From: a virus
Virus record (IMG/VR): IMGVR_UViG_3300010389_003143
Location: 16,059 to 80,058 of that record
Direction: 5' to 3' (one strand)
Length of the DNA: 64,000 nucleotides
Shown here: piece after piece, positions 1 through 64,000 of the stretch
Numbering within the stretch: the first letter of the stretch is position 1
How the letters are laid out: every line of letters starts with the position of its first letter
Notes under the pieces: model-generated
Told to the model about the DNA's origin: nothing
The model's input: only the letters and a program-made list of their open reading frames with translations
The model's database searches: none
Made by a program: the position numbers and the translations under genes

Positions 1-204
1 TTTTGGAATAAAAATATCTTTATCTTTAGAGATTTTAAATGGCAGCTCATTGTCTTTTTGAAAAAGCCATTCTTCACCTGATATTAGGTGAACCAATCGA
101 TCCTCTTTATCCTTATGCCAGTAAAGGTCATCGGCCATAAGATCTTTTGAGAACTTTCTTATAAATAAATTTTTATTTATCTTTTCTTCTTTAAATGGTA
201 GCAT
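1..204 (-). CDS. Phage cupin-like protein, truncated by the window edge (not in ORF track)
   Basis: Manual translation from ATG at 204: MLPFKEEKINKNLFIRKFSKDLMADDLYWHKDKEDRLVHLISGEEWLFQKDNELPFKISKDKDIFIPK...; the WH.D.EDR...G..W..Q.DN.LP pattern is cupin-like; open to position 1. Confidence 0.65.
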   Translation of the reverse strand, partial: MLPFKEEKINKNLFIRKFSKDLMADDLYWHKDKEDRLVHLISGEEWLFQKDNELPFKISKDKDIFIPK

Positions 205-228
205 GCGAAACTCGCACTATTTAGCTCT

Positions 229-402
229 TCAAGACTTTTGAGCTACTTCGGGGTCATCAGAGTCACCTTCACCCTCTAAAAGTTTCATAGCGCCCTCTGA
301 GGCTATCTTCTGCAAAAGGTGATCGATAATATCTGCGTCTTTCTGCAGACCCAAACGATCAAGCTTATCTGATAGTAAAACCAACTCTTTCTTTAAATTC
401 AT
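229..402 (-). CDS. Small 57-aa protein with L..L..KLD..GL.K.AD.ID.LL.K.A leader motif (not in ORF track)
   Basis: Manual translation MNLKKELVLLSDKLDRLGLQKDADIIDHLLQKIASEGAMKLLEGEGDSDDPEVAQKS*; GGAG RBS upstream; abuts the stop of 404..1147. Confidence 0.65.
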   Translation of the reverse strand: MNLKKELVLLSDKLDRLGLQKDADIIDHLLQKIASEGAMKLLEGEGDSDDPEVAQKS

Positions 403-403
403 T

Positions 404-1147
404 TTATTCTCCAGAATTATTTGAACTTTTTTCTATCGCCGTATCTAGCGATTCCCAGTCTATGTAATAATAAGGCGATACCCATATTAAATTATCAATT
501 AATGACATTATACCAAAAGGCGAATCAACACTTATAGCGAATAATATGCCTATAAATTCACCCTTTTCAGAAAATACAGAAGCCCCAGACGACCCCTTCC
601 AAGCAACTGAGTTAAGTATAATCAGCCCTTGCTCAAATCCTGCAATTCTTCCTTCGGATGTTAGTATGCTGTGACCCGCCGGATAGCTTGAGAAAAATAC
701 ATTTAGATCAACAAGATTATCTTCCTTGTAATTTTTCATTTTAAAAGGTACAGGCTTTATTCTCATGAAATCCCTTATCTCTAACACTGAGAAATCTAGA
801 GTCTCATCGGAATAAATAACTTTACCCTCTCTGGTTTCTCCAAATATATTTTCAATAAGATAAAGGTGGCCGTCTTCCATGGTGGTTACGTGAGCTGCAG
901 TAAATACAACAGTTTTATTTTTGTATTTAAATACAGTGCCAGTGCCATGAGCAATGCTGCCTAGGTGAATTTTTACGGTAGCTTCCCTGATCTTTTTTTC
1001 GACGCTGCTGAGCTTTGCCTTTTCGGCTTTATAGCTTACCTTATCCTGGCTCGTAGACTGACTATTGTTCGACGAATTGACTACTGCTAGCATTATAGCG
1101 CAGACAAACAATATTATCAAAATAATCCTTTCAGTCAGGTGAGGCAT
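404..1147 (-). CDS. Membrane-anchored trypsin-like (S1) serine protease
   Basis: N-terminal hydrophobic helix; TAAHV (His), DFSVL (Asp), KGSSGAS (Ser) triad. Confidence 0.85.
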   Translation of the reverse strand: MPHLTERIILIILFVCAIMLAVVNSSNNSQSTSQDKVSYKAEKAKLSSVEKKIREATVKIHLGSIAHGTGTVFKYKNKTVVFTAAHVTTMEDGHLYLIENIFGETREGKVIYSDETLDFSVLEIRDFMRIKPVPFKMKNYKEDNLVDLNVFFSSYPAGHSILTSEGRIAGFEQGLIILNSVAWKGSSGASVFSEKGEFIGILFAISVDSPFGIMSLIDNLIWVSPYYYIDWESLDTAIEKSSNNSGE

Positions 1148-1148
1148 G

Positions 1149-1496
1149 TTACTCAGCTACCTTCATGAACCATGCTGCAAGGCCCATTAAGAACTGAACG
1201 GAGATGAAGACCCCGATTGCTTTGGTCTTAAATGCTTTTAGATCAGATACCGTATCAATAAGCTCTTTTAGCTGAGTGGGTGATGCCACCTCGTCAACTT
1301 TGCCCTTCCACTCCCTTAGTTCATTGACCCTATCTTCTTTGGCCTTAATCTCTGTTATATCAGACTTTAGCCCTTGGATCTGATTGTTTAAATTATCTAT
1401 ACTATCAGACAAAGATTCCAATTCCTTTAGGACAAGCTTGGAATATTCATTCCATCCATTTTGATTTATTCCAGCCATTTTTAAACCCTTTTGCAT
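1149..1496 (-). CDS. Coiled-coil protein with C-terminal transmembrane helix
   Basis: Heptad pattern followed by hydrophobic AIGVFISVQFLMGLAAWF; tightly packed with neighbours. Confidence 0.6.
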   Translation of the reverse strand: MQKGLKMAGINQNGWNEYSKLVLKELESLSDSIDNLNNQIQGLKSDITEIKAKEDRVNELREWKGKVDEVASPTQLKELIDTVSDLKAFKTKAIGVFISVQFLMGLAAWFMKVAE

Positions 1497-1726
1497 CCTC
1501 TTTCGTTAATAATCCCTGCAACTTCGTTTAAAGATGAGCTTATATCTTTCAGCTTATCTCCAAGACTATCTTCAGAAGAAATAAGCTCTTTTAATGCGCT
1601 ATTGGCCTTTTCCACTTTTTCCAAAACAATCCAAAGCGTTTTTGCATTAACTTTTAGCTGAAGATCTCTATCATTTAGCTCATCACATAGTGTTTTAATT
1701 TTATCTATATTTGATTTAGAACGCAT
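1481..1726 (-). CDS. Hypothetical coiled-coil protein
   Basis: 81-aa ORF on the coding strand. Confidence 0.5.
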   Translation of the reverse strand: MRSKSNIDKIKTLCDELNDRDLQLKVNAKTLWIVLEKVEKANSALKELISSEDSLGDKLKDISSSLNEVAGIINERGCKRV

Positions 1727-1792
1727 TTTAATTCCAATTTTATATTTAATATTATTAATGAACTAACATTCTCAATCTTAATTTAAATAAAA

Positions 1793-3343
1793 CTAACATC
1801 CCCAGGTAGAATATGAAATCAATATTTCTGATCCAGAATCAGGAGGGCTGCTAAATATAACAGAATTAGTTGATTCTTCGTAATACCAGTCATTTGAAAG
1901 TATACCGTTTACATAGACAAGTATGGACTCCTCAATTGCAATTGAGGATACCTCAAATCTCCCAGGCAGCACAGACCGCCTGGCGACACGGTCTAGATCT
2001 AGCCCCCAGTTATTTGAGCAGATAGATATAAACGACCCTCCAAGATTCATAACAACATCGTAATAGCCTTCTCCAAAGTTCGCTCGACCGTTTCCGGAAC
2101 AGCCGCTAGGATAATCTCCCGCAACCGCGTGTGCGGCGATAAGATCATTTGAAGTTTTCATGCCAAGCAGGTGGTAGGAAAGCTCAAGGGGAGTAACTAA
2201 GGCTGTAAAGTCAGGCTCATCCGATATAAATATCACAACAAATCTTGCATCTGTTCTAAGGAAAGAGCTTCCAACGCCAGCATCTGCAAAAGGCTGTGTA
2301 GCGTCATAAGCCTGCTGAATGCCCTGCTCTGTAACGCTGCCGCTTGTTCCGATCGAGCTGATTAGGTTCGTAGCATATCGCGTAGGATTAGGAAAGGAGC
2401 TATCAACGTACACCTTTCCGACGAACTCTGGATCATCCGTTGTTATAAAAGCTATTCTGTAATCTGCTCCAGCGGAGGAGAATACGTTTATAAAAGAAGA
2501 AAAGTTATCAATTAGATTGTCTTGGTTAAAGCCCATTGAGCATGAGTTGTCTACAACAAATAGCATATCAACATCAAGAATATGATCTTGATAAAACATC
2601 TCTGTAATAGGAGGCCCTAGCTCGCCATCCCCCTCCTGTTTGGCCATTGCAATTGGGGTAATCGGATCATTAGAATGAAAGCTTATGAATCCAGAATCCT
2701 CAAGAAGATCGGAAGGTATATATCCAAGACTTAATTCGAAAGATTCATTCGGCTCAAGAACGATAGGGAGGCTTCTGATGTGATCCTGAAAATCTTTGAT
2801 ATCAAAGTCGGCAGGAACTGTTGACATAAATTCTATATCTGTTATTTCGAGATTTATATCACCTATATTCTCAACATTTATTATTAAATCATCTTCGCAA
2901 CCAAGCTCTACCGGATCAAAGCTAAATTTATCTGGAGTTATTTTTATTATTGGCGCACTCCCAGCCCCGACCAGATCTACCACAACCTCCGGCTCATCCT
3001 GATCGTTTGATTCGATTATTATTGAGGCACTGTTTGATTCAAAAAATCTTGGCCTGTATCTTGCCAGTATTGTCAGCTCTTCGCCAGGCTCAATGTCGGC
3101 GGAGGATGGTGCTTTAATTAAAAATGTGTTAGAAATATCACTTAAATTTATGCTATTAATATTTAATGTATCATCACCAGTATTCTTTATTAAAATATTA
3201 ACATCAGAGTGTTCATTTACAATAACTTTTCTGAAGTTGTGATCATAAGGATCTACTTCTATCTCCGGATATTTAACATTTCTAATTTCATACTCGCTAC
3301 ACCCTGCAATAACGAGAAACAAAAAATAAATATATTTTAGCAT
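1793..3343 (-). CDS. Lipoprotein with two ASH/Ig-like domains and a vWA (MIDAS) domain, myxobacterial CglB-like type
   Basis: Lipobox LVIAGC; two Ig-like repeats (I.N.G...L.I..I ... SND...P); vWA motif DMLFVVDNSCSM, and ISDEPD. Confidence 0.75.
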   Translation of the reverse strand: MLKYIYFLFLVIAGCSEYEIRNVKYPEIEVDPYDHNFRKVIVNEHSDVNILIKNTGDDTLNINSINLSDISNTFLIKAPSSADIEPGEELTILARYRPRFFESNSASIIIESNDQDEPEVVVDLVGAGSAPIIKITPDKFSFDPVELGCEDDLIINVENIGDINLEITDIEFMSTVPADFDIKDFQDHIRSLPIVLEPNESFELSLGYIPSDLLEDSGFISFHSNDPITPIAMAKQEGDGELGPPITEMFYQDHILDVDMLFVVDNSCSMGFNQDNLIDNFSSFINVFSSAGADYRIAFITTDDPEFVGKVYVDSSFPNPTRYATNLISSIGTSGSVTEQGIQQAYDATQPFADAGVGSSFLRTDARFVVIFISDEPDFTALVTPLELSYHLLGMKTSNDLIAAHAVAGDYPSGCSGNGRANFGEGYYDVVMNLGGSFISICSNNWGLDLDRVARRSVLPGRFEVSSIAIEESILVYVNGILSNDWYYEESTNSVIFSSPPDSGSEILISYSTWGC

Positions 3344-3455
3344 AAGATAATCCTTTTATTTTATTCAAAATTAAACGGCTATCATATATAGCCAAAATAT
3401 TAATTGTTTTAAGTTTAAAACTAATAATAAAGAACTATATAATGGAGAATCCAAA

Positions 3456-3869
3456 ATGGCAGTTACAATTAACAGACTCTTAGGCGACGGCGCGCAATTT
3501 GCGGCAGTTGAGTTTTGCTCAACCGGCGGAGCTGGCGGAGAAACCGGTACAATTATCGACATAGGGACTCTTTCTGGAGCAAACGGCTCTGGCGACGAGA
3601 GAGTGCGCATCAAAAGCATAGAGGCTTTGGTTACAGCTTATTCTCCCGCAGCAGGATATTGCCACCTGGCTTGGGGTGGTTCCGGAGATGTCTTCTGCAC
3701 ACTACCCGTTGGCCATTCTCAGGTTCAAATGCACCTTGAGCCAACCAGCGGGTTCACCGGAAATATAGAGTACGATCTATCCCCAGATGTTTCTGTAACG
3801 CTTAGAATAAAGATGGAGAAGCTTCACGGCTTCCCGGATACAGCCGCTAGATTCTCATCAGGGATTTAA
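3456..3869 (+). CDS. Hypothetical protein, possibly virion-associated
   Basis: GGAG RBS; 137-aa beta-rich ORF converging with 3882..5171. Confidence 0.6.
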   Translation: MAVTINRLLGDGAQFAAVEFCSTGGAGGETGTIIDIGTLSGANGSGDERVRIKSIEALVTAYSPAAGYCHLAWGGSGDVFCTLPVGHSQVQMHLEPTSGFTGNIEYDLSPDVSVTLRIKMEKLHGFPDTAARFSSGI

Positions 3870-3881
3870 TCAAGCGCTTTA

Positions 3882-5171
3882 CTATTGCCTAATTCCACGA
3901 ACCGTTATGTGGTAGTGATCCCCTTCCCATAGGCGGCGGAAATCAGCGTACTGCTCGGCCCTATCTAGCAGCTTATTGAAGTCAGACTTTGATGCTCTAG
4001 ATATATCAATAGATACTCCGCCCCTATGCTCAGAAGCAGGCCAGCTTTCTTCTATTATATACTCTACATCTTTTATCTTTTGATCTCTATCTTTTTCGGC
4101 AGAAGAGAATACCGCGACTATTTCATCGATCCTTGGAAATTTGCGGTAGAGCCTTGAGAGATAGTTGTTTGCCCGGTAACTTCCGATGCCTCTAGACTCG
4201 TAGTTATTGTACATAATTCTTGCCTGATTATAACTCGTCCTGAACGCGCTGCTCAAGAAAAACGCCATTCCAAGCTCTCCTGCAATTTGATCTAAAATAG
4301 ATACAAATCTTTTTACATCGTCAGTGGTCGAATCCAAATCGACGTTCGATCCTATCGTTATGTTGGATAGCTCAGATATATCCCTAGGCCCAATAGGCTT
4401 GGAGCCTTCTTCTCCCTTCCTCTTTGAGGGCGCCATCTTCTTTGCCGGCTTGGTGAAGTCAATTCCGGATAACGCGACATACGTTCTCTTGTCCAGCGTA
4501 CCGGTTGGAGGCAGAGAATTGCTGGTCTGAAAAGACTTTATTGCAGCAATAAGCTCTTCATCAGATGCGGATTTGGACTCGATATGATTATTTAAAATCA
4601 AATAGCCTACCACCATCTTCTTGCTGCCCTTAGAGAGGTCTCCTATATTTACAATGGCATTCGGATCATCGCGAAAGATATCATCTGCATCCATTCTCTT
4701 GTAGACGCCCCTTTGCATTGAATTGCTTATATTTATCAGAAGTTCTTGTACCTCAGGATCATCGCCTAGGCCTGGGCTTGCTTTGTTTATTGCCTTTACG
4801 GCCCTCTCCACATAGGTGCTTTTTCTAAAAGAGCCAAAAATCGGAAGAACGATTAGTGCAACTTTTCTCCATACATCTGGGCCAATCTTAGCCTTGAGTT
4901 TGTCTAGATCAGGATTCGTCGATGCAAATTTGTTAAAAGTTATTATCTTAGATAATCGTCCAAGAGAGCGCTTGTTCGTATCTGAATTAAGGCTGTACCC
5001 CATTTCTTTTAGCCTTTTTTTTACGGCATCCTGGGGTTCTGCGGCTCTCTCCCACCTTCTTCTTTCCTCTGGACTAAGCTCACTGACTGAAGAGAGGCCC
5101 ATGTCTGCCATTAAAGTTCTTAGATATTTTTTTCTTTCGGACATCTTGTGTTCCTTGTTATTTTTTGGCAT
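3882..5171 (-). CDS. Peptidoglycan-binding plus M15-like zinc peptidase (cell-wall hydrolase)
   Basis: PG_binding_1-like AIKSFQTSNSLPPTGTLD; M15-type LSSAFR...SEHRGGVSIDI...DHYHI. Confidence 0.7.
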   Translation of the reverse strand: MPKNNKEHKMSERKKYLRTLMADMGLSSVSELSPEERRRWERAAEPQDAVKKRLKEMGYSLNSDTNKRSLGRLSKIITFNKFASTNPDLDKLKAKIGPDVWRKVALIVLPIFGSFRKSTYVERAVKAINKASPGLGDDPEVQELLINISNSMQRGVYKRMDADDIFRDDPNAIVNIGDLSKGSKKMVVGYLILNNHIESKSASDEELIAAIKSFQTSNSLPPTGTLDKRTYVALSGIDFTKPAKKMAPSKRKGEEGSKPIGPRDISELSNITIGSNVDLDSTTDDVKRFVSILDQIAGELGMAFFLSSAFRTSYNQARIMYNNYESRGIGSYRANNYLSRLYRKFPRIDEIVAVFSSAEKDRDQKIKDVEYIIEESWPASEHRGGVSIDISRASKSDFNKLLDRAEQYADFRRLWEGDHYHITVRGIRQ

Positions 5172-5412
5172 ATTCTTTTTCCAGACTGAGGATTAGAGCG
5201 CCCACCTTTCTTGAGAAATCTTTGAACAAAAAATTATTATCAAATTTATTTTTGTTATTCTCCTTGAGCAATAATTTTACTTCTGATCTCAATTTTAAAA
5301 GCTCTTTATTCTTTTTTCTTTTATCTTTGATTTTGCTTGTTATAGTCAGCCTTCTTTCTAATAAAGAAAATTTATTGGATAAATCTTTTTTTGCCCAATA
5401 ATCGTCGCTCAT
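5158..5412 (-). CDS. Hypothetical basic protein
   Basis: 84-aa Lys-rich ORF overlapping the next gene's start. Confidence 0.5.
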   Translation of the reverse strand: MSDDYWAKKDLSNKFSLLERRLTITSKIKDKRKKNKELLKLRSEVKLLLKENNKNKFDNNFLFKDFSRKVGALILSLEKEYAKK

Positions 5413-5483
5413 AACGGCCGCCTTTGTTTGCTCTTTAAATTTATTTATTAATATATTGTAAAATTATAAAGGGGGTCGCCACT

Positions 5484-5960
5484 GTGCTGCAAGAAAATAC
5501 AATCAGAGACATGCACCAGAAAGTCATACCTTACGAAGATTTTATAAATAAGATTAAAGACCTAAAGAAAGAAGGGTTAGACTTATATATAGGAACAGAC
5601 TCCCAAGTTTTAGGAAAAAAGATATCGGTAGTCACCTGTATTTGCTTGTATAAAAATGGCGTAGCTAAAAGCAAAATATTTTACATAAAAGAAAAGCTCA
5701 GCACTGAAAGATATGCTACACTTAGGTCCAGAATGATCCTTGAGGCTTATAGAAGCCTGGAAGTTGCCCTAGAGATGGATCAGCTTGTCGGCGGAAAGTT
5801 AACAGTGCATCTTGACATCGGATCTGATATAGCTAAAAGTCAGACTGCAAAATTTCAGAATGAATTACAATTTTTATTTAAATCTCAGGGATTCGGCTGC
5901 GAGATTAAGCCGAACAGTTGGGCTAGCAGCTCTATTGCAGATAGATTTACAAAGAGCTAA
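5484..5960 (+). CDS. RNase H-like YkuK (DUF458) family protein
   Basis: YIGTDSQ...RMILEAYRSLEVA...VHLDIG...IKPNSWASSSIADR motif series. Confidence 0.8.
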   Translation: MLQENTIRDMHQKVIPYEDFINKIKDLKKEGLDLYIGTDSQVLGKKISVVTCICLYKNGVAKSKIFYIKEKLSTERYATLRSRMILEAYRSLEVALEMDQLVGGKLTVHLDIGSDIAKSQTAKFQNELQFLFKSQGFGCEIKPNSWASSSIADRFTKS

Positions 5961-6919
5961 ATGCCCGACACTTCTCCAATGGCATCTTCAACAGAGTTAG
6001 CTTCAAGGGCAACTGTAATGCTGTGTATTCTTAGCTTAATGGGCCCGCTTCCGGCTCCACTTATCTGCCTCATAACAAGTTTTATATAATCCTGATTCCC
6101 TGGAGCAAGAGATACGGTATGAGTAGAATCTATATTAAATGTAAAAATCCTAATAGGAGTCCAAGACGGAGGGTCTGGGGATAAATCTTCTATAGTATTT
6201 GTATCTGATCCAATTGAAGAAAAGGATGAAGTTGAGATCCCCAATATTGTTGTAGCTTTTTGAATATCAATTTCGACATCTCCCTCGTAATTTGAAAAAG
6301 AATTAACCTCAACAGCAAGATAGACCTTTGAGATTTTAGAACCGCTTTTAAGCCACGGTGTTATATTTATAAAAAACTCCCATGAATCTAGAGAGTAATC
6401 GCCAACTTCGACTAGAGGCCATTTAGAAAGAGTGTCTGAGTCCGACACCCATGTTGCAGATTGATCAGATTCAGTGAGGTTTGCATCTTGATAAATGTTG
6501 TAAGTTGGTATGGAGGTTACTATATACTTCTCTTCACTGTATATGTAGCTATCTGCAGTTACTGTTGTTCCCGCTGTTATGCTGCCATCCGCAATTATGT
6601 TGCCATCGGCCGTTATGCTTCCAGAGGCAGCTATATCTTCTGCGCTTAAGTCTCCGAGTATTGATATATCGCCGCTTATATCACCGCCGCTAATACCACC
6701 AGATATTGACCCGCTTACCGTTAGGTCTCCGGATACAGTAACATTACCTCCCGTAGAAATCGAAAAGTTTGAAGAATCGATAATAAGTTCGCCGCTTGCG
6801 GAAGATAGCTCTATGTTCCCGCTTGCAGATAGCCTTAGCTTCTTGTCGGACGAGGCAATAAGCTCCGGATTAAGTCCGACAATTATCTGGTGGGATCCAT
6901 AATATCTATCATGAGACAT
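5957..6919 (-). CDS. Virion structural / fibre-like protein
   Basis: 6-residue beta-helix-like repeats (GNVTVSGDLTVSG; ITADGNIIADGSITAG); Ser/Ile-rich C-terminal beta domain. Confidence 0.55.
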   Translation of the reverse strand: MSHDRYYGSHQIIVGLNPELIASSDKKLRLSASGNIELSSASGELIIDSSNFSISTGGNVTVSGDLTVSGSISGGISGGDISGDISILGDLSAEDIAASGSITADGNIIADGSITAGTTVTADSYIYSEEKYIVTSIPTYNIYQDANLTESDQSATWVSDSDTLSKWPLVEVGDYSLDSWEFFINITPWLKSGSKISKVYLAVEVNSFSNYEGDVEIDIQKATTILGISTSSFSSIGSDTNTIEDLSPDPPSWTPIRIFTFNIDSTHTVSLAPGNQDYIKLVMRQISGAGSGPIKLRIHSITVALEANSVEDAIGEVSGI

Positions 6920-7429
6920 CTAGAGGCCTCTCTTCCTTCTTTCCTTCTTTAAAAACTTATTAATCTTTCTTGTGTATATATTTCTCTTAAGCCTAGAAAC
7001 GGTATCTAGAATGGTAACCCCATTAAGGTGGTCGATTTCATGCTGAATTATTCTTGCCGCCAAGCCCTCAAAGCTTTCCTCTCTAGAGGCACCGCTTGCA
7101 TCTCTAAATTCGACAACTAGTGACTCAGGGCGCTTTACTTTAAAGATATTTAGAGGGAAAGACAGACAGCCCTCCTCCATATCAACTTCATCGGAAGAAA
7201 GCTCTTTTATTACGGGGTTAATCATTACAATTTCCTCCCCGTTTGCATCGCCTACAAGAATTCTTTTGTGGAATCCTATCTGAACAGCGGATAGCCCGAC
7301 ACCGCCAAGGTTCCTCATAACTCTGAGCATCAGAGTGCAAAAAGCCTCCATCTCTTCGCCGAATTCGTCTTCCTCGACTATATCAGATACTTTTTTCAGT
7401 GATTTATTTGGTCCTAGAATTAAATTCAT
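6920..7429 (-). CDS. def: Peptide deformylase
   Basis: GVGLSAVQ, EGCLS and QHEIDHLNG motifs. Confidence 0.95.
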   Translation of the reverse strand: MNLILGPNKSLKKVSDIVEEDEFGEEMEAFCTLMLRVMRNLGGVGLSAVQIGFHKRILVGDANGEEIVMINPVIKELSSDEVDMEEGCLSFPLNIFKVKRPESLVVEFRDASGASREESFEGLAARIIQHEIDHLNGVTILDTVSRLKRNIYTRKINKFLKKERRKRGL

Positions 7430-7653
7430 TAGTTTTCTCCGCGTTGTTCTCTAGATTTTACGATTTTTTTGCACGTACTGGAAGCAGTTGTTTGAAATAA
7501 AAATGGAAAAAAAGCATGAACAAAGCATGCTGCGGTTGCCAGCGCTAACGAGCAGGAATAAGCGATAGCCTGCCTCATATGGCCTATATAAGTTTCTCCA
7601 TTTTTACTTGGATGTTCCAAAAATTTTAAAATAATTTTTTTATAAAGCTTCAT
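7429..7653 (-). CDS. DUF6356-like small membrane protein
   Basis: HP...GETY..H...A...AC.VHA.FPFLF..TAS pattern. Confidence 0.7.
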   Translation of the reverse strand: MKLYKKIILKFLEHPSKNGETYIGHMRQAIAYSCSLALATAACFVHAFFPFLFQTTASSTCKKIVKSREQRGEN

Positions 7654-8198
7654 TCTGATAAACCAGTCATGTTAAAAGAAAAACCAAGAGCGATCAGCCT
7701 TCTTTTTGAGAAGTTACTCTTTGTATTTTTCCAATCTTCATAAAGAGATATAATATTATTAGTTATCGAACAATTTTTTACGCCATATAACACATCTGAA
7801 TAATCAGACATATTATTGGCCAACTCCCTATAGGTCGGATTCTGGCTCATCTGGTAGCATAGATCAAATGCTGAGGATCCCACCTCTAGATAGTAATCCC
7901 TGCTCATGACCTTTGACTGAGTTCCAATAAATAGACCCGTCTTTACAAGGCAGGCATCTCCCGCTTTTTTTAACTCTGAAAGCCTGCCGCTATTTGACAT
8001 AAGAAAAGAATTTAGATACACTTCTGCTATATAAAGATTTTTATCGACTATATTCCTGTTTCCATAAAGGGTATCTGAAACTAATTCTGCAAGATACTCT
8101 TCTATGCTGTGCGGTAAGGTAAAGCCTTGGGCGGAAGCTGATCTAACAACTTCTTCTTTTAGTAGCTGCATTAGATTATCTTCTTTAACTTCCTTCAT
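7650..8198 (-). CDS. Conserved hypothetical protein of a bacterial-type family
   Basis: EEYLAELV...LKKAGDACLVKTGLF...DYYLEVGSSAF...YRELA pattern. Confidence 0.6.
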   Translation of the reverse strand: MKEVKEDNLMQLLKEEVVRSASAQGFTLPHSIEEYLAELVSDTLYGNRNIVDKNLYIAEVYLNSFLMSNSGRLSELKKAGDACLVKTGLFIGTQSKVMSRDYYLEVGSSAFDLCYQMSQNPTYRELANNMSDYSDVLYGVKNCSITNNIISLYEDWKNTKSNFSKRRLIALGFSFNMTGLSE

Positions 8199-8203
8199 TT
8201 CTC

Positions 8204-8231
8204 ATTATAGGAAATAATTAATATTTGTCAT
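8204..8231 (-). promoter_or_regulatory. Sigma70-like promoter (ATGACA-N16-TATAAT)
   Basis: Perfect -10 box 5 nt before the ATG at 8198; near-consensus -35. Confidence 0.45.
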
Positions 8232-10313
8232 TTATTTTTGCTCTAACGTTTTTAGAATATTCTTGCACTTTGGATAAGCAGAGCATCCGAAAAACTTTCC
8301 GTACCTTCCTTTTCTCTCAAGCATTGTTCCCTTTTTGCACTTTGGACATTTATGCCCAGTATCCTTTGCGGGAGGCTTTTTGCTTTCTACCGGAATGCCG
8401 TCCTCACCTATGGCTGCGCTAAATTTGCAAACAGGATAAGCTTTGCATCCATAAAACTCTCCATTTCTGCCCTTTCTTTTAACTAAGATGTTCGAACACT
8501 TCGGACATTTATGGCCAGTTTCAACGCTTACTTTTGTAGATGACTTTCCATCTATAGACAGGGTTCCGTCGCAATTAGGCCAATCAGAGCAGCCGAGGAA
8601 GGCTCCATGCTTTGATATTTTCTTGACCATCTTTGATGAGCATTTGGGGCACTTATGATCGACGATAAAGGTGTCTGGCAAAGAAGACTGATTTGCAGTA
8701 TTTATTTGAGAATCTAAGTCGACGTTAAATGATGATAATGTTTTTTTATAATCCTTATTGCCTGCGGCAATGTCATCAAGATTTGATTCCATTTCCGATG
8801 TAAACTTCTTATCTACAATACGGGGAAAATAAGCCGAAAGATAATCAGAAACCATTATCCCAATATCTGTAGCAGATAAGGACTTTTTGACTCTAGATAT
8901 GTACTTACGATTAATTAGAGTATCCAGAATTGAAGCGTAAGTGCTCGGTCTGCCAACCCCCTCTTTTTCCAGCAGCTTGATAATTGATGCGTCAGAGAAT
9001 CGGTTGGGCGGTTTTGTGAAATTCTGCTGCCCAACAACGTCCTCCCACGGAACAGCATCTCCAACGCTCAAGGCAGGAAGGATTACGTCATCTTTTATTT
9101 CGCCATAAACCTTTAAGAATCCGTCAAAGACGAGTGTGCTACCGTTCTTCTTGAACCCATAGTCGGCTTTTCCGTTATACTCAAGCTTTAGAGAAACTTG
9201 ATCAAACTGAGCTGATGCCATCTGGCTTGCAGTAAATCTTGCATCAATTAACTTTAATAGCTTCTTTTCATCACTTGATACCGGATCAACGGGGGAATCG
9301 TAAGTTGGCCGAATGGCTTCGTGAGCGTCCTGCGCACCTCCACTTGGGCCATAGCTGATGGTTGATGGCGATAGATAATTTTTACCATACTTCTTTTCTA
9401 TCTTTTTCCTTAAGTCAGCGACCTTGGCTGGATCAGTTCTCGTACTATCAGTACGATGATAGGTAATCATACCCTGGCTGAATAGATTTTGCGCAACTGA
9501 CATCGTCTTTTTTGCGCCCCAGCCAAATGCATTCGACGCGGCTTGCTGCAGCGTAGAGGTGATGAAGGGAGGGTAGGGTTTTCTGGTCCTGCTCTTTGTT
9601 TGGTATTCGGAAACAATAAGATCTTTCTTTCCGGAAGTCATATCCTTTAGGATTTTATCTGCATCTGCCTTCGTCTTTGGAACATAGGAGTTTCCGTTTA
9701 GCGCAAAAAAGTCTGCGCAAAAGTCCTTCTTTGTTTTTACCTCGATTGTCCAATACTCTTCCGGCTTAAATGCACTTATTTCCTTTTCGCGATCTGATAT
9801 AATCTTAAGAGCTACTGACTGAACCCTTCCGGCGCTAGTGCCGCGAAGTCCTTTTGTCCACATTATTGGACTTACCTTAAAGCCAACGAGGCGATCCGTT
9901 ATTCTGCGGGCCTGCTGCGCATTATAAAGGTTGTCATCTAGCTTTCCAGGGTTTTTTAAGGCCTTCTTGACAGCGTCTTTGGTAATTGCATTGAACTTAA
10001 TGCGATGAATGTTTGTGCAAGTTTTTGGCAGGATGCTCGCAATGTGAAAAGCAATTGCCTCGCCCTCTCTATCTGGGTCAGTCGCAATATATATGGTGTC
10101 GTGCTTTTTCGCCTCTTCCTTGATCGAGCGGACAACATCTTTTTTATCAGAGTTAACCTTATAGGTGGCCTCAAATGACTCTACATTAATCCCAAGATTC
10201 TTTTTTGACAGATCCATTATATGGCCGACCGATGCCATAATAGTGTAGTTGGACCCCAGGATCTTACGCAGTTTTGATATCTTGTTTGGCGATTCGATTA
10301 GAACCAGCGGCAT
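8232..10313 (-). CDS. topA: Type IA DNA topoisomerase with C-terminal Zn ribbons
   Basis: IESPNK, ATDPDREGEAI, SAGRVQS, ITYHRTDS (catalytic Tyr), AQDAHEAIRPT, GVGRPSTY and three C4 ribbons; likely start MPLVLIE at 10313 after AGGAG. Confidence 0.97.
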   Translation of the reverse strand: MPLVLIESPNKISKLRKILGSNYTIMASVGHIMDLSKKNLGINVESFEATYKVNSDKKDVVRSIKEEAKKHDTIYIATDPDREGEAIAFHIASILPKTCTNIHRIKFNAITKDAVKKALKNPGKLDDNLYNAQQARRITDRLVGFKVSPIMWTKGLRGTSAGRVQSVALKIISDREKEISAFKPEEYWTIEVKTKKDFCADFFALNGNSYVPKTKADADKILKDMTSGKKDLIVSEYQTKSRTRKPYPPFITSTLQQAASNAFGWGAKKTMSVAQNLFSQGMITYHRTDSTRTDPAKVADLRKKIEKKYGKNYLSPSTISYGPSGGAQDAHEAIRPTYDSPVDPVSSDEKKLLKLIDARFTASQMASAQFDQVSLKLEYNGKADYGFKKNGSTLVFDGFLKVYGEIKDDVILPALSVGDAVPWEDVVGQQNFTKPPNRFSDASIIKLLEKEGVGRPSTYASILDTLINRKYISRVKKSLSATDIGIMVSDYLSAYFPRIVDKKFTSEMESNLDDIAAGNKDYKKTLSSFNVDLDSQINTANQSSLPDTFIVDHKCPKCSSKMVKKISKHGAFLGCSDWPNCDGTLSIDGKSSTKVSVETGHKCPKCSNILVKRKGRNGEFYGCKAYPVCKFSAAIGEDGIPVESKKPPAKDTGHKCPKCKKGTMLERKGRYGKFFGCSAYPKCKNILKTLEQK

Positions 10314-10407
10314 GTTGTCTCCTATCGAAAAAAATAATAGCCATGGCCCTTGGCTTTGACAACCTTTTTTGACCATGGCTAAATTTTATTGCGCTTAAAT
10401 AAGCCCG

Positions 10408-10602
10408 TTAATCATCATCCTCTATGATCGATAAGAGTGTATCTCGATCCTTTGGATCGACAAATGGAATGGCCTCCCTCATCGTCATAAAGAAATTGCT
10501 ATTATTAAAATATTTTAACAAGATATATTCGACGAACATTTTTGACTCTATATCTTGTTGCTTTTGGCATTGTGCTATAACATCTATAAAAGTAAGGTTC
10601 AT
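10408..10602 (-). CDS. Hypothetical protein
   Basis: GGAGG RBS; 64 aa. Confidence 0.55.
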   Translation of the reverse strand: MNLTFIDVIAQCQKQQDIESKMFVEYILLKYFNNSNFFMTMREAIPFVDPKDRDTLLSIIEDDD

Positions 10603-10672
10603 ATAGCCCTCCTATGAGGTTTACCCCTCAATGTAATGCACAAATATTAGCCGCACTCTTTAATGTGCCGTT

Positions 10673-11185
10673 TTAATCAGTGCTTCCAAAGCCGCCATCT
10701 CCCCGATCTGTGTCGGAAGTTTCTTCTAGTACAAAGTCGCAATTATTTCTTTTTCTCAAGATAGCCTGGAACATCTTTGGTTTTTCTCTGAGAATGAGAT
10801 TGGCAACGGCCGTCATTGTTTGGGGTCGAGAACCAAAAATGCTGACCAAGCCTCCAGCATAGCTGTCTGAAGGAGAGCCAAAGCCTTCATGCTTGTGATG
10901 AACTCTTACAGGAACCAAGATTTCTCCTCGGTAATGCTCATCGATTACCCCGATTGAATTAGCCATAGATAAGGGGAGCTTTGATATAGAGCTTCTTGGA
11001 ACTACTTCAAAATAATAACCCTTAGGCGGCTCAAGGGATAGCCCGGTTCTAAAGAATATTACATCGCCACTCATCTTGTGGACATCGATGAATGTTAAGT
11101 CGTAGCCCGTATCTGACTCATGAGCCCTGGCGGGCACTTGGGCTCTTTCATCTAGCAGCTCTACCTTAGTCTTTAGTTTTGGCAT
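10673..11185 (-). CDS. dut: Trimeric dUTPase with an internal insertion
   Basis: DTGYDL, PRSS, GVIDEHYRGEI, RGDGGFGST; about 35-aa insertion before motif IV. Confidence 0.92.
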   Translation of the reverse strand: MPKLKTKVELLDERAQVPARAHESDTGYDLTFIDVHKMSGDVIFFRTGLSLEPPKGYYFEVVPRSSISKLPLSMANSIGVIDEHYRGEILVPVRVHHKHEGFGSPSDSYAGGLVSIFGSRPQTMTAVANLILREKPKMFQAILRKRNNCDFVLEETSDTDRGDGGFGSTD

Positions 11186-11233
11186 TTATTTTCCTTTCTA
11201 CGAATAATTATGGTTTAAACAGAGGTTGGCAAA

Positions 11234-11452
11234 TTGAGTAATCAAAAACATTTTATAGACCTATCACTAAATATAATCTTTGAAAGCTCGGGCGCAAGAA
11301 AAGATGCACTAATCGCTAAAATTAACGAGTGTATCGAAATGATGCTAGAAGAAGAAGTTTCGATATCTTTCAGCTCATCTGTTAGCTCATTCTCAGAAGA
11401 TCAAGTTTATTCGATGTACTCTTCTGCCGTACCAGAAGAAGGCTATAATTAA
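11234..11452 (+). CDS. Hypothetical acidic protein
   Basis: GAGG RBS with TTG start; fills the gap between minus-strand genes. Confidence 0.45.
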   Translation: MSNQKHFIDLSLNIIFESSGARKDALIAKINECIEMMLEEEVSISFSSSVSSFSEDQVYSMYSSAVPEEGYN

Positions 11453-11856
11453 CCTTCCGTAGCCCATACCATATACTTGTGGATAGCTCTGGCAACATCT
11501 TTGTTCCATTTCTCTTTGTTAATTTCTATCCCGAGTCTTTTGGCAAGACTTAGTCCGCGCTTCCAGGCTTCGACTTCCTCTATTACAGTAAAAGTCTTAT
11601 GTATTTTTGATTTCTCGGAATAACGGTCAAGAACTTCGTCTACATTCACGACAGAATCTGATTCGCCAATCAACAGGTGCCCCGCCTCATGAAGCATGAT
11701 GTGTACTTGCGTTTCTTTTGTTCTAGTTGAATTTATTGAAACAAATTTTGAAACTCTATCTATTGCATCTAATCCTTGGCGATCAATTTCTACGCAATAG
11801 CCTCTTTTTTGAAACCAATAAGCCAAAGAATTTATTGAGTCTTCGTGGCTTGACAA
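11449..11856 (-). CDS. HExxH zinc metallopeptidase (ImmA/IrrE-like)
   Basis: MLHEAGHLL...EEVEAWKRG. Confidence 0.65.
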   Translation of the reverse strand: MSSHEDSINSLAYWFQKRGYCVEIDRQGLDAIDRVSKFVSINSTRTKETQVHIMLHEAGHLLIGESDSVVNVDEVLDRYSEKSKIHKTFTVIEEVEAWKRGLSLAKRLGIEINKEKWNKDVARAIHKYMVWATEG

Positions 11857-11904
11857 AGTGACCCCGCATAATATAAGTACTAAATTTAAAATATTTTTAA
11901 ATTT

Positions 11905-14900
11905 TTATTCTATGGGCCTGCCGTCAGAGAAGGCTGTACCCTCAATATCAACGCCAAGAATAATAACGGCCTGAGATGGAGCCCCCTGATTTGTTATGAT
12001 TCCCCTAAAGTAAACTACATCACCTTCGTAGTAATTATCAATAGGAATCGGCCCGAATGTAAGCTTTCTCGTTCGGTTATCATTGCCGCCACCCTGGGCT
12101 ATTATATCCCCGATATTGCTTGCATTTTGAGTTTGCGAAAATGGAGTTCCCGTATTTATAAGCTCCGTACTTGCGTAGGTACGCGCAATAGGCGCTATTC
12201 CTCCTGCTGGGTCTGCGACCAAAATACCGGTAACTTCCTTTGCGATGGCGTCGACCATAAATTCGCATGGTGCCGTCACCGCAGATGTTCCGCCGCCACC
12301 TCCTGATGCTTCTTTTGTGTAATAATATATGCTAACAAATAGGGGATATGCCGTACAGATTCCATTAGGGATAATGATCTGTGTATCGACGAATTTGGTT
12401 GTATTATCTAGGTCTGAGTTTTGAATTACATGCGTCCACGAGCCTGCGCCGGTACCAACTAAGGTTGTTGAGTTTGTTACAGATCCGCTCTCACTGAAAA
12501 CATTCCCAACGGCTGATACGCTTCTCGTCCACTGTGCAAGCCCAAAAACGCTCCGGTACCCATTATCATTTAGGTTGGTCGAGGTACTTATAAGTTTTAT
12601 CTGCTCAAACGTGGGCAAAGTAGTAACTGCAGTTACAATCCTTACTCTAGCCCATCTTCCGACGACGCCGTTAATCGTTGTTGAGGGCCATGCGGTGCCG
12701 TCGATCCCCATGATTATATTTTCTTCGCTCGATCCTCTTATAAAAACAGAGCTACTGTATCTGTAATTTTCCATCTTACTCAAAGCTTCAACAGAAACTT
12801 CAGTCCAGGTATTTGCTGCCGTCTGTATTTCAAATACATATTCTCCGCCCACCCCCGCAACATCTTGAGCTATTTCATATCCAAAGTACTTTAGATAATT
12901 GCCGGAAACATCCTGCCTTGACACGGTCCAAAGAATTGAGTGTCCTGCCGTGGACCCCTGGAATGTTGCGGTACTGCCCGATGTGCTAGATAGGGCTATG
13001 GTTTCGTCCACGAAATTCGCACCATTGCTAACAGGGCTTGCTGTATTATCCGTAGTAAGGAAGGTGGCCCCAAGGTTATACGGTCTTCCCGTACCGCTCC
13101 AGAAGTTTGATCCAAGCTCCGGGAAGCCTGCAACCAAATCTCCGCCGAGCAGGATAGACGCAGCTCTATTTGTTGCGGTTTCTTCTTGAAGATAATTTAA
13201 AGCAAAGTCAGAGGCAAGCGCTGCAAATGGAAAGTTGAATTTAGATTGCAAAGCAGCAGTAGACTGGACCGCAGTTCTTGTGCCAGCTGCGTTGAATCCG
13301 TCACAGCCTGGATTAATTACGAAATCAAAGAATTGGTCCTGCACCTTTCCTGCGTACAGCCCAATAAAAGCGCCATCGCAATTTATTCTTACTGCGTTTT
13401 CTAAGTTGAAAAAGTTGACTCCATACACAAGTATCGTTGGAGCCAAAGTATTGAGGGTCGGAGAGTTCGTTGCATCCGCGTCTAAACCGTAAACAACGTT
13501 TGAATTTCCAACGTTCATGTCGGCAAGCTGAAGTCTTCCCGAGTCGAAACCTCTCGCCGCCGCATTAATAGAGCCGGCCGATGGTGGAAAATGCAAGCTT
13601 TCCAAAGCTATGGTTCCACCGTCTGATTGCATCCCCGCATCAAAGCCGCCCAAGTCCCATCGTATTTCTGCTCCGATTATCTTTCCTGGACCGTCCTTGT
13701 AAATGCCTCTTGCAGCCCCTGATACGCCATCTCCAAGGAATCTTAGATTGTAAATTCCTCCGGTATCTGTTGCGGCAACTCCAGTAAAGCTTATTCCATC
13801 ATGGGCGGCAGTTGCAAGCTGAATAGTTAAATCTGTTATTGTAACATCAGTGGCGATAGTAAATACATCAGATGTTGCCGCAGTGCTTCCGACCGTAACC
13901 GTCTGCCAAGAGCCCTCCCCTCTAACGGTACGGTTTGCCGGAACTGTAATTCCCCATTCTGCATAAGTTCCGGGGCGGATCATGATTGTATCGCCAGCTG
14001 CTGAGGCAGAAATTGCAGCCGCAATGGTTAAGAACGGCTTGTCAGTTCTGTAGGCAGCGCCTGTTCCGTCATCTCCTTCAACTGCGTCGACATAAACCAC
14101 TCCGTTAACTTGGTTAATAGCAACGAAGCCATCGTCAACAAACCTTTTTGTGACTAGAGACTCGTCTATAAAAGTTGAGCTGTAGTCTGCCGCATATTTC
14201 AGACCCTCTCCGACGGCGGAGTCTGTTATTATGGCGCTAGTTGTAAAATCTAGTCCAAAAGTATCTGATGATACACTTATGCCGTCAGCTGATATGGCTA
14301 TATTTCCGGAGCCAGCGCCAGCATTTGATGCAGAGATTGTCAAAGTTTTGTTTGCAGCGTCATTAGCCTGCATATCGATAAGGAAGGTATCTCTTCCTTG
14401 TGCCGTAACTGTGCCTGAGCTGAAGACGGAAAAAGAGCTTACTTCTGTTGTGCTCCCTATTGTTACAAAATCACTTCCCTGAATATTTAGTCCGCCACTG
14501 TTTAGTGCAAAGCCGATATTTGTAGAGCCTGCAGTTACAATTATATTTCCAAGGTCATAGGCGGTCTGAAGACTTCTGGCTACGGTGGTAGCGTTTGCCA
14601 ATGAAGCTGGAACTACGGCCAGGCTGGTGCTAACTCCCGCATTAACCTCAGCCTGAGTAGCTATCTCAATAAGCCCCTGACCAGATGTGCTTGCAGAATT
14701 TATATCTAGCCTTAAATCTTCATCAGCTCCATCATTAATCTCGGTAAATGCAACTCCGGCTGTGGCCGTAATAATCTTGTCGAATAAATATCCTGCCGTA
14801 GTATCATTTGCAGATACTTTTACTTGCTCACCAGATGAGGCAGCCCACTGCGGGTCAGCTCCTGCGCCCTGCGTTTGGAGAAATTGTCCAGAAGTTCCGG

Positions 14901-15255
14901 CAGGAAGGCGATTCCAATTAGAACCATCGAAATAAATGACATCGCCCTGTACACCTGTTATTTCTGCTGCAGCACCAAGGTTGTCGAATATAGCAATGCT
15001 GCCAGCTGTGCCAGTATGAGCGCTAACCGTCCAGCCCAAATTGGTCAGAGAGGCGTGATTTAGAGTGCCTCCAGCAGCAGCAAGAGCCCATACGGTCCCT
15101 CCTTGACCTATATAAAGGTTGCCAAGTGCATCTAAAAACAAGCTTCCAGCATTTGCGGAGATGATCCCATTCGGATTGCCGCTGCCAGTTAATATTTCGG
15201 TTGAATTGCTATTGTTATCTAGCGTTACTTTGTTTATGCTGAAGTTTGTTGCCAT
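11905..15255 (-). CDS. Tail fibre/spike protein with pectin-lyase-like beta-helix
   Basis: 1116 aa, Gly/Ala/Thr/Ser-rich; GQFLQTQGAGADPQW fibre motif; VYVDAVEGDD...PFLTIAAAI...GDTIMIRPGTY beta-helix start. Confidence 0.75.
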   Translation of the reverse strand: MATNFSINKVTLDNNSNSTEILTGSGNPNGIISANAGSLFLDALGNLYIGQGGTVWALAAAGGTLNHASLTNLGWTVSAHTGTAGSIAIFDNLGAAAEITGVQGDVIYFDGSNWNRLPAGTSGQFLQTQGAGADPQWAASSGEQVKVSANDTTAGYLFDKIITATAGVAFTEINDGADEDLRLDINSASTSGQGLIEIATQAEVNAGVSTSLAVVPASLANATTVARSLQTAYDLGNIIVTAGSTNIGFALNSGGLNIQGSDFVTIGSTTEVSSFSVFSSGTVTAQGRDTFLIDMQANDAANKTLTISASNAGAGSGNIAISADGISVSSDTFGLDFTTSAIITDSAVGEGLKYAADYSSTFIDESLVTKRFVDDGFVAINQVNGVVYVDAVEGDDGTGAAYRTDKPFLTIAAAISASAAGDTIMIRPGTYAEWGITVPANRTVRGEGSWQTVTVGSTAATSDVFTIATDVTITDLTIQLATAAHDGISFTGVAATDTGGIYNLRFLGDGVSGAARGIYKDGPGKIIGAEIRWDLGGFDAGMQSDGGTIALESLHFPPSAGSINAAARGFDSGRLQLADMNVGNSNVVYGLDADATNSPTLNTLAPTILVYGVNFFNLENAVRINCDGAFIGLYAGKVQDQFFDFVINPGCDGFNAAGTRTAVQSTAALQSKFNFPFAALASDFALNYLQEETATNRAASILLGGDLVAGFPELGSNFWSGTGRPYNLGATFLTTDNTASPVSNGANFVDETIALSSTSGSTATFQGSTAGHSILWTVSRQDVSGNYLKYFGYEIAQDVAGVGGEYVFEIQTAANTWTEVSVEALSKMENYRYSSSVFIRGSSEENIIMGIDGTAWPSTTINGVVGRWARVRIVTAVTTLPTFEQIKLISTSTNLNDNGYRSVFGLAQWTRSVSAVGNVFSESGSVTNSTTLVGTGAGSWTHVIQNSDLDNTTKFVDTQIIIPNGICTAYPLFVSIYYYTKEASGGGGGTSAVTAPCEFMVDAIAKEVTGILVADPAGGIAPIARTYASTELINTGTPFSQTQNASNIGDIIAQGGGNDNRTRKLTFGPIPIDNYYEGDVVYFRGIITNQGAPSQAVIILGVDIEGTAFSDGRPIE

Positions 15256-15344
15256 AATCTAAACTTAAAAAATAATAGTTTTATTTTTCTCCAAAAAGAT
15301 GATTGGGCAAAAAACAAATTGCTTTTTGCATCATGCAAATAAAC

Positions 15345-16214
15345 CTAAATTCTTCTTAGAGCACGACCGGCAAATACAGAGCTTGTAGGAGTACCGGTCT
15401 CAGCCCAAATCAAAACAAGCATGTGCTGGCCAGAAACCGGAGCCCTTATCGCAAAGGAAGCTGGAAGCGATGCGAGATAAGTTGATGCATCCAAACTTAC
15501 GGTATAATTATCGACCGTAGCAACCCCGCCAGTTATGCTTTCTGCAAGAAGAAAATTCCAGTCCTGTGGGCTGGCCGCATAAGTTCCGGGGCTGGCTAAC
15601 AGGGAATAAAGAACTTGGGCCCTAATCTCCGTTATCGGTCCTGTCCCAAGGTTTGATACAGTAAAAGAAAAATCTATCTCTCTAAAATCTGAAACGGATA
15701 TAGAGTCTGTCTCCACCTTTGACCCGCTAGTGCCAAAAGCTGTTGGCGTTTGAATGGTGGTCGGAGATGTATCTGAAGTCATTGGTGTTAGCTCCTCTAA
15801 ATTAAGTGGAAAAGTTAAAACTAATAATGATGTGGCCGAAAGAGCGACCCCAACAAAGTAAGCATCCGTGCTAGGCTGGGTTGAGGCCAGTGTGTTCCCG
15901 GTTGTTCCAACATCTGATAGCCAGTACTTTGCGCCACGAGTCAAGCCGGATAGTCCGGTTACGATACCTCCAGAATGACATACAATGCAGTTTGTGGTAT
16001 CTACAACTTCGGATACCACACCAATCGGGGGATTAGAGGATGCGGTGCTCGACGCCGAAATAACAACCTTATCATCTACTGAGCCGTCCTGATAAACAAC
16101 ATCCCCAACCCCAACTGCGCTAGCATCATTGGTGTAAGAGTGGAGGTTATCCTCTAATGATTTTACGGTTGTTACCCCAGCGGTTAAGCCAAGTACTTTA
16201 TCCTCTCCTGACAT
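15345..16214 (-). CDS. Virion structural protein (DUF2190/cement-like N domain)
   Basis: VGDVVY...IGVV...GLSGLTRGAKYWLS...VGVALSAT pattern typical of phage decoration/fibre modules. Confidence 0.6.
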   Translation of the reverse strand: MSGEDKVLGLTAGVTTVKSLEDNLHSYTNDASAVGVGDVVYQDGSVDDKVVISASSTASSNPPIGVVSEVVDTTNCIVCHSGGIVTGLSGLTRGAKYWLSDVGTTGNTLASTQPSTDAYFVGVALSATSLLVLTFPLNLEELTPMTSDTSPTTIQTPTAFGTSGSKVETDSISVSDFREIDFSFTVSNLGTGPITEIRAQVLYSLLASPGTYAASPQDWNFLLAESITGGVATVDNYTVSLDASTYLASLPASFAIRAPVSGQHMLVLIWAETGTPTSSVFAGRALRRI

Positions 16215-16233
16215 TTTTAGGACTCCTAAATAA

Positions 16234-17814
16234 TTACGGGTTCAGAGCAATAAACTGTGGCTGGAAAAGAATCGTTGTGGAAGTTATTGCATAACCAACT
16301 CTAAAGATTGTTGTTCCAGTTCCGCTTGGGGCAGTGGTAGTTAGCTCGCCGGCCGTCTCCGAAAGATAAACGACATCTCCTGCGGCGCTAAAGCCAGTGA
16401 TAGTCGCCGTTGTTATTGTTGCGCCAGGGGTAGCATTCATATTGACCGTATTGGTTGCAGCTGCAGTATTTGCGGCGAATCCAACAACAAAATCTTTGCC
16501 GTCAGCAGTCGTTGCATCTGCCAGGCCGACCTCTGTTCCGGAAGCTAGATATAGTGCGTCACCTGCGGTTACGCCGCCTGTCTCCGCGACGAACTGGCTG
16601 TTGACCACCTCGCCGTGGGTGTGAAGTGAGTCTGCATTACTTCCGTCCAGAAGAGTGTCTACATTTGCAGCAGTAAAGTTAGCCGTAGTTAGCGCCGTTG
16701 TACCAATCTTAAAGCTAGTGCCAGCAGGAACATCGAGCGTTCCTGATGAAGCCACTATATCGACGGTCGCTGAGCCGACGGTGACCGTTCTGGTTCCGCC
16801 GGTACCTATGTTTATGGCTCCGTTACTAGCGAGATTGCCTATATTGATATCACCGTTAGAGCTGTTAATAGACACATTGCCGCTGGCTCCGGTTGCTCCA
16901 ATGAGCAGGTTGCTTGCAGAGCCTAAGCTTAAGTTTCCAGAGGAAGTTGAAAAGTTTGAGGCACCTGCCGCATCAAGGCTGATGCCAGCACCAGTGCTGT
17001 CTATTGTGACAGCGCCCGTTGCATCAACATTGAATGTACCGGTACCAACTCCGAAGGCGGTTAAATCGGTGCCGCTTATTCCAAAGTCAGCTTGTCCGCC
17101 GCCATTTACAACAAAATTTCCAGAAGATAGCGTAAAAGCTATATCCGTAGTACTCGCCGTGGTTATGGTGGCGCCGACATCATATGCAGACTGTAGGGTT
17201 GAGCCGGCAGAGGTGGCCAAATCAGTGAAAGAAATTGTTCCAGTGTTATCCCCAGTTGCTGTCTCCAGACCTCCAGTTGACTTTGCCCTAAGATAAGTAA
17301 CTGATACTTTAACGACAGTACCCTGTACAGTGCTATCGACAACAAATGTGTTTTGAAGTCCGAGGTCGGTGTCGCTAAGGATAGCCCTGGTTGTAATCGT
17401 ATAGACAGTAGGACCGCCACCAGTTCCATTAACCTCAAATAGCCCATTGTTCGCCGGATCCGCAGCGCCCTGAACCAAGATTATATCTCCGGCAGACAGC
17501 GAGCTGGGATCGACACTTACTCCAACTATATTTGCGTTAGAAAAAGCTCCAGTTGTTACTGGAAAGGTCGTTGCACCAGGGTCAATATTCCAGATTATGC
17601 CGCCGACCTTCGCCGTATCAGCAGTATACTCGGAGTTTAAGAATATAAAGTCATCAGCAGTCTGAATTTCTGAGTTTATAGTTGTGGTGGTTCCATTTAC
17701 AGTTAAGTTTCCGCCTACCGTAAAATCACCACCTATTTCGATTATATCGCTAGCAGCTATTTTCGTGACGACGCCACTATTTAGAACTACCAGCTGATCT
17801 GTATAGGTTGCCAT
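16234..17814 (-). CDS. Fibre-like virion protein
   Basis: GDFTVGGNLTVNGTTTTINS, NADSLHTH motif, C-terminal cement-like module. Confidence 0.7.
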   Translation of the reverse strand: MATYTDQLVVLNSGVVTKIAASDIIEIGGDFTVGGNLTVNGTTTTINSEIQTADDFIFLNSEYTADTAKVGGIIWNIDPGATTFPVTTGAFSNANIVGVSVDPSSLSAGDIILVQGAADPANNGLFEVNGTGGGPTVYTITTRAILSDTDLGLQNTFVVDSTVQGTVVKVSVTYLRAKSTGGLETATGDNTGTISFTDLATSAGSTLQSAYDVGATITTASTTDIAFTLSSGNFVVNGGGQADFGISGTDLTAFGVGTGTFNVDATGAVTIDSTGAGISLDAAGASNFSTSSGNLSLGSASNLLIGATGASGNVSINSSNGDINIGNLASNGAINIGTGGTRTVTVGSATVDIVASSGTLDVPAGTSFKIGTTALTTANFTAANVDTLLDGSNADSLHTHGEVVNSQFVAETGGVTAGDALYLASGTEVGLADATTADGKDFVVGFAANTAAATNTVNMNATPGATITTATITGFSAAGDVVYLSETAGELTTTAPSGTGTTIFRVGYAITSTTILFQPQFIALNP

Positions 17815-17824
17815 TTAATTATTC

Positions 17825-18850
17825 CTAAGAGTTGTAGCCAACTAGATTCGGCTGAAATATAACTTCAGGTACAGACGTAACTCCATCAGCTCCCTGCAGT
17901 ATTCCTACCACAAATATTGCTGTTCCTGAAGCGCCAGGTGGAGTCAGGGTGCCGAGCCCAGGGCTTGTAGATAGATATACCGCGCCACCGTTACTTGAAG
18001 CTAGAGGTGGTGAGGAAAACTTAACTGGAATTAACCTTCCGGGTATAGAGTTTATATCGGAAGTGTTACCAACTGAATAACTGGAAAAAGAAGAACCGAT
18101 TATTCTTGGTTCATTACCTGGAGTCGAAGTAGCAGATCCAAGCTCAACATTGCCAGAAGAATTTATAATCAGAAGGTCCCCTTCTGAAAGATTATCATCA
18201 GTAGTTAAGGATAGAGAGCTTAAGGACCCAGACCCCTTTGCTACCACATCCCATGACGTACCGCCCTGTCCAATATAAAGATCTCCGCCAGAGTCAAGAT
18301 AGAGACTGCCAGAAACAGCAGAAACAACGCCATTTGGATCGCCGGAATCTACGGTTATATCAGCATTAATTGACCCAGTATTTAAGTTTACTTTGGAGGC
18401 AATAACATTTAAACTTCCTGATTCAGATATCAGCTCTATACTTGAAGATACCGCCGATCTAATGGTTGCGCTAGATTCGGCTAGAATTTCGTCTCCAGAG
18501 GAAATAAAAATGTTGCTTCCACCAGTCTCATTCCCAGCAACCAGTACCGTTTGGAGGTCTGAAGGGAAGTCTGCAAGAATTGCCTCGATAGCCGCAACAT
18601 CCGACTCGACCACCTCTAATCTTTCTGTTATTTCTTTTAGGCCGTTTGATGATATATTTATATTATCTAATCTTTCGGCAACCGTATCAAAATCTCCCTG
18701 CGGAAAAATCCCCAGAGCTGTTTCGATATTTATTATAGCACTACGTATCCTGTTCAGCCCCTCTGCGCTGACGGGAGTTATATTGTCCACAAACAGCGGG
18801 AGCTGGGCAAAGCCATCAATTGCCTTGGGGTATATGCTATAATCTGACAT
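17825..18850 (-). CDS. Fibre-like virion protein
   Basis: N-terminal YP...D...LNRIRSAIINIETALG attachment-like motif, coiled coil, and modules shared with the neighbouring fibre genes. Confidence 0.65.
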   Translation of the reverse strand: MSDYSIYPKAIDGFAQLPLFVDNITPVSAEGLNRIRSAIINIETALGIFPQGDFDTVAERLDNINISSNGLKEITERLEVVESDVAAIEAILADFPSDLQTVLVAGNETGGSNIFISSGDEILAESSATIRSAVSSSIELISESGSLNVIASKVNLNTGSINADITVDSGDPNGVVSAVSGSLYLDSGGDLYIGQGGTSWDVVAKGSGSLSSLSLTTDDNLSEGDLLIINSSGNVELGSATSTPGNEPRIIGSSFSSYSVGNTSDINSIPGRLIPVKFSSPPLASSNGGAVYLSTSPGLGTLTPPGASGTAIFVVGILQGADGVTSVPEVIFQPNLVGYNS

Positions 18851-18853
18851 TTA

Positions 18854-19012
18854 TTAACCTTTCGTTTTTTTGCTAATTCTATTAGATCTAGTCTTTCCCG
18901 GGATAGATATTAGCTTTGACACTCGGTTCTTTCTTACAACCTTCCCTTTAGTCGCAGAGTTAGTTCTTCTAGACGCAGTTCTTGTTCTTTTTTTATTACA
19001 GCCGCAACCCAT
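18854..19012 (-). CDS. 52-aa highly basic MGCGC protein (not in ORF track)
   Basis: AGGAG RBS; MGCGCNKKRTRTASRRTNSATKGKVVRKNRVSKLISIPGKTRSNRISKKTKG*; stop lies 3 nt before the next ATG. Confidence 0.7.
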   Translation of the reverse strand: MGCGCNKKRTRTASRRTNSATKGKVVRKNRVSKLISIPGKTRSNRISKKTKG

Positions 19013-19174
19013 AACATCTCCTATTTGCCTGCAAATATTAGCAGATTAAATTATTCCATAATAATCAAAAATTTGAACTACTTTCCGCCGCAGACGCTTT
19101 TATTGAAAAAATAAGTTTAGTAATATATTTTATATTATATTAATTTAACCCAATAAAATAGGGGCATTGTAAAT

Positions 19175-19948
19175 ATGAGAAAATTAATAAATTATTTATT
19201 TTATCTAGCAACGGTCATAGCGGTTGTCTTTATTGTAAAGAATATTATTAATTTCTCTAAAAAAATAATCACTTTAAATGAAAGCCAGTACACTGCCGAG
19301 TTCAGAAAAGAGATAATGCTAGAGCCAGTTGTTAAGCTTACTCAAATATCATATGAAACAATCGAAGAAGATGGAGAAGCTCAGTCTGCTGAAAGTGTTA
19401 CTTTTGCAACCGGATTTTCAGTAAAGTATGATCCAGAAGAGCACAAAACAGTCATACTTACAAACGATCATTTTTGTAACACGATGCATGACGAAACACT
19501 GCTGATGGTTGAGCAGTATGATTTGCAAATTATTTTCTTATCTGACTCAGAGTCTAACAAGCTCATCCTATCATCAGAAGAAGGCCTCGATTTGTGCGCT
19601 ATCGAGATATCTGCATACGTTAAGCCAGCAGAGCTTGCCGGAAGAGATTATTATACTGTGCCATTTCAGGAAATATTTATAATCGGCGGACCATCTGGAT
19701 ACTTCCCTATAATTGTTGATACTTATGCTTCCAGGATGATTGAAAGAAGCATAATCGCTATGGACGGAATGTATGATTTCGGTAATCCATTCCTGCTGAT
19801 ATCAGAGCAGGTTTTCCCGGGTCATAGCGGTAGCCCAATTTACACAAAAGACGGAAAAGTAATTGGAATACTCTTTGGGGCCCTAAGAACTTACGGCGGA
19901 CTAGCTGCAAGCAATAAAGATATTTATCTTTTCTTAGATTCTTTATGA
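19175..19948 (+). CDS. Membrane-anchored trypsin-like serine protease
   Basis: N-terminal TM helix; LTNDHFC, DLCAI, PGHSGSP triad. Confidence 0.82.
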   Translation: MRKLINYLFYLATVIAVVFIVKNIINFSKKIITLNESQYTAEFRKEIMLEPVVKLTQISYETIEEDGEAQSAESVTFATGFSVKYDPEEHKTVILTNDHFCNTMHDETLLMVEQYDLQIIFLSDSESNKLILSSEEGLDLCAIEISAYVKPAELAGRDYYTVPFQEIFIIGGPSGYFPIIVDTYASRMIERSIIAMDGMYDFGNPFLLISEQVFPGHSGSPIYTKDGKVIGILFGALRTYGGLAASNKDIYLFLDSL

Positions 19949-20484
19949 TTTCTTAGCTTATTTCTTAACTTCTTTATTTTCCCGGACTTTTTCCGTGCGT
20001 ATAAAGAAAAGAATGCAACGTCTATCATTTTTCCGCTAAGAGCAGCCTTTAGTGTGTCATTTGCAAAGTTTGCGGCCTCTATAGCCTCAACCCCCATCTG
20101 ATTTCTCTTTCCATCGGCGTTCTTTTGTGTGTATTTCTTGCTTATCTGCTCTACCTGCTCTGAGGAGACTCCGTACAAGATCATATTTGGCCTCAGCTTC
20201 TCAATAACATCGTCTAACTTTTTCTTTTCGTTCAAGGCATCTTGTATTTGAGAATTTTGATTGTTTGTGCAATCAAGCAGGCAGGTTTGACAGCTTTCCT
20301 TTAGCCCCAAGTTCCATAAATCACAAAGAAGAAATTGCCTCACCTCTTTCGGCTCGCCCTTAAGCTCTTCTTTGCAGGAATAAAAAATATTATTATCAAC
20401 GACAGTTGCAAATCCCTTGCAGTAACGGCTTTCTCGCAACTCTTTCGTCATTTTGCATGTTTTGGTGCAATCTATTTTTTTCAT
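19924..20484 (-). CDS. Cys-rich hypothetical protein
   Basis: Several Cys pairs (C..TC, CQTC...C); basic C-terminus. Confidence 0.55.
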   Translation of the reverse strand: MKKIDCTKTCKMTKELRESRYCKGFATVVDNNIFYSCKEELKGEPKEVRQFLLCDLWNLGLKESCQTCLLDCTNNQNSQIQDALNEKKKLDDVIEKLRPNMILYGVSSEQVEQISKKYTQKNADGKRNQMGVEAIEAANFANDTLKAALSGKMIDVAFFSLYARKKSGKIKKLRNKLRNHKESKKR

Positions 20485-20515
20485 GAAAATTACCAGATAT
20501 TAAATCTATCTTTTT

Positions 20516-20704
20516 TTAATCATCAGAGTTGCCCTTGTCTATATTATGATCAATTATAGCGACCCCTCTTTTCGGCCCCTCATCTTTCTCCGGTCGCTCA
20601 TCAGCCTGTGAAGGCAAAGGAGGCTCTCTATAAAGAGGAAGGCGAATTCTTTCGGATTCGCGCCTTATTTTTCTTATTATTGGAATGATATATTTCTTCA
20701 TCAA
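20516..20704 (-). CDS. Hypothetical protein
   Basis: ATGA overlap with the phoH stop. Confidence 0.5.
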   Translation of the reverse strand: MMKKYIIPIIRKIRRESERIRLPLYREPPLPSQADERPEKDEGPKRGVAIIDHNIDKGNSDD

Positions 20705-21996
20705 AGGATCCTGGCCGCATAATCTGCTAGAGGACTTCTCTCTCCCTTTAGAAGGGTTATATGTGAAGAAAGATCAAAATCCTTAAACTTTTCAACAATT
20801 GCTCCGAGCCCAGAGGTCGTTGAGTCAAGATGGGGCGCATCAATTTGCTCAAGATCGCCCAGCATTATGAGCTTTGAATCTTCGCCCATTCTAGTTATAA
20901 CGGCCTTCGCTTCGTTATAAGTAATATTCTGAGCCTCATCCAGTATCATGACGATATTTGGCAAGCTTCTTCCTCTAATATAAGATAGGGCCTCTATTTC
21001 TATGATTCCCTTTTCCATCATTATATCGAAATAATGAGAGCCATTTTTAAATAAAAGCTTGAAATTATCAACCATTGGCTGAATCCACGGAGCCATCTTT
21101 TCATTCTTATCTCCCGGCAAGAAGCCAATGTCTGCGCTTAGACTCTGGACGGGTCTCGATATAATAATTTTGTCATACCAGCCTTCATTTAGCATGTGGA
21201 TTGCTGCGCATGTAGCCATAAGGGTCTTTCCGGACCCAGCCTTCCCGCTGATTGTTGTCATATGAACATCGCGATCTAGCAGAGTTTCTAGGGCAAACAT
21301 TTGCTCCTTATTTCTTGGAACAATGCCCTGAACCTCAAAGCCTCTCTTGCTAGCATGGTTTAGCTTTTTTGCAAAACCATCCTTAAAACATGCAAGAGCA
21401 CTTTTTTGACCGCCCTTTAGAACTAGGAATTCATTTGGCTGATATAGGCCTTCGAGGGCAACCTTGCCATCGCAATAAAATTCATCAACCTTGTCTGGAG
21501 GCAGGTCAATAACGGAAACTCCAGTATAAGCACCCTTCCTATTTACTACGGCCTTATTTTTGCTGTAGTTCTCTGCCGGTATGCCTAGCGAATCACATTT
21601 AACCCTTACATTAATATCTCTTGATATTAGAACTACTTCTTCTTCTGAAAATTCAGGTAATCTTGATAACTTTAGGGCTGTGGCAATAATTCTATTGTCA
21701 GCGTTATCATCAAGCATTGGGTCTAGGTCGCTTTTTTGCAGTTGAGTGTAAACTTGAATTTCTTGACCATTATCAAGAGTTACTCCGTCTGCAAGCGACC
21801 CTCTTTCCCTTAATTCATCCAAGAATCTATTGACATACCGAGCAGAGTTGCCGACAGAATCCGATCTTGTTTTCAGGTTATCTATTTCTTCCAGAACGAC
21901 CATCGGTATAATGACCTTTTGATCAGCAAAAGCGTGTATTGAATCTTCATGATGCACTAACACTGATGTATCTAAAACAAATGTTTTCTTTTTCAC
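20701..21996 (-). CDS. phoH: PIN-domain PhoH-family ATPase
   Basis: PIN FVLDTSVL...EEID...DNRI...SRDINVR; Walker A GKAGSGKT; GFLPGD; YIRGRSL; DEAQN; GDLEQID. Confidence 0.93.
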   Translation of the reverse strand: MKKKTFVLDTSVLVHHEDSIHAFADQKVIIPMVVLEEIDNLKTRSDSVGNSARYVNRFLDELRERGSLADGVTLDNGQEIQVYTQLQKSDLDPMLDDNADNRIIATALKLSRLPEFSEEEVVLISRDINVRVKCDSLGIPAENYSKNKAVVNRKGAYTGVSVIDLPPDKVDEFYCDGKVALEGLYQPNEFLVLKGGQKSALACFKDGFAKKLNHASKRGFEVQGIVPRNKEQMFALETLLDRDVHMTTISGKAGSGKTLMATCAAIHMLNEGWYDKIIISRPVQSLSADIGFLPGDKNEKMAPWIQPMVDNFKLLFKNGSHYFDIMMEKGIIEIEALSYIRGRSLPNIVMILDEAQNITYNEAKAVITRMGEDSKLIMLGDLEQIDAPHLDSTTSGLGAIVEKFKDFDLSSHITLLKGERSPLADYAARIL

Positions 21997-22008
21997 TTTC
22001 TCTCCGAT

Positions 22009-22341
22009 TTATTCGATCTGGTCTTCTTCAATTGTCCAATGCTCTATTTCGACCTCATAATAGAGCGAGCCGTCCTTATCTTTTTTGAGCGTAAGAATGG
22101 GCCCTGCCCATTCTCCAATTAGCTCGCCGTTAAACTTAACCTCTAGAGCCTCAATGCTCTTATGCTCTATAACTTCAATGTCGTTATCTAACATATAATC
22201 CAAGATTTCATCTCTCTCCATTTCATCCATAGCCTCGACATCCAGGCCAATAAACCAAAACAGATCGCGCAGCCATTCTTGTCGTATTTCTTTTACGTCC
22301 CTTGAGTAGCCTACGCGATCTGTTAAAATTTTTGTTATCAT
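22009..22341 (-). CDS. Acidic hypothetical protein
   Basis: 110-aa ORF on the coding strand. Confidence 0.6.
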   Translation of the reverse strand: MITKILTDRVGYSRDVKEIRQEWLRDLFWFIGLDVEAMDEMERDEILDYMLDNDIEVIEHKSIEALEVKFNGELIGEWAGPILTLKKDKDGSLYYEVEIEHWTIEEDQIE

Positions 22342-22403
22342 TCTATATGATACCTAAATATTAGTCTCTATTTGCTTTTGTTTGCAATTTAAAAGATAAA
22401 TTA

Positions 22404-25058
22404 TTAATCCTCACTATATTCAACTACCTCGCCTGCTGTCTCTAGCTCTTCTGTGGGCTCATTTGGCTTTTCGCTCGGTGTTTTGTTAATCTGAATATCT
22501 TTCATTGATATTCCGCTCCAGTCACTTCTCTTGGGAGCCCAGGACTCCCACCACTTTGGAAAATCAAATCTTTCATCATGAATATAGTCACCGTCTCTTT
22601 CCGTGGGAATTAAATATTGATTATAAGCAACCGCCTTCTCTTCTTCTGTAAAATTATTCCAATTTGCCTCAATCCATAGGGCCAACCGCCTAACATCTTC
22701 CTTATATCCCTTGAGCTTTTCAATTATTGGTCTGGCCAGATTGCCGTTATAAAAATCTTTTGTTTTATTATCTATAACTTCATTTAACTTTGCAATTTTA
22801 GCTTCTAAGCTGTCCCCTATAATATTTTTAATACGTTCAAACTGTCTGTCTACTTCTTTTATAAAGCTTTCTGCTAAATCTAATTTAGCATCAGATTCAT
22901 TTGAATAAACATAAATAGAAAGCTTTAAATCTACGGTTCCAAATAATGAGCTATATGAATTAAGATTTACTTTTGCACTAAGATTTATATTGTTGAACAT
23001 TTTTCTATAATCAATGAGATCATCTGGCTTATAGAATGGAAAATTAAGTTGTTTTTTTGCATCTTCAAATTTTTGCTTTTCAATGCTATTCAGCAAGCTA
23101 AATATCTTCTTTTTTTCCTCATCTAAGTTTATTTTAAATAAAGTATCTTTTATTTCGCCATCAAGAGGGTTTATATAAGCAACATCTGTTAGGTTTATCC
23201 CAGCTTTTTCTAATTTGTCAACATTTAATTTTTCTAAATTATACTCTAGTACACCTGGCTTTGGAGAAATTAAGATTTCTCCGTCATAATCATCTTTGTC
23301 CCCAAACACATCAAGATTTGAAAGCAAAGCAGAATCCATCCTTTCTTCAAATAAATCAAAAGCTTTTGGCTTTATATATCCACCATCTACAAGTCCGCGT
23401 CTGATTTTTTCAATATACTGATCATATTTTGAATCTATGTCTCTTTCTGCCCATTCAAAAAAGTTAGATATATCATCCGGATTCATGCAGTCATCGCATC
23501 TAAAATCCAGATCAATAATTAGAGAGCCCGAAACAATATCTATGTTGTTAATTTCACCATACTCGTCATGCTCAAGAATATTTGTAAAGCCACGATCCTT
23601 TTGCTGAGCCCTATATGTTGTTGGAATACTTTTTAGCCCTCCCGGGTGTACAAATGCCCCCTCCTCCCATTTTGAACCCGAATCTTCCCAGCCATCAAGG
23701 TAGACTTCTGCTCTTAAGCTTACGCTTGCAGTAACCATTACTTCGTCGCCCCAATCAGCATGAACTTCTGCATCGGGGTATATATTTTCAAAGCTTGTTC
23801 TGTATTGATCCAGTATATCCTCAACCTCTTCGGCCCAAAGGTCGGCTACATCCTGTTCCCCCTCCTCAAGGTCTGTTTCAACGTTCCCGTAATACTCTGG
23901 TTCAACTCCTCCTTTTGAAAAAAAGCTATTAAGAATCTCTCCATCGGATGTGTCCCTATAACTTCCTCCATACATCTTTATTTCATCTTCTGGAGGGGGA
24001 ATCACCTCCCCCTCATTTTCAAATAGATGCTTTTGAGACTTCCATGCCCAATCCCTAACAACGTCTATAAAGCCAGGCGGAGTTCTTCCATAAGTTCTAT
24101 CTTCTGGAACGGCAAACTCGTATCCATCGTATTCATTTACATACTTTCTAAGCCTAACTCTAGAAGCAGGGGCGATTCCTTCTATATTTCTATTTATATC
24201 TCTAAATATCTCTTGCCCGTCTAGATCACCTATATTAATTCCATCAGCGTCTTCTGCGGTTGATCCGGGCGGCCTAAGGAGGTCGTTTAAATCAGAGTTT
24301 TCAACAAGATATGCAATAGGCCCATGCCCTCTTGATTCCTTTATTGCACAGTGAAAATAAGAATTACCCTCAGAATGGCAGGACCTTATATTTTCATGAT
24401 CGCTCATTCTCAGCACATCAATTGGATCTCTTGATATAAGAACTGAATATTTTTCTTCAAGATTACCATGGACAAATAATGATTCTATTTGCTTCCAGTT
24501 ATAATCCTTTGCATATTCGGCTTGCTTTTCCTGCCACCATTTAGACATCCACTCTGGAGCGCCCTCGTGGGGATTGGCCAAAACCTTTGATATAGAGGTT
24601 ATTTTATTTCGAGTTATTACTTCACCCGCCCTTGGACCGGATGGAATCTCCCTCTCTTCTTTTCTAAAAACCTTTAGATCTGGAACTTGCACTTTTACTG
24701 TATAAACTGAGCCCATAGCATTTTGCATCTTTTGATCTACTGTCTTTAGCTCAAAACGATTGCTTCCACCAGCTGGGGACCACCCTTTATCTCTTAAAAA
24801 ATCTACAACCTCGCTTAATTTTCCTGCATCTTCTGTTTCATAGGGAATTATAACTCTAAGTTTACCATCAAATAATTCGTCAAAGCTCAGCTTAGAATAA
24901 TCTTCATTTAGCCAATCTTTTAGCCTTTTTATTTCAACTTTAGAGACAGCATATTTATGTAACCTATTTATCTTTGAGGTTGATAAGGCTTCTTTTTTTA
25001 AATTATTTTCATAAAGCCATTTTTTTAATAAAGATAGTTTTTTCATCAATAAACCCAC
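22404..25058 (-). CDS. Large acidic hypothetical protein (likely start MKKLS at 25046)
   Basis: 884 aa; SRDPIDVLRMSD...SCHS motif; N-terminal leader resembling that of 229..402. Confidence 0.6.
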   Translation of the reverse strand: MGLLMKKLSLLKKWLYENNLKKEALSTSKINRLHKYAVSKVEIKRLKDWLNEDYSKLSFDELFDGKLRVIIPYETEDAGKLSEVVDFLRDKGWSPAGGSNRFELKTVDQKMQNAMGSVYTVKVQVPDLKVFRKEEREIPSGPRAGEVITRNKITSISKVLANPHEGAPEWMSKWWQEKQAEYAKDYNWKQIESLFVHGNLEEKYSVLISRDPIDVLRMSDHENIRSCHSEGNSYFHCAIKESRGHGPIAYLVENSDLNDLLRPPGSTAEDADGINIGDLDGQEIFRDINRNIEGIAPASRVRLRKYVNEYDGYEFAVPEDRTYGRTPPGFIDVVRDWAWKSQKHLFENEGEVIPPPEDEIKMYGGSYRDTSDGEILNSFFSKGGVEPEYYGNVETDLEEGEQDVADLWAEEVEDILDQYRTSFENIYPDAEVHADWGDEVMVTASVSLRAEVYLDGWEDSGSKWEEGAFVHPGGLKSIPTTYRAQQKDRGFTNILEHDEYGEINNIDIVSGSLIIDLDFRCDDCMNPDDISNFFEWAERDIDSKYDQYIEKIRRGLVDGGYIKPKAFDLFEERMDSALLSNLDVFGDKDDYDGEILISPKPGVLEYNLEKLNVDKLEKAGINLTDVAYINPLDGEIKDTLFKINLDEEKKKIFSLLNSIEKQKFEDAKKQLNFPFYKPDDLIDYRKMFNNINLSAKVNLNSYSSLFGTVDLKLSIYVYSNESDAKLDLAESFIKEVDRQFERIKNIIGDSLEAKIAKLNEVIDNKTKDFYNGNLARPIIEKLKGYKEDVRRLALWIEANWNNFTEEEKAVAYNQYLIPTERDGDYIHDERFDFPKWWESWAPKRSDWSGISMKDIQINKTPSEKPNEPTEELETAGEVVEYSED

Positions 25059-25074
25059 AATATGCTATTAAATA

Positions 25075-26583
25075 TTAGCTGAAAATCCAAAGCCTTTGAC
25101 CAGCATCATAAATCTTTGACCAACCCCATTCTTTAGCCTGCTCAGCTTGACTTAAGCCTCTCTTGTCCATATTGGCTCGACATCTAAGTCTATTATAGGT
25201 TTTTCTCTTATCGGTCCATCTAAAGCCAAGTGTTTCTCTTTCCATCTGAAAGCCTAGCTGCTGCAAATAATTACCCGTGCCATACCTTAGATCCGCCCAA
25301 TAATGAATCGGAAGCTTTTTTGAGTTATCTCTTATCTTAGATATAAGCCTTGAGGCTCCTCCGACAACAACCGTTTCAACTTTTGAGCATAGCCTTTCTA
25401 TCTTTAGATATTCTGAGTAAACCTTATAAGAAGCAGCCATAATAATTTCATCATTATGGATAAGACCAAAAGCAGGGGCGTTAAAGCTGCCCATTAGGTG
25501 ATTCTTTGAGAAAAACTCTCTTGCCTCTTCTGCGGTTAGTTTTCTAATCTTTGTTTTTCTGGCATAAAAAATCCTGCTTCTTCCTTCTGCATTATTTATC
25601 ATTGATTTTATTATTTCAATCTTATCGTAGACCTCATCTTCTCTAAACTGAAATATTCTCAAGCCAGAATCTTCAAAATCCTTCCTAAGGTTAAAGTGAT
25701 AATTTTTATCGACCCCATTAAAGTCGGAGTGCCAATAAAGTCCATCAACATTGATGGCAGTCAAGCTATTTAATTTAAAGTCCGGCTTATATCTTAATCC
25801 AGGGTATCTTTCAAGGTCAAAAGTCTTGTTATAAAATTCTAGCCCAAGCTCTCTTGATAAAAGTGTTTCTAAATGATTGTTTTTGTCACCATGACCACTT
25901 ATATATTCGGCCACATCCCCTGTAGTTATAATTCCCTCTCTTATTAGCCTGTAGGCATTCACAGGAGGTACAGAAGCTTCCAAGCAGGCCTGATTGACGG
26001 TTCTCCCGTCCTCTAGCGTGCTAATCAGACCCCTATCAATCTTTGTGGATATTATCTTTCTTACAACATCTTCGGATTGAGCCGGGTGTCTTACTCCAAG
26101 TTTTTTTAAGTTTGTTTCCTCCGCCTTATTCCTTACTTCAGAGTTCTGCATCGGATTTTCTACGCCATATTTTTCTTTTACAGATTTTTTTATCTTTTTC
26201 TTTATAACATCCGACTGAAATGAGTGCTCTACACCATATCTTTCCCTATTTGTCTGAACAACTTTTCTCATTCTAGCTTTCTGCTTTAAATTATTATCTT
26301 TTTTAATATTATTCTTTCTAAGAGCAGAAGCAATAGTCGGATCTGTGACGCCGGCCATTTTTGCCATGTCCACGGTTGACATATTTTTAACAATATAATT
26401 ATCGTAAAGCCACTCCTTATCTAGATGGTATTTTGGCCTAGATAAAGAGTACTTTCGAATTCGATCTTTAACATATTTGTATGATCGATTAATTTTCTTG
26501 GCTATTTGATTAATTGATAGCCCTTGATTTATGTAAAGATTTGTAAGCAGATCTTTAGTTAAATCTTCTTTTACCACCCCCAC
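25075..26583 (-). CDS. Free-standing homing-endonuclease-like protein (HTH, xKYGVE repeats, PD-(D/E)xK nuclease; Hef-like)
   Basis: Two HTH-like segments; ERYGVE/EKYGVE/KKLGVR repeats; KPDF...INVDGLYWH...FREDE; overlaps the nrdB stop. Confidence 0.65.
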   Translation of the reverse strand: MGVVKEDLTKDLLTNLYINQGLSINQIAKKINRSYKYVKDRIRKYSLSRPKYHLDKEWLYDNYIVKNMSTVDMAKMAGVTDPTIASALRKNNIKKDNNLKQKARMRKVVQTNRERYGVEHSFQSDVIKKKIKKSVKEKYGVENPMQNSEVRNKAEETNLKKLGVRHPAQSEDVVRKIISTKIDRGLISTLEDGRTVNQACLEASVPPVNAYRLIREGIITTGDVAEYISGHGDKNNHLETLLSRELGLEFYNKTFDLERYPGLRYKPDFKLNSLTAINVDGLYWHSDFNGVDKNYHFNLRKDFEDSGLRIFQFREDEVYDKIEIIKSMINNAEGRSRIFYARKTKIRKLTAEEAREFFSKNHLMGSFNAPAFGLIHNDEIIMAASYKVYSEYLKIERLCSKVETVVVGGASRLISKIRDNSKKLPIHYWADLRYGTGNYLQQLGFQMERETLGFRWTDKRKTYNRLRCRANMDKRGLSQAEQAKEWGWSKIYDAGQRLWIFS

Positions 26584-27548
26584 TCTCCGTCCATTCCTGA
26601 GGCATTATAGTCGGTTACACGTTTCTCGAAGAAGTTGCTCATAGTGTCTCCATTGAGAACCCAGTCTAGCCAAGGTAGGGGATTTTCTTTAACACCATAA
26701 TTTGGCTTTAGACCAAGCTGAATAAGCCTACGATCAGCAATATATCTGATGTACTGCTTCATTTCATCCGCAGTTAGGCCTTCGACCGGCCCTACAGCGT
26801 AAGCTAAATCGATAACTTTGTCCTCAAGCTTAACGGCAGTCTTGTACATCTCATAAATAGACTTTTTAAACTCATCATTAACAACTCTTGGGTGTTCTTC
26901 ACAGAATGTGCGGAAAAGCTTTGACATATATTGGACGTGAATGGTCTCGTCTCTTACTGACCACTCAACGATAGTACACATGCCCTTCATTTTTCCAAAT
27001 CTTTGGTAATTTAGAAGCATAACAAAAGCAGAAAAAAGAGACATACCCTCATTGCAAACAGATTGAGCCAGAGATAGCCCGATTCCTCTTTTTGAGGAAA
27101 CATTTGTGCTCTGCATGAACTCAAGCTTTTCAGCCATCTGCTCATATTCGAGAAAAGCCCAATATTCTTTTTCCTCAAGGCCCAGGGTATCATTCAAAAG
27201 AGCATAAGCACGCTGGTGAGTGCCCTCTCTATTTGCAAAGCTAAGCAGCATATTTCTTATTTCGTTATTTTTGAAAACAGGAATAAATAAGTCACAATAA
27301 TTTCCTCCGACCTGTACGTCAGTCTGAGTAAATAACCTTAAGATTTGGGTAATATGCTCTTTTTCGTGATGAGTAAGGGCCTTGCTCTTCCATTGGTTTA
27401 CATCCTCCTGTAATTCGGCCTCCCAGGTGCCCCAGTGAACCTTTTCATGGGCCTCCGCAGCCTCCATAGCCCATGGGTACTGAAATGGCTTGTAGGCCTC
27501 AGATGAATTTAGTAATCCGCCCCTATTTATCCCTGACATGATAGACAT
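26571..27548 (-). CDS. nrdB: Ribonucleotide reductase class Ia beta subunit
   Basis: YKPFQYPW, FTQTD, REGTHQRAY (Tyr radical), EGMSLFSAF, RDETIH, NFFE. Confidence 0.95.
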   Translation of the reverse strand: MSIMSGINRGGLLNSSEAYKPFQYPWAMEAAEAHEKVHWGTWEAELQEDVNQWKSKALTHHEKEHITQILRLFTQTDVQVGGNYCDLFIPVFKNNEIRNMLLSFANREGTHQRAYALLNDTLGLEEKEYWAFLEYEQMAEKLEFMQSTNVSSKRGIGLSLAQSVCNEGMSLFSAFVMLLNYQRFGKMKGMCTIVEWSVRDETIHVQYMSKLFRTFCEEHPRVVNDEFKKSIYEMYKTAVKLEDKVIDLAYAVGPVEGLTADEMKQYIRYIADRRLIQLGLKPNYGVKENPLPWLDWVLNGDTMSNFFEKRVTDYNASGMDGEWGW

Positions 27549-30244
27549 TCTCCTTCTTCTTCTGCATAATCCGCTAACGCAACTCTCTCTACTTTTGCCG
27601 AAACCTTCTCTGGATCAACTCCGGCATTTGTTCTTAGATAATAAAGCGCTTTCAGACCCATTTTCCAAGCTTTAATATGGGTCATTAGAACGTAGTTCTT
27701 ATTGGACCCAGCTGGGAAGAATAGATTTACGCTCTGCCCCTGGCATATAAATTCCTGTCTTCCACCAGCATGCTCAACAACCCATCTCTGGTCTAGCTCA
27801 AAAGCCGTCTTGAAAACAGATCTTTCCCAGTCGCTAAGAAAGTCAAGATGTTGAACAGACCCTTGATTGAGGATTACGGAATTCCAAGCTTCTTCCTTTT
27901 CTTTTTCGTCTAGATAGTTATCAAAGACCTTATCTAGCTCGGGGTTCTTTACCAAAAATGATCCAGCCCTTGTTCTGTGAGTATAGGCGTTTGACTTCCA
28001 AGGCTCAATTGACGGACTTGTGGCTAATATAATAGAGCTATTTGCATTAGGGGCTATAGCAAGAAGATGTGCGTTTCTTACTCCGCTTTCGGGGCCGTCT
28101 GGATAAGCTCCCTTTTCATCGGCAAGCCTTCTGGTCTCTTCTGTCGCTCTTTCTTTAATATCGCTAAATATAGAAGAATTCATAGCTGTAGCCATAGCGC
28201 TTTCCCACGGTATTCCGTTTCTCTGAAGAAGATCGTGGAAGCCCATTGCTCCAAGGCCGATGCTCCTCTCTCCTCTGGCTCCATTTACAGCCCTCCAAAG
28301 CTCCTTTGGAGCATTCTCGATAAATACGTCCAAAACGTTATCGAGCATTCTTACTAGGTCCTGAACAATCTTGGTGTCTTTCCACTCATCCCATTTTGCA
28401 AGATTTAGACTGCTCAGGCAGCATACGGCAGTCCTATCAGCCGCCGTAGGCAAAAATATTTCAGAGCACAAGTTTGAGCCATTTATTCTTAGATCCAAAT
28501 CTTTAAGCTCTTTTGGAAGATGCTTATTTGAGGTGTCTATAAAATGAAGATAAGGTTCGCCGGTTCGGTATCTTGTTTCGATAATCCTCTGAAGAAGCTC
28601 TCTTGCACCTAGGGTATCTCTAACTGTTCCATCCGCAGGGTCTACGAGGTTCCAGTCTTCATTTGCTATAGCTGCCTTCATGAAATCGTCAGTTATATTT
28701 ACAGCATTATGCAAATTAAAACACTTTCTATTTGGATCACCGCCAGTTGGAATTCTCATTTGTAAAAATTCAACAATATCAGGGTGTGAGATATCTAGGT
28801 AAGCAGCATATGAGCCCTTCCTGGTATTTCCACAGACTAGAGATCTACCGTTACTTCTTACTAGCAGTTTGCCTTCTGGAACTAATGCACAGTAAACATA
28901 TCCATCATAAGGGACCTCTTCCTTCCTAACCCTTTGAGTTGTGAAATGGTTTTTGTTTGAGACTACAACATAAAAAGAATTTTTTCTTGGATATTCTCTC
29001 TGCTGCTCTTTAATTCTAGCTCTTTTGCCAGCTAAAGTAGCTGCAGTAAAGACAGTATCAGCGCATGCTTTGCTTACTGATGAATATGTAAAGTTTGTTG
29101 CCCTCTTACTTGAGTCCCAATTAGATACTTCATCCAAGAAGCTCGTAAGCCATTCATAACTTCTTGTTTCTGGCCTTACCCAAGAGAGGTCTTTTGACTC
29201 CCAAGCATAGTTGGGGACATCGGGGATATTTCTTACATCGCTGACTTTCACCCTGATTGTGCAAGTTCCATCATTTCTATAAATAAGATTATAGCTATAG
29301 TTAGACTCTCTAACTATTCTGAGCAACCTATCGATCTTTCTCTGCTTCTTAAAATGAAACTCAATAGACTTACCGTTATAATTAGTTCCATCAGCCTGAA
29401 AGGCGACAAGAAGTCTGTCTGAATTTGAAAAACTTTCTTTATTATTATTTTTAATTTTTCCAGAAAAAGCCATTCTCACTTCAGAGTGTGATGGAAGCAT
29501 ATCAGCCCTTACTTTTTGAAGATCGTCATTCCAGCCACCCTTGGTCTTTCTGTCTATAACCATTGAGTGATTTGGAGTTACCATAATATCAACATTTTTT
29601 TCATCCACTACACGGATAAGGTTGCCATTATGATATTCTCTTACAAGCTCTATCGGCTTGACAAACGACACTTCGCCCCTGGAGGTTACCTGCGCGACCT
29701 TATCATGGTCGGTTAGTTCGGAAAACTTAATGTAGCCTTTGTCCGTCAATACCTCAACATCAGGGTGGTAACACTTGCCCTGGCGATAAGCATTCATATC
29801 TGCGTCAACTGTTTTTAGGAATGGAATTGGTCCGGGTGACTTTTCCGAAACAGAGCGAACTGATGACCAGTGGCCACCGACCCCGCCTCCCTTGACAGAT
29901 AGCCATCTAAGCTCTGAGGAATGCTCTATAAGGCCCTCAAGGGTGTCGTCGACCCAGGTAAGGAAGCAGCTTATCGGAAGCGCCCTCCAGGCCTCTCCGG
30001 GCTTTGGAGCATTGCTCAGAACGGGGGAGGCAAACATGAACCAGCCCTTGCTTGCGTAATCATAAATTCTTTGGGCAAAACGAAGGTCGCCGTCGCAATA
30101 AGCGAGAGCTGCTCTACCAAACGCCTCCTGGGGCGAGGTTTCTTCGTTCAGCATGTAGTACTGTTTTAACAGGGTTTTTGAAAAATCATTTAAATTATCA
30201 TCTCTGTCGAAATCCAGCAGGATTCCGCCGTACTCAGTGCTCAT
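27527..30244 (-). CDS. nrdA: Ribonucleotide reductase class Ia alpha subunit, intein-containing, no ATP cone
   Basis: PISCF, GGGVG, SNLCSEI (catalytic Cys), AIAPNANS, C-terminal CLSC. Confidence 0.96.
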   Translation of the reverse strand: MSTEYGGILLDFDRDDNLNDFSKTLLKQYYMLNEETSPQEAFGRAALAYCDGDLRFAQRIYDYASKGWFMFASPVLSNAPKPGEAWRALPISCFLTWVDDTLEGLIEHSSELRWLSVKGGGVGGHWSSVRSVSEKSPGPIPFLKTVDADMNAYRQGKCYHPDVEVLTDKGYIKFSELTDHDKVAQVTSRGEVSFVKPIELVREYHNGNLIRVVDEKNVDIMVTPNHSMVIDRKTKGGWNDDLQKVRADMLPSHSEVRMAFSGKIKNNNKESFSNSDRLLVAFQADGTNYNGKSIEFHFKKQRKIDRLLRIVRESNYSYNLIYRNDGTCTIRVKVSDVRNIPDVPNYAWESKDLSWVRPETRSYEWLTSFLDEVSNWDSSKRATNFTYSSVSKACADTVFTAATLAGKRARIKEQQREYPRKNSFYVVVSNKNHFTTQRVRKEEVPYDGYVYCALVPEGKLLVRSNGRSLVCGNTRKGSYAAYLDISHPDIVEFLQMRIPTGGDPNRKCFNLHNAVNITDDFMKAAIANEDWNLVDPADGTVRDTLGARELLQRIIETRYRTGEPYLHFIDTSNKHLPKELKDLDLRINGSNLCSEIFLPTAADRTAVCCLSSLNLAKWDEWKDTKIVQDLVRMLDNVLDVFIENAPKELWRAVNGARGERSIGLGAMGFHDLLQRNGIPWESAMATAMNSSIFSDIKERATEETRRLADEKGAYPDGPESGVRNAHLLAIAPNANSSIILATSPSIEPWKSNAYTHRTRAGSFLVKNPELDKVFDNYLDEKEKEEAWNSVILNQGSVQHLDFLSDWERSVFKTAFELDQRWVVEHAGGRQEFICQGQSVNLFFPAGSNKNYVLMTHIKAWKMGLKALYYLRTNAGVDPEKVSAKVERVALADYAEEEGECLSCQG
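28826..29773 (-). mobile_element. Intein in NrdA (316 aa), degenerate LAGLIDADG
   Basis: YRQGK|CYHPDVEVLT...GRSLVCGN|TRKGS; excision restores RQGKTRKGS; LVAFQADG block. Confidence 0.9.
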
Positions 30245-30611
30245 TTATTTCCCCAATTTTCATCTTTAAATTTTTCGTTTTAGCTGAAGCGATCGTGGCT
30301 AAAGATTTATGCATGAAAATTGTTTCGACAATAATTTTTAAGTCTCTTCTACACAACTTCTTACTTACCTTTAACCACTTAAACTTGCAAAAAAATTGTT
30401 ACGAATTTATTCGTTCCAAAGAAATCTGCGTACTTAAGCCTTCCATTTTAATAGATTTTCAGACCTTACATTAGAGGGCTTGCTTTAGAATCTTATTGTT
30501 TTTCTTTTGTTTTATATATTCTTTTGAGCATCTAAAAAAAAAATAATTTTTTATTAAATTTACAAAATCTCATAGATCCATTCGATGCTTAAAAGCCTGA
30601 TTTGAACTGAC

Positions 30612-30643
30612 AAAAACGGCCCGAGCATTTTGTAGCCCGAGCC
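30612..30643 (-). terminator. Rho-independent terminator after the DAC gene
   Basis: Minus strand GGCUCGGGC-UACAAAAU-GCUCGGGCC (9-bp stem, two GU pairs) followed by GUUUUU. Confidence 0.7.
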
Positions 30644-30672
30644 ATCTCAAATTATGAAAGTTAGCTGATCAG

Positions 30673-31239
30673 CTATTCATCTGACGGATCAAACTGCTCT
30701 ACGAATGTGCCATTCTTCCAGGTTCTCACTACTGCAGTTTCTTCAGATAGCGTGAATACCGCTATAATATCTTCTCGCGTAGAAAAAGATGCAGCACTAA
30801 TATGCCTTGTGCCGCAGCCATCGGGTACATCAAGAGATGAGTCATCAACTACCAGGTAAATCTTTGATCCAATTATTTGACCGTTTCTATTAACGATTAT
30901 AGCGCCGTCAGCACCTTCGTTCAACATAGAGAAGACATCTTTCGTAAAAGCATCCTCACATATGTTTATGTACTTCTGTATAGGATTTACCCCTATCTGC
31001 CTCATGCCAGGAACCATGTGATCGTCAGATTTGTCGAAAACTCCAAGAACAATTATAAGTCCAATATTTCTATTTTCATTAAAGTTATTTCTAGATATTT
31101 GGGACAATAGCGTGAATATACTTTTTTCTACTTTTTGGAAATCTCTTGCAGCATTAAACTGATATGAGAAATCTATGCTAGAGATTTTTCTAGAAAATTC
31201 TGGCTTGCTGACTTTTGCGGTCTCCAAGTCATTACTCAT
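30673..31239 (-). CDS. Diadenylate cyclase (DisA_N/DAC domain) protein
   Basis: DGAIIV motif, GTRHISAA (RHR-like) and LSEET; stand-alone domain; AGGGGAAGG RBS. Confidence 0.8.
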   Translation of the reverse strand: MSNDLETAKVSKPEFSRKISSIDFSYQFNAARDFQKVEKSIFTLLSQISRNNFNENRNIGLIIVLGVFDKSDDHMVPGMRQIGVNPIQKYINICEDAFTKDVFSMLNEGADGAIIVNRNGQIIGSKIYLVVDDSSLDVPDGCGTRHISAASFSTREDIIAVFTLSEETAVVRTWKNGTFVEQFDPSDE

Positions 31240-31258
31240 GACCTTCCCCTGGTTTATT

Positions 31259-33745
31259 TTAGTTGCTAAAACCTAATTCATCATAGGTGTAATTTATAAT
31301 AAAACCAGAATCATCTATTGTCTCTAGATTTAGCGGAGATCTCCAGGCCTCATATATGTATTCCATAACTTTCTCTGCATGGGTTACATCTAAGGTTCCT
31401 ATATTTTTTGAAACATGGTCAAGTTGCAAAAAGCCATCTTCAATACCCGTTATAGCTATAAGCGGTGCCCTATAATTATAAAGATCCTTCGTAAGCGATT
31501 CAACAACGCTATTTAGGTCTGTTCCGGTTATGTGAATGCCCCGATCTCCGCCAGGAGTCTGGATATCCTTATAACTAAACAGCTTAAGCTCTTGTGCCAA
31601 CTCTTTTGTTAAATAATTTCTAATAAAGGATATATCGTCTTCCGTTTCTACAACTTTATAGACTTTCTCTAGCCCAGTCAGGCTTGAGGTGCCCTCCTCA
31701 TGGAATCGGTCCCACCTTTCCTTTATATCTGTAAATATCTTAAAGCCTAAGAAATACGGGTTTATATTTAAGCTATTTCTTCCTGGCTGCACGACCTTTT
31801 CGTGAAGTCCACAGAAATCTAGATGCTCTCCATGATTTATACATTCCAAATCAGACATTAAGTAAGCGTGAACAAAGCTTGCAAATCCTTCGTTCATTAT
31901 CTTTGTCATGTACTGCGGATAGAAGTAATAAGTTTCTTCCCTTATGATTTCAAGAATGTCTACCTGCCATGACTCAAGGCTATTTGAATAATTAATCAAG
32001 AACCATAGTATATCCTTTTCCGGATTGGGAGGAAATCTATTCTTTGGCACAACCATTTTTTTCGACATGGACTTTTCGTCCAGCAGGTCCGAGAACTCAT
32101 CTTTTGCCACAGTCTTAAAGTACTTTTTCTTTCTTGGGTATTTGCTGCGCCTTAGACCTTTGTGCCAGTCTATATGCTTATCCAGAGCAAAGCCAATATC
32201 CATAATTCTTTCGACAGCGTCTATTCCGTATTTCTGAATATATTCCTCTATTCTTTGCGCTCTTTCTGCGGCATGGTAGACCATCTTATTATCAGTTTTC
32301 TTAAATAAATAATTATTTTTAAAGAAATGACAGTTGTGAGCTATCATTCCATTGTCAATAACAAAACTGTGATCTTCTTCAACTTCTATATCATAGACTG
32401 GGACCTCTTCGAGTAACTCGACTCTTCTTGCCATAGTCACTTTTGAAAATAGATGCTCATCGGTCTGCTCTGAAAAAGACCAAGTGCGATTTATCTCTTT
32501 CTCAAAATTGATATCGCAAATTTCAAGAAGCTTTCTGTGAGCCTTCCCATGTACACTTAAATCATAACAGGTTTTTCTGCCCTTCCGACTCCTGGACTTT
32601 ATGCTTGCTTTAATTCCAAAATCTTTAAGAATGGACTTTGTCTTATAAGCCAGCTCACTACTTGTTGTGGTAAAGCTTGACTGGTATTTATCGCCCTTAA
32701 TATGGCCATCACCCTCGAATAGGCCTCTAATCATGCCTATCATAAAATCTCTTGGAGTATCCGGGTCTGCTGCAAAATTTGGAATAAATTTATTATTGGA
32801 GTGCCGACCACACTCTTTCTCAAGGAACATTCCAAATGACTTGTCATACACCATAACTCTCCTTGAAGAGTCAGACTCTCTTATGGTGACTCCGGTGTTT
32901 ATGCCCAACTTTTCAAACCAGTTCTGAATAAAGTCCGAATATGAGGCTTCATCTTTATGTAGCGAAAATGCAAAAGATGTATTGTTACGACTTCCTTCTG
33001 CTATATATAATCCAATTATTCTGCCAAAATCGCAGTCTAAATCAACCTGATATCCGCCAAACTTATTGGCCAACTCCTTCTTCCATCTAGGTGTTGGTCT
33101 TGATACTTCTATGGGAATAAGTATGCTCTTTTTATTTTTGCTATATGATATCTTTGGAGTTATCACCAAATCGTTTTCGGTAACGTCTTTTGCTTCGCAC
33201 CAGAACATCATATTGTCACGCTTAATCAAAAGTCTATGCTCGGGGGTGCATCGCGATGGGCTTTCCTCTCCCTTTACTCGAATCTCAACCAGATCCTTTG
33301 TTTTTTTGGTTTCCCTTGACTCGATAACTTGGCGGTATCGACCTTTGTGAGTTAAAACCATATCTCCTGGAACTATACTCTTTATGTCTACGAACCCCCT
33401 CGTTGTCTCGACCCTTGTGTCTCCGACAAAGCAGTGCCCAATTACGTGAGCTATGACCATAGTATTTGCTATATCAGAGTTTGTATCCAGCAAGAATGCA
33501 TAGGACGGGTTGTTATTCAAAACAACCTCATAAACCTTGGAAAAGCCCATTTCTCCTTGCATCTTCTGATAATCATAGGATTGGCCGTAACTCCAGTGCC
33601 TAGCCCTTGTTGGTAGTCCATAGCTGATAACCTCAAGCATTGTATCTTGAGATACAACCTCGTAATTTATCGGATAAGGGTCGAGATTCATATCTTCGGC
33701 CATCTTTTCCAAGATTTTTATTCTTTCAGTTAGGACCTTGTTCAT
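31259..33745 (-). CDS. spoVR: SpoVR/YcgB family protein, intein-containing
   Basis: GLPTR..HWSYG..Y, YEVVLNNNPSYAFL, AHVIGH|CHFFKNN, IIREE.YYFYPQ..TKIMNEGFAS, NPY.LG. Confidence 0.92.
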   Translation of the reverse strand: MNKVLTERIKILEKMAEDMNLDPYPINYEVVSQDTMLEVISYGLPTRARHWSYGQSYDYQKMQGEMGFSKVYEVVLNNNPSYAFLLDTNSDIANTMVIAHVIGHCFVGDTRVETTRGFVDIKSIVPGDMVLTHKGRYRQVIESRETKKTKDLVEIRVKGEESPSRCTPEHRLLIKRDNMMFWCEAKDVTENDLVITPKISYSKNKKSILIPIEVSRPTPRWKKELANKFGGYQVDLDCDFGRIIGLYIAEGSRNNTSFAFSLHKDEASYSDFIQNWFEKLGINTGVTIRESDSSRRVMVYDKSFGMFLEKECGRHSNNKFIPNFAADPDTPRDFMIGMIRGLFEGDGHIKGDKYQSSFTTTSSELAYKTKSILKDFGIKASIKSRSRKGRKTCYDLSVHGKAHRKLLEICDINFEKEINRTWSFSEQTDEHLFSKVTMARRVELLEEVPVYDIEVEEDHSFVIDNGMIAHNCHFFKNNYLFKKTDNKMVYHAAERAQRIEEYIQKYGIDAVERIMDIGFALDKHIDWHKGLRRSKYPRKKKYFKTVAKDEFSDLLDEKSMSKKMVVPKNRFPPNPEKDILWFLINYSNSLESWQVDILEIIREETYYFYPQYMTKIMNEGFASFVHAYLMSDLECINHGEHLDFCGLHEKVVQPGRNSLNINPYFLGFKIFTDIKERWDRFHEEGTSSLTGLEKVYKVVETEDDISFIRNYLTKELAQELKLFSYKDIQTPGGDRGIHITGTDLNSVVESLTKDLYNYRAPLIAITGIEDGFLQLDHVSKNIGTLDVTHAEKVMEYIYEAWRSPLNLETIDDSGFIINYTYDELGFSN
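32333..33433 (-). mobile_element. Intein in SpoVR (367 aa) with LAGLIDADG endonuclease
   Basis: GH|CFVGDTRVET...TPEHR...IGLYIAEGS...IRGLFEGDGH...VYDIEVEEDHSF...IAHN|C. Confidence 0.93.
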
Positions 33746-34932
33746 TTTTTAACCTCTTTGTATGCTCTTCCATCTATGTTAAAGAATAACTTTAACGCAT
33801 CAAAAACTTCATCCTTAGATGATATCCTCATTGAAACGAATCTTGTTCTCTTTATTTCACCCTCTAGCATATAAGAGAGTTTCTTATCATCCGTCCCCCA
33901 AGAATATGAATCGCCAAGGTCTATTTCTCCATACCCTATTGCTCTGACCATCGGCAGCATTTTTTTAACGTAATCAATGACGAGCATGTTGTCATTAAAC
34001 CAGTTGTCGCCGTCGCTGAACTCAAAAACATAATTATTCCACTGATCAGCAGGGTGATGCTCACTCATATGCTCGTAGGCAAGCTTAAAGGCCGAAGAAC
34101 ACTTTGTGCCCCCAGAGCCGCTCATACTAAAGAATTCTTTTTCAGTTGTAGTAAATGCACTTACATCATGGGCGATAAAAACAAGTGATATATTTTTATA
34201 TCGCCTCTTAAGAAACTGAACCATCCAGAAATAAAAGCTCTTTGCAATAAAGACTTTATCTTGTGTCATGGAGCCACTGATGTCCATCATAAGATAAACC
34301 GCAGCGTTTGATAAATACTCTTTATTTACCTCATAATGGCGATACCTTAAATCGTCTTCATTGATTCCGCCGATTTTCGCCTCACCTTTTGCAGCGTTTC
34401 TCTTTAGGTTTTGAATTAAAGTCTTTTTTAGATCTAGATTTGGATAAATACCCTTTTTATTTATAGAGGAAAGCTCCTCTGTCTCTATCTCTATAAAAGA
34501 AGACTTCTCCGGCTCCATCCATGGGAGATTTAGCTCATCCATAAGGATCTCAACAAGCTCATCTATGGTGACTTCTGCATCATAGAAGACCTCGCCCTCT
34601 TTGTCGCCTGCCTTATCTCCTTTTCCCTTTCCTTTCTTCTTTTTATTTATCCTAAATTTATCACCGCCCTTGACATCGAGGCCTTGGCCTGTGCCTGAGC
34701 TGTTATTTAGCTTTCCGTACTTAAACTTATACCTATCGAGAAATCTAATCGGCACCTTTATCTTTTTATCGCCATCGGACGTAATGATATTGTGCTCAGT
34801 GATTAAGTCCTTTCCGTTTTTGCGTATAGCATCGTTTACAAGCTTTTTGTGCCTCTCAGAGTCTCTCTTGCCCCTTTGCTTTAGCTTCCAAATATCGGAA
34901 AGATTTTCACGCGATTTCGGAGAGCCAGACAT
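33742..34932 (-). CDS. yeaH: YeaH/YhbH (DUF444) vWA-domain protein
   Basis: RG.RD..RH, MMDISGSM (MIDAS), FIAH, SGGTKCSSA, FSDGDN. Confidence 0.92.
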   Translation of the reverse strand: MSGSPKSRENLSDIWKLKQRGKRDSERHKKLVNDAIRKNGKDLITEHNIITSDGDKKIKVPIRFLDRYKFKYGKLNNSSGTGQGLDVKGGDKFRINKKKKGKGKGDKAGDKEGEVFYDAEVTIDELVEILMDELNLPWMEPEKSSFIEIETEELSSINKKGIYPNLDLKKTLIQNLKRNAAKGEAKIGGINEDDLRYRHYEVNKEYLSNAAVYLMMDISGSMTQDKVFIAKSFYFWMVQFLKRRYKNISLVFIAHDVSAFTTTEKEFFSMSGSGGTKCSSAFKLAYEHMSEHHPADQWNNYVFEFSDGDNWFNDNMLVIDYVKKMLPMVRAIGYGEIDLGDSYSWGTDDKKLSYMLEGEIKRTRFVSMRISSKDEVFDALKLFFNIDGRAYKEVKK

Positions 34933-34934
34933 TA

Positions 34935-37900
34935 TTAATTCCTTGCCATTAAGGAGCTTACGTATCTGAGAAGCTTGTTTGCGCTTTCTGCGTTGTATCC
35001 ATGCTTATCGCATAGAGTCTGCACAACTACGTTTACTCTCTTTAGCTCTTCTTCGTCGGGGTTTCTGGCAGATACGGTTAGTCGAATGACATCCTGCCTC
35101 TCATCGAATAGCTGCTTCTGAAGGGCCTCTCTGAGCTTTGCGTGCTCTCTGTAGTCATAAGCGCCACCATTTGTTCTGGCGGACTTAAGCATCTTTCTGT
35201 AGATCTCCTGGCGGAATGAGTTTTTGCCAGACTCAGTAATCCCAACCTTCTCTTCGATTGAGCGCATCAGCCTCTCATTCGGAGGAGAATACTCGCCCCA
35301 TTCGTCCTCAATCTTTGCTCCATCGAGGTAAGCGCCGACATGATCCATGTAGTTGGACAGAAGGTTCTGAATCTCAGACTCGAAGTTTACGAAGAATGCC
35401 TTCTGGACCTCATTTCTGGCAATCTTAGAATACTCCTCGATAACTGTCGTAAGGATATTGTCCAGGCGGTCAATCTCCTCCTTATCGAGCTTCGGATTTG
35501 AACTAAAGCCATCTCTAATTGCTCTGATTGCATCGATAGGAGTGAGGCAGCTGGTTCCGTCTTGAGCTAGAGCTGATGAAAGCCTATTTATAATGTATCT
35601 CGGAGAAACACCGCCCATGCCCTCTGCCTCAAATTCTTTCTTGAGAGTTGGTACATCGGATTGAGAGAATCCGTCGACCTCCTCTCCATCATAAAGCTTC
35701 ATCTTGTTTAGCTGAGTTAGGCCATTATTCTTAGAATCCTTAAGTCTAGATAGAATTGCGAACATTGCTGCGCAATGCAGCGTGTAAGGCGCTATATGTA
35801 CGTTCTTGAACATAGCCTGGCCGATAAGCTTCTCGTAGATCCTTACTTCCTCTGATACCTCAAGGTTATAGGGAACCTTTACGACAATAATTCTGTCATG
35901 AAGGGCTTCCATTTCGTCCTTTGCTAGGAAACGCTTATACTCGGTCTCGTTAGTGTTATGGCAAAGAACCTGCCCTATACCTGCGACGAATGAGTGATTT
36001 CCTTCACATGCAATGTCGAATACTTCTAGTGACTCTACATATAGAGATTCTATTTTATTTACACCAGCATTTGTATTCTTTAGCCTAAAACGGATACCGT
36101 AGGCATCTTTTCCAGTTGTCGTGTAACCATGATAAATCGAGTAATCCTTACCCAGAATAGAGGATATAAATCCAACTTGGGAGGCAAGCATCTTTGAAGT
36201 AGTTTTGTATCTAAAGAAGTTTTCCTCATACTCTTCACTTGCATTATCAAAGTAGAAGTTTGTGGAGCCATCACCTTTTACTAATTCGTCTAAGAAAAAT
36301 GTTAGCATCTCATTGCTTAGATTGAATACAAAGTTCGGAACCTTCTTGCCATCGGAGTATTTGCCGCAGTTTAGCTCCAAGAGGTCTTTCCATATCTTGG
36401 TTGACAAATGAAGTCTGCTTGTTCTATCTTTTTTATCGCTTCTGTCCTGAAGAGAAGATGTGGAGGTGCTAATTCTTTCGGACGCAGACTTTATGAGGCT
36501 AAGCTCGTTTAATGACTGCTGACTAATAATGGCATGAGCGCTATTTACATGTCCCTCAGTAATATACCATGCCATAGTTTTTAGCAAATCTTTTACATCT
36601 TGAGTGTCCTTAAGATTGTATCTAACTTTAACTTTATTTTTTCTAAATTGGCCATTACCCTTATATCCTTCGATATCCTTTATTCTGGCATAGCCATCAT
36701 CATCAACTTCCATATCTTCTGATAGCTCCAAGGTAAAGCTCTCTGCAACTTCAATTAGCGGAGCTTCTCTTAGGGCGCAAACATCTAGTTTATCCTCGGG
36801 ATAGAATGGCTCAAGATCATCAGAGTAAATAGAGTGATTATACGTAGTTTCTACAACTCCATTTTTTTGAATAGTTTTAATTAGATTTCCAGTAAATGGA
36901 TGGCTATAAAAATTCTTTACCTTTGTCCATTCAAATTCTTTTGTATTTAAATTCATGGCAATAACTTCAATGTTAGTATCGCCCGCCCTAGCTAGATCTG
37001 CGATTGTATCAAACTTTACTAGTCCATCTTTTCTATAGGGAACAGGCTCATCGCCAACAATACTATGAGCTAGCAAAAACTCGTCAGCATAAATGAACGG
37101 AAATCTGCCAGTTTTAATATTTTTCTCTTGAGCAAGGGTCAGGAGAACATAAAGGAACTTCTGATCGACTTTGAGCATCTCAACGAACTCCATGATGCCT
37201 CTATTCGCTACGTTCAGCTCTCCATCAAAGCGGTAGGCTCTGGGGTCTGACTCAGAACCGAATTCGCCAATCTTGCTCAAGTCCATTGAGCCTACAAGCT
37301 CGGATACATCCTGACTCTTCTTGTCTGATGGAACAAACGTTCCCACTCCTATTCTGGACTGCTCTGAGAAGAACATTCTTTCTACAGGCAGCTTAAGAAA
37401 GTCTCCATCATACTTTTCCTTTAGGATAAGGTCCATGTAAGGAGAAAGCTTTCCATCAATCTTTATGCCATAATCGTCAAAGAACTTCTGCCTTAGTGAT
37501 TCGGGGATAGCAGTAAGCGGATCCTCATACATTGGAGACTCTGATAAGCAGTAGGTCTGGCCCTCATCCGTCTTGGCGAACTTCTCAAGACCTCTCTTCA
37601 GGGAGACGGCTAGCTGGGACTTTCCGGAAGAAGTGGGTCCGTATAGCAGAAGGATTCTTCTGGAAACCTCAGACCCGGCGGAAGCAGCCTTTAGGTAGGA
37701 CATAATCTCTGTAAGCGATTCATCTATTCCGAAAAGATCCTGGTCAAAGAAGTTGTATTTCGTGATATTGCCATCCTCATCGCGCTCGATGCCTTGGGAC
37801 TCAATCATTCTCAGAACTCTGGTGTGAGAACTCATATGAATTTCTGGATTTTCCGTAACCATGCCAATATAGTCAGCAAGAGTCCCGCTCCAGTTTAGTG

Positions 37901-37964
37901 AACTTTCTTCGTCAACATGATTTTCTAATAGCTTTAGAAGATTTGTTTTCTTAGATTGAGGCAT
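34935..37964 (-). CDS. prkA: PrkA/YeaG family AAA+ protein, intein-containing
   Basis: LLYGPTSSGKS (Walker A), SDPRAYRFDGELNVANRGIMEFVEMLK, AH|TNE, EGMGGVSPRY. Confidence 0.93.
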   Translation of the reverse strand: MPQSKKTNLLKLLENHVDEESSLNWSGTLADYIGMVTENPEIHMSSHTRVLRMIESQGIERDEDGNITKYNFFDQDLFGIDESLTEIMSYLKAASAGSEVSRRILLLYGPTSSGKSQLAVSLKRGLEKFAKTDEGQTYCLSESPMYEDPLTAIPESLRQKFFDDYGIKIDGKLSPYMDLILKEKYDGDFLKLPVERMFFSEQSRIGVGTFVPSDKKSQDVSELVGSMDLSKIGEFGSESDPRAYRFDGELNVANRGIMEFVEMLKVDQKFLYVLLTLAQEKNIKTGRFPFIYADEFLLAHSIVGDEPVPYRKDGLVKFDTIADLARAGDTNIEVIAMNLNTKEFEWTKVKNFYSHPFTGNLIKTIQKNGVVETTYNHSIYSDDLEPFYPEDKLDVCALREAPLIEVAESFTLELSEDMEVDDDGYARIKDIEGYKGNGQFRKNKVKVRYNLKDTQDVKDLLKTMAWYITEGHVNSAHAIISQQSLNELSLIKSASERISTSTSSLQDRSDKKDRTSRLHLSTKIWKDLLELNCGKYSDGKKVPNFVFNLSNEMLTFFLDELVKGDGSTNFYFDNASEEYEENFFRYKTTSKMLASQVGFISSILGKDYSIYHGYTTTGKDAYGIRFRLKNTNAGVNKIESLYVESLEVFDIACEGNHSFVAGIGQVLCHNTNETEYKRFLAKDEMEALHDRIIVVKVPYNLEVSEEVRIYEKLIGQAMFKNVHIAPYTLHCAAMFAILSRLKDSKNNGLTQLNKMKLYDGEEVDGFSQSDVPTLKKEFEAEGMGGVSPRYIINRLSSALAQDGTSCLTPIDAIRAIRDGFSSNPKLDKEEIDRLDNILTTVIEEYSKIARNEVQKAFFVNFESEIQNLLSNYMDHVGAYLDGAKIEDEWGEYSPPNERLMRSIEEKVGITESGKNSFRQEIYRKMLKSARTNGGAYDYREHAKLREALQKQLFDERQDVIRLTVSARNPDEEELKRVNVVVQTLCDKHGYNAESANKLLRYVSSLMARN
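35955..37064 (-). mobile_element. Intein in PrkA (370 aa), Ser1 type, LAGLIDADG
   Basis: LAH|SIVGDEPV...TTYNHS...AWYITEGH...LDELVKGDGS...VFDIACEGNHSF...CHN|TNE. Confidence 0.9.
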
Positions 37965-37967
37965 GAT

Positions 37968-38255
37968 TTAGTTTTCTCCATATATATTTCTAATTGTTCT
38001 CGAATCACCGGACCTAACTTTATTAGCAATTTTTTTGGCTTCTTCTTTTATCTCGCTAATAATTGTTTCTTTATCCTTTTTTATCTTACTAGATAAAGTG
38101 CCAAATGTTTGAGTGAATTCGCAAATATCGTTGCATTTATTACACTCTATTTTTTTAAAATGACCAGAATTTTTCAGCTCTAAATAGAGGGCTATAGAAA
38201 AGCTGTATTCCACCTCTTCTGAGCAATTAGTGCAAGAATATCTGTATTTAGCCAC
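37968..38255 (-). CDS. FmdB-like zinc-ribbon protein
   Basis: MAKYRYSCTNC...CNKC; ends 3 nt before the prkA start. Confidence 0.65.
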   Translation of the reverse strand: MAKYRYSCTNCSEEVEYSFSIALYLELKNSGHFKKIECNKCNDICEFTQTFGTLSSKIKKDKETIISEIKEEAKKIANKVRSGDSRTIRNIYGEN

Positions 38256-38441
38256 CTACTCTTCCTCTTCTGAATTATATATTACGATATCTTTTTCTAC
38301 TTTTAGCTTGCCAGCTAAAGAAAAATCTCTTAATATTTTCTTTTTAAATTTCGCGTCGGTAACCCTAATTGTTATCTCTAGGTCATTAGACTTTGGGTTG
38401 TATAGAAAGTTTTTTATCTTACCTATTTCTTTTTCCGTCAT
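38256..38441 (-). CDS. Hypothetical protein
   Basis: Tightly packed in the operon. Confidence 0.55.
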   Translation of the reverse strand: MTEKEIGKIKNFLYNPKSNDLEITIRVTDAKFKKKILRDFSLAGKLKVEKDIVIYNSEEEE

Positions 38442-38766
38442 AAAGCGACTCTATTGCTGTTTTGATATGAGGGTTGTCTATTTCATTCAAAAGAAATAGC
38501 AGATCTGTTTGAGGCAGTTTTTCTATTTTAGCAATTGATGACAGTGGCACATGCAATATAAAGCTAGGCTTTTCACCTGCAGATAATCCTTCAAAATCAT
38601 CGCTAATCGGCACAACTGCAAGTGAGTCATCTTTCATGCTAATGCTATTTACTATATATTTTTTAGAAATATCTGCATATATTGTTTTTAAAATAATTAA
38701 GTCATTTTTGCGAATAGATTCGATGTTATATTTCATTTTCATCACCAAAATCTTCCGCCCAGTCAT
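38419..38766 (-). CDS. Hypothetical protein
   Basis: Tightly packed in the operon; true start probably a downstream Met. Confidence 0.5.
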   Translation of the reverse strand: MTGRKILVMKMKYNIESIRKNDLIILKTIYADISKKYIVNSISMKDDSLAVVPISDDFEGLSAGEKPSFILHVPLSSIAKIEKLPQTDLLFLLNEIDNPHIKTAIESLYDGKRNR

Positions 38767-40093
38767 CCGGCATATCTTCTATTCTAGAGTTTGGAAATAC
38801 CTTTCTTAGCGATACTTTGCCCTTCGCACCGTCTCGGTTTTTAACTATATGGATCTCCATATCTTCGCGAAGGCGCTCGTCTTCCCTGTTGGCTATTATA
38901 AACACGACCGCAGCGTTATCTCCAATCATTTTTGAGCGTCCAAGATCTTCGAGAGAGACATCGTCAAGCTTTTTGCCGCCGGTCTTTTTCTGCTGAGCCT
39001 TTCTTTGCGCCGCAGTTACAACTGGAATATTCTTTTTCCTGCAAAACTCATGAAGCTCCTCTGACACTCGGCCTACATCTAGCCAATCTGATCCAACCTG
39101 ACCTATCGTGGGCTTCATTAGCTGCAGGTAATCCACGAATACAGCATCTGGCTTGAAAACTCCAAGAAGATTTTCATACTTAGCCTCGATCTCCCCCATT
39201 GTTGTTCCGCGAGGCATGTCCAGAACGTAAAATACTTTATCATAATCTTTTTGAAAATCTAAATTAGCAAGCCATCTCTTTTCTTCTACGTCGGTAAGCT
39301 GCGCTCTTGCGATGCCTCTGTGTCTTACATTTGCCACATTTGCATCCACCCTTTGCTCTAGCTGCTTTTTGCTCATCTCAAGAGATATATAAAGAACATT
39401 TTTTCCATCGTTGAATCCGGTAACGCCCTCAGACGGGACGTTGCTTCCAAGCCATGCATTAATTGCCATGTTCATCATCAACATTGACTTACCAGAAGAG
39501 CTTGCGCCGCCAATTACAAGCATCTCAGAGTTTTTAATGCCCCAGGTGTAATCATCCAGCTCTTTGTAACCAGATAGAAAACCTCTAATTTCATCCGGGT
39601 TCTCCATCGTATATTTATAGTCGTCCACTCTTGAGTCAACGGACTGAGTTACGTTGCCCTCGGTAAAAACGTCAGATTTATAGAGCCTTTCTGTTTTGGA
39701 TATTATCCTTTTTAGCTCATCGTTGTAGTCGACCAACGATTCATAATCCGAATCCAGCTCTTCTGCTTTTTCTGCAAGACGATCGATTAGATATTTGTTA
39801 TATCTTTCTTTTATTCGATCAATATAGAAGCCTATTTCATTAGCGCTACAACTTTCACCTCTGATAAAGTCTATTATTTCGGTCTCTTCCTCTTCTGCAT
39901 CAAGAAGCTTTTCCAGAACCTCATACGATGGAGGACTCTTGTGTCTGGAGTAATAAGAGTGAATTTGAAGTGTAGCAGGCTTAAAGCTTGGGAGGACAAC
40001 CAGCTTCAAGAGATCAAACTCTATCTGCATATAAACATCATTTACATTGGATGATCCCTTGAGCATCCAATTTAAAATTTTGGCATCATGCAT
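38726..40093 (-). CDS. dnaB: Replicative DnaB-like helicase
   Basis: GGASSSGKS, ISLEMS, VDYLQL, TAAQ, IVKNRDG. Confidence 0.92.
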   Translation of the reverse strand: MHDAKILNWMLKGSSNVNDVYMQIEFDLLKLVVLPSFKPATLQIHSYYSRHKSPPSYEVLEKLLDAEEEETEIIDFIRGESCSANEIGFYIDRIKERYNKYLIDRLAEKAEELDSDYESLVDYNDELKRIISKTERLYKSDVFTEGNVTQSVDSRVDDYKYTMENPDEIRGFLSGYKELDDYTWGIKNSEMLVIGGASSSGKSMLMMNMAINAWLGSNVPSEGVTGFNDGKNVLYISLEMSKKQLEQRVDANVANVRHRGIARAQLTDVEEKRWLANLDFQKDYDKVFYVLDMPRGTTMGEIEAKYENLLGVFKPDAVFVDYLQLMKPTIGQVGSDWLDVGRVSEELHEFCRKKNIPVVTAAQRKAQQKKTGGKKLDDVSLEDLGRSKMIGDNAAVVFIIANREDERLREDMEIHIVKNRDGAKGKVSLRKVFPNSRIEDMPDDWAEDFGDENEI

Positions 40094-40764
40094 TATTTTC
40101 TCCGATAATCTTTGCCGCCAACGATAAACACGTCGACATGTCGTGACCTAAGTGATTTGAAAGATTTTGCGAAGAACCCCCCAAATATAGAATCTAAGTC
40201 ATTATCATTTGAGCATAATATGGTCGGCAATTGGTTCTGGAACCTTGTTCGCAAAACATACTCAAGAGAAGTACCAAATAGCTGCTCGGCCTTCTCGGAT
40301 GGAAAAATCCAATGAGATGAAAATTCATCTATAACGAGAAAGTCCTTGCCGATGAGTTCCTCATAGTATTTCGAGGTATCCATCTGGCTGGATAGCATGT
40401 TTGCAACAACATCCGCCATAGTTGTGTATAGTGCCGAATACCTATTTGCTATCGCAAGTTTTAATATGCAACATGCGGTATAGGTCTTCCCGGTACCAAG
40501 ATTTCCTGCAAAGATTAGCGACTTACCTGCATCATATAGGGCGTCTATATCTTCTATTCTTTGCTTTATCGTTCTCTTAAAGTTTGGGTCACCCTCAAAG
40601 TCCTTGAAAGACTTCGACCAATACTCTACCGGAATATTCGCGGAACAATATTTGTCTAGTCTTGCGGATTTTGCCTCGCACCTTATGCAACCATCTCCTG
40701 AACAGGCGGTACAAGACTCCTTAACCTGCTCTTTTTTTCTCTCAATCTTTTTCCTCGGAATCAC
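40093..40764 (-). CDS. DnaC/IstB-like helicase-loader ATPase
   Basis: Zn finger CTAC...CIRC; GNLGTGKT; LVIDEF; R...LPTILCSN; adjacent to dnaB. Confidence 0.85.
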   Translation of the reverse strand: MIPRKKIERKKEQVKESCTACSGDGCIRCEAKSARLDKYCSANIPVEYWSKSFKDFEGDPNFKRTIKQRIEDIDALYDAGKSLIFAGNLGTGKTYTACCILKLAIANRYSALYTTMADVVANMLSSQMDTSKYYEELIGKDFLVIDEFSSHWIFPSEKAEQLFGTSLEYVLRTRFQNQLPTILCSNDNDLDSIFGGFFAKSFKSLRSRHVDVFIVGGKDYRRK

Positions 40765-41143
40765 TCTCTACCTCGAATAATAGATTTGATTTTATATCCT
40801 TATCTCCAAAGAATACAGAAAATTCATCCTCATCTTTTGAGCCAACTAAAGATGATGGAATCGAAAGGGTAGAATCTGCATACGATATTCCGTTCATTGG
40901 GAAGTCATTGGCAGGCCCACTTGGGCGACCCTCCGGAACAGGATAGTCGTAGCCTGCTTTTTCGTCAACAGGTTTTTGCAAAACAGACATACAAGCTACC
41001 TTATCCCTCATTATAATCGATAGAATATCATTATTTTCTATAATAATTTTTTGATCTTTAAAAATCTTTACCCGACCTGATATTTGCCAGCCACCGTCTA
41101 AATAGAATACGACGTTCTTTCCTATTATAACTGAATTATCCAT
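40742..41143 (-). CDS. Hfq/Sm-like domain protein with acidic tail
   Basis: From MDNS at 41143: VVFYLDGGWQISGRVKIFKDQKIIIENNDILSIIMRDKVACM aligns by eye with the Hfq Sm1/Sm2 pattern. Confidence 0.5.
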   Translation of the reverse strand: MDNSVIIGKNVVFYLDGGWQISGRVKIFKDQKIIIENNDILSIIMRDKVACMSVLQKPVDEKAGYDYPVPEGRPSGPANDFPMNGISYADSTLSIPSSLVGSKDEDEFSVFFGDKDIKSNLLFEVESDSEEKD

Positions 41144-41360
41144 CTTTTGAATTATCTTCCTTTTTATCACAGCCCATATTGCGAGCCACCTTTGCTGCTC
41201 TGGCTCTTCCGGCAGATTTGTGAACGTAGCTGCCATCTATTGAGTCTATTTCCAGCTGACAGTAAACGGAGCAAAACGGGCTTGGCGATGTGTCGTAGTA
41301 ATTATATCTTTTTCCACAGACTGAGCAGCTTACGTTATCTCTCAACAATTCATCCTCCAA
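41136..41360 (-). CDS. YacG-like zinc-finger protein
   Basis: CSVCGK...PFCSVYCQLEID resembles YacG CxxC...PFCSxRCxLID. Confidence 0.5.
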   Translation of the reverse strand: MEDELLRDNVSCSVCGKRYNYYDTSPSPFCSVYCQLEIDSIDGSYVHKSAGRARAAKVARNMGCDKKEDNSKDG

Positions 41361-41562
41361 GGATGTACATAGTTGTGTACTCTCGCTTTATCCACAGCCC
41401 TTTATTGTACTCAAATTTATTTGAATAAGGCATGCACAGTCCTCTCATGGCATTTCTAATGCCCTGAGGCGTTACTGATAGTTTTTTAGCTAATTCTTCC
41501 GCAGAATAACTTACTTCATATCTTGTTCTTTTTATTATCTTTTTTTGTAGATCTGTAAACAT
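41350..41562 (-). CDS. Small HTH DNA-binding protein
   Basis: SAEELAKKLSVTPQGIRNAMRGL; likely start MFTDLQ. Confidence 0.6.
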   Translation of the reverse strand: MFTDLQKKIIKRTRYEVSYSAEELAKKLSVTPQGIRNAMRGLCMPYSNKFEYNKGLWIKREYTTMYILGG

Positions 41563-41564
41563 AT

Positions 41565-42467
41565 TTAAAATCCAATAAATTTTTTGGCCGTGCCAACGTA
41601 AGATTGCCCAAACCACGCCATATCCAAGTAGCTTTCAAGAAATTTCTCCATCGCCTCCACGATTGGTAGATTCCAGTCTAATTCATTAGACATTTCTAAA
41701 GCAGCTTCTTTTTGCCTTTTTTCCGCAGACCTAAGCACAGCAAGCGGATTAACTCCCAGTGAATTAAAGCTATAAGCAATTTCTCTTAGTCCGTCAATCT
41801 CATATTTTAACATTTTGCACTGCCAAGCGAACAAGCTTATAATCTGGAATGTTGAGAATTCGCCCAGAACCTTCGGGAGATGCTTTACTCCTAGCGCAAT
41901 GTGCCTTGCCTCATCTTTCTCATAATATATAAGCAAATCTGAAAGAATTGGCTCTACGTTATTTTTTCTTAATTGAGAAAATATAGATATTGCTACAGGC
42001 TCAACCATAAGCTGCATCCCAAGTAATCTTCTAGCCATATCTGACGCTGCTAAAACTTCATTCAATCCAACTTCTGAGTGCTCTGTCAAAAAGCCTCTTC
42101 CATCTGGCTCATAATCTAAAACTTTTCTCATGTAATCAAGCATAACATAAAAATGTCTTGCTTCATCGTGTGCCTGTGAAGTCGCGGCTAATTTAGCACC
42201 CATATCGTCTATTTCTGCCGCCAAAAAAGCTGAGGCTTTCCACGCTACTAGCTCTCCCCAAAGGATAAGAGTTAATATCCTTATTAAAGACCCTCTTTTT
42301 TCCTCACTCAGCGTTGGTTTTCCGTGCTTTTCGATAAGTTCTGAAAGAATCTTCCTTCCATCCCAAATATTATTTTGTCCCTTGTGATAAATATTGCTAA
42401 GAACCTTAGTCGAAGAGGCGAGGTGATCGTTATTTTCTTTTGCAATTTCAAAATTTATTCCAGACAT
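41565..42467 (-). CDS. Ferritin-like di-iron protein
   Basis: WGELVAW, QAHDEARHF, LMVEPVA, KDEARHIALG (two ExxH ligand pairs); likely start MSGINF at 42467. Confidence 0.8.
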   Translation of the reverse strand: MSGINFEIAKENNDHLASSTKVLSNIYHKGQNNIWDGRKILSELIEKHGKPTLSEEKRGSLIRILTLILWGELVAWKASAFLAAEIDDMGAKLAATSQAHDEARHFYVMLDYMRKVLDYEPDGRGFLTEHSEVGLNEVLAASDMARRLLGMQLMVEPVAISIFSQLRKNNVEPILSDLLIYYEKDEARHIALGVKHLPKVLGEFSTFQIISLFAWQCKMLKYEIDGLREIAYSFNSLGVNPLAVLRSAEKRQKEAALEMSNELDWNLPIVEAMEKFLESYLDMAWFGQSYVGTAKKFIGF

Positions 42468-42475
42468 TATTTCAC

Positions 42476-42679
42476 CTAAAGAATGAGCCCTCTTCTCCTC
42501 TGCTTTTCGTAATGGGGAGACGTAACCTCGCCTTCCCATTCGTGCTTGCAATCTTCATTACAGCAGCGCAAAGTTGCCTTCATATTCATATCCAAGGTTT
42601 TTGGATTGTGTGCCATCACTATAATATCAGTATATTGATAGTTTCCGCATTTTGGACATTTATTCAGTCTTTCGGCCAT
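42476..42679 (-). CDS. Zinc-finger hypothetical protein
   Basis: CPKC...CCNEDC. Confidence 0.5.
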   Translation of the reverse strand: MAERLNKCPKCGNYQYTDIIVMAHNPKTLDMNMKATLRCCNEDCKHEWEGEVTSPHYEKQRRRGLIL

Positions 42680-42897
42680 AGTTGCTTATCCTCTAAGCTC
42701 TTAGGGTTTAATGAGTTTTTGTCGCAATAACATTGTCCAACCTGCATAACTGGAGCATAGTTTTTGCATAGCCTAGCGCACTGCTCGTACTTATTGGACT
42801 TCAAGGCCATTCCGAAGCAATAAAGCGTTATGCATATTAAGGCAAAAGTACTCCAGTTTAAAGAAGTCCATCTTTCAATTCGGTGAAATATGCTCAT
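42664..42897 (-). CDS. Small membrane/Cys-containing protein
   Basis: TM helix then C...C...CYC; starts inside the 17-bp junction motif. Confidence 0.5.
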   Translation of the reverse strand: MSIFHRIERWTSLNWSTFALICITLYCFGMALKSNKYEQCARLCKNYAPVMQVGQCYCDKNSLNPKSLEDKQLWPKD

Positions 42898-43286
42898 GGC
42901 GCCACCTCCCGCCCTTCGGCGTCGAGTAGGACGAGGGTGCAGCTACACAGGTCAGCCAGTGCAGGCCCGACCCATTTTGCGATCTCGTGTCTAGGCCAAC
43001 TACGGTCGCTCAGGGCAGGGTAGTCCACCCACCACTGTGGGGTCGTTGTCGCCGCCGCAGTCGCACGATCCAGCCCCTCCGCCACCGGCTTCCCATCCCA
43101 CGCGAGGACGAGGGCATCGTGCTCCTCGATGCCCGCCGCTTTGCATCCTGCACGCCACCACGAGTTGCCTTTGCCGTCGTGGTCTAACCAAGCTGTCGGA
43201 GGACGGGCACCGCACGGCCCCTCCTTCAGCAGCCCGTGAGGGTCGCCCTTCTCGGGCACTAGCAAGACGGCGTGTACTTTACTCAT
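42894..43286 (-). CDS. Hypothetical protein (GC-rich cassette)
   Basis: GGAGG RBS; ATGA overlaps at both ends. Confidence 0.6.
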   Translation of the reverse strand: MSKVHAVLLVPEKGDPHGLLKEGPCGARPPTAWLDHDGKGNSWWRAGCKAAGIEEHDALVLAWDGKPVAEGLDRATAAATTTPQWWVDYPALSDRSWPRHEIAKWVGPALADLCSCTLVLLDAEGREVAP

Positions 43287-43555
43287 GGCGCATCCTCCAG
43301 CGCGCGAAGCCTCACCGGACCATCCCAGCGGTCACACCTCTGGCATCCGGTCCTCGCGAGAAACACACCATCAGCGGCCGAGACGATCTCCTGTCGGTCT
43401 GGCCCGCATTGACAGGCGTCACCGACCAGCACCACTACACACACGTCAGCGTGCGAGTTGTATCCATCAGCCCAGCCCCGGCAGTAGTCCTCGGACCCCT
43501 CCCTATAAGCAACGAACCCGGTATTCGTGAAGTGTCCGACTTTGGCTCTGCTCAT
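43283..43555 (-). CDS. Hypothetical protein (GC-rich cassette)
   Basis: GGAGG RBS; ATGA overlaps. Confidence 0.55.
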   Translation of the reverse strand: MSRAKVGHFTNTGFVAYREGSEDYCRGWADGYNSHADVCVVVLVGDACQCGPDRQEIVSAADGVFLARTGCQRCDRWDGPVRLRALEDAP

Positions 43556-43941
43556 GGCGCAGCCTCCAGTGCGGCCACAAGGGCCTCGGCAGTGGGGAGC
43601 CAGCCGTCCGTGATGTTGCCAGCCTCACCGCCAGAGCGGATCACGCGGGCCATGTCGAGGCACAGGTCAATGCGGCACTCGGGGTGTGCCTCCTGCACCA
43701 ACGTGATCAAGCCCAGCCGGGTCAGGTCGTCGGTGAGGTCTGGGACCATCGTAGGGTGAATGGTGTGCGGCACTCGACAAGCACGTACCGCTCCCCATGC
43801 CATAGGTAGGTCTTCTGGTACAAATGCCCGCATCCCCGGCAGCCAGCGAAAATGCCTACAGTTCACCAGCCTTTTCGCAAGGCTCGGCGGTGTTGTCTCG
43901 GTGCCACTCGTCGTGGTGTTTTCTACAGAAGCATCGGACAT
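43552..43941 (-). CDS. Phage protein of the RAVAC..WRWMPGM...PDL.D...EALVAALEAAP type
   Basis: AKRLVNCRHFRWLPGM...PDLTDDLTRLGLITLVQEA...EALVAALEAAP. Confidence 0.6.
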   Translation of the reverse strand: MSDASVENTTTSGTETTPPSLAKRLVNCRHFRWLPGMRAFVPEDLPMAWGAVRACRVPHTIHPTMVPDLTDDLTRLGLITLVQEAHPECRIDLCLDMARVIRSGGEAGNITDGWLPTAEALVAALEAAP

Positions 43942-44365
43942 CTAGCCACCTCTCTGTGTGGTACGAGTCGTGGTGCCACGCGTGCGGGCCGGAACACTCG
44001 CCGCCGTTGCCGCCGCAACACTCCACGTCCTGTGCTCGCGGCAGCCTGCCCGACTGCACGGCGTTGTTGACTGCTGCCTTGCACAGCATGTACCAACGTC
44101 GCTTTTGGTAGTAGGCACGATCTGTGGCTCGGCCTTTCTCACTCGCCCGGTACTTCTTCTTAGCCCTAGCCTGTGCTTCGCGACCCTTACGGCTCTGCCT
44201 GTACCGCTTGTAGGTTGCGGCACGCTCGGGCGATCCCTCTTTTGCTCGGCGGCGCTTCGCTTCGCACTCCTTGCACTTAGAGTAGCGCCCGTGCTTCCCC
44301 ATAGGGTTGCTCCGAAAGGCGTCAAGAGAGAGGTTCCGCTGGCATCCTGTGCATGTTTTGTCCAT
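43856..44365 (-). CDS. Zinc-finger plus HNH-like endonuclease
   Basis: CTGC...F...SKCKEC N-terminal finger; HHDSY...LDVRCFCRKHH...H beta-beta-alpha-Me motif. Confidence 0.65.
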   Translation of the reverse strand: MDKTCTGCQRNLSLDAFRSNPMGKHGRYSKCKECEAKRRRAKEGSPERAATYKRYRQSRKGREAQARAKKKYRASEKGRATDRAYYQKRRWYMLCKAAVNNAVQSGRLPRAQDVECCGGNGGECSGPHAWHHDSYHTERWLDVRCFCRKHHDEWHRDNTAEPCEKAGEL

Positions 44366-44441
44366 ACACCGCCACTAACCAGCTTCGGCATCCACCGCCA
44401 GCCGGGACAGGCGACGGCGCGTTGTGCTAAGTCATTCATCG

Positions 44442-44912
44442 TTAAACCCCGATTCCATCAAGTGTTTTTTGTAGTCTAGCGATCTCTGCCTCTAGGGTCT
44501 TTTTCTTTTTCTCTAAAGATTTCTTTATCTTTGGCTCTTGCGCTTTCTTCCACAAAGAAAAGTTAGCCTCATAGGCTGCAAGCTTTTTAGAATAATCTTG
44601 CATTCTTTTTTCGTAAGTCTTTAATTTCTTTTTATAAGAGGCCATCTCTTGATTATATCTAAGATTTTTGCATGGCACAAGAGCTTTGAACTCCATCGAT
44701 TCATAACGCCATTCATGCTTAATCTCTATATCAGACCAATCTTTTACTACAGGTTTATGATAATCAAATTTTTCGCAATATTCTTTGACAATATCTCCGA
44801 TAGCCGATATCTTAAATATGCCCTCGGGAAAGTCTATTGAAATTTTCTCAATCTTTATTTTTTCCGGAGGAGTCGGCTTTGTCGGCGCTCTTGGTTTCGT
44901 CGGCTTTCTCAT
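44442..44912 (-). CDS. Hypothetical protein with Pro/Lys N-terminus and coiled coil
   Basis: MRKPTKPRAPTKPTPP; C-terminal heptads. Confidence 0.6.
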   Translation of the reverse strand: MRKPTKPRAPTKPTPPEKIKIEKISIDFPEGIFKISAIGDIVKEYCEKFDYHKPVVKDWSDIEIKHEWRYESMEFKALVPCKNLRYNQEMASYKKKLKTYEKRMQDYSKKLAAYEANFSLWKKAQEPKIKKSLEKKKKTLEAEIARLQKTLDGIGV

Positions 44913-45123
44913 TTTGAATCCATTTATTATAAAAGTAAAGTGCGGCTGTAGATACTCCGCTACCCCGATAGGGTGTGCTTGAAATTATAATCAGCCTTTT
45001 ATCGCCTGTCAATAGTTTTCGCTGCTCTTCGGTAATTTCCTCAAAGCCCCTCGACCACTCTTTAAACTCCGGATCATCTGGAGAGTACAAAGGCAGGGGC
45101 AAATCCCACTTAATCCCCCTCAA
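44848..45123 (-). CDS. Small protein containing a terminase-like motif
   Basis: KRLIIISSTPYRGSG...YFYNKW. Confidence 0.45.
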   Translation of the reverse strand: MRGIKWDLPLPLYSPDDPEFKEWSRGFEEITEEQRKLLTGDKRLIIISSTPYRGSGVSTAALYFYNKWIQNEKADETKSADKADSSGKNKD

Positions 45124-45310
45124 CTACTTTCTCCTCTGGAACAATGCCGTAATCACGACTGTAGCGATAGGCAATCATCTTTGCTTTATTCATTTTAAGC
45201 AAAATTTCCAAAATCTCACCAAGACAATCTTCTACATCATCTTTATCTAGGTTATCTGATTCTCTTATTCTATCTATAGACCAGGAGAGCCTTCTCAATT
45301 CACTAATCAT
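45110..45310 (-). CDS. Hypothetical protein
   Basis: Overlapping gene chain on the coding strand. Confidence 0.5.
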   Translation of the reverse strand: MISELRRLSWSIDRIRESDNLDKDDVEDCLGEILEILLKMNKAKMIAYRYSRDYGIVPEEKVVEGD

Positions 45311-45611
45311 CTTTATCCTCCAGTGAGTATAGCCAATAAAAAGCGGTTAACTCTTCTTCGGGCTTTATATCCTTTATTGTTTTGAACATAATAAAGTCGC
45401 CCTGGATATAGGCCTCGCAGTTTGGATCTTCCGAATGATTAAAGAAAGCTCCAAGCGGAGTTCTTATATATCCATTTTCAAATCTATCATCTTTAACGTG
45501 AGCAATACCTAACTCTGTGTCTTTGGCTATGTGACTTTTGGAAAACAAACCATTGCCATCTATATCTGAAAATCCAATATATAAAAATTCTGGAAGAGGT
45601 CTGTAAGTCAT
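45303..45611 (-). CDS. SET-domain protein (putative lysine methyltransferase)
   Basis: GNGLF, FFNHSEDPNC, DIKPEEELTAFY (SET motifs I, III, IV). Confidence 0.85.
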   Translation of the reverse strand: MTYRPLPEFLYIGFSDIDGNGLFSKSHIAKDTELGIAHVKDDRFENGYIRTPLGAFFNHSEDPNCEAYIQGDFIMFKTIKDIKPEEELTAFYWLYSLEDKDD

Positions 45612-46066
45612 TTTGTATCCTTTTTAGATTCTTTTAATAATCTAATGGCTTCTTTTTCTTTTTCAATAAGATTGTAATTTTCAGGATTTAGAGTAATTAA
45701 AGCACATACAATACACTCTTTCATGGGTGCGCCGTGTCCACATAAGTTACATGTACATTCTTGCTCTAAAGGTCCGGAATCATAACCTGCATCACAACGA
45801 GCACAATCGTACCATTTTGAAGTATCTCTTGATAAAGATTTGCTCCAGTAGTTGGGGTCTGGAAAATCTGGATCTCTCAAAATCAAACCAACCGCTTCAC
45901 TTGTTGATCCGCACTCAATCCCAACGATTCTTTTTTGAACCAACTTTCCATCGAATTCTACCCATATTATTTCGTGAATCTTTGGTTCATCGCCCTTCTT
46001 TACAGTTAAAATTCTGCCTCTACCCGGTATGAAAGGGGTAATGTCAGGATTTCTATAGCACCTCAT
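45608..46066 (-). CDS. Protein with EF-Tu domain II-like N-terminus and Cys-rich C-terminus
   Basis: FIPGRGRILTV...RIVGIE...VGLILRD; CARC...CTC..C...C..C. Confidence 0.45.
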   Translation of the reverse strand: MRCYRNPDITPFIPGRGRILTVKKGDEPKIHEIIWVEFDGKLVQKRIVGIECGSTSEAVGLILRDPDFPDPNYWSKSLSRDTSKWYDCARCDAGYDSGPLEQECTCNLCGHGAPMKECIVCALITLNPENYNLIEKEKEAIRLLKESKKDTK

Positions 46067-46488
46067 TCCTCACCCCCGGTCACCACATCAGCGATGTCGA
46101 TGCCACTGTCGTAGATTTCGATGCCCGAAGGCATGGGCAGCGGATCAACCACAACCAGCTTACGGGCGATCTCCGCGTAGTTGACCCTCCGTGAAGCGAG
46201 CAAGCGACCCATCTGCATGAAGCCCCACTGCATCCGAAGGACACGCTTCGCCTTCTTCTTGCGGAGTCGCTTCTTGCCCCGATGCTTCCGCATTTCGTCA
46301 GCGAGGTTCGCCTTGATGTACTCATCGCGGGCCACCTGTCCCGTGATCATCTTGGACGCCTCGACCATCCTCGCGCTGATGCTCGACGTGGCGTAGGTCG
46401 TTGGGCCGCTCATCATCTCCTCACTGACTCCGAGCCCTGTCATGATCTTCTGCCGGAACAGATCCACCTCTGCCTTCGTGTCCATCAC
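46063..46488 (-). CDS. Hypothetical protein with portal-like and capsid-like segments (GC-rich cassette)
   Basis: IMTGLGV...GPTTYATSSI and RRVNYAEIARKLVVVDPLPMPSGIEIYD. Confidence 0.5.
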   Translation of the reverse strand: MMDTKAEVDLFRQKIMTGLGVSEEMMSGPTTYATSSISARMVEASKMITGQVARDEYIKANLADEMRKHRGKKRLRKKKAKRVLRMQWGFMQMGRLLASRRVNYAEIARKLVVVDPLPMPSGIEIYDSGIDIADVVTGGEE

Positions 46489-46793
46489 GGCTTCTCAGTC
46501 TGCCACAGGGCATCCGTCACCGCAGACTGGATCGCCTGCTTCACCGTGGGCGACTCGCGGGTCCACGACGAGATCGCGTGCTTCACGGCGTCACTGATAG
46601 CCGCGTCGAGGTGGCGGCGTACCGACTCCTTGATTCTGTGCTCCAGATGGCCGTTGGTCACGAGGTCCGTGATTTCTGCCTCGACCTGCTTTTGAATATC
46701 GCCCTGACGGGCAACAATAGAGTTGACGACCGAGTGTCGCATCGACTCAACGTCGAGCTGTAGTCGAATCATATGCAGAGGTTGACTGCTCAT
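46485..46793 (-). CDS. Hypothetical helical protein (GC-rich cassette)
   Basis: AAGGAG RBS before MSSQPL at 46793. Confidence 0.55.
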   Translation of the reverse strand: MSSQPLHMIRLQLDVESMRHSVVNSIVARQGDIQKQVEAEITDLVTNGHLEHRIKESVRRHLDAAISDAVKHAISSWTRESPTVKQAIQSAVTDALWQTEKP

Positions 46794-46815
46794 TTTCACT
46801 CCTTTGGAATAAAAG

Positions 46816-47343
46816 CTATATAACAAAATAAAACAATAAAAACAAGATACCAAATGATAGCTGCCAACTTACAGTGTGTATTAAGAGTGCTGTATGGCTA
46901 AAGCCTGAAGCTTCCCAAAACTTCCAGCCATCCGTTGACATTTTTGGTACCCCTCTGTAAAAAGTAGACAGGTTATAAGCTCCGTCAACATAATTATTTA
47001 TTGCCCATGCAGCCAAAAAAGAATTCAAAACTACAGAGCTGGCTAGAAGCGGAGATAAGAACGCTAGGTAGGTAAAGTAAAAAATTAGGGATACAGTATT
47101 GGTCATTACAGGTGCAGCAGAAACAAGGGCTTCTTGCACGCTCGTAAATCTAACAACTTGAACGTATTGGACATAAGCCCAAACCCACCTACCGCTTATC
47201 ATGCCTGGGAATGGCCATATTTTTGTAATTGTAGCTCCAAAATACTGCGCGGTAAGGGCATGTGCCCCTTCGTGTTGCAGATTTTGCGGAATCCACCAAA
47301 AAGCGCAAAACAAAAGCATTAATGGCAAAGAAACTGCGTCCAT
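46816..47343 (-). CDS. M50-like intramembrane metallopeptidase
   Basis: HEGAHAL, SAAP, several TM helices, TDG. Confidence 0.65.
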   Translation of the reverse strand: MDAVSLPLMLLFCAFWWIPQNLQHEGAHALTAQYFGATITKIWPFPGMISGRWVWAYVQYVQVVRFTSVQEALVSAAPVMTNTVSLIFYFTYLAFLSPLLASSVVLNSFLAAWAINNYVDGAYNLSTFYRGVPKMSTDGWKFWEASGFSHTALLIHTVSWQLSFGILFLLFYFVI

Positions 47344-47344
47344 T

Positions 47345-47593
47345 TTATTCCCTCAAAATTTTGGCCTCAAGTATTTCGTATGGCCCCTTTTTATGGTACC
47401 CAATTTGATCATATCCACCAACGTGTATAAAGTCCTCTCCATCTATAAGACCTATAACGGAGCATAAATGACCTTTTGCAATATCTGCGGCATCGTGATT
47501 ATTTGTAGCTATCTCATAGCCAATTATTCTATGCCTTGTCTCAAGCTGAACTTGATATATTGGCATTTTTTCTGGATTATTCCAACTCATCAC
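47345..47593 (-). CDS. Hypothetical protein
   Basis: Packed gene chain. Confidence 0.5.
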   Translation of the reverse strand: MMSWNNPEKMPIYQVQLETRHRIIGYEIATNNHDAADIAKGHLCSVIGLIDGEDFIHVGGYDQIGYHKKGPYEILEAKILRE

Positions 47594-48044
47594 TCATCTC
47601 CTCAACCGCTCTTTGTATTGCGGCTATGAACTCGGGGTCGTCAATCTCCTTGATCTGGGACAACGACTGACAGTGGAACAGACCCGTGTAGATCGCCCCG
47701 CAGTGCTCACAGACCTCCTCTTTTGGCCCCCGACGTGGAAGGTCTGCCAAGGATACCCCGACGTGCTTCTTGCCGGTAGGCTTCCCATCAGGGTCGATGC
47801 ACTTGGGACACGGCGGCAGAGCGGGATGCCCGTGCGCTTTCCCTCCGGTGTAGGTGACACCGGGCACCATCTTGTCGAGGTCAACGAGCTTACCAAAGCA
47901 GTTGTCGCACTCATCGACTACACCGGTTGGCATGAGAACAGTGTTGCCGTCCTCCGTCTTGCGAACCCTCTCGGGGTTGTCGATGCCAATGCCGACGATC
48001 TCGGTAGCAGACCACTGGATGCGGGGCTTGTCTTTCTCACTCAT
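47577..48044 (-). CDS. Multi-zinc-finger hypothetical protein (GC-rich cassette)
   Basis: CDNC, CPKC, CEHC..HC; GGAGG RBS. Confidence 0.55.
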   Translation of the reverse strand: MSEKDKPRIQWSATEIVGIGIDNPERVRKTEDGNTVLMPTGVVDECDNCFGKLVDLDKMVPGVTYTGGKAHGHPALPPCPKCIDPDGKPTGKKHVGVSLADLPRRGPKEEVCEHCGAIYTGLFHCQSLSQIKEIDDPEFIAAIQRAVEEMSDELE

Positions 48045-48249
48045 CGGCCACCTCCTCCAAGTCCTCCCTACTGAACCAGTGGTACGGGAACGCCAGCTTC
48101 ACCATCCCGGCATAAGGCCCCCAAGGCGGACCCTCCTGCACGATGGGTTGTGGGCGACGGGTGGCCTCTTGGAGAGAGGGCGGAGAGTCCCAGATGACTT
48201 GCTTGACGAGATACCGCTTCTCGCTTGGCTTGGTTTTGATCTCACCCAT
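48037..48249 (-). CDS. Hypothetical protein (GC-rich cassette)
   Basis: GGAGG RBS; overlapping chain. Confidence 0.5.
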   Translation of the reverse strand: MGEIKTKPSEKRYLVKQVIWDSPPSLQEATRRPQPIVQEGPPWGPYAGMVKLAFPYHWFSREDLEEVADE

Positions 48250-48574
48250 CAGCCTTTCCTCCGATGCTGCGATAAGACGGGAAGGTCGGCGGCCACACCG
48301 GAGCGTCGGGATCCCACTGGCGCAGGAAGGTGTCGATGTTGGGCCAGTGCCGAACCCAAGCGTACTTGTCCTCGCCTCGGATCAACCCTGCGAGGGCACG
48401 GCAGGACTCGCCCGGATTTCCCGCGTCCACAGTGACGAGAATTGCCACCCCCGGCTTGGTGTTGTAGGCCATGTTGGAGCCGACGTTGACCTCGACAACC
48501 GGTGGACGGACATCGAGGGGGTCGGACACATCAAGCACCAAGAACAGGCTCATTTCAGTCGGGTGTTTTGCCAT
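48242..48574 (-). CDS. Hypothetical protein (GC-rich cassette)
   Basis: AAGGAG RBS; TGATG overlap. Confidence 0.55.
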   Translation of the reverse strand: MAKHPTEMSLFLVLDVSDPLDVRPPVVEVNVGSNMAYNTKPGVAILVTVDAGNPGESCRALAGLIRGEDKYAWVRHWPNIDTFLRQWDPDAPVWPPTFPSYRSIGGKADG

Positions 48575-48771
48575 CAGATGTGCTCCTTTTTTGGGTCCGA
48601 AGCAAAAGCGTGCGGATCCCCATCTAGCGAGAATTCTTCTATGATTTTGTCCAAAGAGTTATTCAAAGCATCTGCGATAGGAGTCACCCTAGTCTTATCG
48701 AGGAACTTCAATCGATATTTTATTTCATCGATAGCCCGAATCGCTTCAGAATCATTTGTTATAAATTCCAT
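48574..48771 (-). CDS. Hypothetical protein
   Basis: Packed gene chain. Confidence 0.5.
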   Translation of the reverse strand: MEFITNDSEAIRAIDEIKYRLKFLDKTRVTPIADALNNSLDKIIEEFSLDGDPHAFASDPKKEHI

Positions 48772-48792
48772 GATTTATCCCTACCGCCAGCC

Positions 48793-49005
48793 TTATTTAA
48801 TCCAGTCAATAGACCAATAATCTTGTCTAGGCTCAGAGTCTACGCCTTTGAACGGATTATGAGCCTTAAAATAAGTTCCGCCGACCCGACATTCATTATT
48901 GACGCACCACCAGTGCTCGGAACTGTCAGAAGATGCCGAATCTTCTCGCGAATCAGCATTTTTCACAAGAGCGCTTCCACACGCAGGACAAAATAGCTTT
49001 GTCAT
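48793..49005 (-). CDS. Zinc-ribbon protein
   Basis: CPACG...CVNNEC; AGGAG RBS. Confidence 0.55.
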   Translation of the reverse strand: MTKLFCPACGSALVKNADSREDSASSDSSEHWWCVNNECRVGGTYFKAHNPFKGVDSEPRQDYWSIDWIK

Positions 49006-49036
49006 TATCTTTATCTCCTAATTTTGCGATATAGTT

Positions 49037-49065
49037 TATATATGCAGCGTCCTGTTCTCTGGCAA
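49037..49065 (-). promoter_or_regulatory. Sigma70-like promoter (TTGCCA-N17-TATATA) heading the variable small-gene region
   Basis: Intergenic, correct spacing, upstream of 49005. Confidence 0.45.
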
Positions 49066-49068
49066 TTT

Positions 49069-49386
49069 TTATGGTCTAGAATTTGGGTCCGAATCAGCTT
49101 TCCGCCTTTTGCTTATCTTTATCCAGATTGCCCAAAGAATCGGAACAGCCAACCAATGGAAGCATAAGACCAGAGAAGCTGGAATGGCTGCATAAAATAT
49201 CGGATGCACATAAGCTCCAATAAAGCCAAATATGATTGGGAAAAGAATATCTTCCGTAATTTCCCAGCCAATAAATATCACCGTAAATGCCAGGCCATTT
49301 TCTTTTAGAAAAGATTTTATTTTTTCCAAAGAAAAATGTTCAATCTTATGTAATAGCCTATGCTTTACCCAGTTATAAAGCTTCAT
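49069..49386 (-). CDS. Membrane protein
   Basis: Two to three hydrophobic helices. Confidence 0.6.
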   Translation of the reverse strand: MKLYNWVKHRLLHKIEHFSLEKIKSFLKENGLAFTVIFIGWEITEDILFPIIFGFIGAYVHPIFYAAIPASLVLCFHWLAVPILWAIWIKISKRRKADSDPNSRP

Positions 49387-49721
49387 TTTATCAAGTACTC
49401 TTTTGCGTGACCTTCTTTTACAAGCCAGTCATTTAATGACTCGTCGCTTCCATCTTCGCAGACGATGGCTAGCCATCTGCCATATTTTCCTTTTTTATCT
49501 TTTACAGTTTTTATCGTAATCCATTTGTTCAAGATTCTGGATCTAACTATATCTCTGACTTTTATCCCCTCTTCTTTTGAGGAACCTCTTACTTCGGGCG
49601 TGTTTATGCCGTAAAGTCTAAGCTTTTGCTTTTTTAACAAGATTCCAAAGCCTAAATCTATATCGCAAGTTATTGTGTCTCCATCGTAAACTTTAACTAC
49701 ATAAGATTTATATTCAAACAT
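49383..49721 (-). CDS. Thermonuclease (SNase) family nuclease
   Basis: VYDGDT, RLYGINTPE, GKYGRWLA, LN..LVKEGHA. Confidence 0.9.
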   Translation of the reverse strand: MFEYKSYVVKVYDGDTITCDIDLGFGILLKKQKLRLYGINTPEVRGSSKEEGIKVRDIVRSRILNKWITIKTVKDKKGKYGRWLAIVCEDGSDESLNDWLVKEGHAKEYLIK

Positions 49722-49734
49722 CTCTGCCTCAGGA

Positions 49735-51501
49735 TTAGTGCGGAAGCATTCCGCACTCTCTCATAGCATGAATAGTCATAGGGAAATCTCCCTGTTCCTC
49801 TACAAGTCTTAGCATCTCTGCTGCAACCTGACGAACTTCAAGCTGAGCATGCTCATCGTTTCTTAGTTTTTGAAAATGAGCAAAAGATCGCCAATTAAAC
49901 ATAATATCACAGGTAATTTGAATGCCATAAGGAAGATAAAACCTTGCGCTTTCCTTTGCCCGCTTTCTACTATAGCCAGCTTCTTCAAGCCTGGCAATAC
50001 AACTGTGATAATTTTCATAAGCCTGCCTTATAAAGGCTTCTAAGTTTTCTCGCTCAGATTCAGGCCAATCAACAGGGAGGTAATATTTATCTATCTTAAA
50101 CTCCTTATATCTCGCTGATTCTGCATTACAATTGTGTATTAGAAAGCCATTTGCAACATAGTTATGGGTCCCATCTACCTCTAGATCATAAACATCCTGC
50201 ACTCCGAGATACTCTACGCTAACTATCTGCTCATAGTCAAATGCCAGACGCCGCCCTTTTCTTGGCTTTCTTTTTTTAAAGACCTCTTTAACGTCCTCCT
50301 TCAAAAAACTTTGGGCAAAGGCTTCCTCTGAGGCGCGAGAGGAATGAATTTTTTTGTGGCAACCCGAACATACAGGGGCAAGATTATTATAATCTGTCGC
50401 CCTAGTCTTATCGACTGATACTGGAATAACATGGTGGCACACAAAATCCCTAGAACACCCTTCTGGGTCAATCTGAGCTTGACAAACATAATTAAATTTA
50501 CTCAAAAGGGCCGGCATCTGCTCTCTTGTCCAGTTTCCAACGGTAGCCCTCCAGATTTTATAATCTAAATCTGGATTTATATTTGGATTTACACCATTCT
50601 TTTGGCGATTCAACTTGTATCCATACTTTCCTTTGTTCCACGGAATATTTCCAGGCTTAAAATCCTTATTCATATCTTTTAGAAAGATTATATCATGTAT
50701 ATATCCCCATTTTTTAATAAGCTCGTATTTATATCCACTTATTTTGGCAACTTCTTTCCTGGTATATTTACCCTCATATTTACCCTCATATTTAGCCCAC
50801 CAATCTCTAAAGGTATATGGCTTTCCAGATACATTTATATTTATCCCGTTTACGGCGACCATATTATCTACATTAGATATGGTCGCCTTAGAACCAAAAA
50901 CTTCTACGCCAAGATACTCTCCAATTTCTACAAAGCCGTCGTCCCGAGAGTAAAACTTGTGATCTAATGTAGTTGATATTGTTCTTCCGGACTTTGTAGT
51001 AAACTTATAAACATCACTCTTACCGTTATAAAAAACCTTTGATATATAGCCTTTTTTTACAAGATTTGAATCATCTTGCTTAGTCCTGCATCGAACCGGC
51101 CTACCATACTGCCTTCTATACTCCTTTCCATTTTTAGACTTCGATAAGATTCCATTCTCATATTGATCATAGAGATCCTTTATCATCACCTTTCTTACTC
51201 CGCCACTGGGCTTTGGAATGTAAATCTCGGTATCACCAGTAACGCAATTCACCCCGGCTCGATGCTTCAAAAGATGAATATGGGTGGCGATATCAGTTGT
51301 AATAAGGAAGTGCAAGGATGATTTCTCAAAGGGTGTGTGATGACCTTCGCGAGCCAGCATATTTAAAAGCTTGCCCATTCTAGCTCGCTTTTTAGGATTT
51401 AAATCACGGCTGGTGCTTGTCCATGCAGAGAGGGCGTGCGTTTCGTCGCTCCCATAAGTTCCCATTAATTCTACGGTATTTTTTGTATTTACTTTGCTCA
51501 T
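49735..51501 (-). CDS. thyX: Flavin-dependent thymidylate synthase, intein-containing
   Basis: GHHTPFE, KHRAGVN|CNAESARY, ARFYLP, NWRSF.HF..LR...HAQLEVR. Confidence 0.92.
   Translation of the reverse strand: MSKVNTKNTVELMGTYGSDETHALSAWTSTSRDLNPKKRARMGKLLNMLAREGHHTPFEKSSLHFLITTDIATHIHLLKHRAGVNCVTGDTEIYIPKPSGGVRKVMIKDLYDQYENGILSKSKNGKEYRRQYGRPVRCRTKQDDSNLVKKGYISKVFYNGKSDVYKFTTKSGRTISTTLDHKFYSRDDGFVEIGEYLGVEVFGSKATISNVDNMVAVNGININVSGKPYTFRDWWAKYEGKYEGKYTRKEVAKISGYKYELIKKWGYIHDIIFLKDMNKDFKPGNIPWNKGKYGYKLNRQKNGVNPNINPDLDYKIWRATVGNWTREQMPALLSKFNYVCQAQIDPEGCSRDFVCHHVIPVSVDKTRATDYNNLAPVCSGCHKKIHSSRASEEAFAQSFLKEDVKEVFKKRKPRKGRRLAFDYEQIVSVEYLGVQDVYDLEVDGTHNYVANGFLIHNCNAESARYKEFKIDKYYLPVDWPESERENLEAFIRQAYENYHSCIARLEEAGYSRKRAKESARFYLPYGIQITCDIMFNWRSFAHFQKLRNDEHAQLEVRQVAAEMLRLVEEQGDFPMTIHAMRECGMLPH
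50131..51246 (-). mobile_element. Intein in ThyX (372 aa) carrying an HNH endonuclease
   Basis: N|CVTGDTEI...TLDHKF...HHVIP...NNLAPVCSGCH...VYDLEVDGTHNYVANGFLIHN|C. Confidence 0.92.
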
Positions 51502-51507
51502 TTCACC

Positions 51508-51750
51508 TTACTTTTTAAGCTCTTCAGTTTCGAGATCTAAAGGCAAGCTTATTTCTGAGTAATAAAGATCAGAATAATGCTTAATCTCTTTTCTTAGCCT
51601 AGAGATTTCTTCTACTGCTTTTTCCAAATCATTTCTAATCAGCATTATATTCCACCTGTCCAGTGAATCGTCTAGGTGGGACTTTATCTCATCCAAATCA
51701 TCTTGAGTCATTTTCATCCCTCCCCATCGATAAGGCCTTAGATTTTCCAT
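51508..51750 (-). CDS. Hypothetical coiled-coil protein
   Basis: GGAGG RBS before MKMTQ. Confidence 0.5.
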   Translation of the reverse strand: MENLRPYRWGGMKMTQDDLDEIKSHLDDSLDRWNIMLIRNDLEKAVEEISRLRKEIKHYSDLYYSEISLPLDLETEELKK

Positions 51751-52081
51751 CTTCGCCTATCCCGACAAATACTACCCGGTTGAACTCCGCAATTTCTTCC
51801 CCAGAAGATGCGTTAACCACTTTTGCATAGAAAGTTATGCTAGTCTTTCCTTTCTTTAAAAAAGAAACCTCTATCTGAACAATATCTCCTCGTGATGCTG
51901 AAGATATAAAGTTTATCTCAGATATATTTCTTGTAGCGCAGATGCTTCCCGTAAGTAGCCTTGCTTGCATTCCGCAAGCTTCATCAACCCATTTCATTAA
52001 ATTGCCGCCATGCAAGGTGCCATGAGCATTTAAATCTGGTTGCGTTACAAGGTATCTATAACTCCAATTTATATTTTTCAT
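51698..52081 (-). CDS. Hotdog-fold acyl-CoA thioesterase
   Basis: DLNAHGTLHGGNLMKWVDEA...INF...GD...GKTSI. Confidence 0.88.
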   Translation of the reverse strand: MKNINWSYRYLVTQPDLNAHGTLHGGNLMKWVDEACGMQARLLTGSICATRNISEINFISSASRGDIVQIEVSFLKKGKTSITFYAKVVNASSGEEIAEFNRVVFVGIGEDGKSKALSMGRDENDSR

Positions 52082-52096
52082 AATTAATATTTTAAA

Positions 52097-52657
52097 TTAA
52101 ATAATCTCATCAATTACGCCTAGTTTTAGGGCTTCATCGGCGCCCATATACCAGTCAACCTTCTTCTTCAGAATTTTCTTTAGCTCTTGCTCTGTGATTC
52201 TAGTCCTCTGAAGGGTGATGTCTTCAATTCTCTTCTGAAGCCTCTTCGTCTCCTTTAGCTTCTCCTCCATATCCTGAACCTTTCCGAAGAAACCGGTAGA
52301 TACTTGGTGATAAAGAGGGGTAGAAAGAGAGTAGCCAAAGCGCTTATGGCCGGAAATTAGAATCATAAATCCACAAGACATTGCTGCGCCAGTCACAATT
52401 GTATGAATTGGCGTTTGACTCTTCTCCATAACCCCAAGAAGGCCAAAGCACTGATAAACCTGCCCGCCATACGAATCAATGTATATCTTAATTGGAGAAG
52501 GCGAATAGCTTATTCCGTGAATAGAGTAAAGCTTCTCAAGATAGCTGTCATGCTCGTTGATATCAACGATGGCCTTCGTTAGGGCATTCATCGTTTTCTG
52601 CGTTACTTGGTCGGGCAGATATAGGTTTCTCCCCTTTGGGGTCGGTAGCGTGTCCAT
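52097..52657 (-). CDS. clpP: ClpP-like serine protease
   Basis: IYIDSYGG, GAAMSCG (catalytic Ser), YHQ, D.YM.A.EALKLGVID. Confidence 0.88.
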   Translation of the reverse strand: MDTLPTPKGRNLYLPDQVTQKTMNALTKAIVDINEHDSYLEKLYSIHGISYSPSPIKIYIDSYGGQVYQCFGLLGVMEKSQTPIHTIVTGAAMSCGFMILISGHKRFGYSLSTPLYHQVSTGFFGKVQDMEEKLKETKRLQKRIEDITLQRTRITEQELKKILKKKVDWYMGADEALKLGVIDEII

Positions 52658-52738
52658 TTAAACTCCTTTTGTCTTTTTTGTGAAAATCACCATAATCAAA
52701 TGTGAGGGATATGTCCATAAAGAATTTTGAAGAGAAAC

Positions 52739-52939
52739 CTACTCCCTGTTCTGCTCGTATTTATCCCACAGAATTTCAAAAATATAATTTGCAATTGTTA
52801 ATAGCAAATGTAAAAAAAGAGTAAACCAAGTTGCGGACTTCACGTCTCCAGTAAATAAAAATATAGCCAAGTAAGTTAAGACAATTGATATAATTCTCCA
52901 TAAGATTATCTTCTTGACGAGAAGGCTTGCATCGCTCAT
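52739..52939 (-). CDS. DUF2061-like small membrane protein
   Basis: KKIILWRIISI...FTGD...YIFEILW. Confidence 0.65.
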   Translation of the reverse strand: MSDASLLVKKIILWRIISIVLTYLAIFLFTGDVKSATWFTLFLHLLLTIANYIFEILWDKYEQNRE

Positions 52940-53535
52940 AGCAGCCCCATATCTTTGGCTTTATTTATAACGCATACCTCCAGGGAATCATTGCCTAAAG
53001 AGTAGGAGAGCGCATACTCCTGCAGCATTTTTAAATCTTTTAAATCTTCTATTTCGTGGAACTCAAATATGCTGGGAGCTGCTGCCTGCACCCATCGGAG
53101 TAGTTCCTCAATTGAACTTTCAGCCTTCTTTTTGGCAAGGAAGGCAGAATACATTCTTTCAAACTCATTGATCATGGAAGGAAGAAGGAAAAGTTGCGTG
53201 CCAGTAACTGACTTTTCACCGCGCCTAAACTTATAGTCAAACATCCAATTTATATAATTGTAAATCTTGACCGTTACCTCTTCTTTTATTTTGCTTTTTT
53301 CTTCTTTTGGAAGAAAGCTATAATTTTCTGGCGCTATAGTTTTAAAAAGCTTTGCGAAGTCACGACTCTCTTTTCCCTTACCGGGATCACCCTTCCATCT
53401 GACTAATCTAAAGCGCACACCATTTTTTTTCTCATATTTATGACAGAAGTAAGCCATAAGGGTTATGTGATTCCAGGTACTTTTAGGCTTAGAAATCCAT
53501 TCAGGTATATTTGAGTAAAATTCTTCTTGATTCAT
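52936..53535 (-). CDS. Conserved hypothetical phage protein
   Basis: WNHITLMAYFCHKYEK...YINWMF; lies downstream of the helicase. Confidence 0.6.
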   Translation of the reverse strand: MNQEEFYSNIPEWISKPKSTWNHITLMAYFCHKYEKKNGVRFRLVRWKGDPGKGKESRDFAKLFKTIAPENYSFLPKEEKSKIKEEVTVKIYNYINWMFDYKFRRGEKSVTGTQLFLLPSMINEFERMYSAFLAKKKAESSIEELLRWVQAAAPSIFEFHEIEDLKDLKMLQEYALSYSLGNDSLEVCVINKAKDMGLL

Positions 53536-53612
53536 TCTTTCCCCGCCGATAGTTCGGCATCAAGAACGATATAATCAAAATATAGGCCCAGTCAACAAAT
53601 AAGCCAGGACGT

Positions 53613-56150
53613 TTATGCCCACTTTACGGGTCCTCGCTTGGGATATGACCTTAGGGCTTTGTTTTTCTGGATCTTTATATCAAACCCTGGCTCACTTTCG
53701 TAAACCTTGATTCTTGCCTCAGAATGATCTCTTAAATACTTACAATTATCAAAAAACTCAACGACAATAGCCTGGGTTTTCCCCTCGCTCTTTCTTATGA
53801 CTCGACCAATTCTCTGTAAGGCACGTCCAGATGACTTTCCAGATCCAGCAAGGATTAGGGCATCCAGCTCAGGTATGTCAACTCCCTGGTCGAATATCTT
53901 TGATGCTATCAGAATGTCCAGCTTACCATCTTTCATCTCCTGTATGGATTCCATGCGTATTTTTGATGTCTTTGCTCCATCTAGGAATTTTACCCTGAAA
54001 TCATCTGATAACCGGTCCATCAGAGCATCTCCGTGTCCTACTCTGACCACCAGGATGAGGACTTTTTTACCTTTGCTTACGAGCTTTTTGGCCGCCTTTA
54101 CTATTAGATCATTTCTATCATCATTTTCGACAATATAGTTCTTATATACGTCATGATAATTTTTGCCAACAGCCCTCATGACCGGTACATCTAAAAAGTA
54201 GATCTTTGGCTTTACTAGATAGTTGTTTTTTATCAAATAAGTAGCATTTATATCTACAATTTTTGGCCCAGATACAGCTTCAATTAAAATGTCATCGCCA
54301 GTATCTCTCCATGGCGTTCCTGAGAAAAGAAAACGATGTTTTGCCGAAACGCTTGCTCTATGAAGAAACTGAAGAGTTTCTGAAGCTGCATATTGGCACT
54401 CATCAAATATGAATAGTTGCGCCTCTTGAACCTTCTTTCTTACCATCGCCTTATTTAGAGCATTTATATGCTTTTTTGAATCTAAAGTGGTATCGTTATC
54501 TGTAATTTTGACCTTTTTATTGAAGGCCGATGCGGCAGACCAGATCGTCATTATGGTTACTTGCTTTGAAACATCGCATTCCCCGCCGCCGACTATGCCG
54601 CATTCTATACCGTAAGCAGATTCAATTGTTTTCTTCATCTGATAAAGAAGTTCAATACCAATAACATACACAATTGTTGGTATATTATATTTTGCAACAA
54701 CGGAAGATATAACGAAACTTTTACCAGAGTTATGAGTTACGGTAAAGTCAGATAACAAATATCTATTATCCCCATCAACTTTAAAGCCAAAATAATCGTC
54801 ATATCCAGCTTCTTCATAGGAAAATCCAGTTACTAGAACATCCTTTTTTTGCAATCTTTTTGTCGCCTTTTTTCTAGGAAGCTTACACGGAATTTCGCTT
54901 AAATCTCCAGATAGGCTGACTCTAAAGTAGTAGCCTTCTGCACCATTATTTGTGCAAATCTTTTTTTGTCTCGAAACATAAGCTGCAAAACCAAGGCTTC
55001 GTGCAACAAAAGCAAGATCCCTAGAAAGCCTCTCAGACTTAGAGATAAAATCATAACTCCTTCCATCGCAAGAACCATCCGCATCTAAGAGGCCAGCCAA
55101 AAGACTTAGTCTATCACTTCTATTTGAAGTTTTATAGTCTTGAGGAATAAATTTTGTTCCAGATCTAGTTTGGTGTAGCCCTTCTTTTCTTATTATATTT
55201 ATGAGCTTATTTTTGCCCTTATTTTTAAACCCAGTAGTGAAAAAATAAGTTAAACCATTTTTTCTTAGATTTAAGTCCAGCCTTTCCGCCTCATCTTTAC
55301 AGTAAGATATAATTTCTTCATCTACAGATGTTATTCCAATTGAATCGTGAAAGCTGCCATCACCAAGCAGTAGGCCCATAAAATATGGATCCATAGATAA
55401 TTGCTTTTTGGGAAAATCTACACCAACTCTAAATAGCTTTCTTATATGTTTACCATAATCGCTTAGCTTTTCCCATTCAGAAAATTTTATATCCTCAATA
55501 TTTCCGGCTAATTTATCACAAGCTCTACGACGAGTTCTTTTTAGGGAAAGTATATGCTCCTGGTTTATTACAAATGACTCACCCTTGGTAGGTATTATTC
55601 TTACCATCCTATCTTTTCCGCGACAGAGCTGCAGGACCCTTCTTGGCTTAGAGTCTGGACCCATAATACGATCACCAACGACTACTTCTTCCACCCTTTT
55701 TGTAGATCCATCATACATGAGCACTTCAGTGCCCCTTGCATGACAGCCCGTGGCCATCTTAATAATTCCGCTACCATTGCTATAGGCTGTTTTTACAGCG
55801 TTTAGCTGATATGCTCTGGGTTCAAAGTCACTATTTTTTTGAGGAACAGGGCTTCCATACTCTAGAGTCGGCCTTTTATCTACAATTGAATATTCAATAT
55901 TCTTGCTATTGAGAAATTCCTTGACCATAGCCAGCAGACCTATGGGGAATTTTCCGTTCTTTTGAAGAAGACGAACCTTTCCGTCCCACCCGCCATATTT
56001 CCCCTGACTTCCAAACCCACCTCGACCGCCGGCCATAAAGCTGTATCCAGGATGATCATAACTTAGCTTATTTGAAAGCTCTTTTACGTTCTCCTCGCTA
56101 ATTTGACCAATAAGCTGGCAGTTGACATTTTCTATTTTTATCTCTAGCAT
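53613..56150 (-). CDS. SF2 (UvsW/XPB-like) DNA helicase, intein-containing
   Basis: RAYQ, ATG|SGKS, DECQ, SGTPWR, IFDQGVDIP, QRIGRVIR. Confidence 0.92.
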   Translation of the reverse strand: MLEIKIENVNCQLIGQISEENVKELSNKLSYDHPGYSFMAGGRGGFGSQGKYGGWDGKVRLLQKNGKFPIGLLAMVKEFLNSKNIEYSIVDKRPTLEYGSPVPQKNSDFEPRAYQLNAVKTAYSNGSGIIKMATGCHARGTEVLMYDGSTKRVEEVVVGDRIMGPDSKPRRVLQLCRGKDRMVRIIPTKGESFVINQEHILSLKRTRRRACDKLAGNIEDIKFSEWEKLSDYGKHIRKLFRVGVDFPKKQLSMDPYFMGLLLGDGSFHDSIGITSVDEEIISYCKDEAERLDLNLRKNGLTYFFTTGFKNKGKNKLINIIRKEGLHQTRSGTKFIPQDYKTSNRSDRLSLLAGLLDADGSCDGRSYDFISKSERLSRDLAFVARSLGFAAYVSRQKKICTNNGAEGYYFRVSLSGDLSEIPCKLPRKKATKRLQKKDVLVTGFSYEEAGYDDYFGFKVDGDNRYLLSDFTVTHNSGKSFVISSVVAKYNIPTIVYVIGIELLYQMKKTIESAYGIECGIVGGGECDVSKQVTIMTIWSAASAFNKKVKITDNDTTLDSKKHINALNKAMVRKKVQEAQLFIFDECQYAASETLQFLHRASVSAKHRFLFSGTPWRDTGDDILIEAVSGPKIVDINATYLIKNNYLVKPKIYFLDVPVMRAVGKNYHDVYKNYIVENDDRNDLIVKAAKKLVSKGKKVLILVVRVGHGDALMDRLSDDFRVKFLDGAKTSKIRMESIQEMKDGKLDILIASKIFDQGVDIPELDALILAGSGKSSGRALQRIGRVIRKSEGKTQAIVVEFFDNCKYLRDHSEARIKVYESEPGFDIKIQKNKALRSYPKRGPVKWA
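54729..55745 (-). mobile_element. Intein in helicase Walker A (339 aa), VMA-like with LAGLIDADG
   Basis: ATG|CHARGTEVLMYDG...MGLLLGDGS...LLAGLLDADGS...YFGFKVDGDNRYLL.DFTVTHN|SGKS. Confidence 0.95.
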
Positions 56151-56156
56151 TTTATT

Positions 56157-56185
56157 AATTTAAGAATGGCAACAAAACATGTCAA
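56157..56185 (-). promoter_or_regulatory. Sigma70-like promoter (TTGACA-N17-TAAATT), probably leaderless
   Basis: Perfect -35; 17-nt spacer; helicase ATG 6 nt after the -10; no RBS. Confidence 0.55.
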
Positions 56186-56213
56186 CTATTACAGCAGGAA
56201 ATATTGCAGAACG

Positions 56214-57614
56214 CTACTTCTTATTCTTTCTCCTATCTATGAGGGAAGTTCTTCCGCTTGACCTCTGCATTCTGCTGAAAGCAGAATTTTTCTTCTTAAT
56301 CTTCCTATTAAGCTCTCTGCTCGTTGCGTTTACTTTGTCTTCCTCAAAATCAAGCGTCATAGTTGCTGCACTATTCTTTTCTTTTGACTCAGCAAGAAGT
56401 GCCTGCTCTTCGCTTTCTCTTTTCAGATTTTCAACTCGGTCCTTTGGAAGCCCAAGACCTGCAAACCAGCTGTAAATCTTAATTGAATCACCATCTGATG
56501 GCGTTGAATAAACGCCCTGGAAGATAGAGGCCCCATTAGTCTGCTGAGAAATCATGTGGAAGCAGTAATTGATGTTCAGAGCAGGAAGCCTCTCTAGCGC
56601 AGACTCTGGTCCTGTAATTATAACGCCGCCTGCCCTGGTCTGGCTTAAATCAAAGCCAGATGCAAGCATATTTCCGTCTAAGCTATTCATTACAGCTTCT
56701 GCTAGAGCAGTCTCCTCCATGTAATCATCAACCTCTATAACGCCGTAAGTTGAGCAGTTTCCTGCTGCAATAATCTTTGCAAAATCGCTGGGATCTAGCG
56801 AAGTAAACTTTGACGGACTACAAGTTAGCGTATTAAATACATGTAGTGGCTCGATAATGGCTTCATTTGAAACTTCCCAGAACTTTGACTGACTGAGGTC
56901 AGCATAAATCTGCTCAATTCTGGCATTATCAACAACAATAAGGTTTACAACCATCTTGTTAACTGCCATCCTTGCTAGTCGGGATAGCGTCTCTATTGAA
57001 TTCTTCTTGGACTGAGCATCTTCAGTCGCCTTAGGAAGAACATAGATAACTCCAACCTGTATTCCTGACTCAAATAGCATTGAAACCATTGTTTCAACAG
57101 AGCTTGAGCCGGTTCCACCGCCGCCCGATACCGCGACATAGACCATGTTGTTGCCGTCTACAATAGGATCGAGGAATTCGGCAAGCTGATCCTGAGATTC
57201 TTCGAAAATCTCTCTTCCGAGATCTAAGTCTTTGCCAGTTCCGCCCAGGCTCCCCTCTAGCAGCAGCTTCTGGTGCCCCGGAACTTCTATGAACTCAAGA
57301 TCTTGAGCGGAAGTATTTACGACGCCTACATCGTAACCTTTCTTGTGGAATACCTCCGCCAATCTTGAGCCAGCTTGGCCCACGCCAACTACTGCAAACT
57401 CTATACTTACGGATCTTTTAGATATAACCTGCACTTCCTCCTCCCAATCTGTTTTTTCGGTCTTCTTTGAGGCGAGCATATTGTTAAGCTTATTCAGAAC
57501 GTCCGGATCCATGCCGTCAGAGCTGCTATCCGCTTCTTCCTCTTCGCCTTCTCCAAAGGCTTCCATTAGACTTTTGTTCTCGGCTTCAATCTGCTCTTTT
57601 GTTTTTTTAGCCAT
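56214..57614 (-). CDS. Tubulin/FtsZ-family GTPase (C-terminal part of the 801-aa ORF, with its own RBS and ATG)
   Basis: VGVGQAGSRLA, GGTGKD, SGGGGTGSS (tubulin signature), VDN, SLDPSDF (T7 loop); GAGGA 7 nt before ATG 57614. Confidence 0.88.
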   Translation of the reverse strand: MAKKTKEQIEAENKSLMEAFGEGEEEEADSSSDGMDPDVLNKLNNMLASKKTEKTDWEEEVQVISKRSVSIEFAVVGVGQAGSRLAEVFHKKGYDVGVVNTSAQDLEFIEVPGHQKLLLEGSLGGTGKDLDLGREIFEESQDQLAEFLDPIVDGNNMVYVAVSGGGGTGSSSVETMVSMLFESGIQVGVIYVLPKATEDAQSKKNSIETLSRLARMAVNKMVVNLIVVDNARIEQIYADLSQSKFWEVSNEAIIEPLHVFNTLTCSPSKFTSLDPSDFAKIIAAGNCSTYGVIEVDDYMEETALAEAVMNSLDGNMLASGFDLSQTRAGGVIITGPESALERLPALNINYCFHMISQQTNGASIFQGVYSTPSDGDSIKIYSWFAGLGLPKDRVENLKRESEEQALLAESKEKNSAATMTLDFEEDKVNATSRELNRKIKKKNSAFSRMQRSSGRTSLIDRRKNKK

Positions 57615-58619
57615 TACATTTTCCTCATAATATATGTTCAGTTGTTTAAGAATTTCTTCCGAAGAAGTTACTGCGTGTGGCACGACTCCTGTTCCATTAT
57701 ACGAAATTACTCTGCAAAGATAATCCGTATGGATGTTCATGGGATCTACGTCTGTAGTTATTATATCGCACCCGAATTTTTTCGCCTCATAAAATGCCAA
57801 ACCAAGCCCTTCCCTTGTAGAGGGGGCTATTAAGCAATCTGACTTTCTATATATATTATATATCTCACTTTTGCTTAAAATATCATTTATTATCATAATA
57901 TTATTAGATTTTTCAGCAATAGTCCGCTCTTTATCTGACAATCTTCCGGTTATTATTAATTTTGAATTTTCGACCTTATCTGAGAACGCAGAAAAAGCCC
58001 TTAAGACGTTCTCCGTATTCTTTTGAGAGAATGATGGATTTAATGATGCCTGATGATAGAATGTAAACTCTCCCTCTGACTTTTTAAACTCATCCAGATG
58101 ATCATCTGCATCATTCGCATAATCCCAAGCTGTCTCATATACAGTTTCTTCTGGGAATAATCTAGACGCCGTCTTTGTTAGGGATATTATACCATCGAAT
58201 TTTGAATAAGAACCTCTTTTTAGATGGCTTAAGTCAACCCACTCTGGCATGGGTATGTCGTAAATCTTGGTCCCGCCAGACCTCTTTATTCGATCAACCC
58301 AGTCTGCCGTTGGCATAAAAGTTTCAAGAGAAAATATAATATCTATTTTATTCCTTGCAGCGAAAGTTACTATATTATTCCTGTTGTATCTGTTAACCTC
58401 AACTATATTGAGGTTATTTAAAAGATTTTTATCGCTACGATCGGGGTAAAATGGAGCAAATCTCTGGTTTACCTTTCTATACTTTTCCTTAGGGAAAAGG
58501 TAGACTTCGTTGTTCTTGGAAAGCTCCTTGTAAAGAGATTTGCCCAAATAAAACAACCCTGATTCAAATAAATATGTCTTTATTAAGATTCTCTTATTTT
58601 TCAAATTTACTAAATTCAT
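56214..58619 (-). CDS. GT4-like glycosyltransferase read in frame into the tubulin (fusion ORF)
   Basis: KN...L.AF, YRKSDCLIAPSTREGLGLAFYEA...IITTD (EX7E); no stop before the tubulin domain. Confidence 0.75.
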   Translation of the reverse strand: MNLVNLKNKRILIKTYLFESGLFYLGKSLYKELSKNNEVYLFPKEKYRKVNQRFAPFYPDRSDKNLLNNLNIVEVNRYNRNNIVTFAARNKIDIIFSLETFMPTADWVDRIKRSGGTKIYDIPMPEWVDLSHLKRGSYSKFDGIISLTKTASRLFPEETVYETAWDYANDADDHLDEFKKSEGEFTFYHQASLNPSFSQKNTENVLRAFSAFSDKVENSKLIITGRLSDKERTIAEKSNNIMIINDILSKSEIYNIYRKSDCLIAPSTREGLGLAFYEAKKFGCDIITTDVDPMNIHTDYLCRVISYNGTGVVPHAVTSSEEILKQLNIYYEENVMAKKTKEQIEAENKSLMEAFGEGEEEEADSSSDGMDPDVLNKLNNMLASKKTEKTDWEEEVQVISKRSVSIEFAVVGVGQAGSRLAEVFHKKGYDVGVVNTSAQDLEFIEVPGHQKLLLEGSLGGTGKDLDLGREIFEESQDQLAEFLDPIVDGNNMVYVAVSGGGGTGSSSVETMVSMLFESGIQVGVIYVLPKATEDAQSKKNSIETLSRLARMAVNKMVVNLIVVDNARIEQIYADLSQSKFWEVSNEAIIEPLHVFNTLTCSPSKFTSLDPSDFAKIIAAGNCSTYGVIEVDDYMEETALAEAVMNSLDGNMLASGFDLSQTRAGGVIITGPESALERLPALNINYCFHMISQQTNGASIFQGVYSTPSDGDSIKIYSWFAGLGLPKDRVENLKRESEEQALLAESKEKNSAATMTLDFEEDKVNATSRELNRKIKKKNSAFSRMQRSSGRTSLIDRRKNKK

Positions 58620-59316
58620 GCTTTAAAACTCGTACTTTAGACGCCATTCTGATTATCTCATTATTGACCCTTCCTGCATGAACTGAGTTTTCGCTATTCG
58701 TAAGCGATCCGCCATTTTTTATAACAGAGTAATAATAAAGAACTTTGTGGATATATTTTATTGGATACTTCTCCACCACACGCAACCACATATCATAATC
58801 TTCCGATATCCATAAAGATTCATCAAAGAATCCTACGTCATCAAAAACCTCCCTCTTTATCGTTGTCGATCCCGATGCAACTAAATTCTGCCTATACATT
58901 AGAGGATAGTTTATTTTAATTGGACGACTGTAGAACGGCCTCATCACCTTTGTTCTGTTGTATATTATTTTATAATTTCCACAGGTCATTGCTATGTCGC
59001 CATCTTTTCTAAACTCTTCGACGCTATAATAGAGCTTTTCCTTTGCCATTATATCGTCTGCATCTAATAGCGAGATGAGATCCGCATCGGTCGATTTAAT
59101 GCCAAGATTTCTTGCCGCCGATGGTCCAGAATTTTTATCTGTTTTCAAAAGTTTTACCTTAGGATAAAGCTTTGTTATAGCGCTAATATTTTCTGTAGAA
59201 CAATCGTCAATCACAGTTATCGAGAAATTCTTGTATGACTGCTGCAAACAGCTTTCTATTGCCTGCTTTAGATAAGGACCTGGATTGTAAGCCGGAATGA
59301 TTATTTCTACTTTCAT
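58594..59316 (-). CDS. GT2 glycosyltransferase
   Basis: IIIPAYN, IDDCS, NSGPSAARN, LDADD, EDYDMWLR. Confidence 0.92.
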   Translation of the reverse strand: MKVEIIIPAYNPGPYLKQAIESCLQQSYKNFSITVIDDCSTENISAITKLYPKVKLLKTDKNSGPSAARNLGIKSTDADLISLLDADDIMAKEKLYYSVEEFRKDGDIAMTCGNYKIIYNRTKVMRPFYSRPIKINYPLMYRQNLVASGSTTIKREVFDDVGFFDESLWISEDYDMWLRVVEKYPIKYIHKVLYYYSVIKNGGSLTNSENSVHAGRVNNEIIRMASKVRVLKHEFSKFEK

Positions 59317-59717
59317 TTTTGTTGCAACTCTTGATCGCCCTGCTTTATTTTACCCGATTGCTTTTGGCCAGGGCAAAGAGTTTGAATCAAAATAATGCAT
59401 ACAGAAAGAAATAAGCATAAAATTGTTTTTCGATCTATTGTTTCGCCCTTCATGAGATAAGAGAGGATCGCAAAAATTATAACGCCGATTCCAAAGCTTA
59501 CCAGCTTTGGCGGCCACAGATTTCCATCAAAATACTCCACAAGATACTTCCAGCCATAATAAAACAATGCACTGCATGGGATCGAGAAAGTCATTATTGT
59601 AAATAAGGGGCGCTTATCCCACCAATCATATATAAATTGTAGATTCACCTGCATCCAAGCAACTATATTTGCTATGATCAGAAGGACGAGTGAATATAAT
59701 AGAGTGTTTCCGCTCAT
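59313..59717 (-). CDS. Four-TM DMT/SMR-like membrane protein
   Basis: Four hydrophobic helices; KGE...K motif. Confidence 0.55.
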   Translation of the reverse strand: MSGNTLLYSLVLLIIANIVAWMQVNLQFIYDWWDKRPLFTIMTFSIPCSALFYYGWKYLVEYFDGNLWPPKLVSFGIGVIIFAILSYLMKGETIDRKTILCLFLSVCIILIQTLCPGQKQSGKIKQGDQELQQK

Positions 59718-59786
59718 CTTAATAAATCCATCGGAAACTGCTAATGAAAAAGGCAGCTAGCGGATAAATGCTCACGATCTCCACAG

Positions 59787-60128
59787 CTACCTCCCATAGT
59801 CATCTTGTATTCTAACTACATCATCCAGCTCAGTTGTCGAAACTTCCATTAGCTTTACATCGCCATCCGGAGCGCAGAATCTATGAATCAGCCCCGGACT
59901 AATATGCATTGATTCGCCCGGATTTAACATAATTTCTTGCAGCGAATCCTCCGAATCACCGCAAACCAGCAAAAGCCTTCCCTCTAGAACTCGGATAGTC
60001 TCTTCCTTTTCCCTGTGAAGCTGAAGAGAAAGTCTTTTTCCGCTGTTTATATGGATGATTTTCCCGGCATATCTATCTGTTTTTGCCCAAAGCTCCTCAT
60101 ATCCCCACGGCTTTTTCGTTATGCTCAT
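59787..60128 (-). CDS. Cupin, mannose-6-phosphate isomerase type II-like
   Basis: KPWGYE...LSLQLHREKEET...IHRF...EVST..LDDVVRIQDDYGR. Confidence 0.85.
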   Translation of the reverse strand: MSITKKPWGYEELWAKTDRYAGKIIHINSGKRLSLQLHREKEETIRVLEGRLLLVCGDSEDSLQEIMLNPGESMHISPGLIHRFCAPDGDVKLMEVSTTELDDVVRIQDDYGR

Positions 60129-60152
60129 AAAATCATCTCGCTTTTAATATAA

Positions 60153-61004
60153 TCACTTCTCCAACCATGCCAGCACACTTGCATGATCTATTGAAAGCTT
60201 CGCCATAAATATCTGCGAGTAAGTCCTAGTCCTACTCTTCCAAGTTGTCTTTACTTTGCTCTTCCAATCTTTAGTATCAGCAGTGCGCAAAGGCCCGAGG
60301 CCAGCAAAGCCAACGCCATCTAATCCGAAACCTGCAGTATTTGATTCAAGAGTCAAAACCTGATCGGTTGCCTGATCATAATCGATTACGAGCCAGCTAT
60401 GGCCTCTTGGCCATCTTGAGAAGCTCTGTATTAGATAAACTCCGTCTATCGGGAGGGCTCCTTGAGGCATTATTTGGCCAACACCCCATTCGGACGTGAC
60501 AGCAGGCCCATAGCCTCTGTAGATCGATTCTGTAGCCCCCTTTGCGACCTGCCACTCCTTCCACTGGTCTACCGAGAATGGTATGCCAAAACCATTGCCT
60601 ATTAAATATGAAGTAAACATTGTGCAGTTTGTTTTATCTTCGCCCAAGAATCTCGACGGCAAAAAGTCTACGCCCGGAGGAAACGTCGGAACCTGCGCAT
60701 CGGTTAGGTCGTAAGTTGCACTTTGAGCTGAGGTTAAAAGCGGATAAAATTTATCCCAATCATATAAAGCGCCAGCTGCATTTTGTGATGAAGCCAGCAG
60801 TTTTGCCCAAGTTGCAGCTCCAACTACCCCATCATCCAAAAGACCCTCAGTCGCTTGAAAATGTTTTACCAGCCCTTTTGTTTTTGGGCCGAAATCTCCA
60901 TCTACCAAGCATGAAAGGCCATGCTTATTAAGCGATTCTTGGCATAACTTCACATCAGCACCTGATGATCCAAGCTTAATTGTGCCAGGCATTTCATCTC
61001 CCAA
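60153..61004 (-). CDS. Endolysin-like protein: PG-binding domain plus Cys/His (CHAP/NlpC-like) domain
   Basis: GSSGADVK...DGDFGPKT...FQ...DGVVG..TW; NCTMF and GHSW..TLES. Confidence 0.72.
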   Translation of the reverse strand: MGDEMPGTIKLGSSGADVKLCQESLNKHGLSCLVDGDFGPKTKGLVKHFQATEGLLDDGVVGAATWAKLLASSQNAAGALYDWDKFYPLLTSAQSATYDLTDAQVPTFPPGVDFLPSRFLGEDKTNCTMFTSYLIGNGFGIPFSVDQWKEWQVAKGATESIYRGYGPAVTSEWGVGQIMPQGALPIDGVYLIQSFSRWPRGHSWLVIDYDQATDQVLTLESNTAGFGLDGVGFAGLGPLRTADTKDWKSKVKTTWKSRTRTYSQIFMAKLSIDHASVLAWLEK

Positions 61005-61062
61005 GGTAAATTAACTATCTATATTTAGACTAAATAATAGATTGCTGTTTAGCAGCGCTCTA

Positions 61063-61998
61063 TCATCTAAATAGGTCATCAAGATCTGCCCTATACATCT
61101 CTTCGAGCAATGCTCTCCAGGAATACTGCGGCTCCCAGCCTAATTCGTCCCTTATTTTAGATGGATTACCCAGCAAAAAGGGCACTTCTGATGGGCGCAT
61201 AAATCTCTGATCTGCTTCATAAACTTCATCTGGGTCCAACTCTGCCAGGCCGCATACAAATTCCAACATTTCACGAATAGTCGCTCCGCTTCCAGTGGCA
61301 ACAAGATAGTCTTCTGGCCTATCGGCCTGAAGCATCATCCACATTGCTCGCACATAATCCTTAGAGTGACCCTCATCCCTAAATGCTTCAAGATTTCCCA
61401 TCTTAAGAGTCTCTTGAAGCCCAAGCTTAACCGAGGCGACACCTCTGGTTATTTTTCTTGTGGCAAAATCAAACCCCCTTCTTGGAGAAGAGTGGTTATG
61501 CAGAATGCCGTTGCAGGCAAATAGGCCATAAGCTTCTCTGTAATTCTTCACCGCCCAAAAGGCGGCCAACTTTGCGACTCCATATGGAGATCTTGGATGA
61601 AAAGCAGAAGACTCATCGTAGCCTTTTTCGGGGCAAGCCAGGCCTCCAAACAGCTCTGAGGTACTAGCCTGATAATAACGAGTATACGGAGAGATTTGAC
61701 GTATCATTTCTAGCTGCCCAATAACCGCCCTTGCATCCACATCAAAAGTAGATAAGGGCTCTCTAAAAGACTGCCAGACATGGCTCATTGCGGCTAGGTT
61801 GTAAAATTCGTGCGGCTTATGATCATAAAGAACTCTTGAGATAAGAGTCTGATCTGTTATGTCGCCTTCAAATAATTTAAAATTTTTGTTGCCAAGCAAA
61901 TGATCAATGTTCATATACTTAACAAGGGTTCCATCCCTCAAGGCAAGTCCTACAACCTTATAGCCTTTCTCTAGGAGAAGTTCGCTGTATGATGCATC
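61063..61998 (-). pseudogene. gmd: GDP-mannose 4,6-dehydratase copy 1, N-terminally truncated
   Basis: ASTSELFG, SPYGVAK, GNL..RD.GH intact; the frame upstream of the annotated start reads DASYSELLLEKGYKVVG but lacks ITGxxGQ and a start/RBS. Confidence 0.75.
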
Positions 61999-61999
61999 A

Positions 62000-62059
62000 C
62001 TAATGACATTTATATATGCTAATATTTAATATAGTAATAGCAAAAGTAAATGTCATTAG
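62000..62059. repeat. Inverted repeat (13-bp perfect arms, imperfectly extended) upstream of the HNH gene
   Basis: CTAATGACATTTA at 62000-62012 pairs with TAAATGTCATTAG at 62047-62059. Confidence 0.8.
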
Positions 62060-62796
62060 GAGGTTTTATGGACTCTAGAATAATTAAAAAAATTCTTAAA
62101 AAAGAGTGCGAACAATGTGGTAAATTATTTGAGGTTAGAGATACGGCAAGATTAAGAGTAAAAAGGTTTTGTAGCAGAAGTTGTACCTCAAGGTTTATTA
62201 ATACTGGAAGAAAAAGATCTGAAGAGTTTAAGAAAAATTTATCAGAAAAATTAAGTGGAAAAAAAAATCCATTTTATGGGAGAAAGCACTCTGAAGAGAC
62301 TAAAAAAAAGTTATCTGAATCAAACAAGGGTTCTTATATAGATAAATATGGAGAGGAAAGGGCTCAGCTAATAAAAGCTAAATTATCTGACGCTCAAACT
62401 GGAACCAGAAATGGGTTTTATGGAAAGAAGCATTCTGAGGAATCTAAAGAATTAATATCTAGAAATCACGCAGATGTATCGGGCTCAAATAATCCCATGT
62501 ATAGAAATGGTCAAAAAATTACTGGAGAAAAAAATGGATCTTGGAAGGGTGGAGTATCATATATAGAAAGGCCAAAAGAATGGAATGATGAGCTTAAAAC
62601 TACAATTAGAAAAAGAGATGGCTTTTCATGTGCATTATGTCAAAAAAACGGATATGATGTTCATCATATTGATTATAATAAATTTAATAATTGTAAAGCA
62701 AACTTAATAACATTATGTAGAAGCTGTCATGCAAAAACAAATTTTAATCGAGAGATATGGAAAAAGATATTATTAGAGGTGATGAATGAAAAATAA
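62050..62796 (+). CDS. NUMOD3-repeat HNH homing endonuclease
   Basis: CEQC..FCSRSC finger; HSEETKKKLS/HSEESKELIS NUMOD3 repeats; CALC...HHIDYNK.NN...NLITLCRSCH; GGAGG RBS before MDSR at 62068. Confidence 0.85.
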   Translation: MSLGGFMDSRIIKKILKKECEQCGKLFEVRDTARLRVKRFCSRSCTSRFINTGRKRSEEFKKNLSEKLSGKKNPFYGRKHSEETKKKLSESNKGSYIDKYGEERAQLIKAKLSDAQTGTRNGFYGKKHSEESKELISRNHADVSGSNNPMYRNGQKITGEKNGSWKGGVSYIERPKEWNDELKTTIRKRDGFSCALCQKNGYDVHHIDYNKFNNCKANLITLCRSCHAKTNFNREIWKKILLEVMNEK

Positions 62797-63784
62797 TAGA
62801 CAGCTTAGAGTCATATTGACCGGTGTGGCAGGCCAAGATGGGTCATACCTGGCAGAATATTTAATTAAGCGAGGGTACTTCGTCTACGGTGTATCTCGTC
62901 GTAAGTCCGTTAACCAGGGTCATGAAAACATTGAACACCTTATTGATAATGACTCATTTCAATTATTAGAGGGTGACATTACCGATTCCACTTTTATCAG
63001 TCGCATTATTCATGACATCAAACCTCATGAATATTACAGCTTAGCTTCTCAGAGCCATGTAGGATACAGCTTTAAAAATCCACTTGATACTTTTAGAGTT
63101 ACTGGCGAAGCAGTTATTATGCAACTTGAGATGATTCGACATTACTCACCTGCAACACGCTTTTATCAAGCCAGTACCTCTGAGCTATTTGGAGGCTTGG
63201 ACTGTCCTAAGTCTGGTTATAGCGAAAACACGCCATTTCATCCACGCTCTCCATATGCTGTAGCCAAAGCTGCTGCCTTCTATGCAGTTCAGAATTATAG
63301 AGAAGCATATGGGCTTCACGCTTCAAATGGAATCTTATTTAATCACAGCAGCCCTCGTCGTGGTCATGATTTCGCTACTAGAAAGATGACCAGGGGCGTT
63401 GCCAGGATTAAGCTTGGCCTGCAAGATGCTTTAAAGATGGGCAACTTAGAAGCTGTCAGAGACGAGGGTCACGCTTACGATTACGTCAGGGCGATGCACC
63501 TAATATTGCTTCAGGATAAGCCTGATGATTATGTTATTGCTACAGGCAAGAGTGCTAGCATCCGTCAAATGTTAGAGCATATTTGCAATATAGCTGGGCT
63601 TAAGATTGAAGACGTATATGAAATGGATCAAAGGTTTATGCGCCCGTCAGATGTTCCATTCTTGCTTGGTGACGCCACTAAAGCACGAGAAATTTTAGGT
63701 TGGACTCCTGAGTATGACTGGAAAAAACTTCTAACTGAAATGTACCAAAATGATTATGCTGAAATATCATCGGATGAAGAATGA
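62786..63784 (+). CDS. gmd: GDP-mannose 4,6-dehydratase copy 2 (intact)
   Basis: LTGVAGQDGSYL, QSHV..SF, ASTSELFG, SPYAVAK, DYV.AM. Confidence 0.95.
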   Translation: MKNNRQLRVILTGVAGQDGSYLAEYLIKRGYFVYGVSRRKSVNQGHENIEHLIDNDSFQLLEGDITDSTFISRIIHDIKPHEYYSLASQSHVGYSFKNPLDTFRVTGEAVIMQLEMIRHYSPATRFYQASTSELFGGLDCPKSGYSENTPFHPRSPYAVAKAAAFYAVQNYREAYGLHASNGILFNHSSPRRGHDFATRKMTRGVARIKLGLQDALKMGNLEAVRDEGHAYDYVRAMHLILLQDKPDDYVIATGKSASIRQMLEHICNIAGLKIEDVYEMDQRFMRPSDVPFLLGDATKAREILGWTPEYDWKKLLTEMYQNDYAEISSDEE

Positions 63785-63882
63785 AAGAAAAACATATTCA
63801 AATTAGAATCGAGCAATGCCTATCTTTAGCCAAAGCATCAAACTGCCCTAGAAGAAAATTCGGGGCACTTCTGAATTTATAG
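63781..63882 (+). pseudogene. dCMP deaminase N-terminal fragment (33 aa)
   Basis: MKEKHIQIRIEQCLSLAKASNCPRRKFGALLNL*; A..S.C.RR..GA motif; ATGA-coupled to gmd; stops before the HAE/PCxxC motifs. Confidence 0.6.
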
Positions 63883-63957
63883 TCAAAAAATATATCAATA
63901 TTTTGAATAAGATTGAATGAGGTTAATATGTTATATTCTTTAGTAAATACATTATAT

Positions 63958-64000
63958 CTGTCTCTTATACACATCTGACGCTGCCGACGACTCCTTACGT
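63958..64000 (+). other. Illumina Nextera adapter read-through (artefact)
   Basis: Exact CTGTCTCTTATACACATCT-GACGCTGCCGACGA, then an 8-nt index CTCCTTAC and GT (start of the P5 complement). Confidence 0.98.

Follow-up and report, generated by a model that had tools for sequence, protein, structure and literature searches.

The prkA-yhbH-spoVR genes of bacteria and haloarchaea (also yeaG, yeaH and ycgB) constitute a tightly coupled cellular module of starvation and stationary phase. The same three families are clustered in the Thermus phages phiYS40, TMA, MN1 and Lalka and in the Ralstonia jumbo phage RsoM2USA (PMC8504454), and a phage-borne trio has thus been annotated since 2006 (phiYS40, DQ997624; also MN1 and RsoM2USA). 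The role of PrkA is disputed, and purified B. anthracis PrkA showed negligible kinase and protease activities (PMC13001217). The MoxR-type pairs NorQ-NorD, CobS-CobT and CbbQ-CbbO likewise place an AAA+ protein beside a vWA-MIDAS protein and a possible client protein (PMC9976466, PMC13036017), whereas PrkA has been assigned to AAA+ clade III and carries a kinase-like C-domain (PMC13001217). By analogy, these pairs may provide a working model for the action of PrkA, YeaH and SpoVR. In contrast to the MoxR-type pairs, the PrkA trio is not known to have a client or to act in metal insertion.

The window analyzed here (64,000 nucleotides; positions 16,059–80,058 of IMG/VR record IMGVR_UViG_3300010389_003143) belongs to a viral fragment representing ~24% of a roughly 330-kb uncultured marine jumbo phage (CheckV, IMG/VR). 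It contains a five-gene minus-strand block encoding a Zn-ribbon protein, PrkA, YeaH, SpoVR and a diadenylate cyclase (DAC); ORF and Pfam analysis reproduced the gene identities, coordinates and spacing given in the first-pass annotation, which had been made from the letters of the window. The block shares with the cellular module the three families, their order, tight coupling and intact Walker A and MIDAS motifs, but is virus-encoded, has inteins in PrkA and SpoVR, and is preceded by the Zn-ribbon gene and followed by the DAC gene. It also differs from the Thermus phages, whose gene order is yeaH-spoVR-(x)-prkA, and the YeaH proteins of previously deposited phage trios were only 29–35% identical to that of the window. 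The complete genomes of phiYS40 and MN1 contained no DAC anywhere. The earlier impression that the four-gene set was new as a phage system therefore held in part: no description of a phage DAC was found in the literature, but the trio itself was already known.

The genes are arranged head to tail, with 3 nt between Zn-ribbon and PrkA, 2 nt between PrkA and YeaH, a 4-nt ATGA overlap between YeaH and SpoVR, and 19 nt between SpoVR and DAC, as calculated from the coordinates; they are probably transcribed together. An intrinsic-terminator-like element (30606–30648, minus strand) begins 25 nt past the DAC stop and consists of a 14-bp hairpin (about 30613–30648) followed by a U-run; its minimum free energy was −22.3 kcal/mol (z = −4.53), and none of 200 shuffled sequences folded as well. 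The terminator annotated directly after DAC is thus borne out by folding, as is one tightly packed unit closed by it, although a simple consensus scan did not pick up this hairpin; the same scan gave no terminator at the SpoVR-DAC junction. A roughly 360-nt AT-rich spacer separates the terminator from the gene for the ribonucleotide reductase (RNR) alpha subunit (27527–30244, minus strand; PF02867, 336 bits; PF00317), which contains an intein with a weak Intein_splicing match (E 0.003) and forms a separate unit; in several relatives it comes after DAC. Upstream and on the same strand, as previously annotated, lie genes for a DnaC/IstB-like loader (40093–40764; PF01695) and the DnaB helicase (38726–40093; PF03796), then a 115-aa ORF (38419–38766) with a weak NARF match, an order repeated in related loci.

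The first gene of the block (37968–38255, minus strand) encodes a 95-aa protein with no Pfam family at E<0.01, in which an N-terminal MxKYxFxCxxC and another CxxC are followed by a helical tail with IRDIYGE at its end; the four cysteines (C8, C11, C38 and C41) were invariant in 11 homologues, every one of them encoded directly ahead of PrkA. PrkA (34935–37964, minus strand; PF08298, 376 bits; PF06798, 241 bits) is encoded as 1009 aa, of which about 639 aa would remain after splicing. Its Walker A motif GPTSSGKS (residues 109–116) is intact, identity to an intein-free homologue from a relative (L006) was 72–87%, and the solved homologue 9xip matched the intein-free relative at 436 bits. YeaH (33742–34932, minus strand; 396 aa; DUF444, PF04285, 274 bits) retains an intact MIDAS motif, D217-I-S-G-S221, whose residues were invariant in 8 phage homologues; it is nearest to the short YhbH type, but its score against the best NCBIfam model, TIGR02877 (spore_yhbH), was 361.7 bits, below the equivalog cut-off of 468. 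SpoVR (31259–33745, minus strand; PF04293, 356 bits) is encoded as 828 aa and predicted as about 461 aa after splicing, compared with 460–479 aa in relatives whose homologues have no intein; residues invariant among 39 sequences include H50, H100, H104, H259 and H281.

Two inteins, both with canonical ends, account for the surplus residues in PrkA and SpoVR. Aligned globally with its intein-free L006 counterpart, PrkA showed a 370-aa insertion (residues 301–670; 35955–37064, minus strand) inside the LLAH/TNE motif, starting at Ser1 (SIVGD) and ending in CHN before Thr+1; the insertion gave a weak Intein_splicing match and is absent from most relatives. The 367-aa insertion in SpoVR (residues 105–471; 32333–33433, minus strand) starts at Cys1 (CFVGD), ends in AHN before Cys+1, interrupts the invariant AHVIGH/(V/C)HFF motif and includes a LAGLIDADG homing endonuclease; its matches were to LAGLIDADG, intein and Hint families (PF14528, 63.6 bits; PF14890, 49.6 bits; PF13403, 29.9 bits). 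As both inteins have canonical splice junctions, intact PrkA and SpoVR are predicted to be restorable.

The last gene encodes a stand-alone minimal DAC of 188 aa (30673–31239, minus strand; PF02457, 48.6 bits, cut-off 27) with the motifs ADGAIIV and GTRHISA. A variable tail (residues 1–20) is followed by DFS(F/Y)QF (residues 23–28; pLDDT below 50 in the monomer model), a long helix (24–55) and the DAC domain, in which the motifs occupy D111-G112-A113, T144-R145-H146-I147 and S165-E166-E167; DGA, GTRHI[ST]AASFS, TLSEE and DFS(F/Y)QF were invariant among 27 sequences. The fold was confirmed at the level of an AF2 model of moderate confidence (pLDDT 71.7), for which the top Foldseek matches were all CdaA, DacA, CdaM or DisA. 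By profile, the protein is of the archaeal DacZ/CdaZ class (Haloferax volcanii DacZ; methanogen PK_C-DAC) without a sensor domain, the best match among named models being DacZ NF041371 (50.6 bits over residues 28–186, far under the cut-off of 430), compared with 21 bits for CdaA. Its nearest full-length relatives are also archaeal (Hydrothermarchaeota and Theionarchaea). Two members of this class, H. volcanii DacZ and M. jannaschii CdaZ, have been shown to be active cyclases (PMC10249747, PMC6741144). Named haloarchaeal DacZ proteins carry GARHM and PK_C-DAC proteins GARHL, so the RHI of the phage protein is normal for these classes, whereas CdaA and DisA carry RHR.

The phage DAC differs from DacZ/CdaZ in its own invariant DFSFQF motif and in consisting of a linker helix and catalytic domain without the ~115-aa N-terminal domain (PF19294, PF21755 or PF02887). 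The companions of the domain in cellular relatives are PF19294, PF21755, PF02887 or PF00359, and Pfam search detected none of these four in the phage protein. Since the DGA, T-R-H and SEE motifs are invariant, the RH-hydrophobic motif is class-normal and the sensor domain is missing, the enzyme is probably active and unregulated, making c-di-AMP. CdaS, the short Bacillus DAC specific to sporulation, resembles it in length (~190–207 aa), in N-terminal helices preceding the DAC domain and in having no membrane anchor; however, CdaS has an RHR motif, the match to its model NF038328 was very weak (18.3 bits, cut-off 225), and the N-terminal regions of the two showed no sign of common descent.

Linkage of DAC to the trio was conserved, a point that the first-pass annotation had put up for testing. 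The order Zn-ribbon, PrkA, YeaH, SpoVR, DAC was found in all 16 viral loci retrieved via DAC, and 17 of the 18 related viral contigs retrieved via YeaH had the trio followed by DAC, with DAC identity down to 42%. The linkage was also phage-specific: in a scan of one genome from each of 185,579 cellular species, the sole DAC match lay on an 8-kb phage contig that had been misbinned and has the identical gene order. No match was present among 50,697 phage records, and the family was not found outside the trio context among the loci and cellular genomes searched. Clustering at 90% identity divides it into at least 195 clusters, the contigs that carry it reach 328 kb, and the lineage bearing the operon consists of widespread uncultured aquatic jumbo phages with genomes of about 220–420 kb. 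A 335-kb relative carries direct terminal repeats and was counted complete; another, of 332 kb, is tagged ‘provirus’ in IMG/VR. In the divergent locus L037, PrkA (57%) and DAC (42%) were better kept than DnaB (33%), and the module is therefore at least as conserved as the replication genes.

We consider the block a conserved accessory operon of this jumbo-phage lineage, in which the trio and a c-di-AMP-making cyclase are co-expressed in one programme (probability about 0.5). The committed link is co-expression; direct physical or regulatory coupling of cyclase and trio is possible. After excision of the two inteins, an intact PrkA AAA+ ATPase, the YeaH/YhbH vWA-MIDAS protein and SpoVR/YcgB would be produced, and the cyclase would join two ATP into c-di-AMP with no upstream control, raising its level in the infected cell. 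Where cells use c-di-AMP, K+ and osmolyte uptake would be shut down and central metabolism shifted, while the trio would serve as an ATP-driven AAA+/vWA device for protein remodelling or turnover; jointly, they may keep a nutrient-limited host in a state favouring a long jumbo-phage infection. Four near-complete relatives were searched for a c-di-AMP riboswitch, an RCK_C domain and a PstA/DarA-type receptor; none was present, and any target would thus be a host component. A role in sporulation, which had been suggested earlier, finds no support, as the trio is common in non-sporulating organisms and a SpoVR control search matched E. coli, Thermus and Haloferax.

A less probable but plausible reading is that DAC and the trio are functionally unrelated neighbours with separate host effects. 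The region from DnaC to RNR was syntenic throughout (DnaC, DnaB, the 115-aa ORF, Zn-ribbon, trio, DAC, RNR), so the adjacency may reflect gene order rather than shared function, and homing-endonuclease genes insert freely between the module genes. Moreover, L036 keeps the trio with RNR straight after SpoVR in place of DAC, which is absent from its 132-kb fragment (30% complete); L037, from another lineage, has a YpsA/SLOG gene between SpoVR and DAC and a sigma-70 gene after DAC; and the Thermus phages have the trio alone. These cases also weaken the earlier wording that the trio is wired to the cyclase. On the other hand, no junction in the block is more stable than that of SpoVR and DAC (DAC starts ~50–180 nt past the SpoVR end in 16 of the 17 DAC-bearing loci, and 19 nt in the window), the strong hairpin lies past DAC with none detected by consensus scan at that junction, and this DAC family was met in no other context among the loci and genomes searched; these points count against unrelated neighbours. 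We regard as unlikely a fully integrated machine, with DFSFQF as a docking site, in which either PrkA, YeaH or SpoVR would respond allosterically to c-di-AMP or the cyclase would be governed by the AAA+/vWA pair, substituting for the lost sensor domain. Such a machine would fit AAA+/vWA pairs such as NorQD and CobST, which typically act on a third protein (PMC9976466, PMC13036017). It would also fit the tight linkage and common terminator, the loss from DAC of all cis-regulatory domains of its cellular relatives, and retention of the invariant N-terminal motif with its low pLDDT in the monomer; however, cells, other phages and L036 all have the trio working without DAC. Likewise, we know of no cellular prkA operon with an adjoining DAC.

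Counter-defence, in which a cyclic dinucleotide flood or mere nucleotide binding by a decoy would jam nucleotide-sensing host immunity, appears still more improbable, as does a product other than c-di-AMP. A Haloferax TIR-SAVED effector senses DacZ-made c-di-AMP, and virus infection raises c-di-AMP in Haloferax (bioRxiv 10.1101/2025.06.19.660554); in Listeria, phage production is reported to be affected by the c-di-AMP level (bioRxiv 10.64898/2026.05.13.725036). However, in the single documented case c-di-AMP activates defence, so that its synthesis would be harmful to the virus; the invariant catalytic motifs speak against a pure binder, and Pfam annotation identified no defence or anti-defence gene within the block. 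A cellular identity for the block, or its acquisition from a host chromosome only very recently, is effectively refuted, even though all four families are typically cellular and one relative bears the ‘provirus’ tag: the contig is viral, a complete relative has terminal repeats, the only match in the cellular genomes was a phage contig, and the block is kept across phages with DnaB identity down to 33%. None of the findings named beforehand as fatal to the earlier proposal (an inactive or unlinked DAC, a block common in chromosomes and recently acquired, or a cellular contig) emerged. The window is also rich in inteins and homing endonucleases and encodes PhoH, RNR, ThyX and a tubulin homologue, which likewise argues against a cellular origin.

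Analysis of open reading frames, Pfam matches and RNA folding revealed five closely spaced minus-strand genes, arranged in the order zinc ribbon (37968–38255; 95 aa, no Pfam match), PrkA (34935–37964; 1009 aa, PF08298 and PF06798), YeaH/YhbH (33742–34932; 396 aa, PF04285), SpoVR (31259–33745; 828 aa, PF04293 with an intein and a LAGLIDADG endonuclease) and stand-alone diadenylate cyclase (DAC; 30673–31239; 188 aa, PF02457 at 48.6 bits against a cut-off of 27). Going downstream, 3 nt separate the zinc-ribbon gene from PrkA and 2 nt PrkA from YeaH, YeaH and SpoVR overlap in an ATGA, and 19 nt lie between SpoVR and DAC. A hairpin followed by a U-run lies 25 nt past the DAC stop codon (−22.3 kcal/mol, z = −4.5); it was found by folding and not detected by a simple terminator scan, and an AT-rich spacer of ~360 nt separates it from the ribonucleotide reductase (RNR) gene. 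The genes, spacings and terminator claimed for 30612–38255 in the first-pass annotation were correct in every particular.

All 16 IMG/VR loci found via DAC (50–82% identical, on contigs as long as 395 kb, of which one has terminal repeats) share the order DnaC, DnaB, zinc ribbon, PrkA, YeaH, SpoVR, DAC. A second scan, via YeaH, added three further loci, L036, L037 and L040, the last of which gave a YeaH match only and no DAC. L037 is divergent (33% identity in DnaB, 57% in PrkA and 42% in DAC, which has RHK), and the trio of PrkA, YeaH and SpoVR genes is again followed by DAC; its positions 13239–14955 hold SpoVR, a YpsA/SLOG gene (167 aa), DAC and then a sigma-70-family gene (216 aa), so that the immediate neighbours of DAC differ between branches. 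The proposed linkage of DAC to the trio therefore held in all DAC-found loci and in L037, with L036 as the exception: there the trio is followed directly by RNR alpha (11164–15227), and no DAC was found at this site or elsewhere on the 132-kb fragment, a state that represents either natural loss of DAC or the condition preceding its gain.

The linkage also proved specific to phages. A search for the motifs of the DAC family through 185,579 species, each represented by one genome, gave a single match. This is an 8-kb contig assigned to a 'Candidatus Pacearchaeota' MAG (L022; NZCX01000035.1, 8231 bp), and it carries DnaC, DnaB, zinc ribbon, PrkA, YeaH, SpoVR and the start of DAC; since it has the same phage synteny at 70–76% identity to the window, it is almost certainly a piece of a jumbo phage that was misbinned. 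A collection of 50,697 phage records contained no match to DAC. Metagenomes from the sea and other aquatic habitats hold this lineage in abundance: DAC forms at least 195 clusters at 90% identity (on contigs as long as 328 kb), and SpoVR at least 120 clusters at 53% identity or more. The arrangement is genuine and strongly conserved: as judged from sequence, the operon is conserved and virus-specific, and joins an intact trio to a predicted DAC that retains every catalytic motif and is devoid of a sensor domain.

The DAC protein reads ADGAIIV, GTRHISA and TLSEET. Its DGA motif corresponds to D111-G112-A113, of which D and G are invariant across the family and A is nearly so, and 27 members have GTRHI(S/T)AASFS, TLSEE and an N-terminal DFS(F/Y)QF as invariant elements. 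The AlphaFold model (pLDDT 71.7) consists of one long helix (residues 24–55) and the DAC domain; Foldseek returned 72 matches at E≤0.001, and among the matches listed all were DAC structures (CdaA, DacA, CdaM, DisA; TM 0.46–0.69). Comparison with named classes revealed archaeal DacZ as the best profile (50.6 bits, residues 28–186), followed by CdaA (21 bits), CdaS (18 bits) and DisA (16 bits). The DacZ score lies below the equivalog cut-off of 430 (NF041371) and covers profile positions 117–268 of 270, and the CdaS score (NF038328, 18.3 bits) lies below its cut-off of 225; the phage DAC is DacZ-like in its predicted catalytic domain only. A profile search of 1.84 billion representatives gave 454 matches, which beyond the phage family were DacZ-like proteins of 260–450 aa; the two traced to an organism were both archaeal (Hydrothermarchaeota and Theionarchaea). 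In a FastTree of DAC domains, which serves for illustration only (no support values shown), the short stand-alone DACs were placed apart from the long DacZ-type proteins.

At the RHR position the phage DAC has R145-H146-I147, and the canonical second arginine is absent. RHI was considered as a sign of a dead enzyme and rejected, because DacZ/CdaZ proteins also lack this arginine. The DacZ-like relatives place I, V, M, L, A or T after RH, NCBI-named DacZ proteins read GARHM, and PK_C-DAC proteins read GARHL; active cyclases have been reported from both of the latter classes (PMC10249747, PMC6741144), so the missing arginine is probably a class trait rather than a defect. Loss of activity is documented only for a triple RHR-to-AAA mutant (PMC3328451). 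Whereas cellular relatives have PF19294, PF21755, PF02887 or PF00359 adjoining the DAC domain, the phage protein has none of these; it consists of a catalytic core and a linker helix, and its simplest interpretation is an unregulated cyclase.

PrkA scored 376 bits with PF08298 and 240.8 bits with PF06798, both above cut-offs of 25, and retains an intact Walker A P-loop (GPTSSGKS, residues 109–116). It is interrupted by an intein of 370 aa (residues 301–670) with canonical ends (SIVGD...CHN, with Ser1, HN and then Thr+1), placed within LLAH|TNE by alignment to intein-free homologues; in an intein-free relative, PF08298 and PF06798 each form one contiguous match. The SpoVR match to PF04293 (356 bits) falls in two stretches on either side of a 367-aa intein with a LAGLIDADG endonuclease (residues 105–471; CFVGD...AHN, then Cys+1), which sits within the invariant AHVIGH-x-HFF motif, exactly in H100-x3-H104. 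With canonical ends in both inteins, mature proteins of ~639 aa (PrkA) and ~461 aa (SpoVR) are expected, and both should be continuous after predicted splicing; an intein-free SpoVR homologue of 461 aa is 75–91% identical. The relatives vary in these elements: most are without the PrkA intein, SpoVR inteins occur at other sites, and free-standing DUF7487/Vsr-like endonuclease genes lie between module genes. SpoVR homologues share an invariant His/Glu set that includes H50, H100, H104, E252, H259 and H281, consistent with a putative metal-binding active centre. YeaH belongs to the DUF444 vWA family (PF04285, 274.1 bits, above the cut-off) and has an invariant MIDAS motif, D217-I-S-G-S221; with 361.7 bits against a cut-off of 467.95 for the sporulation protein YhbH (TIGR02877), it is a relative of YhbH and not an equivalog.

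In the zinc-ribbon protein, four cysteines are invariant across 11 homologues, which also share a conserved helical tail. It matched no Pfam family at E<0.01 and gave only one unrelated weak match in NCBIfam; a possible resemblance to the FmdB/CxxC_CxxC_SSSS zinc ribbon stays a lead, given the conserved pattern MPKYxFxCxxC...CxxC. A search of PDB yielded a PrkA structure (9xip, 436 bits) and no structure for SpoVR or YeaH. The biochemistry of PrkA is unsettled: the purified B. anthracis protein carries ATPase motifs yet showed next to no kinase or protease activity (PMC13001217), and E. coli YeaG matters for surviving sustained nitrogen starvation (PMC4664914).

We put the probability that DAC and the trio are linked by co-expression at roughly 0.5. 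Under co-expression, DAC would raise c-di-AMP from the moment of its synthesis, the trio would serve as a remodelling or turnover unit of AAA+/vWA type driven by ATP, and together they would reshape the physiology of a nutrient-limited host through a long infection. A serious though less probable rival is that DAC and the trio are simply neighbours; it draws on the synteny of the whole block from DnaC to RNR and on L036, L037 and the Thermus phages. The complete genomes of the Thermus phages phiYS40 and MN1 contain yeaH-spoVR-prkA but no DAC domain anywhere. The trio had already been annotated in phiYS40 (2006), TMA, MN1, Lalka phages and RsoM2USA, and literature searches retrieved no paper on a phage-encoded DAC and none linking PrkA or SpoVR with DAC in phages; the operon pairs a phage copy of an established module with a pared-down viral version of a familiar class of enzyme.

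Stronger couplings appear less probable. It is unlikely that c-di-AMP or the cyclase is a regulator or client of PrkA–YeaH–SpoVR, such that the phage cassette would fuse a signal maker with its effector, override the host starvation programme and represent the first virus-encoded c-di-AMP synthase. That DAC forms part of the trio machine itself is possible but unlikely; the best hint in its favour is the invariant, poorly modelled DFSFQF on a cyclase that lost its own regulatory domain, and a complex prediction for one pair, intein-free SpoVR with DAC, scored 0.00, a result that has no bearing on binding either way. c-di-AMP controls turgor and the balance of K+ and osmolytes, and recent work has connected it with phage production and with an immune effector, so that a viral source of it would touch both physiology and defence. 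A counter-defence role of DAC is improbable. Any target of c-di-AMP would have to be the host's: searches of the four near-complete relatives turned up neither a c-di-AMP riboswitch (RF00379) nor an RCK_C domain (PF02080) nor a PstA/DarA-type receptor (PF06153), and no clear phosphodiesterase. The sigma-70 gene of L037 and the DnaB/DnaC pair point to a bacterial host.

The DHH-DHHA1 proteins of the relatives were not counted as c-di-AMP phosphodiesterases, because they lie at a distance from the module, next to a PurA/PurZ-like gene. A short adenylosuccinate-synthetase homologue (322–363 aa) is present in each of the four near-complete relatives, and in two of them it directly adjoins a DHH-DHHA1 protein of 276–289 aa (G001, positions 955–2844 of its stretch L041; G002, positions 418–2289 of its stretch L042). 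Its size and context presumably recall PurZ of phages with 2-aminoadenine genomes.

PrkA, YeaH and SpoVR are among the most widely conserved prokaryotic trios without an agreed biochemical function, and the phage copy offers a compact system for their study. In this virus the trio is conserved more strongly than the phage's own helicase for replication, which suggests that the module pays off within one infection cycle. If DAC is active, phages would join the agents that write host second messengers, beyond degrading or sponging them.

The source record is an IMG/VR virus of 80,058 bp, of which the window covers bases 16059–80058; its CheckV completeness of 24% corresponds to a jumbo phage genome of about 330 kb. 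Its viral nature is supported by the IMG/VR and CheckV classification, terminal repeats in one relative and the gene content, and that the contig is cellular can in practice be excluded; Pfam models of tail sheath and terminase gave no match or weak matches only in the relatives. Almost all genes of the window lie on the minus strand. Its products include PhoH, RNR, helicases, topoisomerase I, a tubulin-like protein and a thymidylate synthase whose gene has an HNH insert, along with several inteins. The window contains no tRNA genes, and an Rfam scan of it gave nothing at gathering score. Selfish elements are unusually many, with inteins in RNR alpha, PrkA and SpoVR and the HNH insert in the thymidylate synthase gene, and probably one more intein in a helicase gene; the regions with such elements are 27527–30244, 31259–37964, 49735–51501 and 53613–56150. 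Between the DnaB and zinc-ribbon genes, a 115-aa ORF (38419–38766, minus strand) that is kept in most relatives showed a weak match, below cut-off, to NARF (nucleotidyltransferase-associated Rossmannoid fold; E 0.0019). An 801-aa ORF (56214–58619, minus strand) has a glycosyltransferase-like region together with a weak match of the tubulin/PhuZ type (phrog_2170, phrog_4733).

What the first reader, a model, noticed from the sequence alone, without database searches (positions are those of the whole stretch)
44848..46488. Cluster of small ORFs resembling fragments of immune-trigger proteins (terminase, portal, capsid, EF-Tu): possible decoy module
Seen within 1.6 kb: (i) KRLIIISSTP.RGSG...FYNKW, like the large-terminase ATPase coupling motif; (ii) an EF-Tu domain II-like segment; (iii) one ORF joining a portal-like and a major-capsid-like segment; a SET gene lies between them. 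Established: Avs/STAND sensors detect terminase and portal, CapRel detects capsid, and Lit cleaves EF-Tu when bound by a capsid peptide. Inference: these are mimics that titrate host sensors or poison the assembly of competing phages. The similarities are judged by eye and need confirming.
Basis: inference. Interest (0 to 1): 0.72.

Follow-up and report, generated by a model that had tools for sequence, protein, structure and literature searches.

The report
Phage mini-gene fusing portal and capsid fragments
One of the small genes in this jumbo-phage island really is a conserved, mobile mini-protein stitched from the most conserved piece of a phage portal protein and the N-terminal arm of a major capsid protein, while the supposed terminase-like and EF-Tu-like neighbours do not hold up, so there is one intriguing self-mimic gene and no shown decoy module.

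Summary
The window is part of an 80-kb fragment of an uncultured jumbo phage, estimated at about 330 kb. Six tightly packed minus-strand ORFs exist at the stated coordinates, and all are under purifying selection (dN/dS 0.07-0.45).

- **SET gene:** confirmed by Pfam.
- **ORF6 (46063-46488), portal plus capsid chimera:** confirmed with statistics. Residues 2-42 match the most conserved stretch of the portal of an abundant jumbo-phage group (hhalign E 2.4e-6). Residues 52-139 match the N-terminal arm of that group's HK97-type major capsid protein (E 1.3e-8). An invariant polybasic helix, GKKRLRKKKA, interrupts the capsid part and is conserved at protein level only.
- **ORF6 family and mobility:** the family has 87 clusters, nearly all small proteins, and its modules shuffle. 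ORF6 and ORF7 form a 732-bp GC-rich cassette, 86% identical in DNA to GC-rich jumbo phages, dropped into an AT-rich genome.
- **Terminase-like ORF2:** sub-threshold (Pfam E 0.03 in relatives only).
- **EF-Tu-like ORF5:** a generic beta-barrel.

The result is one real self-mimic gene, not a decoy module. Its function is untested. I favour competition for head-assembly partners over sensor blocking. The scan noted this same stretch before, on this same DNA.

The parts
46063..46488 (-). ORF6: 141 aa from GTG 46488, or 140 aa from ATG 46485, which overlaps the ORF7 stop as TGATG. It is a portal-MCP chimeric mini-protein, GC 0.59, pI 9.8.
46363..46485 (-). Portal-derived module of ORF6 (residues 2-42). 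It corresponds to portal residues about 385-438 of 573, the densest run of invariant portal columns.
   Evidence: hhalign E 2.4e-6. The profile hits the portal in 4 of 5 large relatives, and these ORFs are phrog_16240 portals. Invariant columns are listed. The ESM Atlas nearest named clusters all belong to portal families.
46072..46335 (-). MCP-derived module of ORF6 (residues 52-139). It corresponds to the N-terminal arm and the first strand toward the E-loop of an HK97-type MCP.
   Evidence: hhalign E 1.3e-8 against the G004 MCP and E 1.9e-7 against the G001 MCP. The profile hits the MCP in 7 of 7 genomes that hold one. PDB 6wkk_A matches at E 5.7e-4.
46237..46290 (-). Polybasic helix RKHRGKKRLRKKKAKRVL, inserted within the MCP-derived module. 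GKKRLRKKKA is the invariant core of the family.
   Evidence: Invariant columns. Synonymous codon variation across 9 loci. AF2 helix 73-99 at pLDDT about 87-92. The segment is absent from the MCPs.
46485..46793 (-). ORF7 (102 aa, GC 0.59). It is the cassette partner of ORF6 and its function is unknown.
   Evidence: It is adjacent to the ORF6 homologue in L003 and L004. Weak phrog_2600 hit, E 9.8e-5.
46062..46793 (.). GC-rich two-gene cassette (ORF7 plus ORF6). Its ends coincide with the gene borders.
   Evidence: blastn gives 86% identity over 744 nt to L003 and 80% to L004. The GC profile reads 0.59-0.61 against 0.29-0.44 in the flanks.
45608..46066 (-). ORF5 (152 aa). It has an N-terminal small beta-barrel, a 22-aa Cys motif (WYDCARCDAGYDSGPLEQECTC) and a C-terminal helical part. 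It is a fusion of two modules that also occur alone.
45303..45611 (-). Minimal SET-domain protein (102 aa).
   Evidence: PF00856 E 3.7e-10, 40.6 bits against a cut-off of 22.4. phrog_28741 E 5.5e-20. dN/dS 0.07.
45110..45310 (-). ORF3 (66 aa, acidic). No family match.
44848..45123 (-). ORF2 (91 aa). Its terminase-motif resemblance is sub-threshold.
44984..45012 (-). Perfect sigma-70-type promoter consensus (TTGACA, 17 nt, TATAAT) inside ORF2, upstream of ORF1. The TATAAT encodes the 'III' of the supposed terminase motif.
   Evidence: It is conserved as TTGACG/TATAAA in L005.
44442..44912 (-). ORF1 (156 aa, basic, coiled-coil-like). It is the last gene of the AT-rich block shared with L005.

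Best explanation
Shown:
- The stretch lies in a hyperplastic small-gene island of an uncultured jumbo phage.
- It has two parts with separate histories. ORF1-ORF5 is an AT-rich block shared with a close relative. ORF7-ORF6 is a 732-bp GC-rich cassette exchanged with GC-rich jumbo phages.
- ORF6 is a selected, mobile accessory mini-gene. Its protein joins about 40 residues of the most conserved portal stretch to about 70 residues of the capsid-protein N-terminal arm. An invariant polybasic helix is inserted in the capsid part.
- The parental portal (phrog_16240) and MCP (phrog_2522) belong to a very abundant environmental jumbo-phage group that includes the contig carrying the nearest cassette.

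Inferred:
- The protein cannot fold like either parent, so it most likely works as a structural mimic. It would compete for whatever normally binds these two motifs during procapsid assembly.
- My favoured partner is the strongly acidic scaffold or procapsid core, which the polybasic helix would suit.
- The outcome would be either interference with head assembly of co-infecting related phages, or loading of the mini-protein into capsids.
- ORF2, ORF3, SET and ORF5 are ordinary island genes, not fragments of trigger proteins.
For: Fragment homology:
- Searches support the portal and capsid matches, and the shuffle control is.

Functional constraint:
- dN/dS is 0.27-0.45.
- Eighty-seven clusters at 50% identity match the profile, all 39-210 aa except one repetitive protein.
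- GKKRLRKKKA is invariant with many synonymous codon changes.

Accessory and mobile character:
- The gene is absent from G005-G008, including a complete 312-kb genome.
- The cassette borders fall at gene borders, with 86% nt identity to a genome of GC 0.56.
- An estuary contig joins 45611 to 46491, without ORF5 and ORF6.

Module shuffling:
- The portal module occurs with other C-termini (P0040, P0108, P0115).
- The MCP module occurs with other N-termini.

Partner idea:
- The putative scaffold of G001 lies between the prohead protease and the MCP. It has pI 4.4, with 99 acidic against 51 basic residues, while ORF6 has pI 9.8.
- The portal wing is reported as a scaffold-interaction site in P22 (PMC13386823). 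From my own knowledge, the coat N-arm binds scaffold in P22.

Resident versus foreign capsid type:
- In G001 the mimic is nearer to the other MCP type (score 107, 24/64 identical) than to the resident MCP (score 55, 13/41).
Against: - No binding, expression timing or phenotype was shown.
- The window's own contig holds no head genes, so it is unknown whether this phage uses the parental portal and MCP types.
- The preference for a non-resident MCP type rests on one or two genomes and may only reflect where the family arose.
- The identity of the scaffold protein rests on gene position and composition alone.
- The AF2 model is only moderately confident (mean pLDDT 63) outside the central helix.
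Confidence: 0.38

Rival explanations
1. Immune decoy or sensor blocker. The mini-protein displays the conserved portal and capsid motifs that host short-motif sensors recognise. It binds those sensors without activating them, or saturates them early.
For: - It carries exactly the most conserved stretches of both parents (invariant columns), which are the kind of epitope a sensor would target.
- It is an accessory gene in a hypervariable island and moves horizontally, which is typical of conflict genes.
- Lit and CapRel are described as detecting MCP through short sequence motifs (bioRxiv 10.64898/2026.01.04.697583).
Against: - Avs-type sensors wrap the whole HK97 or portal fold (same paper), which a 40-70-residue fragment cannot offer.
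- A free trigger peptide would be expected to activate rather than block a Lit-like system.
- A recent review of phage countermeasures (PMC13728456) gave no precedent for a capsid- or portal-derived decoy.
- The invariant polybasic helix has no obvious role in this model.
- The host and its defence systems are unknown.
Confidence: 0.2
2. Exapted nucleic-acid-binding or regulatory small protein. The polybasic helix is the working part, binding DNA or RNA, and the head-gene pieces merely supplied coding material.
For: - GKKRLRKKKA is the only fully invariant segment, and it is the confidently helical core.
- Many family members lack the portal module and vary in the far C-terminus.
- The gene sits among early or replication-type genes in L003 and L004.
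Against: The MCP-derived flank (RR.NY.EIGRK.F.VEPLP...IY) is nearly as conserved as the basic core across the family. That would be unexpected if it were only filler.
Confidence: 0.17
3. Functionless recombination debris that hitch-hikes on a mobile cassette.
For: - The island is full of module shuffling. One example is the 22-aa Cys motif shared by unrelated proteins.
- HNH endonuclease genes lie nearby.
- Cassettes come and go.
Against: - dN/dS is well below 1 over dS up to 0.9.
- The family is broad, with identity down to about 40% over the full length.
- The motif is invariant at protein level despite synonymous change.
- No frameshifts or stops were seen in any copy examined.
Confidence: 0.1
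4. The whole 1.6 kb is a coordinated decoy module with terminase, EF-Tu, portal and capsid mimics.
For: - Terminase_6N is the only named family touched by ORF2 relatives.
- EF-Tu chains show the highest sequence identity (18-28%) among the weak fold hits of ORF5.
- ORF6 lies upstream of ORF5 in the relative L005 too.
Against: - All terminase and EF-Tu signals are below significance, and neither ORF rises above shuffled controls.
- The conserved LLTGDK.LII of ORF2 overlaps a perfect promoter.
- ORF6 and ORF1-5 have different origins and different divergence from L005 (52% against 63-90% protein identity).
Confidence: 0.03

Closest known systems
Portal proteins of the phrog_16240 / Pfam Portal_T4 (PF07230) kind
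   Same: ORF6 residues 2-42 are homologous to the most conserved portal stretch (...YAGLGVTE.LLSGESSYAGDRI...).
   Different: ORF6 has about 40 of about 560 residues. It has no clip, stem, wing or crown domains, so it cannot form a portal ring subunit.
HK97-fold major capsid proteins of the phrog_2522 kind (phage G gp27, PDB 6wkk)
   Same: ORF6 residues 52-139 are homologous to the N-terminal arm and first strand (RR.DY..VGRK.F.VE.LP.GALPIYD.D.DV).
   Different: ORF6 has no P- or A-domain, it ends where the E-loop would begin, and it carries an 18-residue polybasic insertion that MCPs lack.
Satellite-encoded capsid-redirecting or packaging-interfering proteins (for example SaPI and PICI capsid-morphogenesis proteins, PLE TcaP)
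   Same: These are small accessory proteins that act on another element's head assembly. Some are homologues of head proteins.
   Different: Those are encoded by satellites and have shown activities. ORF6 is encoded by jumbo phages themselves, is built from two different head proteins, and has no shown activity.
T4 Gol peptide / Lit and the CapRel capsid triggers
   Same: A short conserved N-terminal capsid segment is the biologically active unit. The ORF6 capsid part is the positional counterpart (inference from HK97-fold topology, not tested).
   Different: Gol is part of the capsid protein itself and triggers defence. ORF6 is a separate gene, and no relation to Lit or EF-Tu was found.
T4 internal head proteins with a capsid-targeting sequence
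   Same: These are small accessory basic proteins that reach the procapsid through affinity for the scaffold core.
   Different: No sequence relation exists, and ORF6 has not been shown to be in virions.

Membership tests
Phage portal protein (Portal_T4 PF07230 / phrog_16240) | Significant profile match to the family | tested here: met
   For a 40-50-residue segment only. P0036 scores 26.2 bits against a cut-off of 22.9. The family against the portal alignment gives E 2.4e-6. ORF6 itself reaches only E 0.033 against phrog_16240.
Phage portal protein (Portal_T4 PF07230 / phrog_16240) | Full-length subunit of about 500-600 aa with all portal domains | tested here: not met
   ORF6 is 141 aa. The match covers profile positions 284-339 of 433 and portal residues 385-438 of 573.
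HK97-fold major capsid protein (phrog_2522) | Significant profile match to the family | tested here: met
   For the N-terminal arm only: E 1.3e-8, E 1.9e-7 and PDB 6wkk_A E 5.7e-4.
HK97-fold major capsid protein (phrog_2522) | Complete fold with P- and A-domains | tested here: not met
   The match ends at MCP residue about 76-116 of 290-336. The AF2 model is helical with a disordered tail.
Large terminase, T4 type (Terminase_6N PF03237) | Profile match above the curated cut-off, including the ATPase motifs | tested here: not met
   ORF2 has no hit. Relatives score 13-14.5 bits against a cut-off of 22 over profile positions 118-162 of 215. There is no collinear match to the group's TerL.
EF-Tu domain II (translation-protein beta-barrel) | Sequence profile match | tested here: not met
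   ORF5 has no Pfam or PHROG hit.
EF-Tu domain II (translation-protein beta-barrel) | Specific structural match of the barrel | tested here: inconclusive
   Foldseek finds EF-Tu chains at E 0.04-0.2. VIA-align gives EF-Tu domain 2 Z 4.9 at rank 48, below many unrelated barrels at Z 5-7.2. Model pLDDT is 70-83 for residues 1-65 only.
SET-domain methyltransferase (PF00856) | Pfam match above the gathering score | tested here: met
   40.6 bits against 22.4, E 3.7e-10, although only profile positions 62-104 of 105 align. phrog_28741 covers the full length at E 5.5e-20.
Anti-defence decoy / sensor inhibitor | Binds a host immune sensor and prevents its activation | not testable with these tools
Assembly-interfering or capsid-targeted mimic | Binds scaffold, portal or MCP | not testable with these tools
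   No informative computational result was obtained here. Pull-downs or co-assembly assays are needed.

The most novel reading that the evidence does not exclude
ORF6-type proteins are a new class of mobile 'self-epitope' mimics. Jumbo phages carry a trans-acting mini-protein that presents the two most conserved head-protein motifs, from portal and capsid N-arm, on a polybasic helix. They use it either to sabotage procapsid nucleation of co-infecting rival jumbo phages or to blind host sensors that read short capsid or portal motifs. The gene hops between phage lineages of very different GC content as a two-gene cassette.
Probability: 0.3. Interest if true: 0.85.

Novelty: new variant of a known kind. 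Interest (0 to 1): 0.62.

Why it matters
Phage proteins that mimic other molecules are known, and so are satellites that tamper with capsid assembly. I found no description of a conserved phage gene assembled from fragments of the phage group's own portal and capsid proteins.

If it acts on assembly, it would be a phage-against-phage weapon in a very abundant environmental jumbo-phage group. That group's capsid protein has at least 590 IMG/VR loci.

If it acts on host sensors, it would be the first decoy built from the trigger itself.

Either way it gives a short, defined peptide pair to test in binding and infection assays. It also shows gene-sized cassettes moving between phages whose genomes differ by about 20 points of GC.

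Tried and rejected
- **Cultured-phage search.** tblastn of ORF2, ORF5 and ORF6, and blastn of the region, against 50,697 phage records found nothing useful.
- **Pfam Portal_T4 in G000-G004.** No hit. These are fragments, and the group's portal is too divergent for that model.
- **Group portal against PDB by sequence.** No hit, so the portal fragment could not be mapped onto a solved structure.
- **Complex prediction.** Complex prediction of the G001 MCP with the G001 ORF6 homologue returned no verdict (score 0.00 against a mark of 0.32). This is evidence neither way.
- **ORF2 against the group's TerL.** Only a non-collinear 13-residue match, P 0.06.
- **ORF5 against MCP.** P 0.65.
- **ORF10 N-terminus against the MCP C-terminus.** Pairwise E 6e-4 with the G004 MCP, but E 0.25 with the G001 MCP. 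There was no signal in the G008 scan, and the match was found post hoc among many comparisons, so I do not accept it.
- **ORF7 as a head-protein fragment.** No signal above shuffles.
- **Sequencing runs.** The runs hold only 5-25% of the sampled words of the stretch. The RNA-library contigs over ORF1, SET, ORF5, ORF7 and the ORF6 3' end do not prove transcription. Parts without cover say nothing.
- **Habitat.** The run labels (estuary, salt marsh, sediment, marine) are leads only.
Full report
**Setting.** The window is bases 16059-80058 of an 80-kb IMG/VR viral contig that CheckV rates 24% complete, which implies a jumbo phage of roughly 330 kb. Nearly all genes run on the minus strand. Large neighbours include ribonucleotide reductase, helicases, topoisomerase I, a PrkA-like gene and a tubulin-like fusion. 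The finding covers six overlapping or abutting minus-strand ORFs:
- ORF1, 44442-44912
- ORF2, 44848-45123
- ORF3, 45110-45310
- a SET gene, 45303-45611
- ORF5, 45608-46066
- ORF6, 46063-46488

**A GC mosaic.** GC content switches sharply at gene borders. It is about 0.29-0.45 over ORF1-ORF5 and 0.59-0.61 over ORF6 and the next gene, ORF7 (46485-46793). It is low again over 46800-47580 and high again over 47600-48580 and 42900-44440. blastn explains this.
- Bases 44449-46077 are 82.5% identical to a syntenic AT-rich relative (L005, contig G003).
- Bases 46062-46793, which are exactly ORF7 plus ORF6, are 86% and 80% identical to two contigs of uniform GC 0.56-0.58 (L003 and L004, contigs G001 and G002). 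There the pair sits among replication-type genes.
- Bases 48242-48575 are 95.8% identical to L004.

ORF6 therefore arrived on a 732-bp two-gene cassette from GC-rich jumbo phages, and ORF1-ORF5 have a separate history. L005 also has an ORF6 allele upstream of ORF5. That allele is only 52% identical in protein, against 63-90% for ORF1-ORF5, and extra GC-rich genes lie in between.

**ORF6 is a real, selected gene.** The word-indexed search found 42 homologues down to about 43% identity over the full length. The exhaustive profile search found 87 clusters at 50% identity. All are 39-210 aa except one repetitive protein. Pairwise dN/dS is 0.27-0.45 at dS 0.27-0.94. The segment G(K/R)KRLRKKKA is invariant in protein, while its codons differ freely among nine loci.

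**The capsid half.**
- The family profile hits PDB 6wkk_A, the phage G gp27 major capsid protein, at residues 30-71 with E 5.7e-4.
- Scanning related contigs in six frames, the same profile hits a 290-336-aa ORF in G001 and G004 (E 1.4e-6 and 1.7e-8) and in five further large contigs (E about 1e-6).
- These ORFs are phrog_2522 major head proteins (E 1e-50 and 2e-73).
- hhalign gives probability 93.7, E 1.9e-7, for ORF6 95-141 against MCP 31-76 of G001.
- hhalign gives probability 95.6, E 1.3e-8, 41% identity, for ORF6 52-139 against MCP 49-116 of G004. That alignment shows the polybasic stretch as an insertion peculiar to the ORF6 family.
- The matched MCP stretch is rich in invariant columns between the two MCP types: 20 of the 38 columns at residues 38-75 of the G001 MCP.

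**The portal half.**
- ORF6 alone only grazes phrog_16240, a portal family (E 0.033).
- Relative P0036 passes Pfam Portal_T4 (26.2 bits, cut-off 22.9, profile positions 284-339).
- In four of five large relatives, the only hit of profile positions 3-44 is a 560-653-aa ORF (E 2-3e-3 per genome). Three of these ORFs were scanned and all three are phrog_16240 portals.
- The family profile against an alignment of four such portals gives probability 88.9, E 2.4e-6, ORF6 2-42 against portal 385-438 of 573.
- That is the densest run of invariant portal columns, with 14 of the 55 invariant columns lying in residues 399-434.
- The ESM Atlas features independently place ORF6 nearest to small proteins of portal families, at a borderline score of 0.90.

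**Control for chance.** ORF6 was compared by BLASTP with all 134 ORFs of at least 250 aa in a complete 312-kb relative (G008). It ranks the portal first (E 4e-6) and the MCP second (E 0.068). The real best score is 38.5 bits, against a maximum of 26.6 in 20 shuffles. None of ORF2, ORF5, ORF7 or ORF10 exceeds its shuffles.

**Modules and distribution.**
- The portal module occurs with unrelated C-termini (P0040, P0108, P0115).
- The MCP-like core occurs with unrelated N-termini (L006, L007, L009, L011 and many representatives).
- G005-G008 have the portal and MCP but no ORF6-type gene, so the gene is accessory.
- An estuary metagenome contig joins 45611 to 46491, leaving out ORF5 and ORF6. Loose ends fall at the same gene borders.
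- The parental MCP is remarkably common and conserved, with at least 590 IMG/VR loci at 85-100% identity in genomes from GC 0.38 to 0.56.
- The window's own contig has no head genes. It shares a lineage-specific large protein with G001 (62% identity) but little with G008. Whether this phage uses the parental head proteins is therefore open.

**The other claims.**
- *SET.* This is a solid SET domain.
- *ORF2.* It has seven close homologues and no family hit. Two relatives touch Terminase_6N at 13-14.5 bits, below the cut-off of 22. One Atlas cluster carries that family in 11% of its members. There is no collinear similarity to the group's TerL. Its conserved LLTGDK.LII stretch coincides with a perfect TTGACA-17-TATAAT promoter upstream of ORF1, which is kept in L005.
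- *ORF5.* It is a fusion of two modules that also stand alone (P0047 and P0045), joined at a 22-residue Cys motif that recurs at the ends of unrelated proteins. Its N-terminal 70 residues model as a small beta-barrel. The best structural matches are phage tail-hub, MreC, PilZ and ASCH barrels at Z 5-7.2. EF-Tu domain 2 scores Z 4.9, and EF-Tu chains reach Foldseek E 0.04-0.2. This is a generic fold, not a specific EF-Tu mimic.

**Mechanism.** The AF2 model of ORF6 is helical, with a confident central helix (residues 54-99, pLDDT 79-92) and a disordered tail. That fits a protein that needs partners.

The two parental segments are the most conserved parts of the portal and of the capsid protein's N-terminal region. 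In well-studied phages, the coat N-arm (my knowledge of P22) and the portal wing (PMC13386823) are where scaffold acts. The G001 gene in the scaffold position is extremely acidic (pI 4.4), and ORF6 is basic (pI 9.8).

I therefore favour a mimic that competes for head-assembly partners (confidence about 0.4). It would be used either against co-infecting relatives or to enter capsids. In G001 the mimic resembles the other MCP type more than the resident one, which fits a rival-directed role but rests on very few genomes.

The sensor-decoy reading remains possible (about 0.2), but only for short-motif sensors, since Avs proteins wrap whole folds. A review of countermeasures gave no precedent for a decoy built from capsid or portal. 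A nucleic-acid-binding role for the basic helix (about 0.17) and neutral debris (about 0.1) are the other rivals.

**Verdict.** It is a new variant of phage mimicry, its function is unproven, and it merits bench tests.

Noticed in passing
window 45749-45814 (ORF5 residues 85-106): A 22-residue Cys motif, WYDCARCDAGYDSGPLEQECTC, is 84-100% identical in otherwise unrelated proteins. It sits at their N-terminus, C-terminus or middle (P0045-P0054), which points to a small shuffling module or recombination joint.
   Followed up: partly
window 44984-45012, minus strand: A 12-of-12 match to the sigma-70 promoter consensus with a 17-nt spacer lies inside ORF2, about 70 nt upstream of the ORF1 start. 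It is conserved in L005.
   Followed up: partly
window 42888-42915, 43277-43304, 43546-43573: Three copies of a 28-nt junction repeat (RBS, stop and start: ...GGAGG..GCGCCATGAG on the coding strand) lie between consecutive GC-rich genes. This may be a cassette joint.
   Followed up: no
window 48242-48575: The GC-rich gene ORF11 is 95.8% identical in DNA to a gene of the GC-rich contig L004. This looks like a very recent cassette transfer.
   Followed up: partly
window 47577-48044 (ORF10): The N-terminus (QWSATEIVGIGIDNPERV) resembles the C-terminal strand of the G004 MCP (GWVVNEIIGVGIVNPRGV), pairwise E 6e-4. The match is not significant after multiple testing and is absent against G008.
   Followed up: yes
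window 43856-44365: An HNH endonuclease gene (phrog_2340, E 4e-23) is embedded among overlapping GC-rich ORFs.
   Followed up: no
window 45611/46491 (run X1): An estuary metagenome contig joins these two gene borders, skipping ORF5 and ORF6 (879 nt). Other contigs diverge exactly at 45611, 46063, 46102 and 46491. This indicates cassette-level polymorphism in nature.
   Followed up: partly
L019:7275-8147 and loci L022-L101: The 290-aa MCP of this jumbo-phage group is 85-100% identical across at least 590 IMG/VR loci, in genomes whose GC ranges from about 0.38 (G008) to 0.56 (G001).
   Followed up: partly
L019:8302-10296 (G001): A 664-aa ORF directly downstream of the MCP shows LAGLIDADG-like motifs by eye (LGDGYM, FMDDGG). 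It may be a homing endonuclease next to the capsid gene, but this was not checked with a profile.
   Followed up: no
L019:5284-6420 (G001): A 378-aa, pI 4.4 protein with long D/E runs and repeated ESKKKAS motifs lies between the prohead-protease-like gene and the MCP. It is a probable scaffold and has no PHROG match.
   Followed up: partly

Follow-up and report, generated by a model that had tools for sequence, protein, structure and literature searches.

Phage-encoded tubulins have two familiar uses: PhuZ centers the phage nucleus and moves capsids, and TubZ partitions plasmid or prophage DNA. A locus from an uncultured marine jumbo phage, known from a metagenome-derived record, raises the question of why a phage would instead carry a tubulin in one reading frame with a glycosyltransferase (GT), and what such a gene would produce. 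The locus lies in a window of 64,000 nucleotides (positions 16,059 to 80,058 of IMG/VR record IMGVR_UViG_3300010389_003143), and the record holds ~24% of one jumbo-phage genome.

Domains of the fused gene and its neighborhood

The open reading frame (ORF) listing gives a minus-strand frame of 801 aa with no internal stop (56214..58619), to which Pfam assigns Glycos_transf_1 at residues 198-342 (6.9e-14) and Tubulin at residues 409-572 (3e-12, above the cut-off). Both the listing and Pfam thus bear out the first-pass annotation, made from the sequence alone, in which a GT4-like domain reads through without a stop into a tubulin/FtsZ-family GTPase. The GT2, cupin and gmd neighbors that it had named were all located as well. 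The features are as follows.

56214..58619, minus strand: whole GT4-tubulin ORF, 801 aa (ORF list and Pfam; the architecture recurs in relatives)
57615..58619, minus strand: GT4-type (GT-B fold) glycosyltransferase domain, residues 1-335 (Pfam, AF2, Foldseek)
57786..57812, minus strand: EX7E motif of the GT, E270...E278, EGLGLAFYE (invariant in 45 homologs)
57622..57626, minus strand: Shine-Dalgarno (SD) sequence GAGGA within the GT coding sequence, with a 7-nt spacer to the internal ATG
57612..57614, minus strand: internal ATG (M336), the tubulin start codon in split relatives
57399..57614, minus strand: tubulin N-terminal extension, residues 1-72, with two helices and an acidic stretch (alignment, AF2)
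56445..57398, minus strand: Tubulin/FtsZ GTPase domain and TubZ-like C-terminal domain, tubulin residues 73-390 (Pfam, AF2)
57105..57125, minus strand: tubulin signature GGGGTGS (T4 loop), glycines conserved in the family
56217..56444, minus strand: long C-terminal helix and basic tail (…KIKKKNSAFSRMQ…SLIDRRKNKK) (AF2, family consensus)
58594..59316, minus strand: GT2 glycosyltransferase (Pfam Glycos_transf_2, 3.7e-30); 26-nt overlap between its stop and the GT4 start
59313..59717, minus strand: small multi-pass membrane protein, possibly a small DMT-type transporter (ESM Atlas lead only)
59787..60128, minus strand: cupin of the mannose-6-P isomerase C-terminal or sugar isomerase type (profile search)
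61063..61941, minus strand: GDP-mannose 4,6-dehydratase-type gene, N-terminally short (syntenic homolog in relatives)
62786-63784: second gmd-type dehydratase
53613..56150, minus strand: UvsW-type helicase with intein, the conserved downstream neighbor of the tubulin

The GT and tubulin domains were each modeled separately with AF2. The GT model (pLDDT 93.8) has a GT-B fold with two Rossmann-like domains, and its Foldseek matches are GT-B enzymes, mostly of family GT4 (BshA, MshA, PimB', BA1558 and a chlorovirus GT), along with glycogen synthase. Fold, Glycos_transf_1 domain (PF00534) and EX7E motif (E270-x7-E278) are the features of GT4 membership; E270, G271, G273 and E278 are invariant across 45 fused and split homologs, and further GT residues are invariant in both states. 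By these features the GT counts as an intact, retaining member of family GT4, and its gene is part of a GDP-sugar/GT2 operon. GT2 lies directly upstream in nearly all related loci that have the GT4, and only the neighboring gmd-type genes suggest that the donor may be a GDP-sugar. The small membrane protein has no Pfam match and scores 0.93-0.95 in the ESM Atlas to small 'multidrug transporter'/DMT_6 clusters.

What the enzyme might modify can be approached through its surroundings. The first-pass annotation had offered glycosylation of capsids in transit as an example, which is a speculative one; the neighbors (GDP-sugar enzymes, GT2, the DMT-like membrane protein and PG-binding proteins) point to envelope glycans at least as much as to capsids. 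A search for a T4-type capsid (Pfam Gp23) found no match, and neither did its control. DNA glycosylation is a less likely role: four near-complete relatives, like the record itself, yielded no ThyA-type pyrimidine hydroxymethylase, and the window encodes ThyX.

The tubulin model has a pLDDT of 88.8 overall and above 90 over residues 73-390, and its two-domain fold superposes on TubZ, CetZ and FtsZ. GxGxxG (T1, GVGQAGSR), GGGTG (T4, GGGGTGSS) and DN are conserved; across 70 family members the glycines, G165, G166, G167 and G169 among them, show little or no variation, and D229-N230 (VVDNARIE) is invariant and aligns with LIDNAK of RepX. Helices at 6-21 and 37-55 form an N-terminal arm, and a helix at 391-419 is followed by others of lower confidence. 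The best match is TubZ/RepX by sequence (4ei7, 5.9e-22), by profile (1.7e-51, versus 1e-34 for FtsZ) and by fold (4ei7/2xka, TMt 0.75-0.80), and PF22453 (TubZ-like_C) was detected on close relatives. On all three comparisons the tubulin is closest to RepX/TubZ; it is not PhuZ-like. We predict an intact TubZ/RepX-like protein that would form filaments in a GTP-dependent manner.

With the TubZ/RepX proteins of the Bacillus plasmids pXO1 and pBtoxis and of Clostridium phage c-st, it shares the fold, the TubZ-type C-terminal domain, the long C-terminal helix and a basic tail, which is kept in the family consensus. It differs from them in that identity is only ~20-22%, an extra ~70-aa N-terminal arm is present, the gene sits in a glycosylation operon fused to a GT4, and the elements that carry it are lytic-looking jumbo phages rather than low-copy plasmids or prophages. 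TubZ systems (TubZRC) pair TubZ with an adjacent tubR, encoding a small winged-helix DNA binder, and with tubC centromere repeats. No TubR-type adaptor gene was found adjoining the tubulin, nor were centromere-like repeats noted there, where the upstream neighbor is the GT4 (fused or overlapping) and the downstream neighbor is UvsW or an amidase; here a 63-nt gap holding no small ORF separates tubulin and UvsW, and the amidase takes the downstream place in relatives. The order of sugar genes, tubulin and UvsW is conserved, which could reflect inherited phage synteny rather than functional coupling.

Like PhuZ of phiKZ and 201phi2-1 (Chimalliviridae), the tubulin is encoded by a jumbo phage, but the resemblance goes little further. 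The PHROG match to 'tubulin PhuZ' is weak (5e-6), a pairwise alignment with phiKZ PhuZ covers just the N-terminal 204 residues, at 26% identity, and PhuZ is not among the top 60 PDB profile matches; the protein has 466 aa rather than ~320, and its tail is strongly basic in place of the acidic 'knuckle' tail of PhuZ. A phiKZ-type chimallin (query gp054) had no match in five relatives (genomes of 223-395 kb, of which four are 94-100% complete), a weak negative run with no positive control. Chimallins diverge fast.

Fused and split alleles in a clade of jumbo phages

The same fusion is present at ~45 independent metagenome and IMG/VR loci (tubulin identity 62-92%), and at ~25 related loci the two genes are split but adjacent, mostly overlapping in another frame; both counts come from 96 fetched loci. 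A protein search likewise returned dozens of ~800-aa clusters combining PF00534 with PF00091 at 61-92% identity. No stop interrupts the frame in the four nearest relatives, which come from independent samples and share 88-92% identity, or in ~40 further loci. One fused allele lies within a 94%-complete genome of 317 kb, and one split allele within a complete 335-kb genome with terminal repeats. The comparison of fused with separate genes that the first-pass annotation had called for therefore establishes the fusion as real, a stop before 57614 being absent from the ~45 fused loci. That the source record derives from a metagenome is the sole point in favor of an assembly or sequencing error, or of a pseudogene decaying in a single genome. 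We give this a negligible chance: the same frame recurs at >40 loci from independent samples and assemblers, all catalytic motifs are kept in both domains, and both domains fold with high confidence in AF2.

In split relatives the GT4 is directly upstream and ends a few nucleotides beyond the tubulin ATG in another frame; in a rarer form (locus L064), an in-frame stop just before the tubulin ATG separates the genes. Fused and split states interleave on the tubulin tree, with at least 4 changes of state, 3 of them forced by well-supported branches, in a tree that comes from a 'quick' search and whose transition count within-gene recombination could inflate. A single split clade was rejected (AU p=0.007). 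This interleaving suggests that the states toggle by ±1-nt indels at the stop/start overlap and mostly not by loss of an in-frame stop, which contradicts the earlier idea that the GT stop codon was simply lost as a one-off. Judged from these relatives, the fusion is old, widespread and recurrent. Toggling this frequent is as compatible with a near-neutral fusion as with a useful one.

The tubulin family is broad, with 167 representatives of 50%-identity clusters matched at E<1e-30, and is located almost only in phage-like contigs. The GTDB species genomes that were searched gave a single match, located on a contig of 16.5 kb from an Actinomycetota MAG bin, which is too slender a basis for naming a host. 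Stand-alone homologs of the GT subfamily number only 30 in our searches, and the informative contigs that carry them match in size those with split tubulins. Against the cultured phages of INPHARED, tblastn recovered only gp138 of Bacillus phage G (24% identity), and blastn with the region gave no match. The GT4-tubulin pair comes from a clade of jumbo phages, uncultured and about 220-400 kb in genome size. Full-text literature searches covering GT-tubulin fusions, TubZ with glycosyltransferases, marine jumbo-phage tubulins, superfamily surveys and UgtP/OpgH brought up no account of the architecture.

Start signals at the junction

Translation from the internal ATG (M336) would yield a 466-aa tubulin. 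The ribosome-binding site and start codon reported at the junction are indeed there, as GAGGA (57622-57626), N7 and ATG (57612-57614). The 'acidic linker' described between the domains stands in part: the acidic stretch exists, but it is no linker made by fusion, since it belongs to the tubulin's own ~70-aa N-terminal arm, which alignment places in fused and split tubulins alike.

Several lines of evidence indicate that the internal start is maintained. All 33 distinct fused alleles retain the junction Met amid freely varying flanking residues, and in the alignment stand-alone tubulins begin at the M336 column. At the nucleotide level, the SD sequence is kept in 32 of the 33. Codon -4 in fused alleles is GAG (22), AAG (7) or GGA (3) and never GAA or AAA, whereas across the ORFs GAG makes up only 48% of Glu codons and AAG only 46% of Lys codons. 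Median SD duplex energies in relatives are -6.1 for fused internal starts and -6.1 for split tubulin starts, compared with -4.2 for GT starts and -2.7 for other in-frame ATGs (Mann-Whitney p=4e-14 reported with this comparison). In the window itself the internal start scores -6.3 and the GT start -2.5, beside a median of -5.4 over real gene starts. A promoter scan of 55900-61200 gave counts at chance level and no internal promoter signal worth citing, and a terminator scan of the same interval found no minus-strand terminator within the operon.

These signals bear on whether the 801-aa product could be made alone, the internal ATG being an ordinary Met codon unused for initiation. In favor of such a reading, the SD match is not unusual within this genome, where 10% of in-frame ATGs equal it. 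We nevertheless consider it very unlikely given the invariant Met, an SD preserved at synonymous and even non-synonymous positions, and a duplex energy that exactly matches the one at genuine tubulin starts of split relatives. Because the internal SD is as strong as those of split tubulins and stronger than the one at the GT start, free tubulin accompanied by a scarcer GT4-tubulin hybrid is the likely output. The proposal that both an 801-aa hybrid and a stand-alone tubulin could be made thus appears well founded, by virtue of the internal RBS and ATG conserved in relatives.

A filament coupled to glycosylation?

We think it probable that the locus is a welded GT-tubulin gene pair that keeps two cistron-like starts and whose hybrid co-assembles with free tubulin. 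A ±1-nt indel would remove the GT4 stop near the tubulin ATG and so create the 801-aa ORF. The GT start is weak and overlaps the GT2 gene; ribosomes entering there would make the hybrid, and those entering at the strong, conserved GAGGA-N7-ATG would make the 466-aa tubulin, probably in excess. Through its tubulin moiety the hybrid could then co-polymerize with free tubulin, so that a fraction of filament subunits would bear the enzyme on a flexible tether. Filament and glycosylation pathway would work together, and the tubulin would serve neither as a motor for DNA partition of the TubZRC type nor as a nucleus spindle like PhuZ. Such cooperation is suggested by the way this tubulin family stays linked to nucleotide-sugar genes: even for distant members (34-44% identity), an SDR sugar epimerase/dehydratase is directly upstream in 9 of 10 loci.

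Under the 'Rosetta stone' argument, two proteins that are fused again and again are expected to work jointly. The setting of this family, a sugar-nucleotide and glycosyltransferase operon with repeated fusion to an enzyme, differs from the roles of PhuZ and TubZ. We tentatively speculate that it may represent a third functional kind of phage tubulin, whose filaments serve as scaffold or regulator of phage glycosylation, and that the hybrid may join covalently an enzyme-filament complex whose parts associate non-covalently in split relatives. If so, a virus-encoded cytoskeleton would organize glycan synthesis, or sense nucleotide sugars, in the infected cell, and joint working would make this the first case of a virus whose cytoskeletal polymer is devoted to glycosylation or under its control.

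A rival account is that a 1-nt indel joins neighbors cost-free, leaving the hybrid without a role of its own and tubulin and GT engaged in processes that have nothing to do with each other; the fusion would cost nothing because the internal start still supplies tubulin and the GT works with tubulin appended. Repeated toggling, tubulin start signals maintained as though for a separate cistron, and a gene order that may be simply inherited over a very deep phage lineage all accord with it. We hold it possible but doubtful, however, because the fused state is the majority of clusters and persisted while GT domains of fused lineages diverged to 38-50% identity, and because each GT molecule from a fused allele would bear a 53-kDa domain predicted to polymerize, which is unlikely to be free of effect. 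The GT4 subfamily, moreover, was encountered only beside or fused to this tubulin, and the tie to nucleotide-sugar enzymes extends to the distant tubulins just described.

The coupling might also run the other way, with the GT moiety capping, nucleating or membrane-anchoring the filament according to nucleotide-sugar level and catalysis on a glycan acceptor being secondary. There is precedent in OpgH of E. coli and UgtP of B. subtilis, glucosyltransferases that bind FtsZ and antagonize its assembly according to UDP-glucose supply, so that FtsZ-family polymers are tuned by a nucleotide sugar (PMC3723540). As in those systems, a nucleotide-sugar glycosyltransferase is here physically coupled to a tubulin-family polymer; a weak GT start would give the substoichiometric GT expected of a cap or regulator, and the linkage to nucleotide-sugar genes spans a long evolutionary distance. 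We nonetheless judge a primarily regulatory GT unlikely. The strict conservation of EX7E argues that enzymatic activity is under selection, and UgtP and OpgH are separate proteins of other GT families that inhibit the host's FtsZ, unlike a covalent fusion to the phage's own tubulin.

Whichever use the hybrid may have, its gene is a clean natural example of one ORF retaining two cistron-like starts. E. coli infB (IF2 isoforms) and clpB also use two in-frame starts in one ORF, each with an SD sequence, to give nested products. The products here differ in that they correspond to two formerly separate genes, still separate elsewhere, and the state toggles among close relatives; the locus thereby illustrates gene fusion and splitting via single-base indels at overlapping stop/start junctions.

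Architecture of the fused gene

A TubZ-like phage tubulin and a GT4-type glycosyltransferase (GT) make up a recurrent fusion that keeps two cistron-like starts; it is undescribed, no account of a GT4-tubulin fusion having been found in the literature searched. The ORF listing of the window has a single ORF of 801 aa without interruption, in which both Pfam domains score over their curated cut-offs:

56214-58619 (-), fused ORF
Residues 198-342, Glycos_transf_1 (Pfam, 6.9e-14)
Residues 409-572, Tubulin (Pfam, 3e-12)
57612-57614 (-), junction start: GAGGA, a 7-nt spacer, then ATG (M336)

PHROGs matches of the ORF are to 'glycosyltransferase' and, weakly, to 'tubulin PhuZ'. The junction reads …TAT TAT GAG GAA AAT GTA ATG GCT AAA… on the coding strand, and initiation at M336 would yield a 466-aa product. 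The in-frame fusion with a junction start proposed in the first-pass annotation is confirmed by the uninterrupted ORF, the Pfam domains and the GAGGA and ATG in the sequence. The source record, an IMG/VR virus fragment of 80 kb, has an estimated completeness of 24%, which implies a genome of jumbo size.

Sequence and structural models predict that both halves are intact. The GT domain adopts a GT-B fold (AF2 model, pLDDT 93.8) whose closest folds are mostly of GT4 type (BshA, MshA, PimB', B. anthracis BA1558, a chlorovirus GT and glycogen synthase), and E270-x7-E278 and other GT residues are invariant in 45 homologs, both fused and split into two adjacent genes. The tubulin model has a pLDDT of 88.8 overall and above 90 in the core, with GxGxxG, GGGTG and the T7-region DN invariant in 70 family members. 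The acidic stretch previously read as a linker is part of the tubulin's own ~70-aa N-terminal arm, in which two helices surround it. Since this arm also occurs in split forms, as does a basic C-terminal tail, these are family features and the 'linker' is not a fusion scar.

Fused and split forms and the internal start

Searching the tubulin part against 5.8 billion clustered proteins returned dozens of ~800-aa proteins with PF00534+PF00091 architecture (61-92% identity; JGI, ENA, Tara and Logan assemblies; contigs up to 348 kb), together with stand-alone tubulins of 450-500 aa at 60-79% identity. We fetched 17 IMG/VR and 79 metagenome loci and classed each by tblastn frame analysis. Among these 96 loci, ~45 are fused (tubulin identity 62-92%) and ~25 are split, with a GT4 homolog immediately before the tubulin (55-74%); tubulins further removed, at 34-44%, lie in loci without GT4. 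All four of the closest relatives (88-92% identity, separate samples) are fused. A 317-kb, 94%-complete genome holds a fused allele, and a split one is present in a 335-kb genome that is complete and bears terminal repeats. The ~45 fused loci across independent assemblies rule out an artefact or a one-off event.

A maximum-likelihood tree built from 62 distinct rows of the tubulin core gives the GT-linked clade full support. Fused and split forms interleave within it through at least four changes, three of them forced by well-supported branches; forcing all split rows together was 68 log-likelihood units worse and was rejected (p-AU 0.007). Simple loss of the GT stop, the alternative offered earlier, is wrong as a one-off explanation. 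In split forms the GT ORF overruns the tubulin ATG by a few codons in another frame, ending, for example, in …YGDIKCQK (L019) or …YCEDFYGTK (L026) before its stop; the stop overlap of split locus L032 reads ATGGCTAA. A ±1-nt indel immediately before the ATG therefore fuses the pair, or splits it again, and single-base events would indeed be the mechanism of fusion. Locus L064 is the sole case of an in-frame TAA directly before the tubulin ATG.

In the protein alignment, the column of the fused-protein Met is the exact first residue of the stand-alone tubulins. This Met is invariant in 33 distinct fused alleles, in contrast to the freely varying positions -1, -2, +1 and +2. Codon -4 in these alleles is GAG (22), AAG (7) or GGA (3), then GA, and never GAA or AAA, although GAG accounts for only 48% of Glu and AAG for only 46% of Lys codons in these ORFs; the AGGA/GGAG purine core thus outlives E/K/G replacements.

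Median anti-Shine-Dalgarno (anti-SD) duplex energy by class of start
Fused internal starts: -6.1
Tubulin starts, split relatives: -6.1
GT starts: -4.2
Other in-frame ATGs, same ORFs: -2.7

Fused internal starts are separated from the other in-frame ATGs at p=4e-14 (Mann-Whitney). Within the window, the internal start has an energy of -6.3, the GT start -2.5 and real gene starts a median of -5.4. The internal-start value by itself is equalled by 10% of in-frame ATGs, and the case for this start is built on the comparative signal rather than on the window's value. That signal argues for selection on the internal start. Free tubulin very probably remains a product of the gene, and it probably outnumbers the hybrid. 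Comparison thus supports the earlier two-product idea of a hybrid plus a stand-alone tubulin, the junction Met and SD being kept in fused alleles.

Affinity of the tubulin

Compared with the PDB by sequence, the tubulin matched RepX/TubZ of pXO1 (5.9e-22), archaeal FtsZ (~6e-11) and TubZ-Bt (~1.5e-7). The family profile matched RepX (1.7e-51), FtsZ (1e-34), CetZ (1.4e-32), TubZ-Bt (2.4e-32) and c-st TubZ (1.4e-29), and PhuZ was not among its best 60 PDB matches. TubZ-Bc and TubZ-Bt ranked top by fold (TMt 0.75-0.80); pairwise identity to phiKZ PhuZ is 26% over 204 residues. A weak negative comes from phiKZ chimallin, which had no match in any of five large relatives, of which four are 94-100% complete. 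The PhuZ-like capsid trafficking suggested from the sequence is not supported. Pfam TubZ-like_C is present on relatives. No tubR adaptor gene, the hallmark of TubZRC, adjoins this tubulin, whose flanking genes are GT4 and, on the far side, UvsW or, in relatives, an amidase.

The family comprises 2072 cluster representatives at E≤1e-3 (167 at E≤1e-30) and occurs almost exclusively on viral and metagenomic contigs, a single match having come from the GTDB species genomes searched. That match, L106 (WLOB01000045.1), is 16.5 kb long and was placed in the bin of an Actinomycetota MAG; the contig may belong to a phage and have been mis-binned, or it may hint at the host of the freshwater split-gene clade. 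Distant tubulins P0142, P0147, P0148, P0188, P0217, P0236, P0267 and P0178 (795-983 aa) carry LAGLIDADG inteins; where the Tubulin match on the flanks can be seen, the interruption lies close to position ~121 of the Pfam Tubulin profile, around GGGTG. Another family member, P0256 (818 aa), has a C-terminal PilM/FtsA actin-like domain, forming a tubulin-actin-fold hybrid.

Gene neighbourhood and sugar metabolism

The GT2, cupin and gmd neighbours named from the sequence are present in the window, and are listed here with other genes of the region:

49735-51501 (-), ThyX (Thy1), split by an intein with HNH endonuclease
53613-56150 (-), UvsW-type helicase, holding a Hint + LAGLIDADG homing intein
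58594-59316 (-), GT2, its end overlapping the GT4 start
59313-59717 (-), small DMT-like membrane protein, adjoining GT2
59787-60128 (-), cupin
60153-61004, PG-binding protein
61063-61941 (-), GDP-mannose-dehydratase-type (gmd-type) gene without the first ~35 profile positions
62050-62796 (+), NUMOD3 homing-endonuclease gene, adjoining the short gmd-type gene and the second gmd
62786-63784 (+), second, full-length GDP-mannose-dehydratase-type gene (gmd)

The conserved order is gmd/epimerase, cupin, membrane protein, GT2, GT4, tubulin, an optional PG_binding+Amidase_2 gene, UvsW and a 199-aa protein. In many fused loci the endolysin-like PG_binding_1 + Amidase_2 gene overlaps the tubulin stop (e.g., L001:7379-8302, L005:7352-8287); in the window no such gene follows the tubulin, and UvsW begins 63 nt on.

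Only 30 stand-alone homologs of the GT4 subfamily occur in a large clustered-protein database, and for those on informative contigs the contig sizes equal those of split tubulin hits. Among distant tubulins without GT4 (loci L022, L085, L092-L096, L099, L102), an SDR sugar epimerase/dehydratase lies directly upstream in 9 of 10 loci, with UvsW again next. The restricted GT4 subfamily and this SDR gene argue for a long association of the tubulin family with nucleotide-sugar metabolism, which could reflect function or inherited synteny alone. OpgH and UgtP are known precedents for glycosyltransferases that act on FtsZ-family polymers (PMC3723540). The classical pathway for glycosylating DNA seems to be missing, because four near-complete relatives yielded no ThyA-type hydroxymethylase and the window encodes ThyX. 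The small membrane protein next to GT2 hints, as a lead only, at lipid-linked envelope glycans.

In several distant loci the tubulin is accompanied by an adjacent DUF4379 treble-clef zinc-finger protein. UvsW in relatives occurs with an intein (L011, 845 aa; L019, 832 aa) and without one (L010, 506 aa; L013, 510 aa). The arrangement at 61063-63784 in the window may represent a cassette, associated with the endonuclease, by which gmd was displaced or duplicated.
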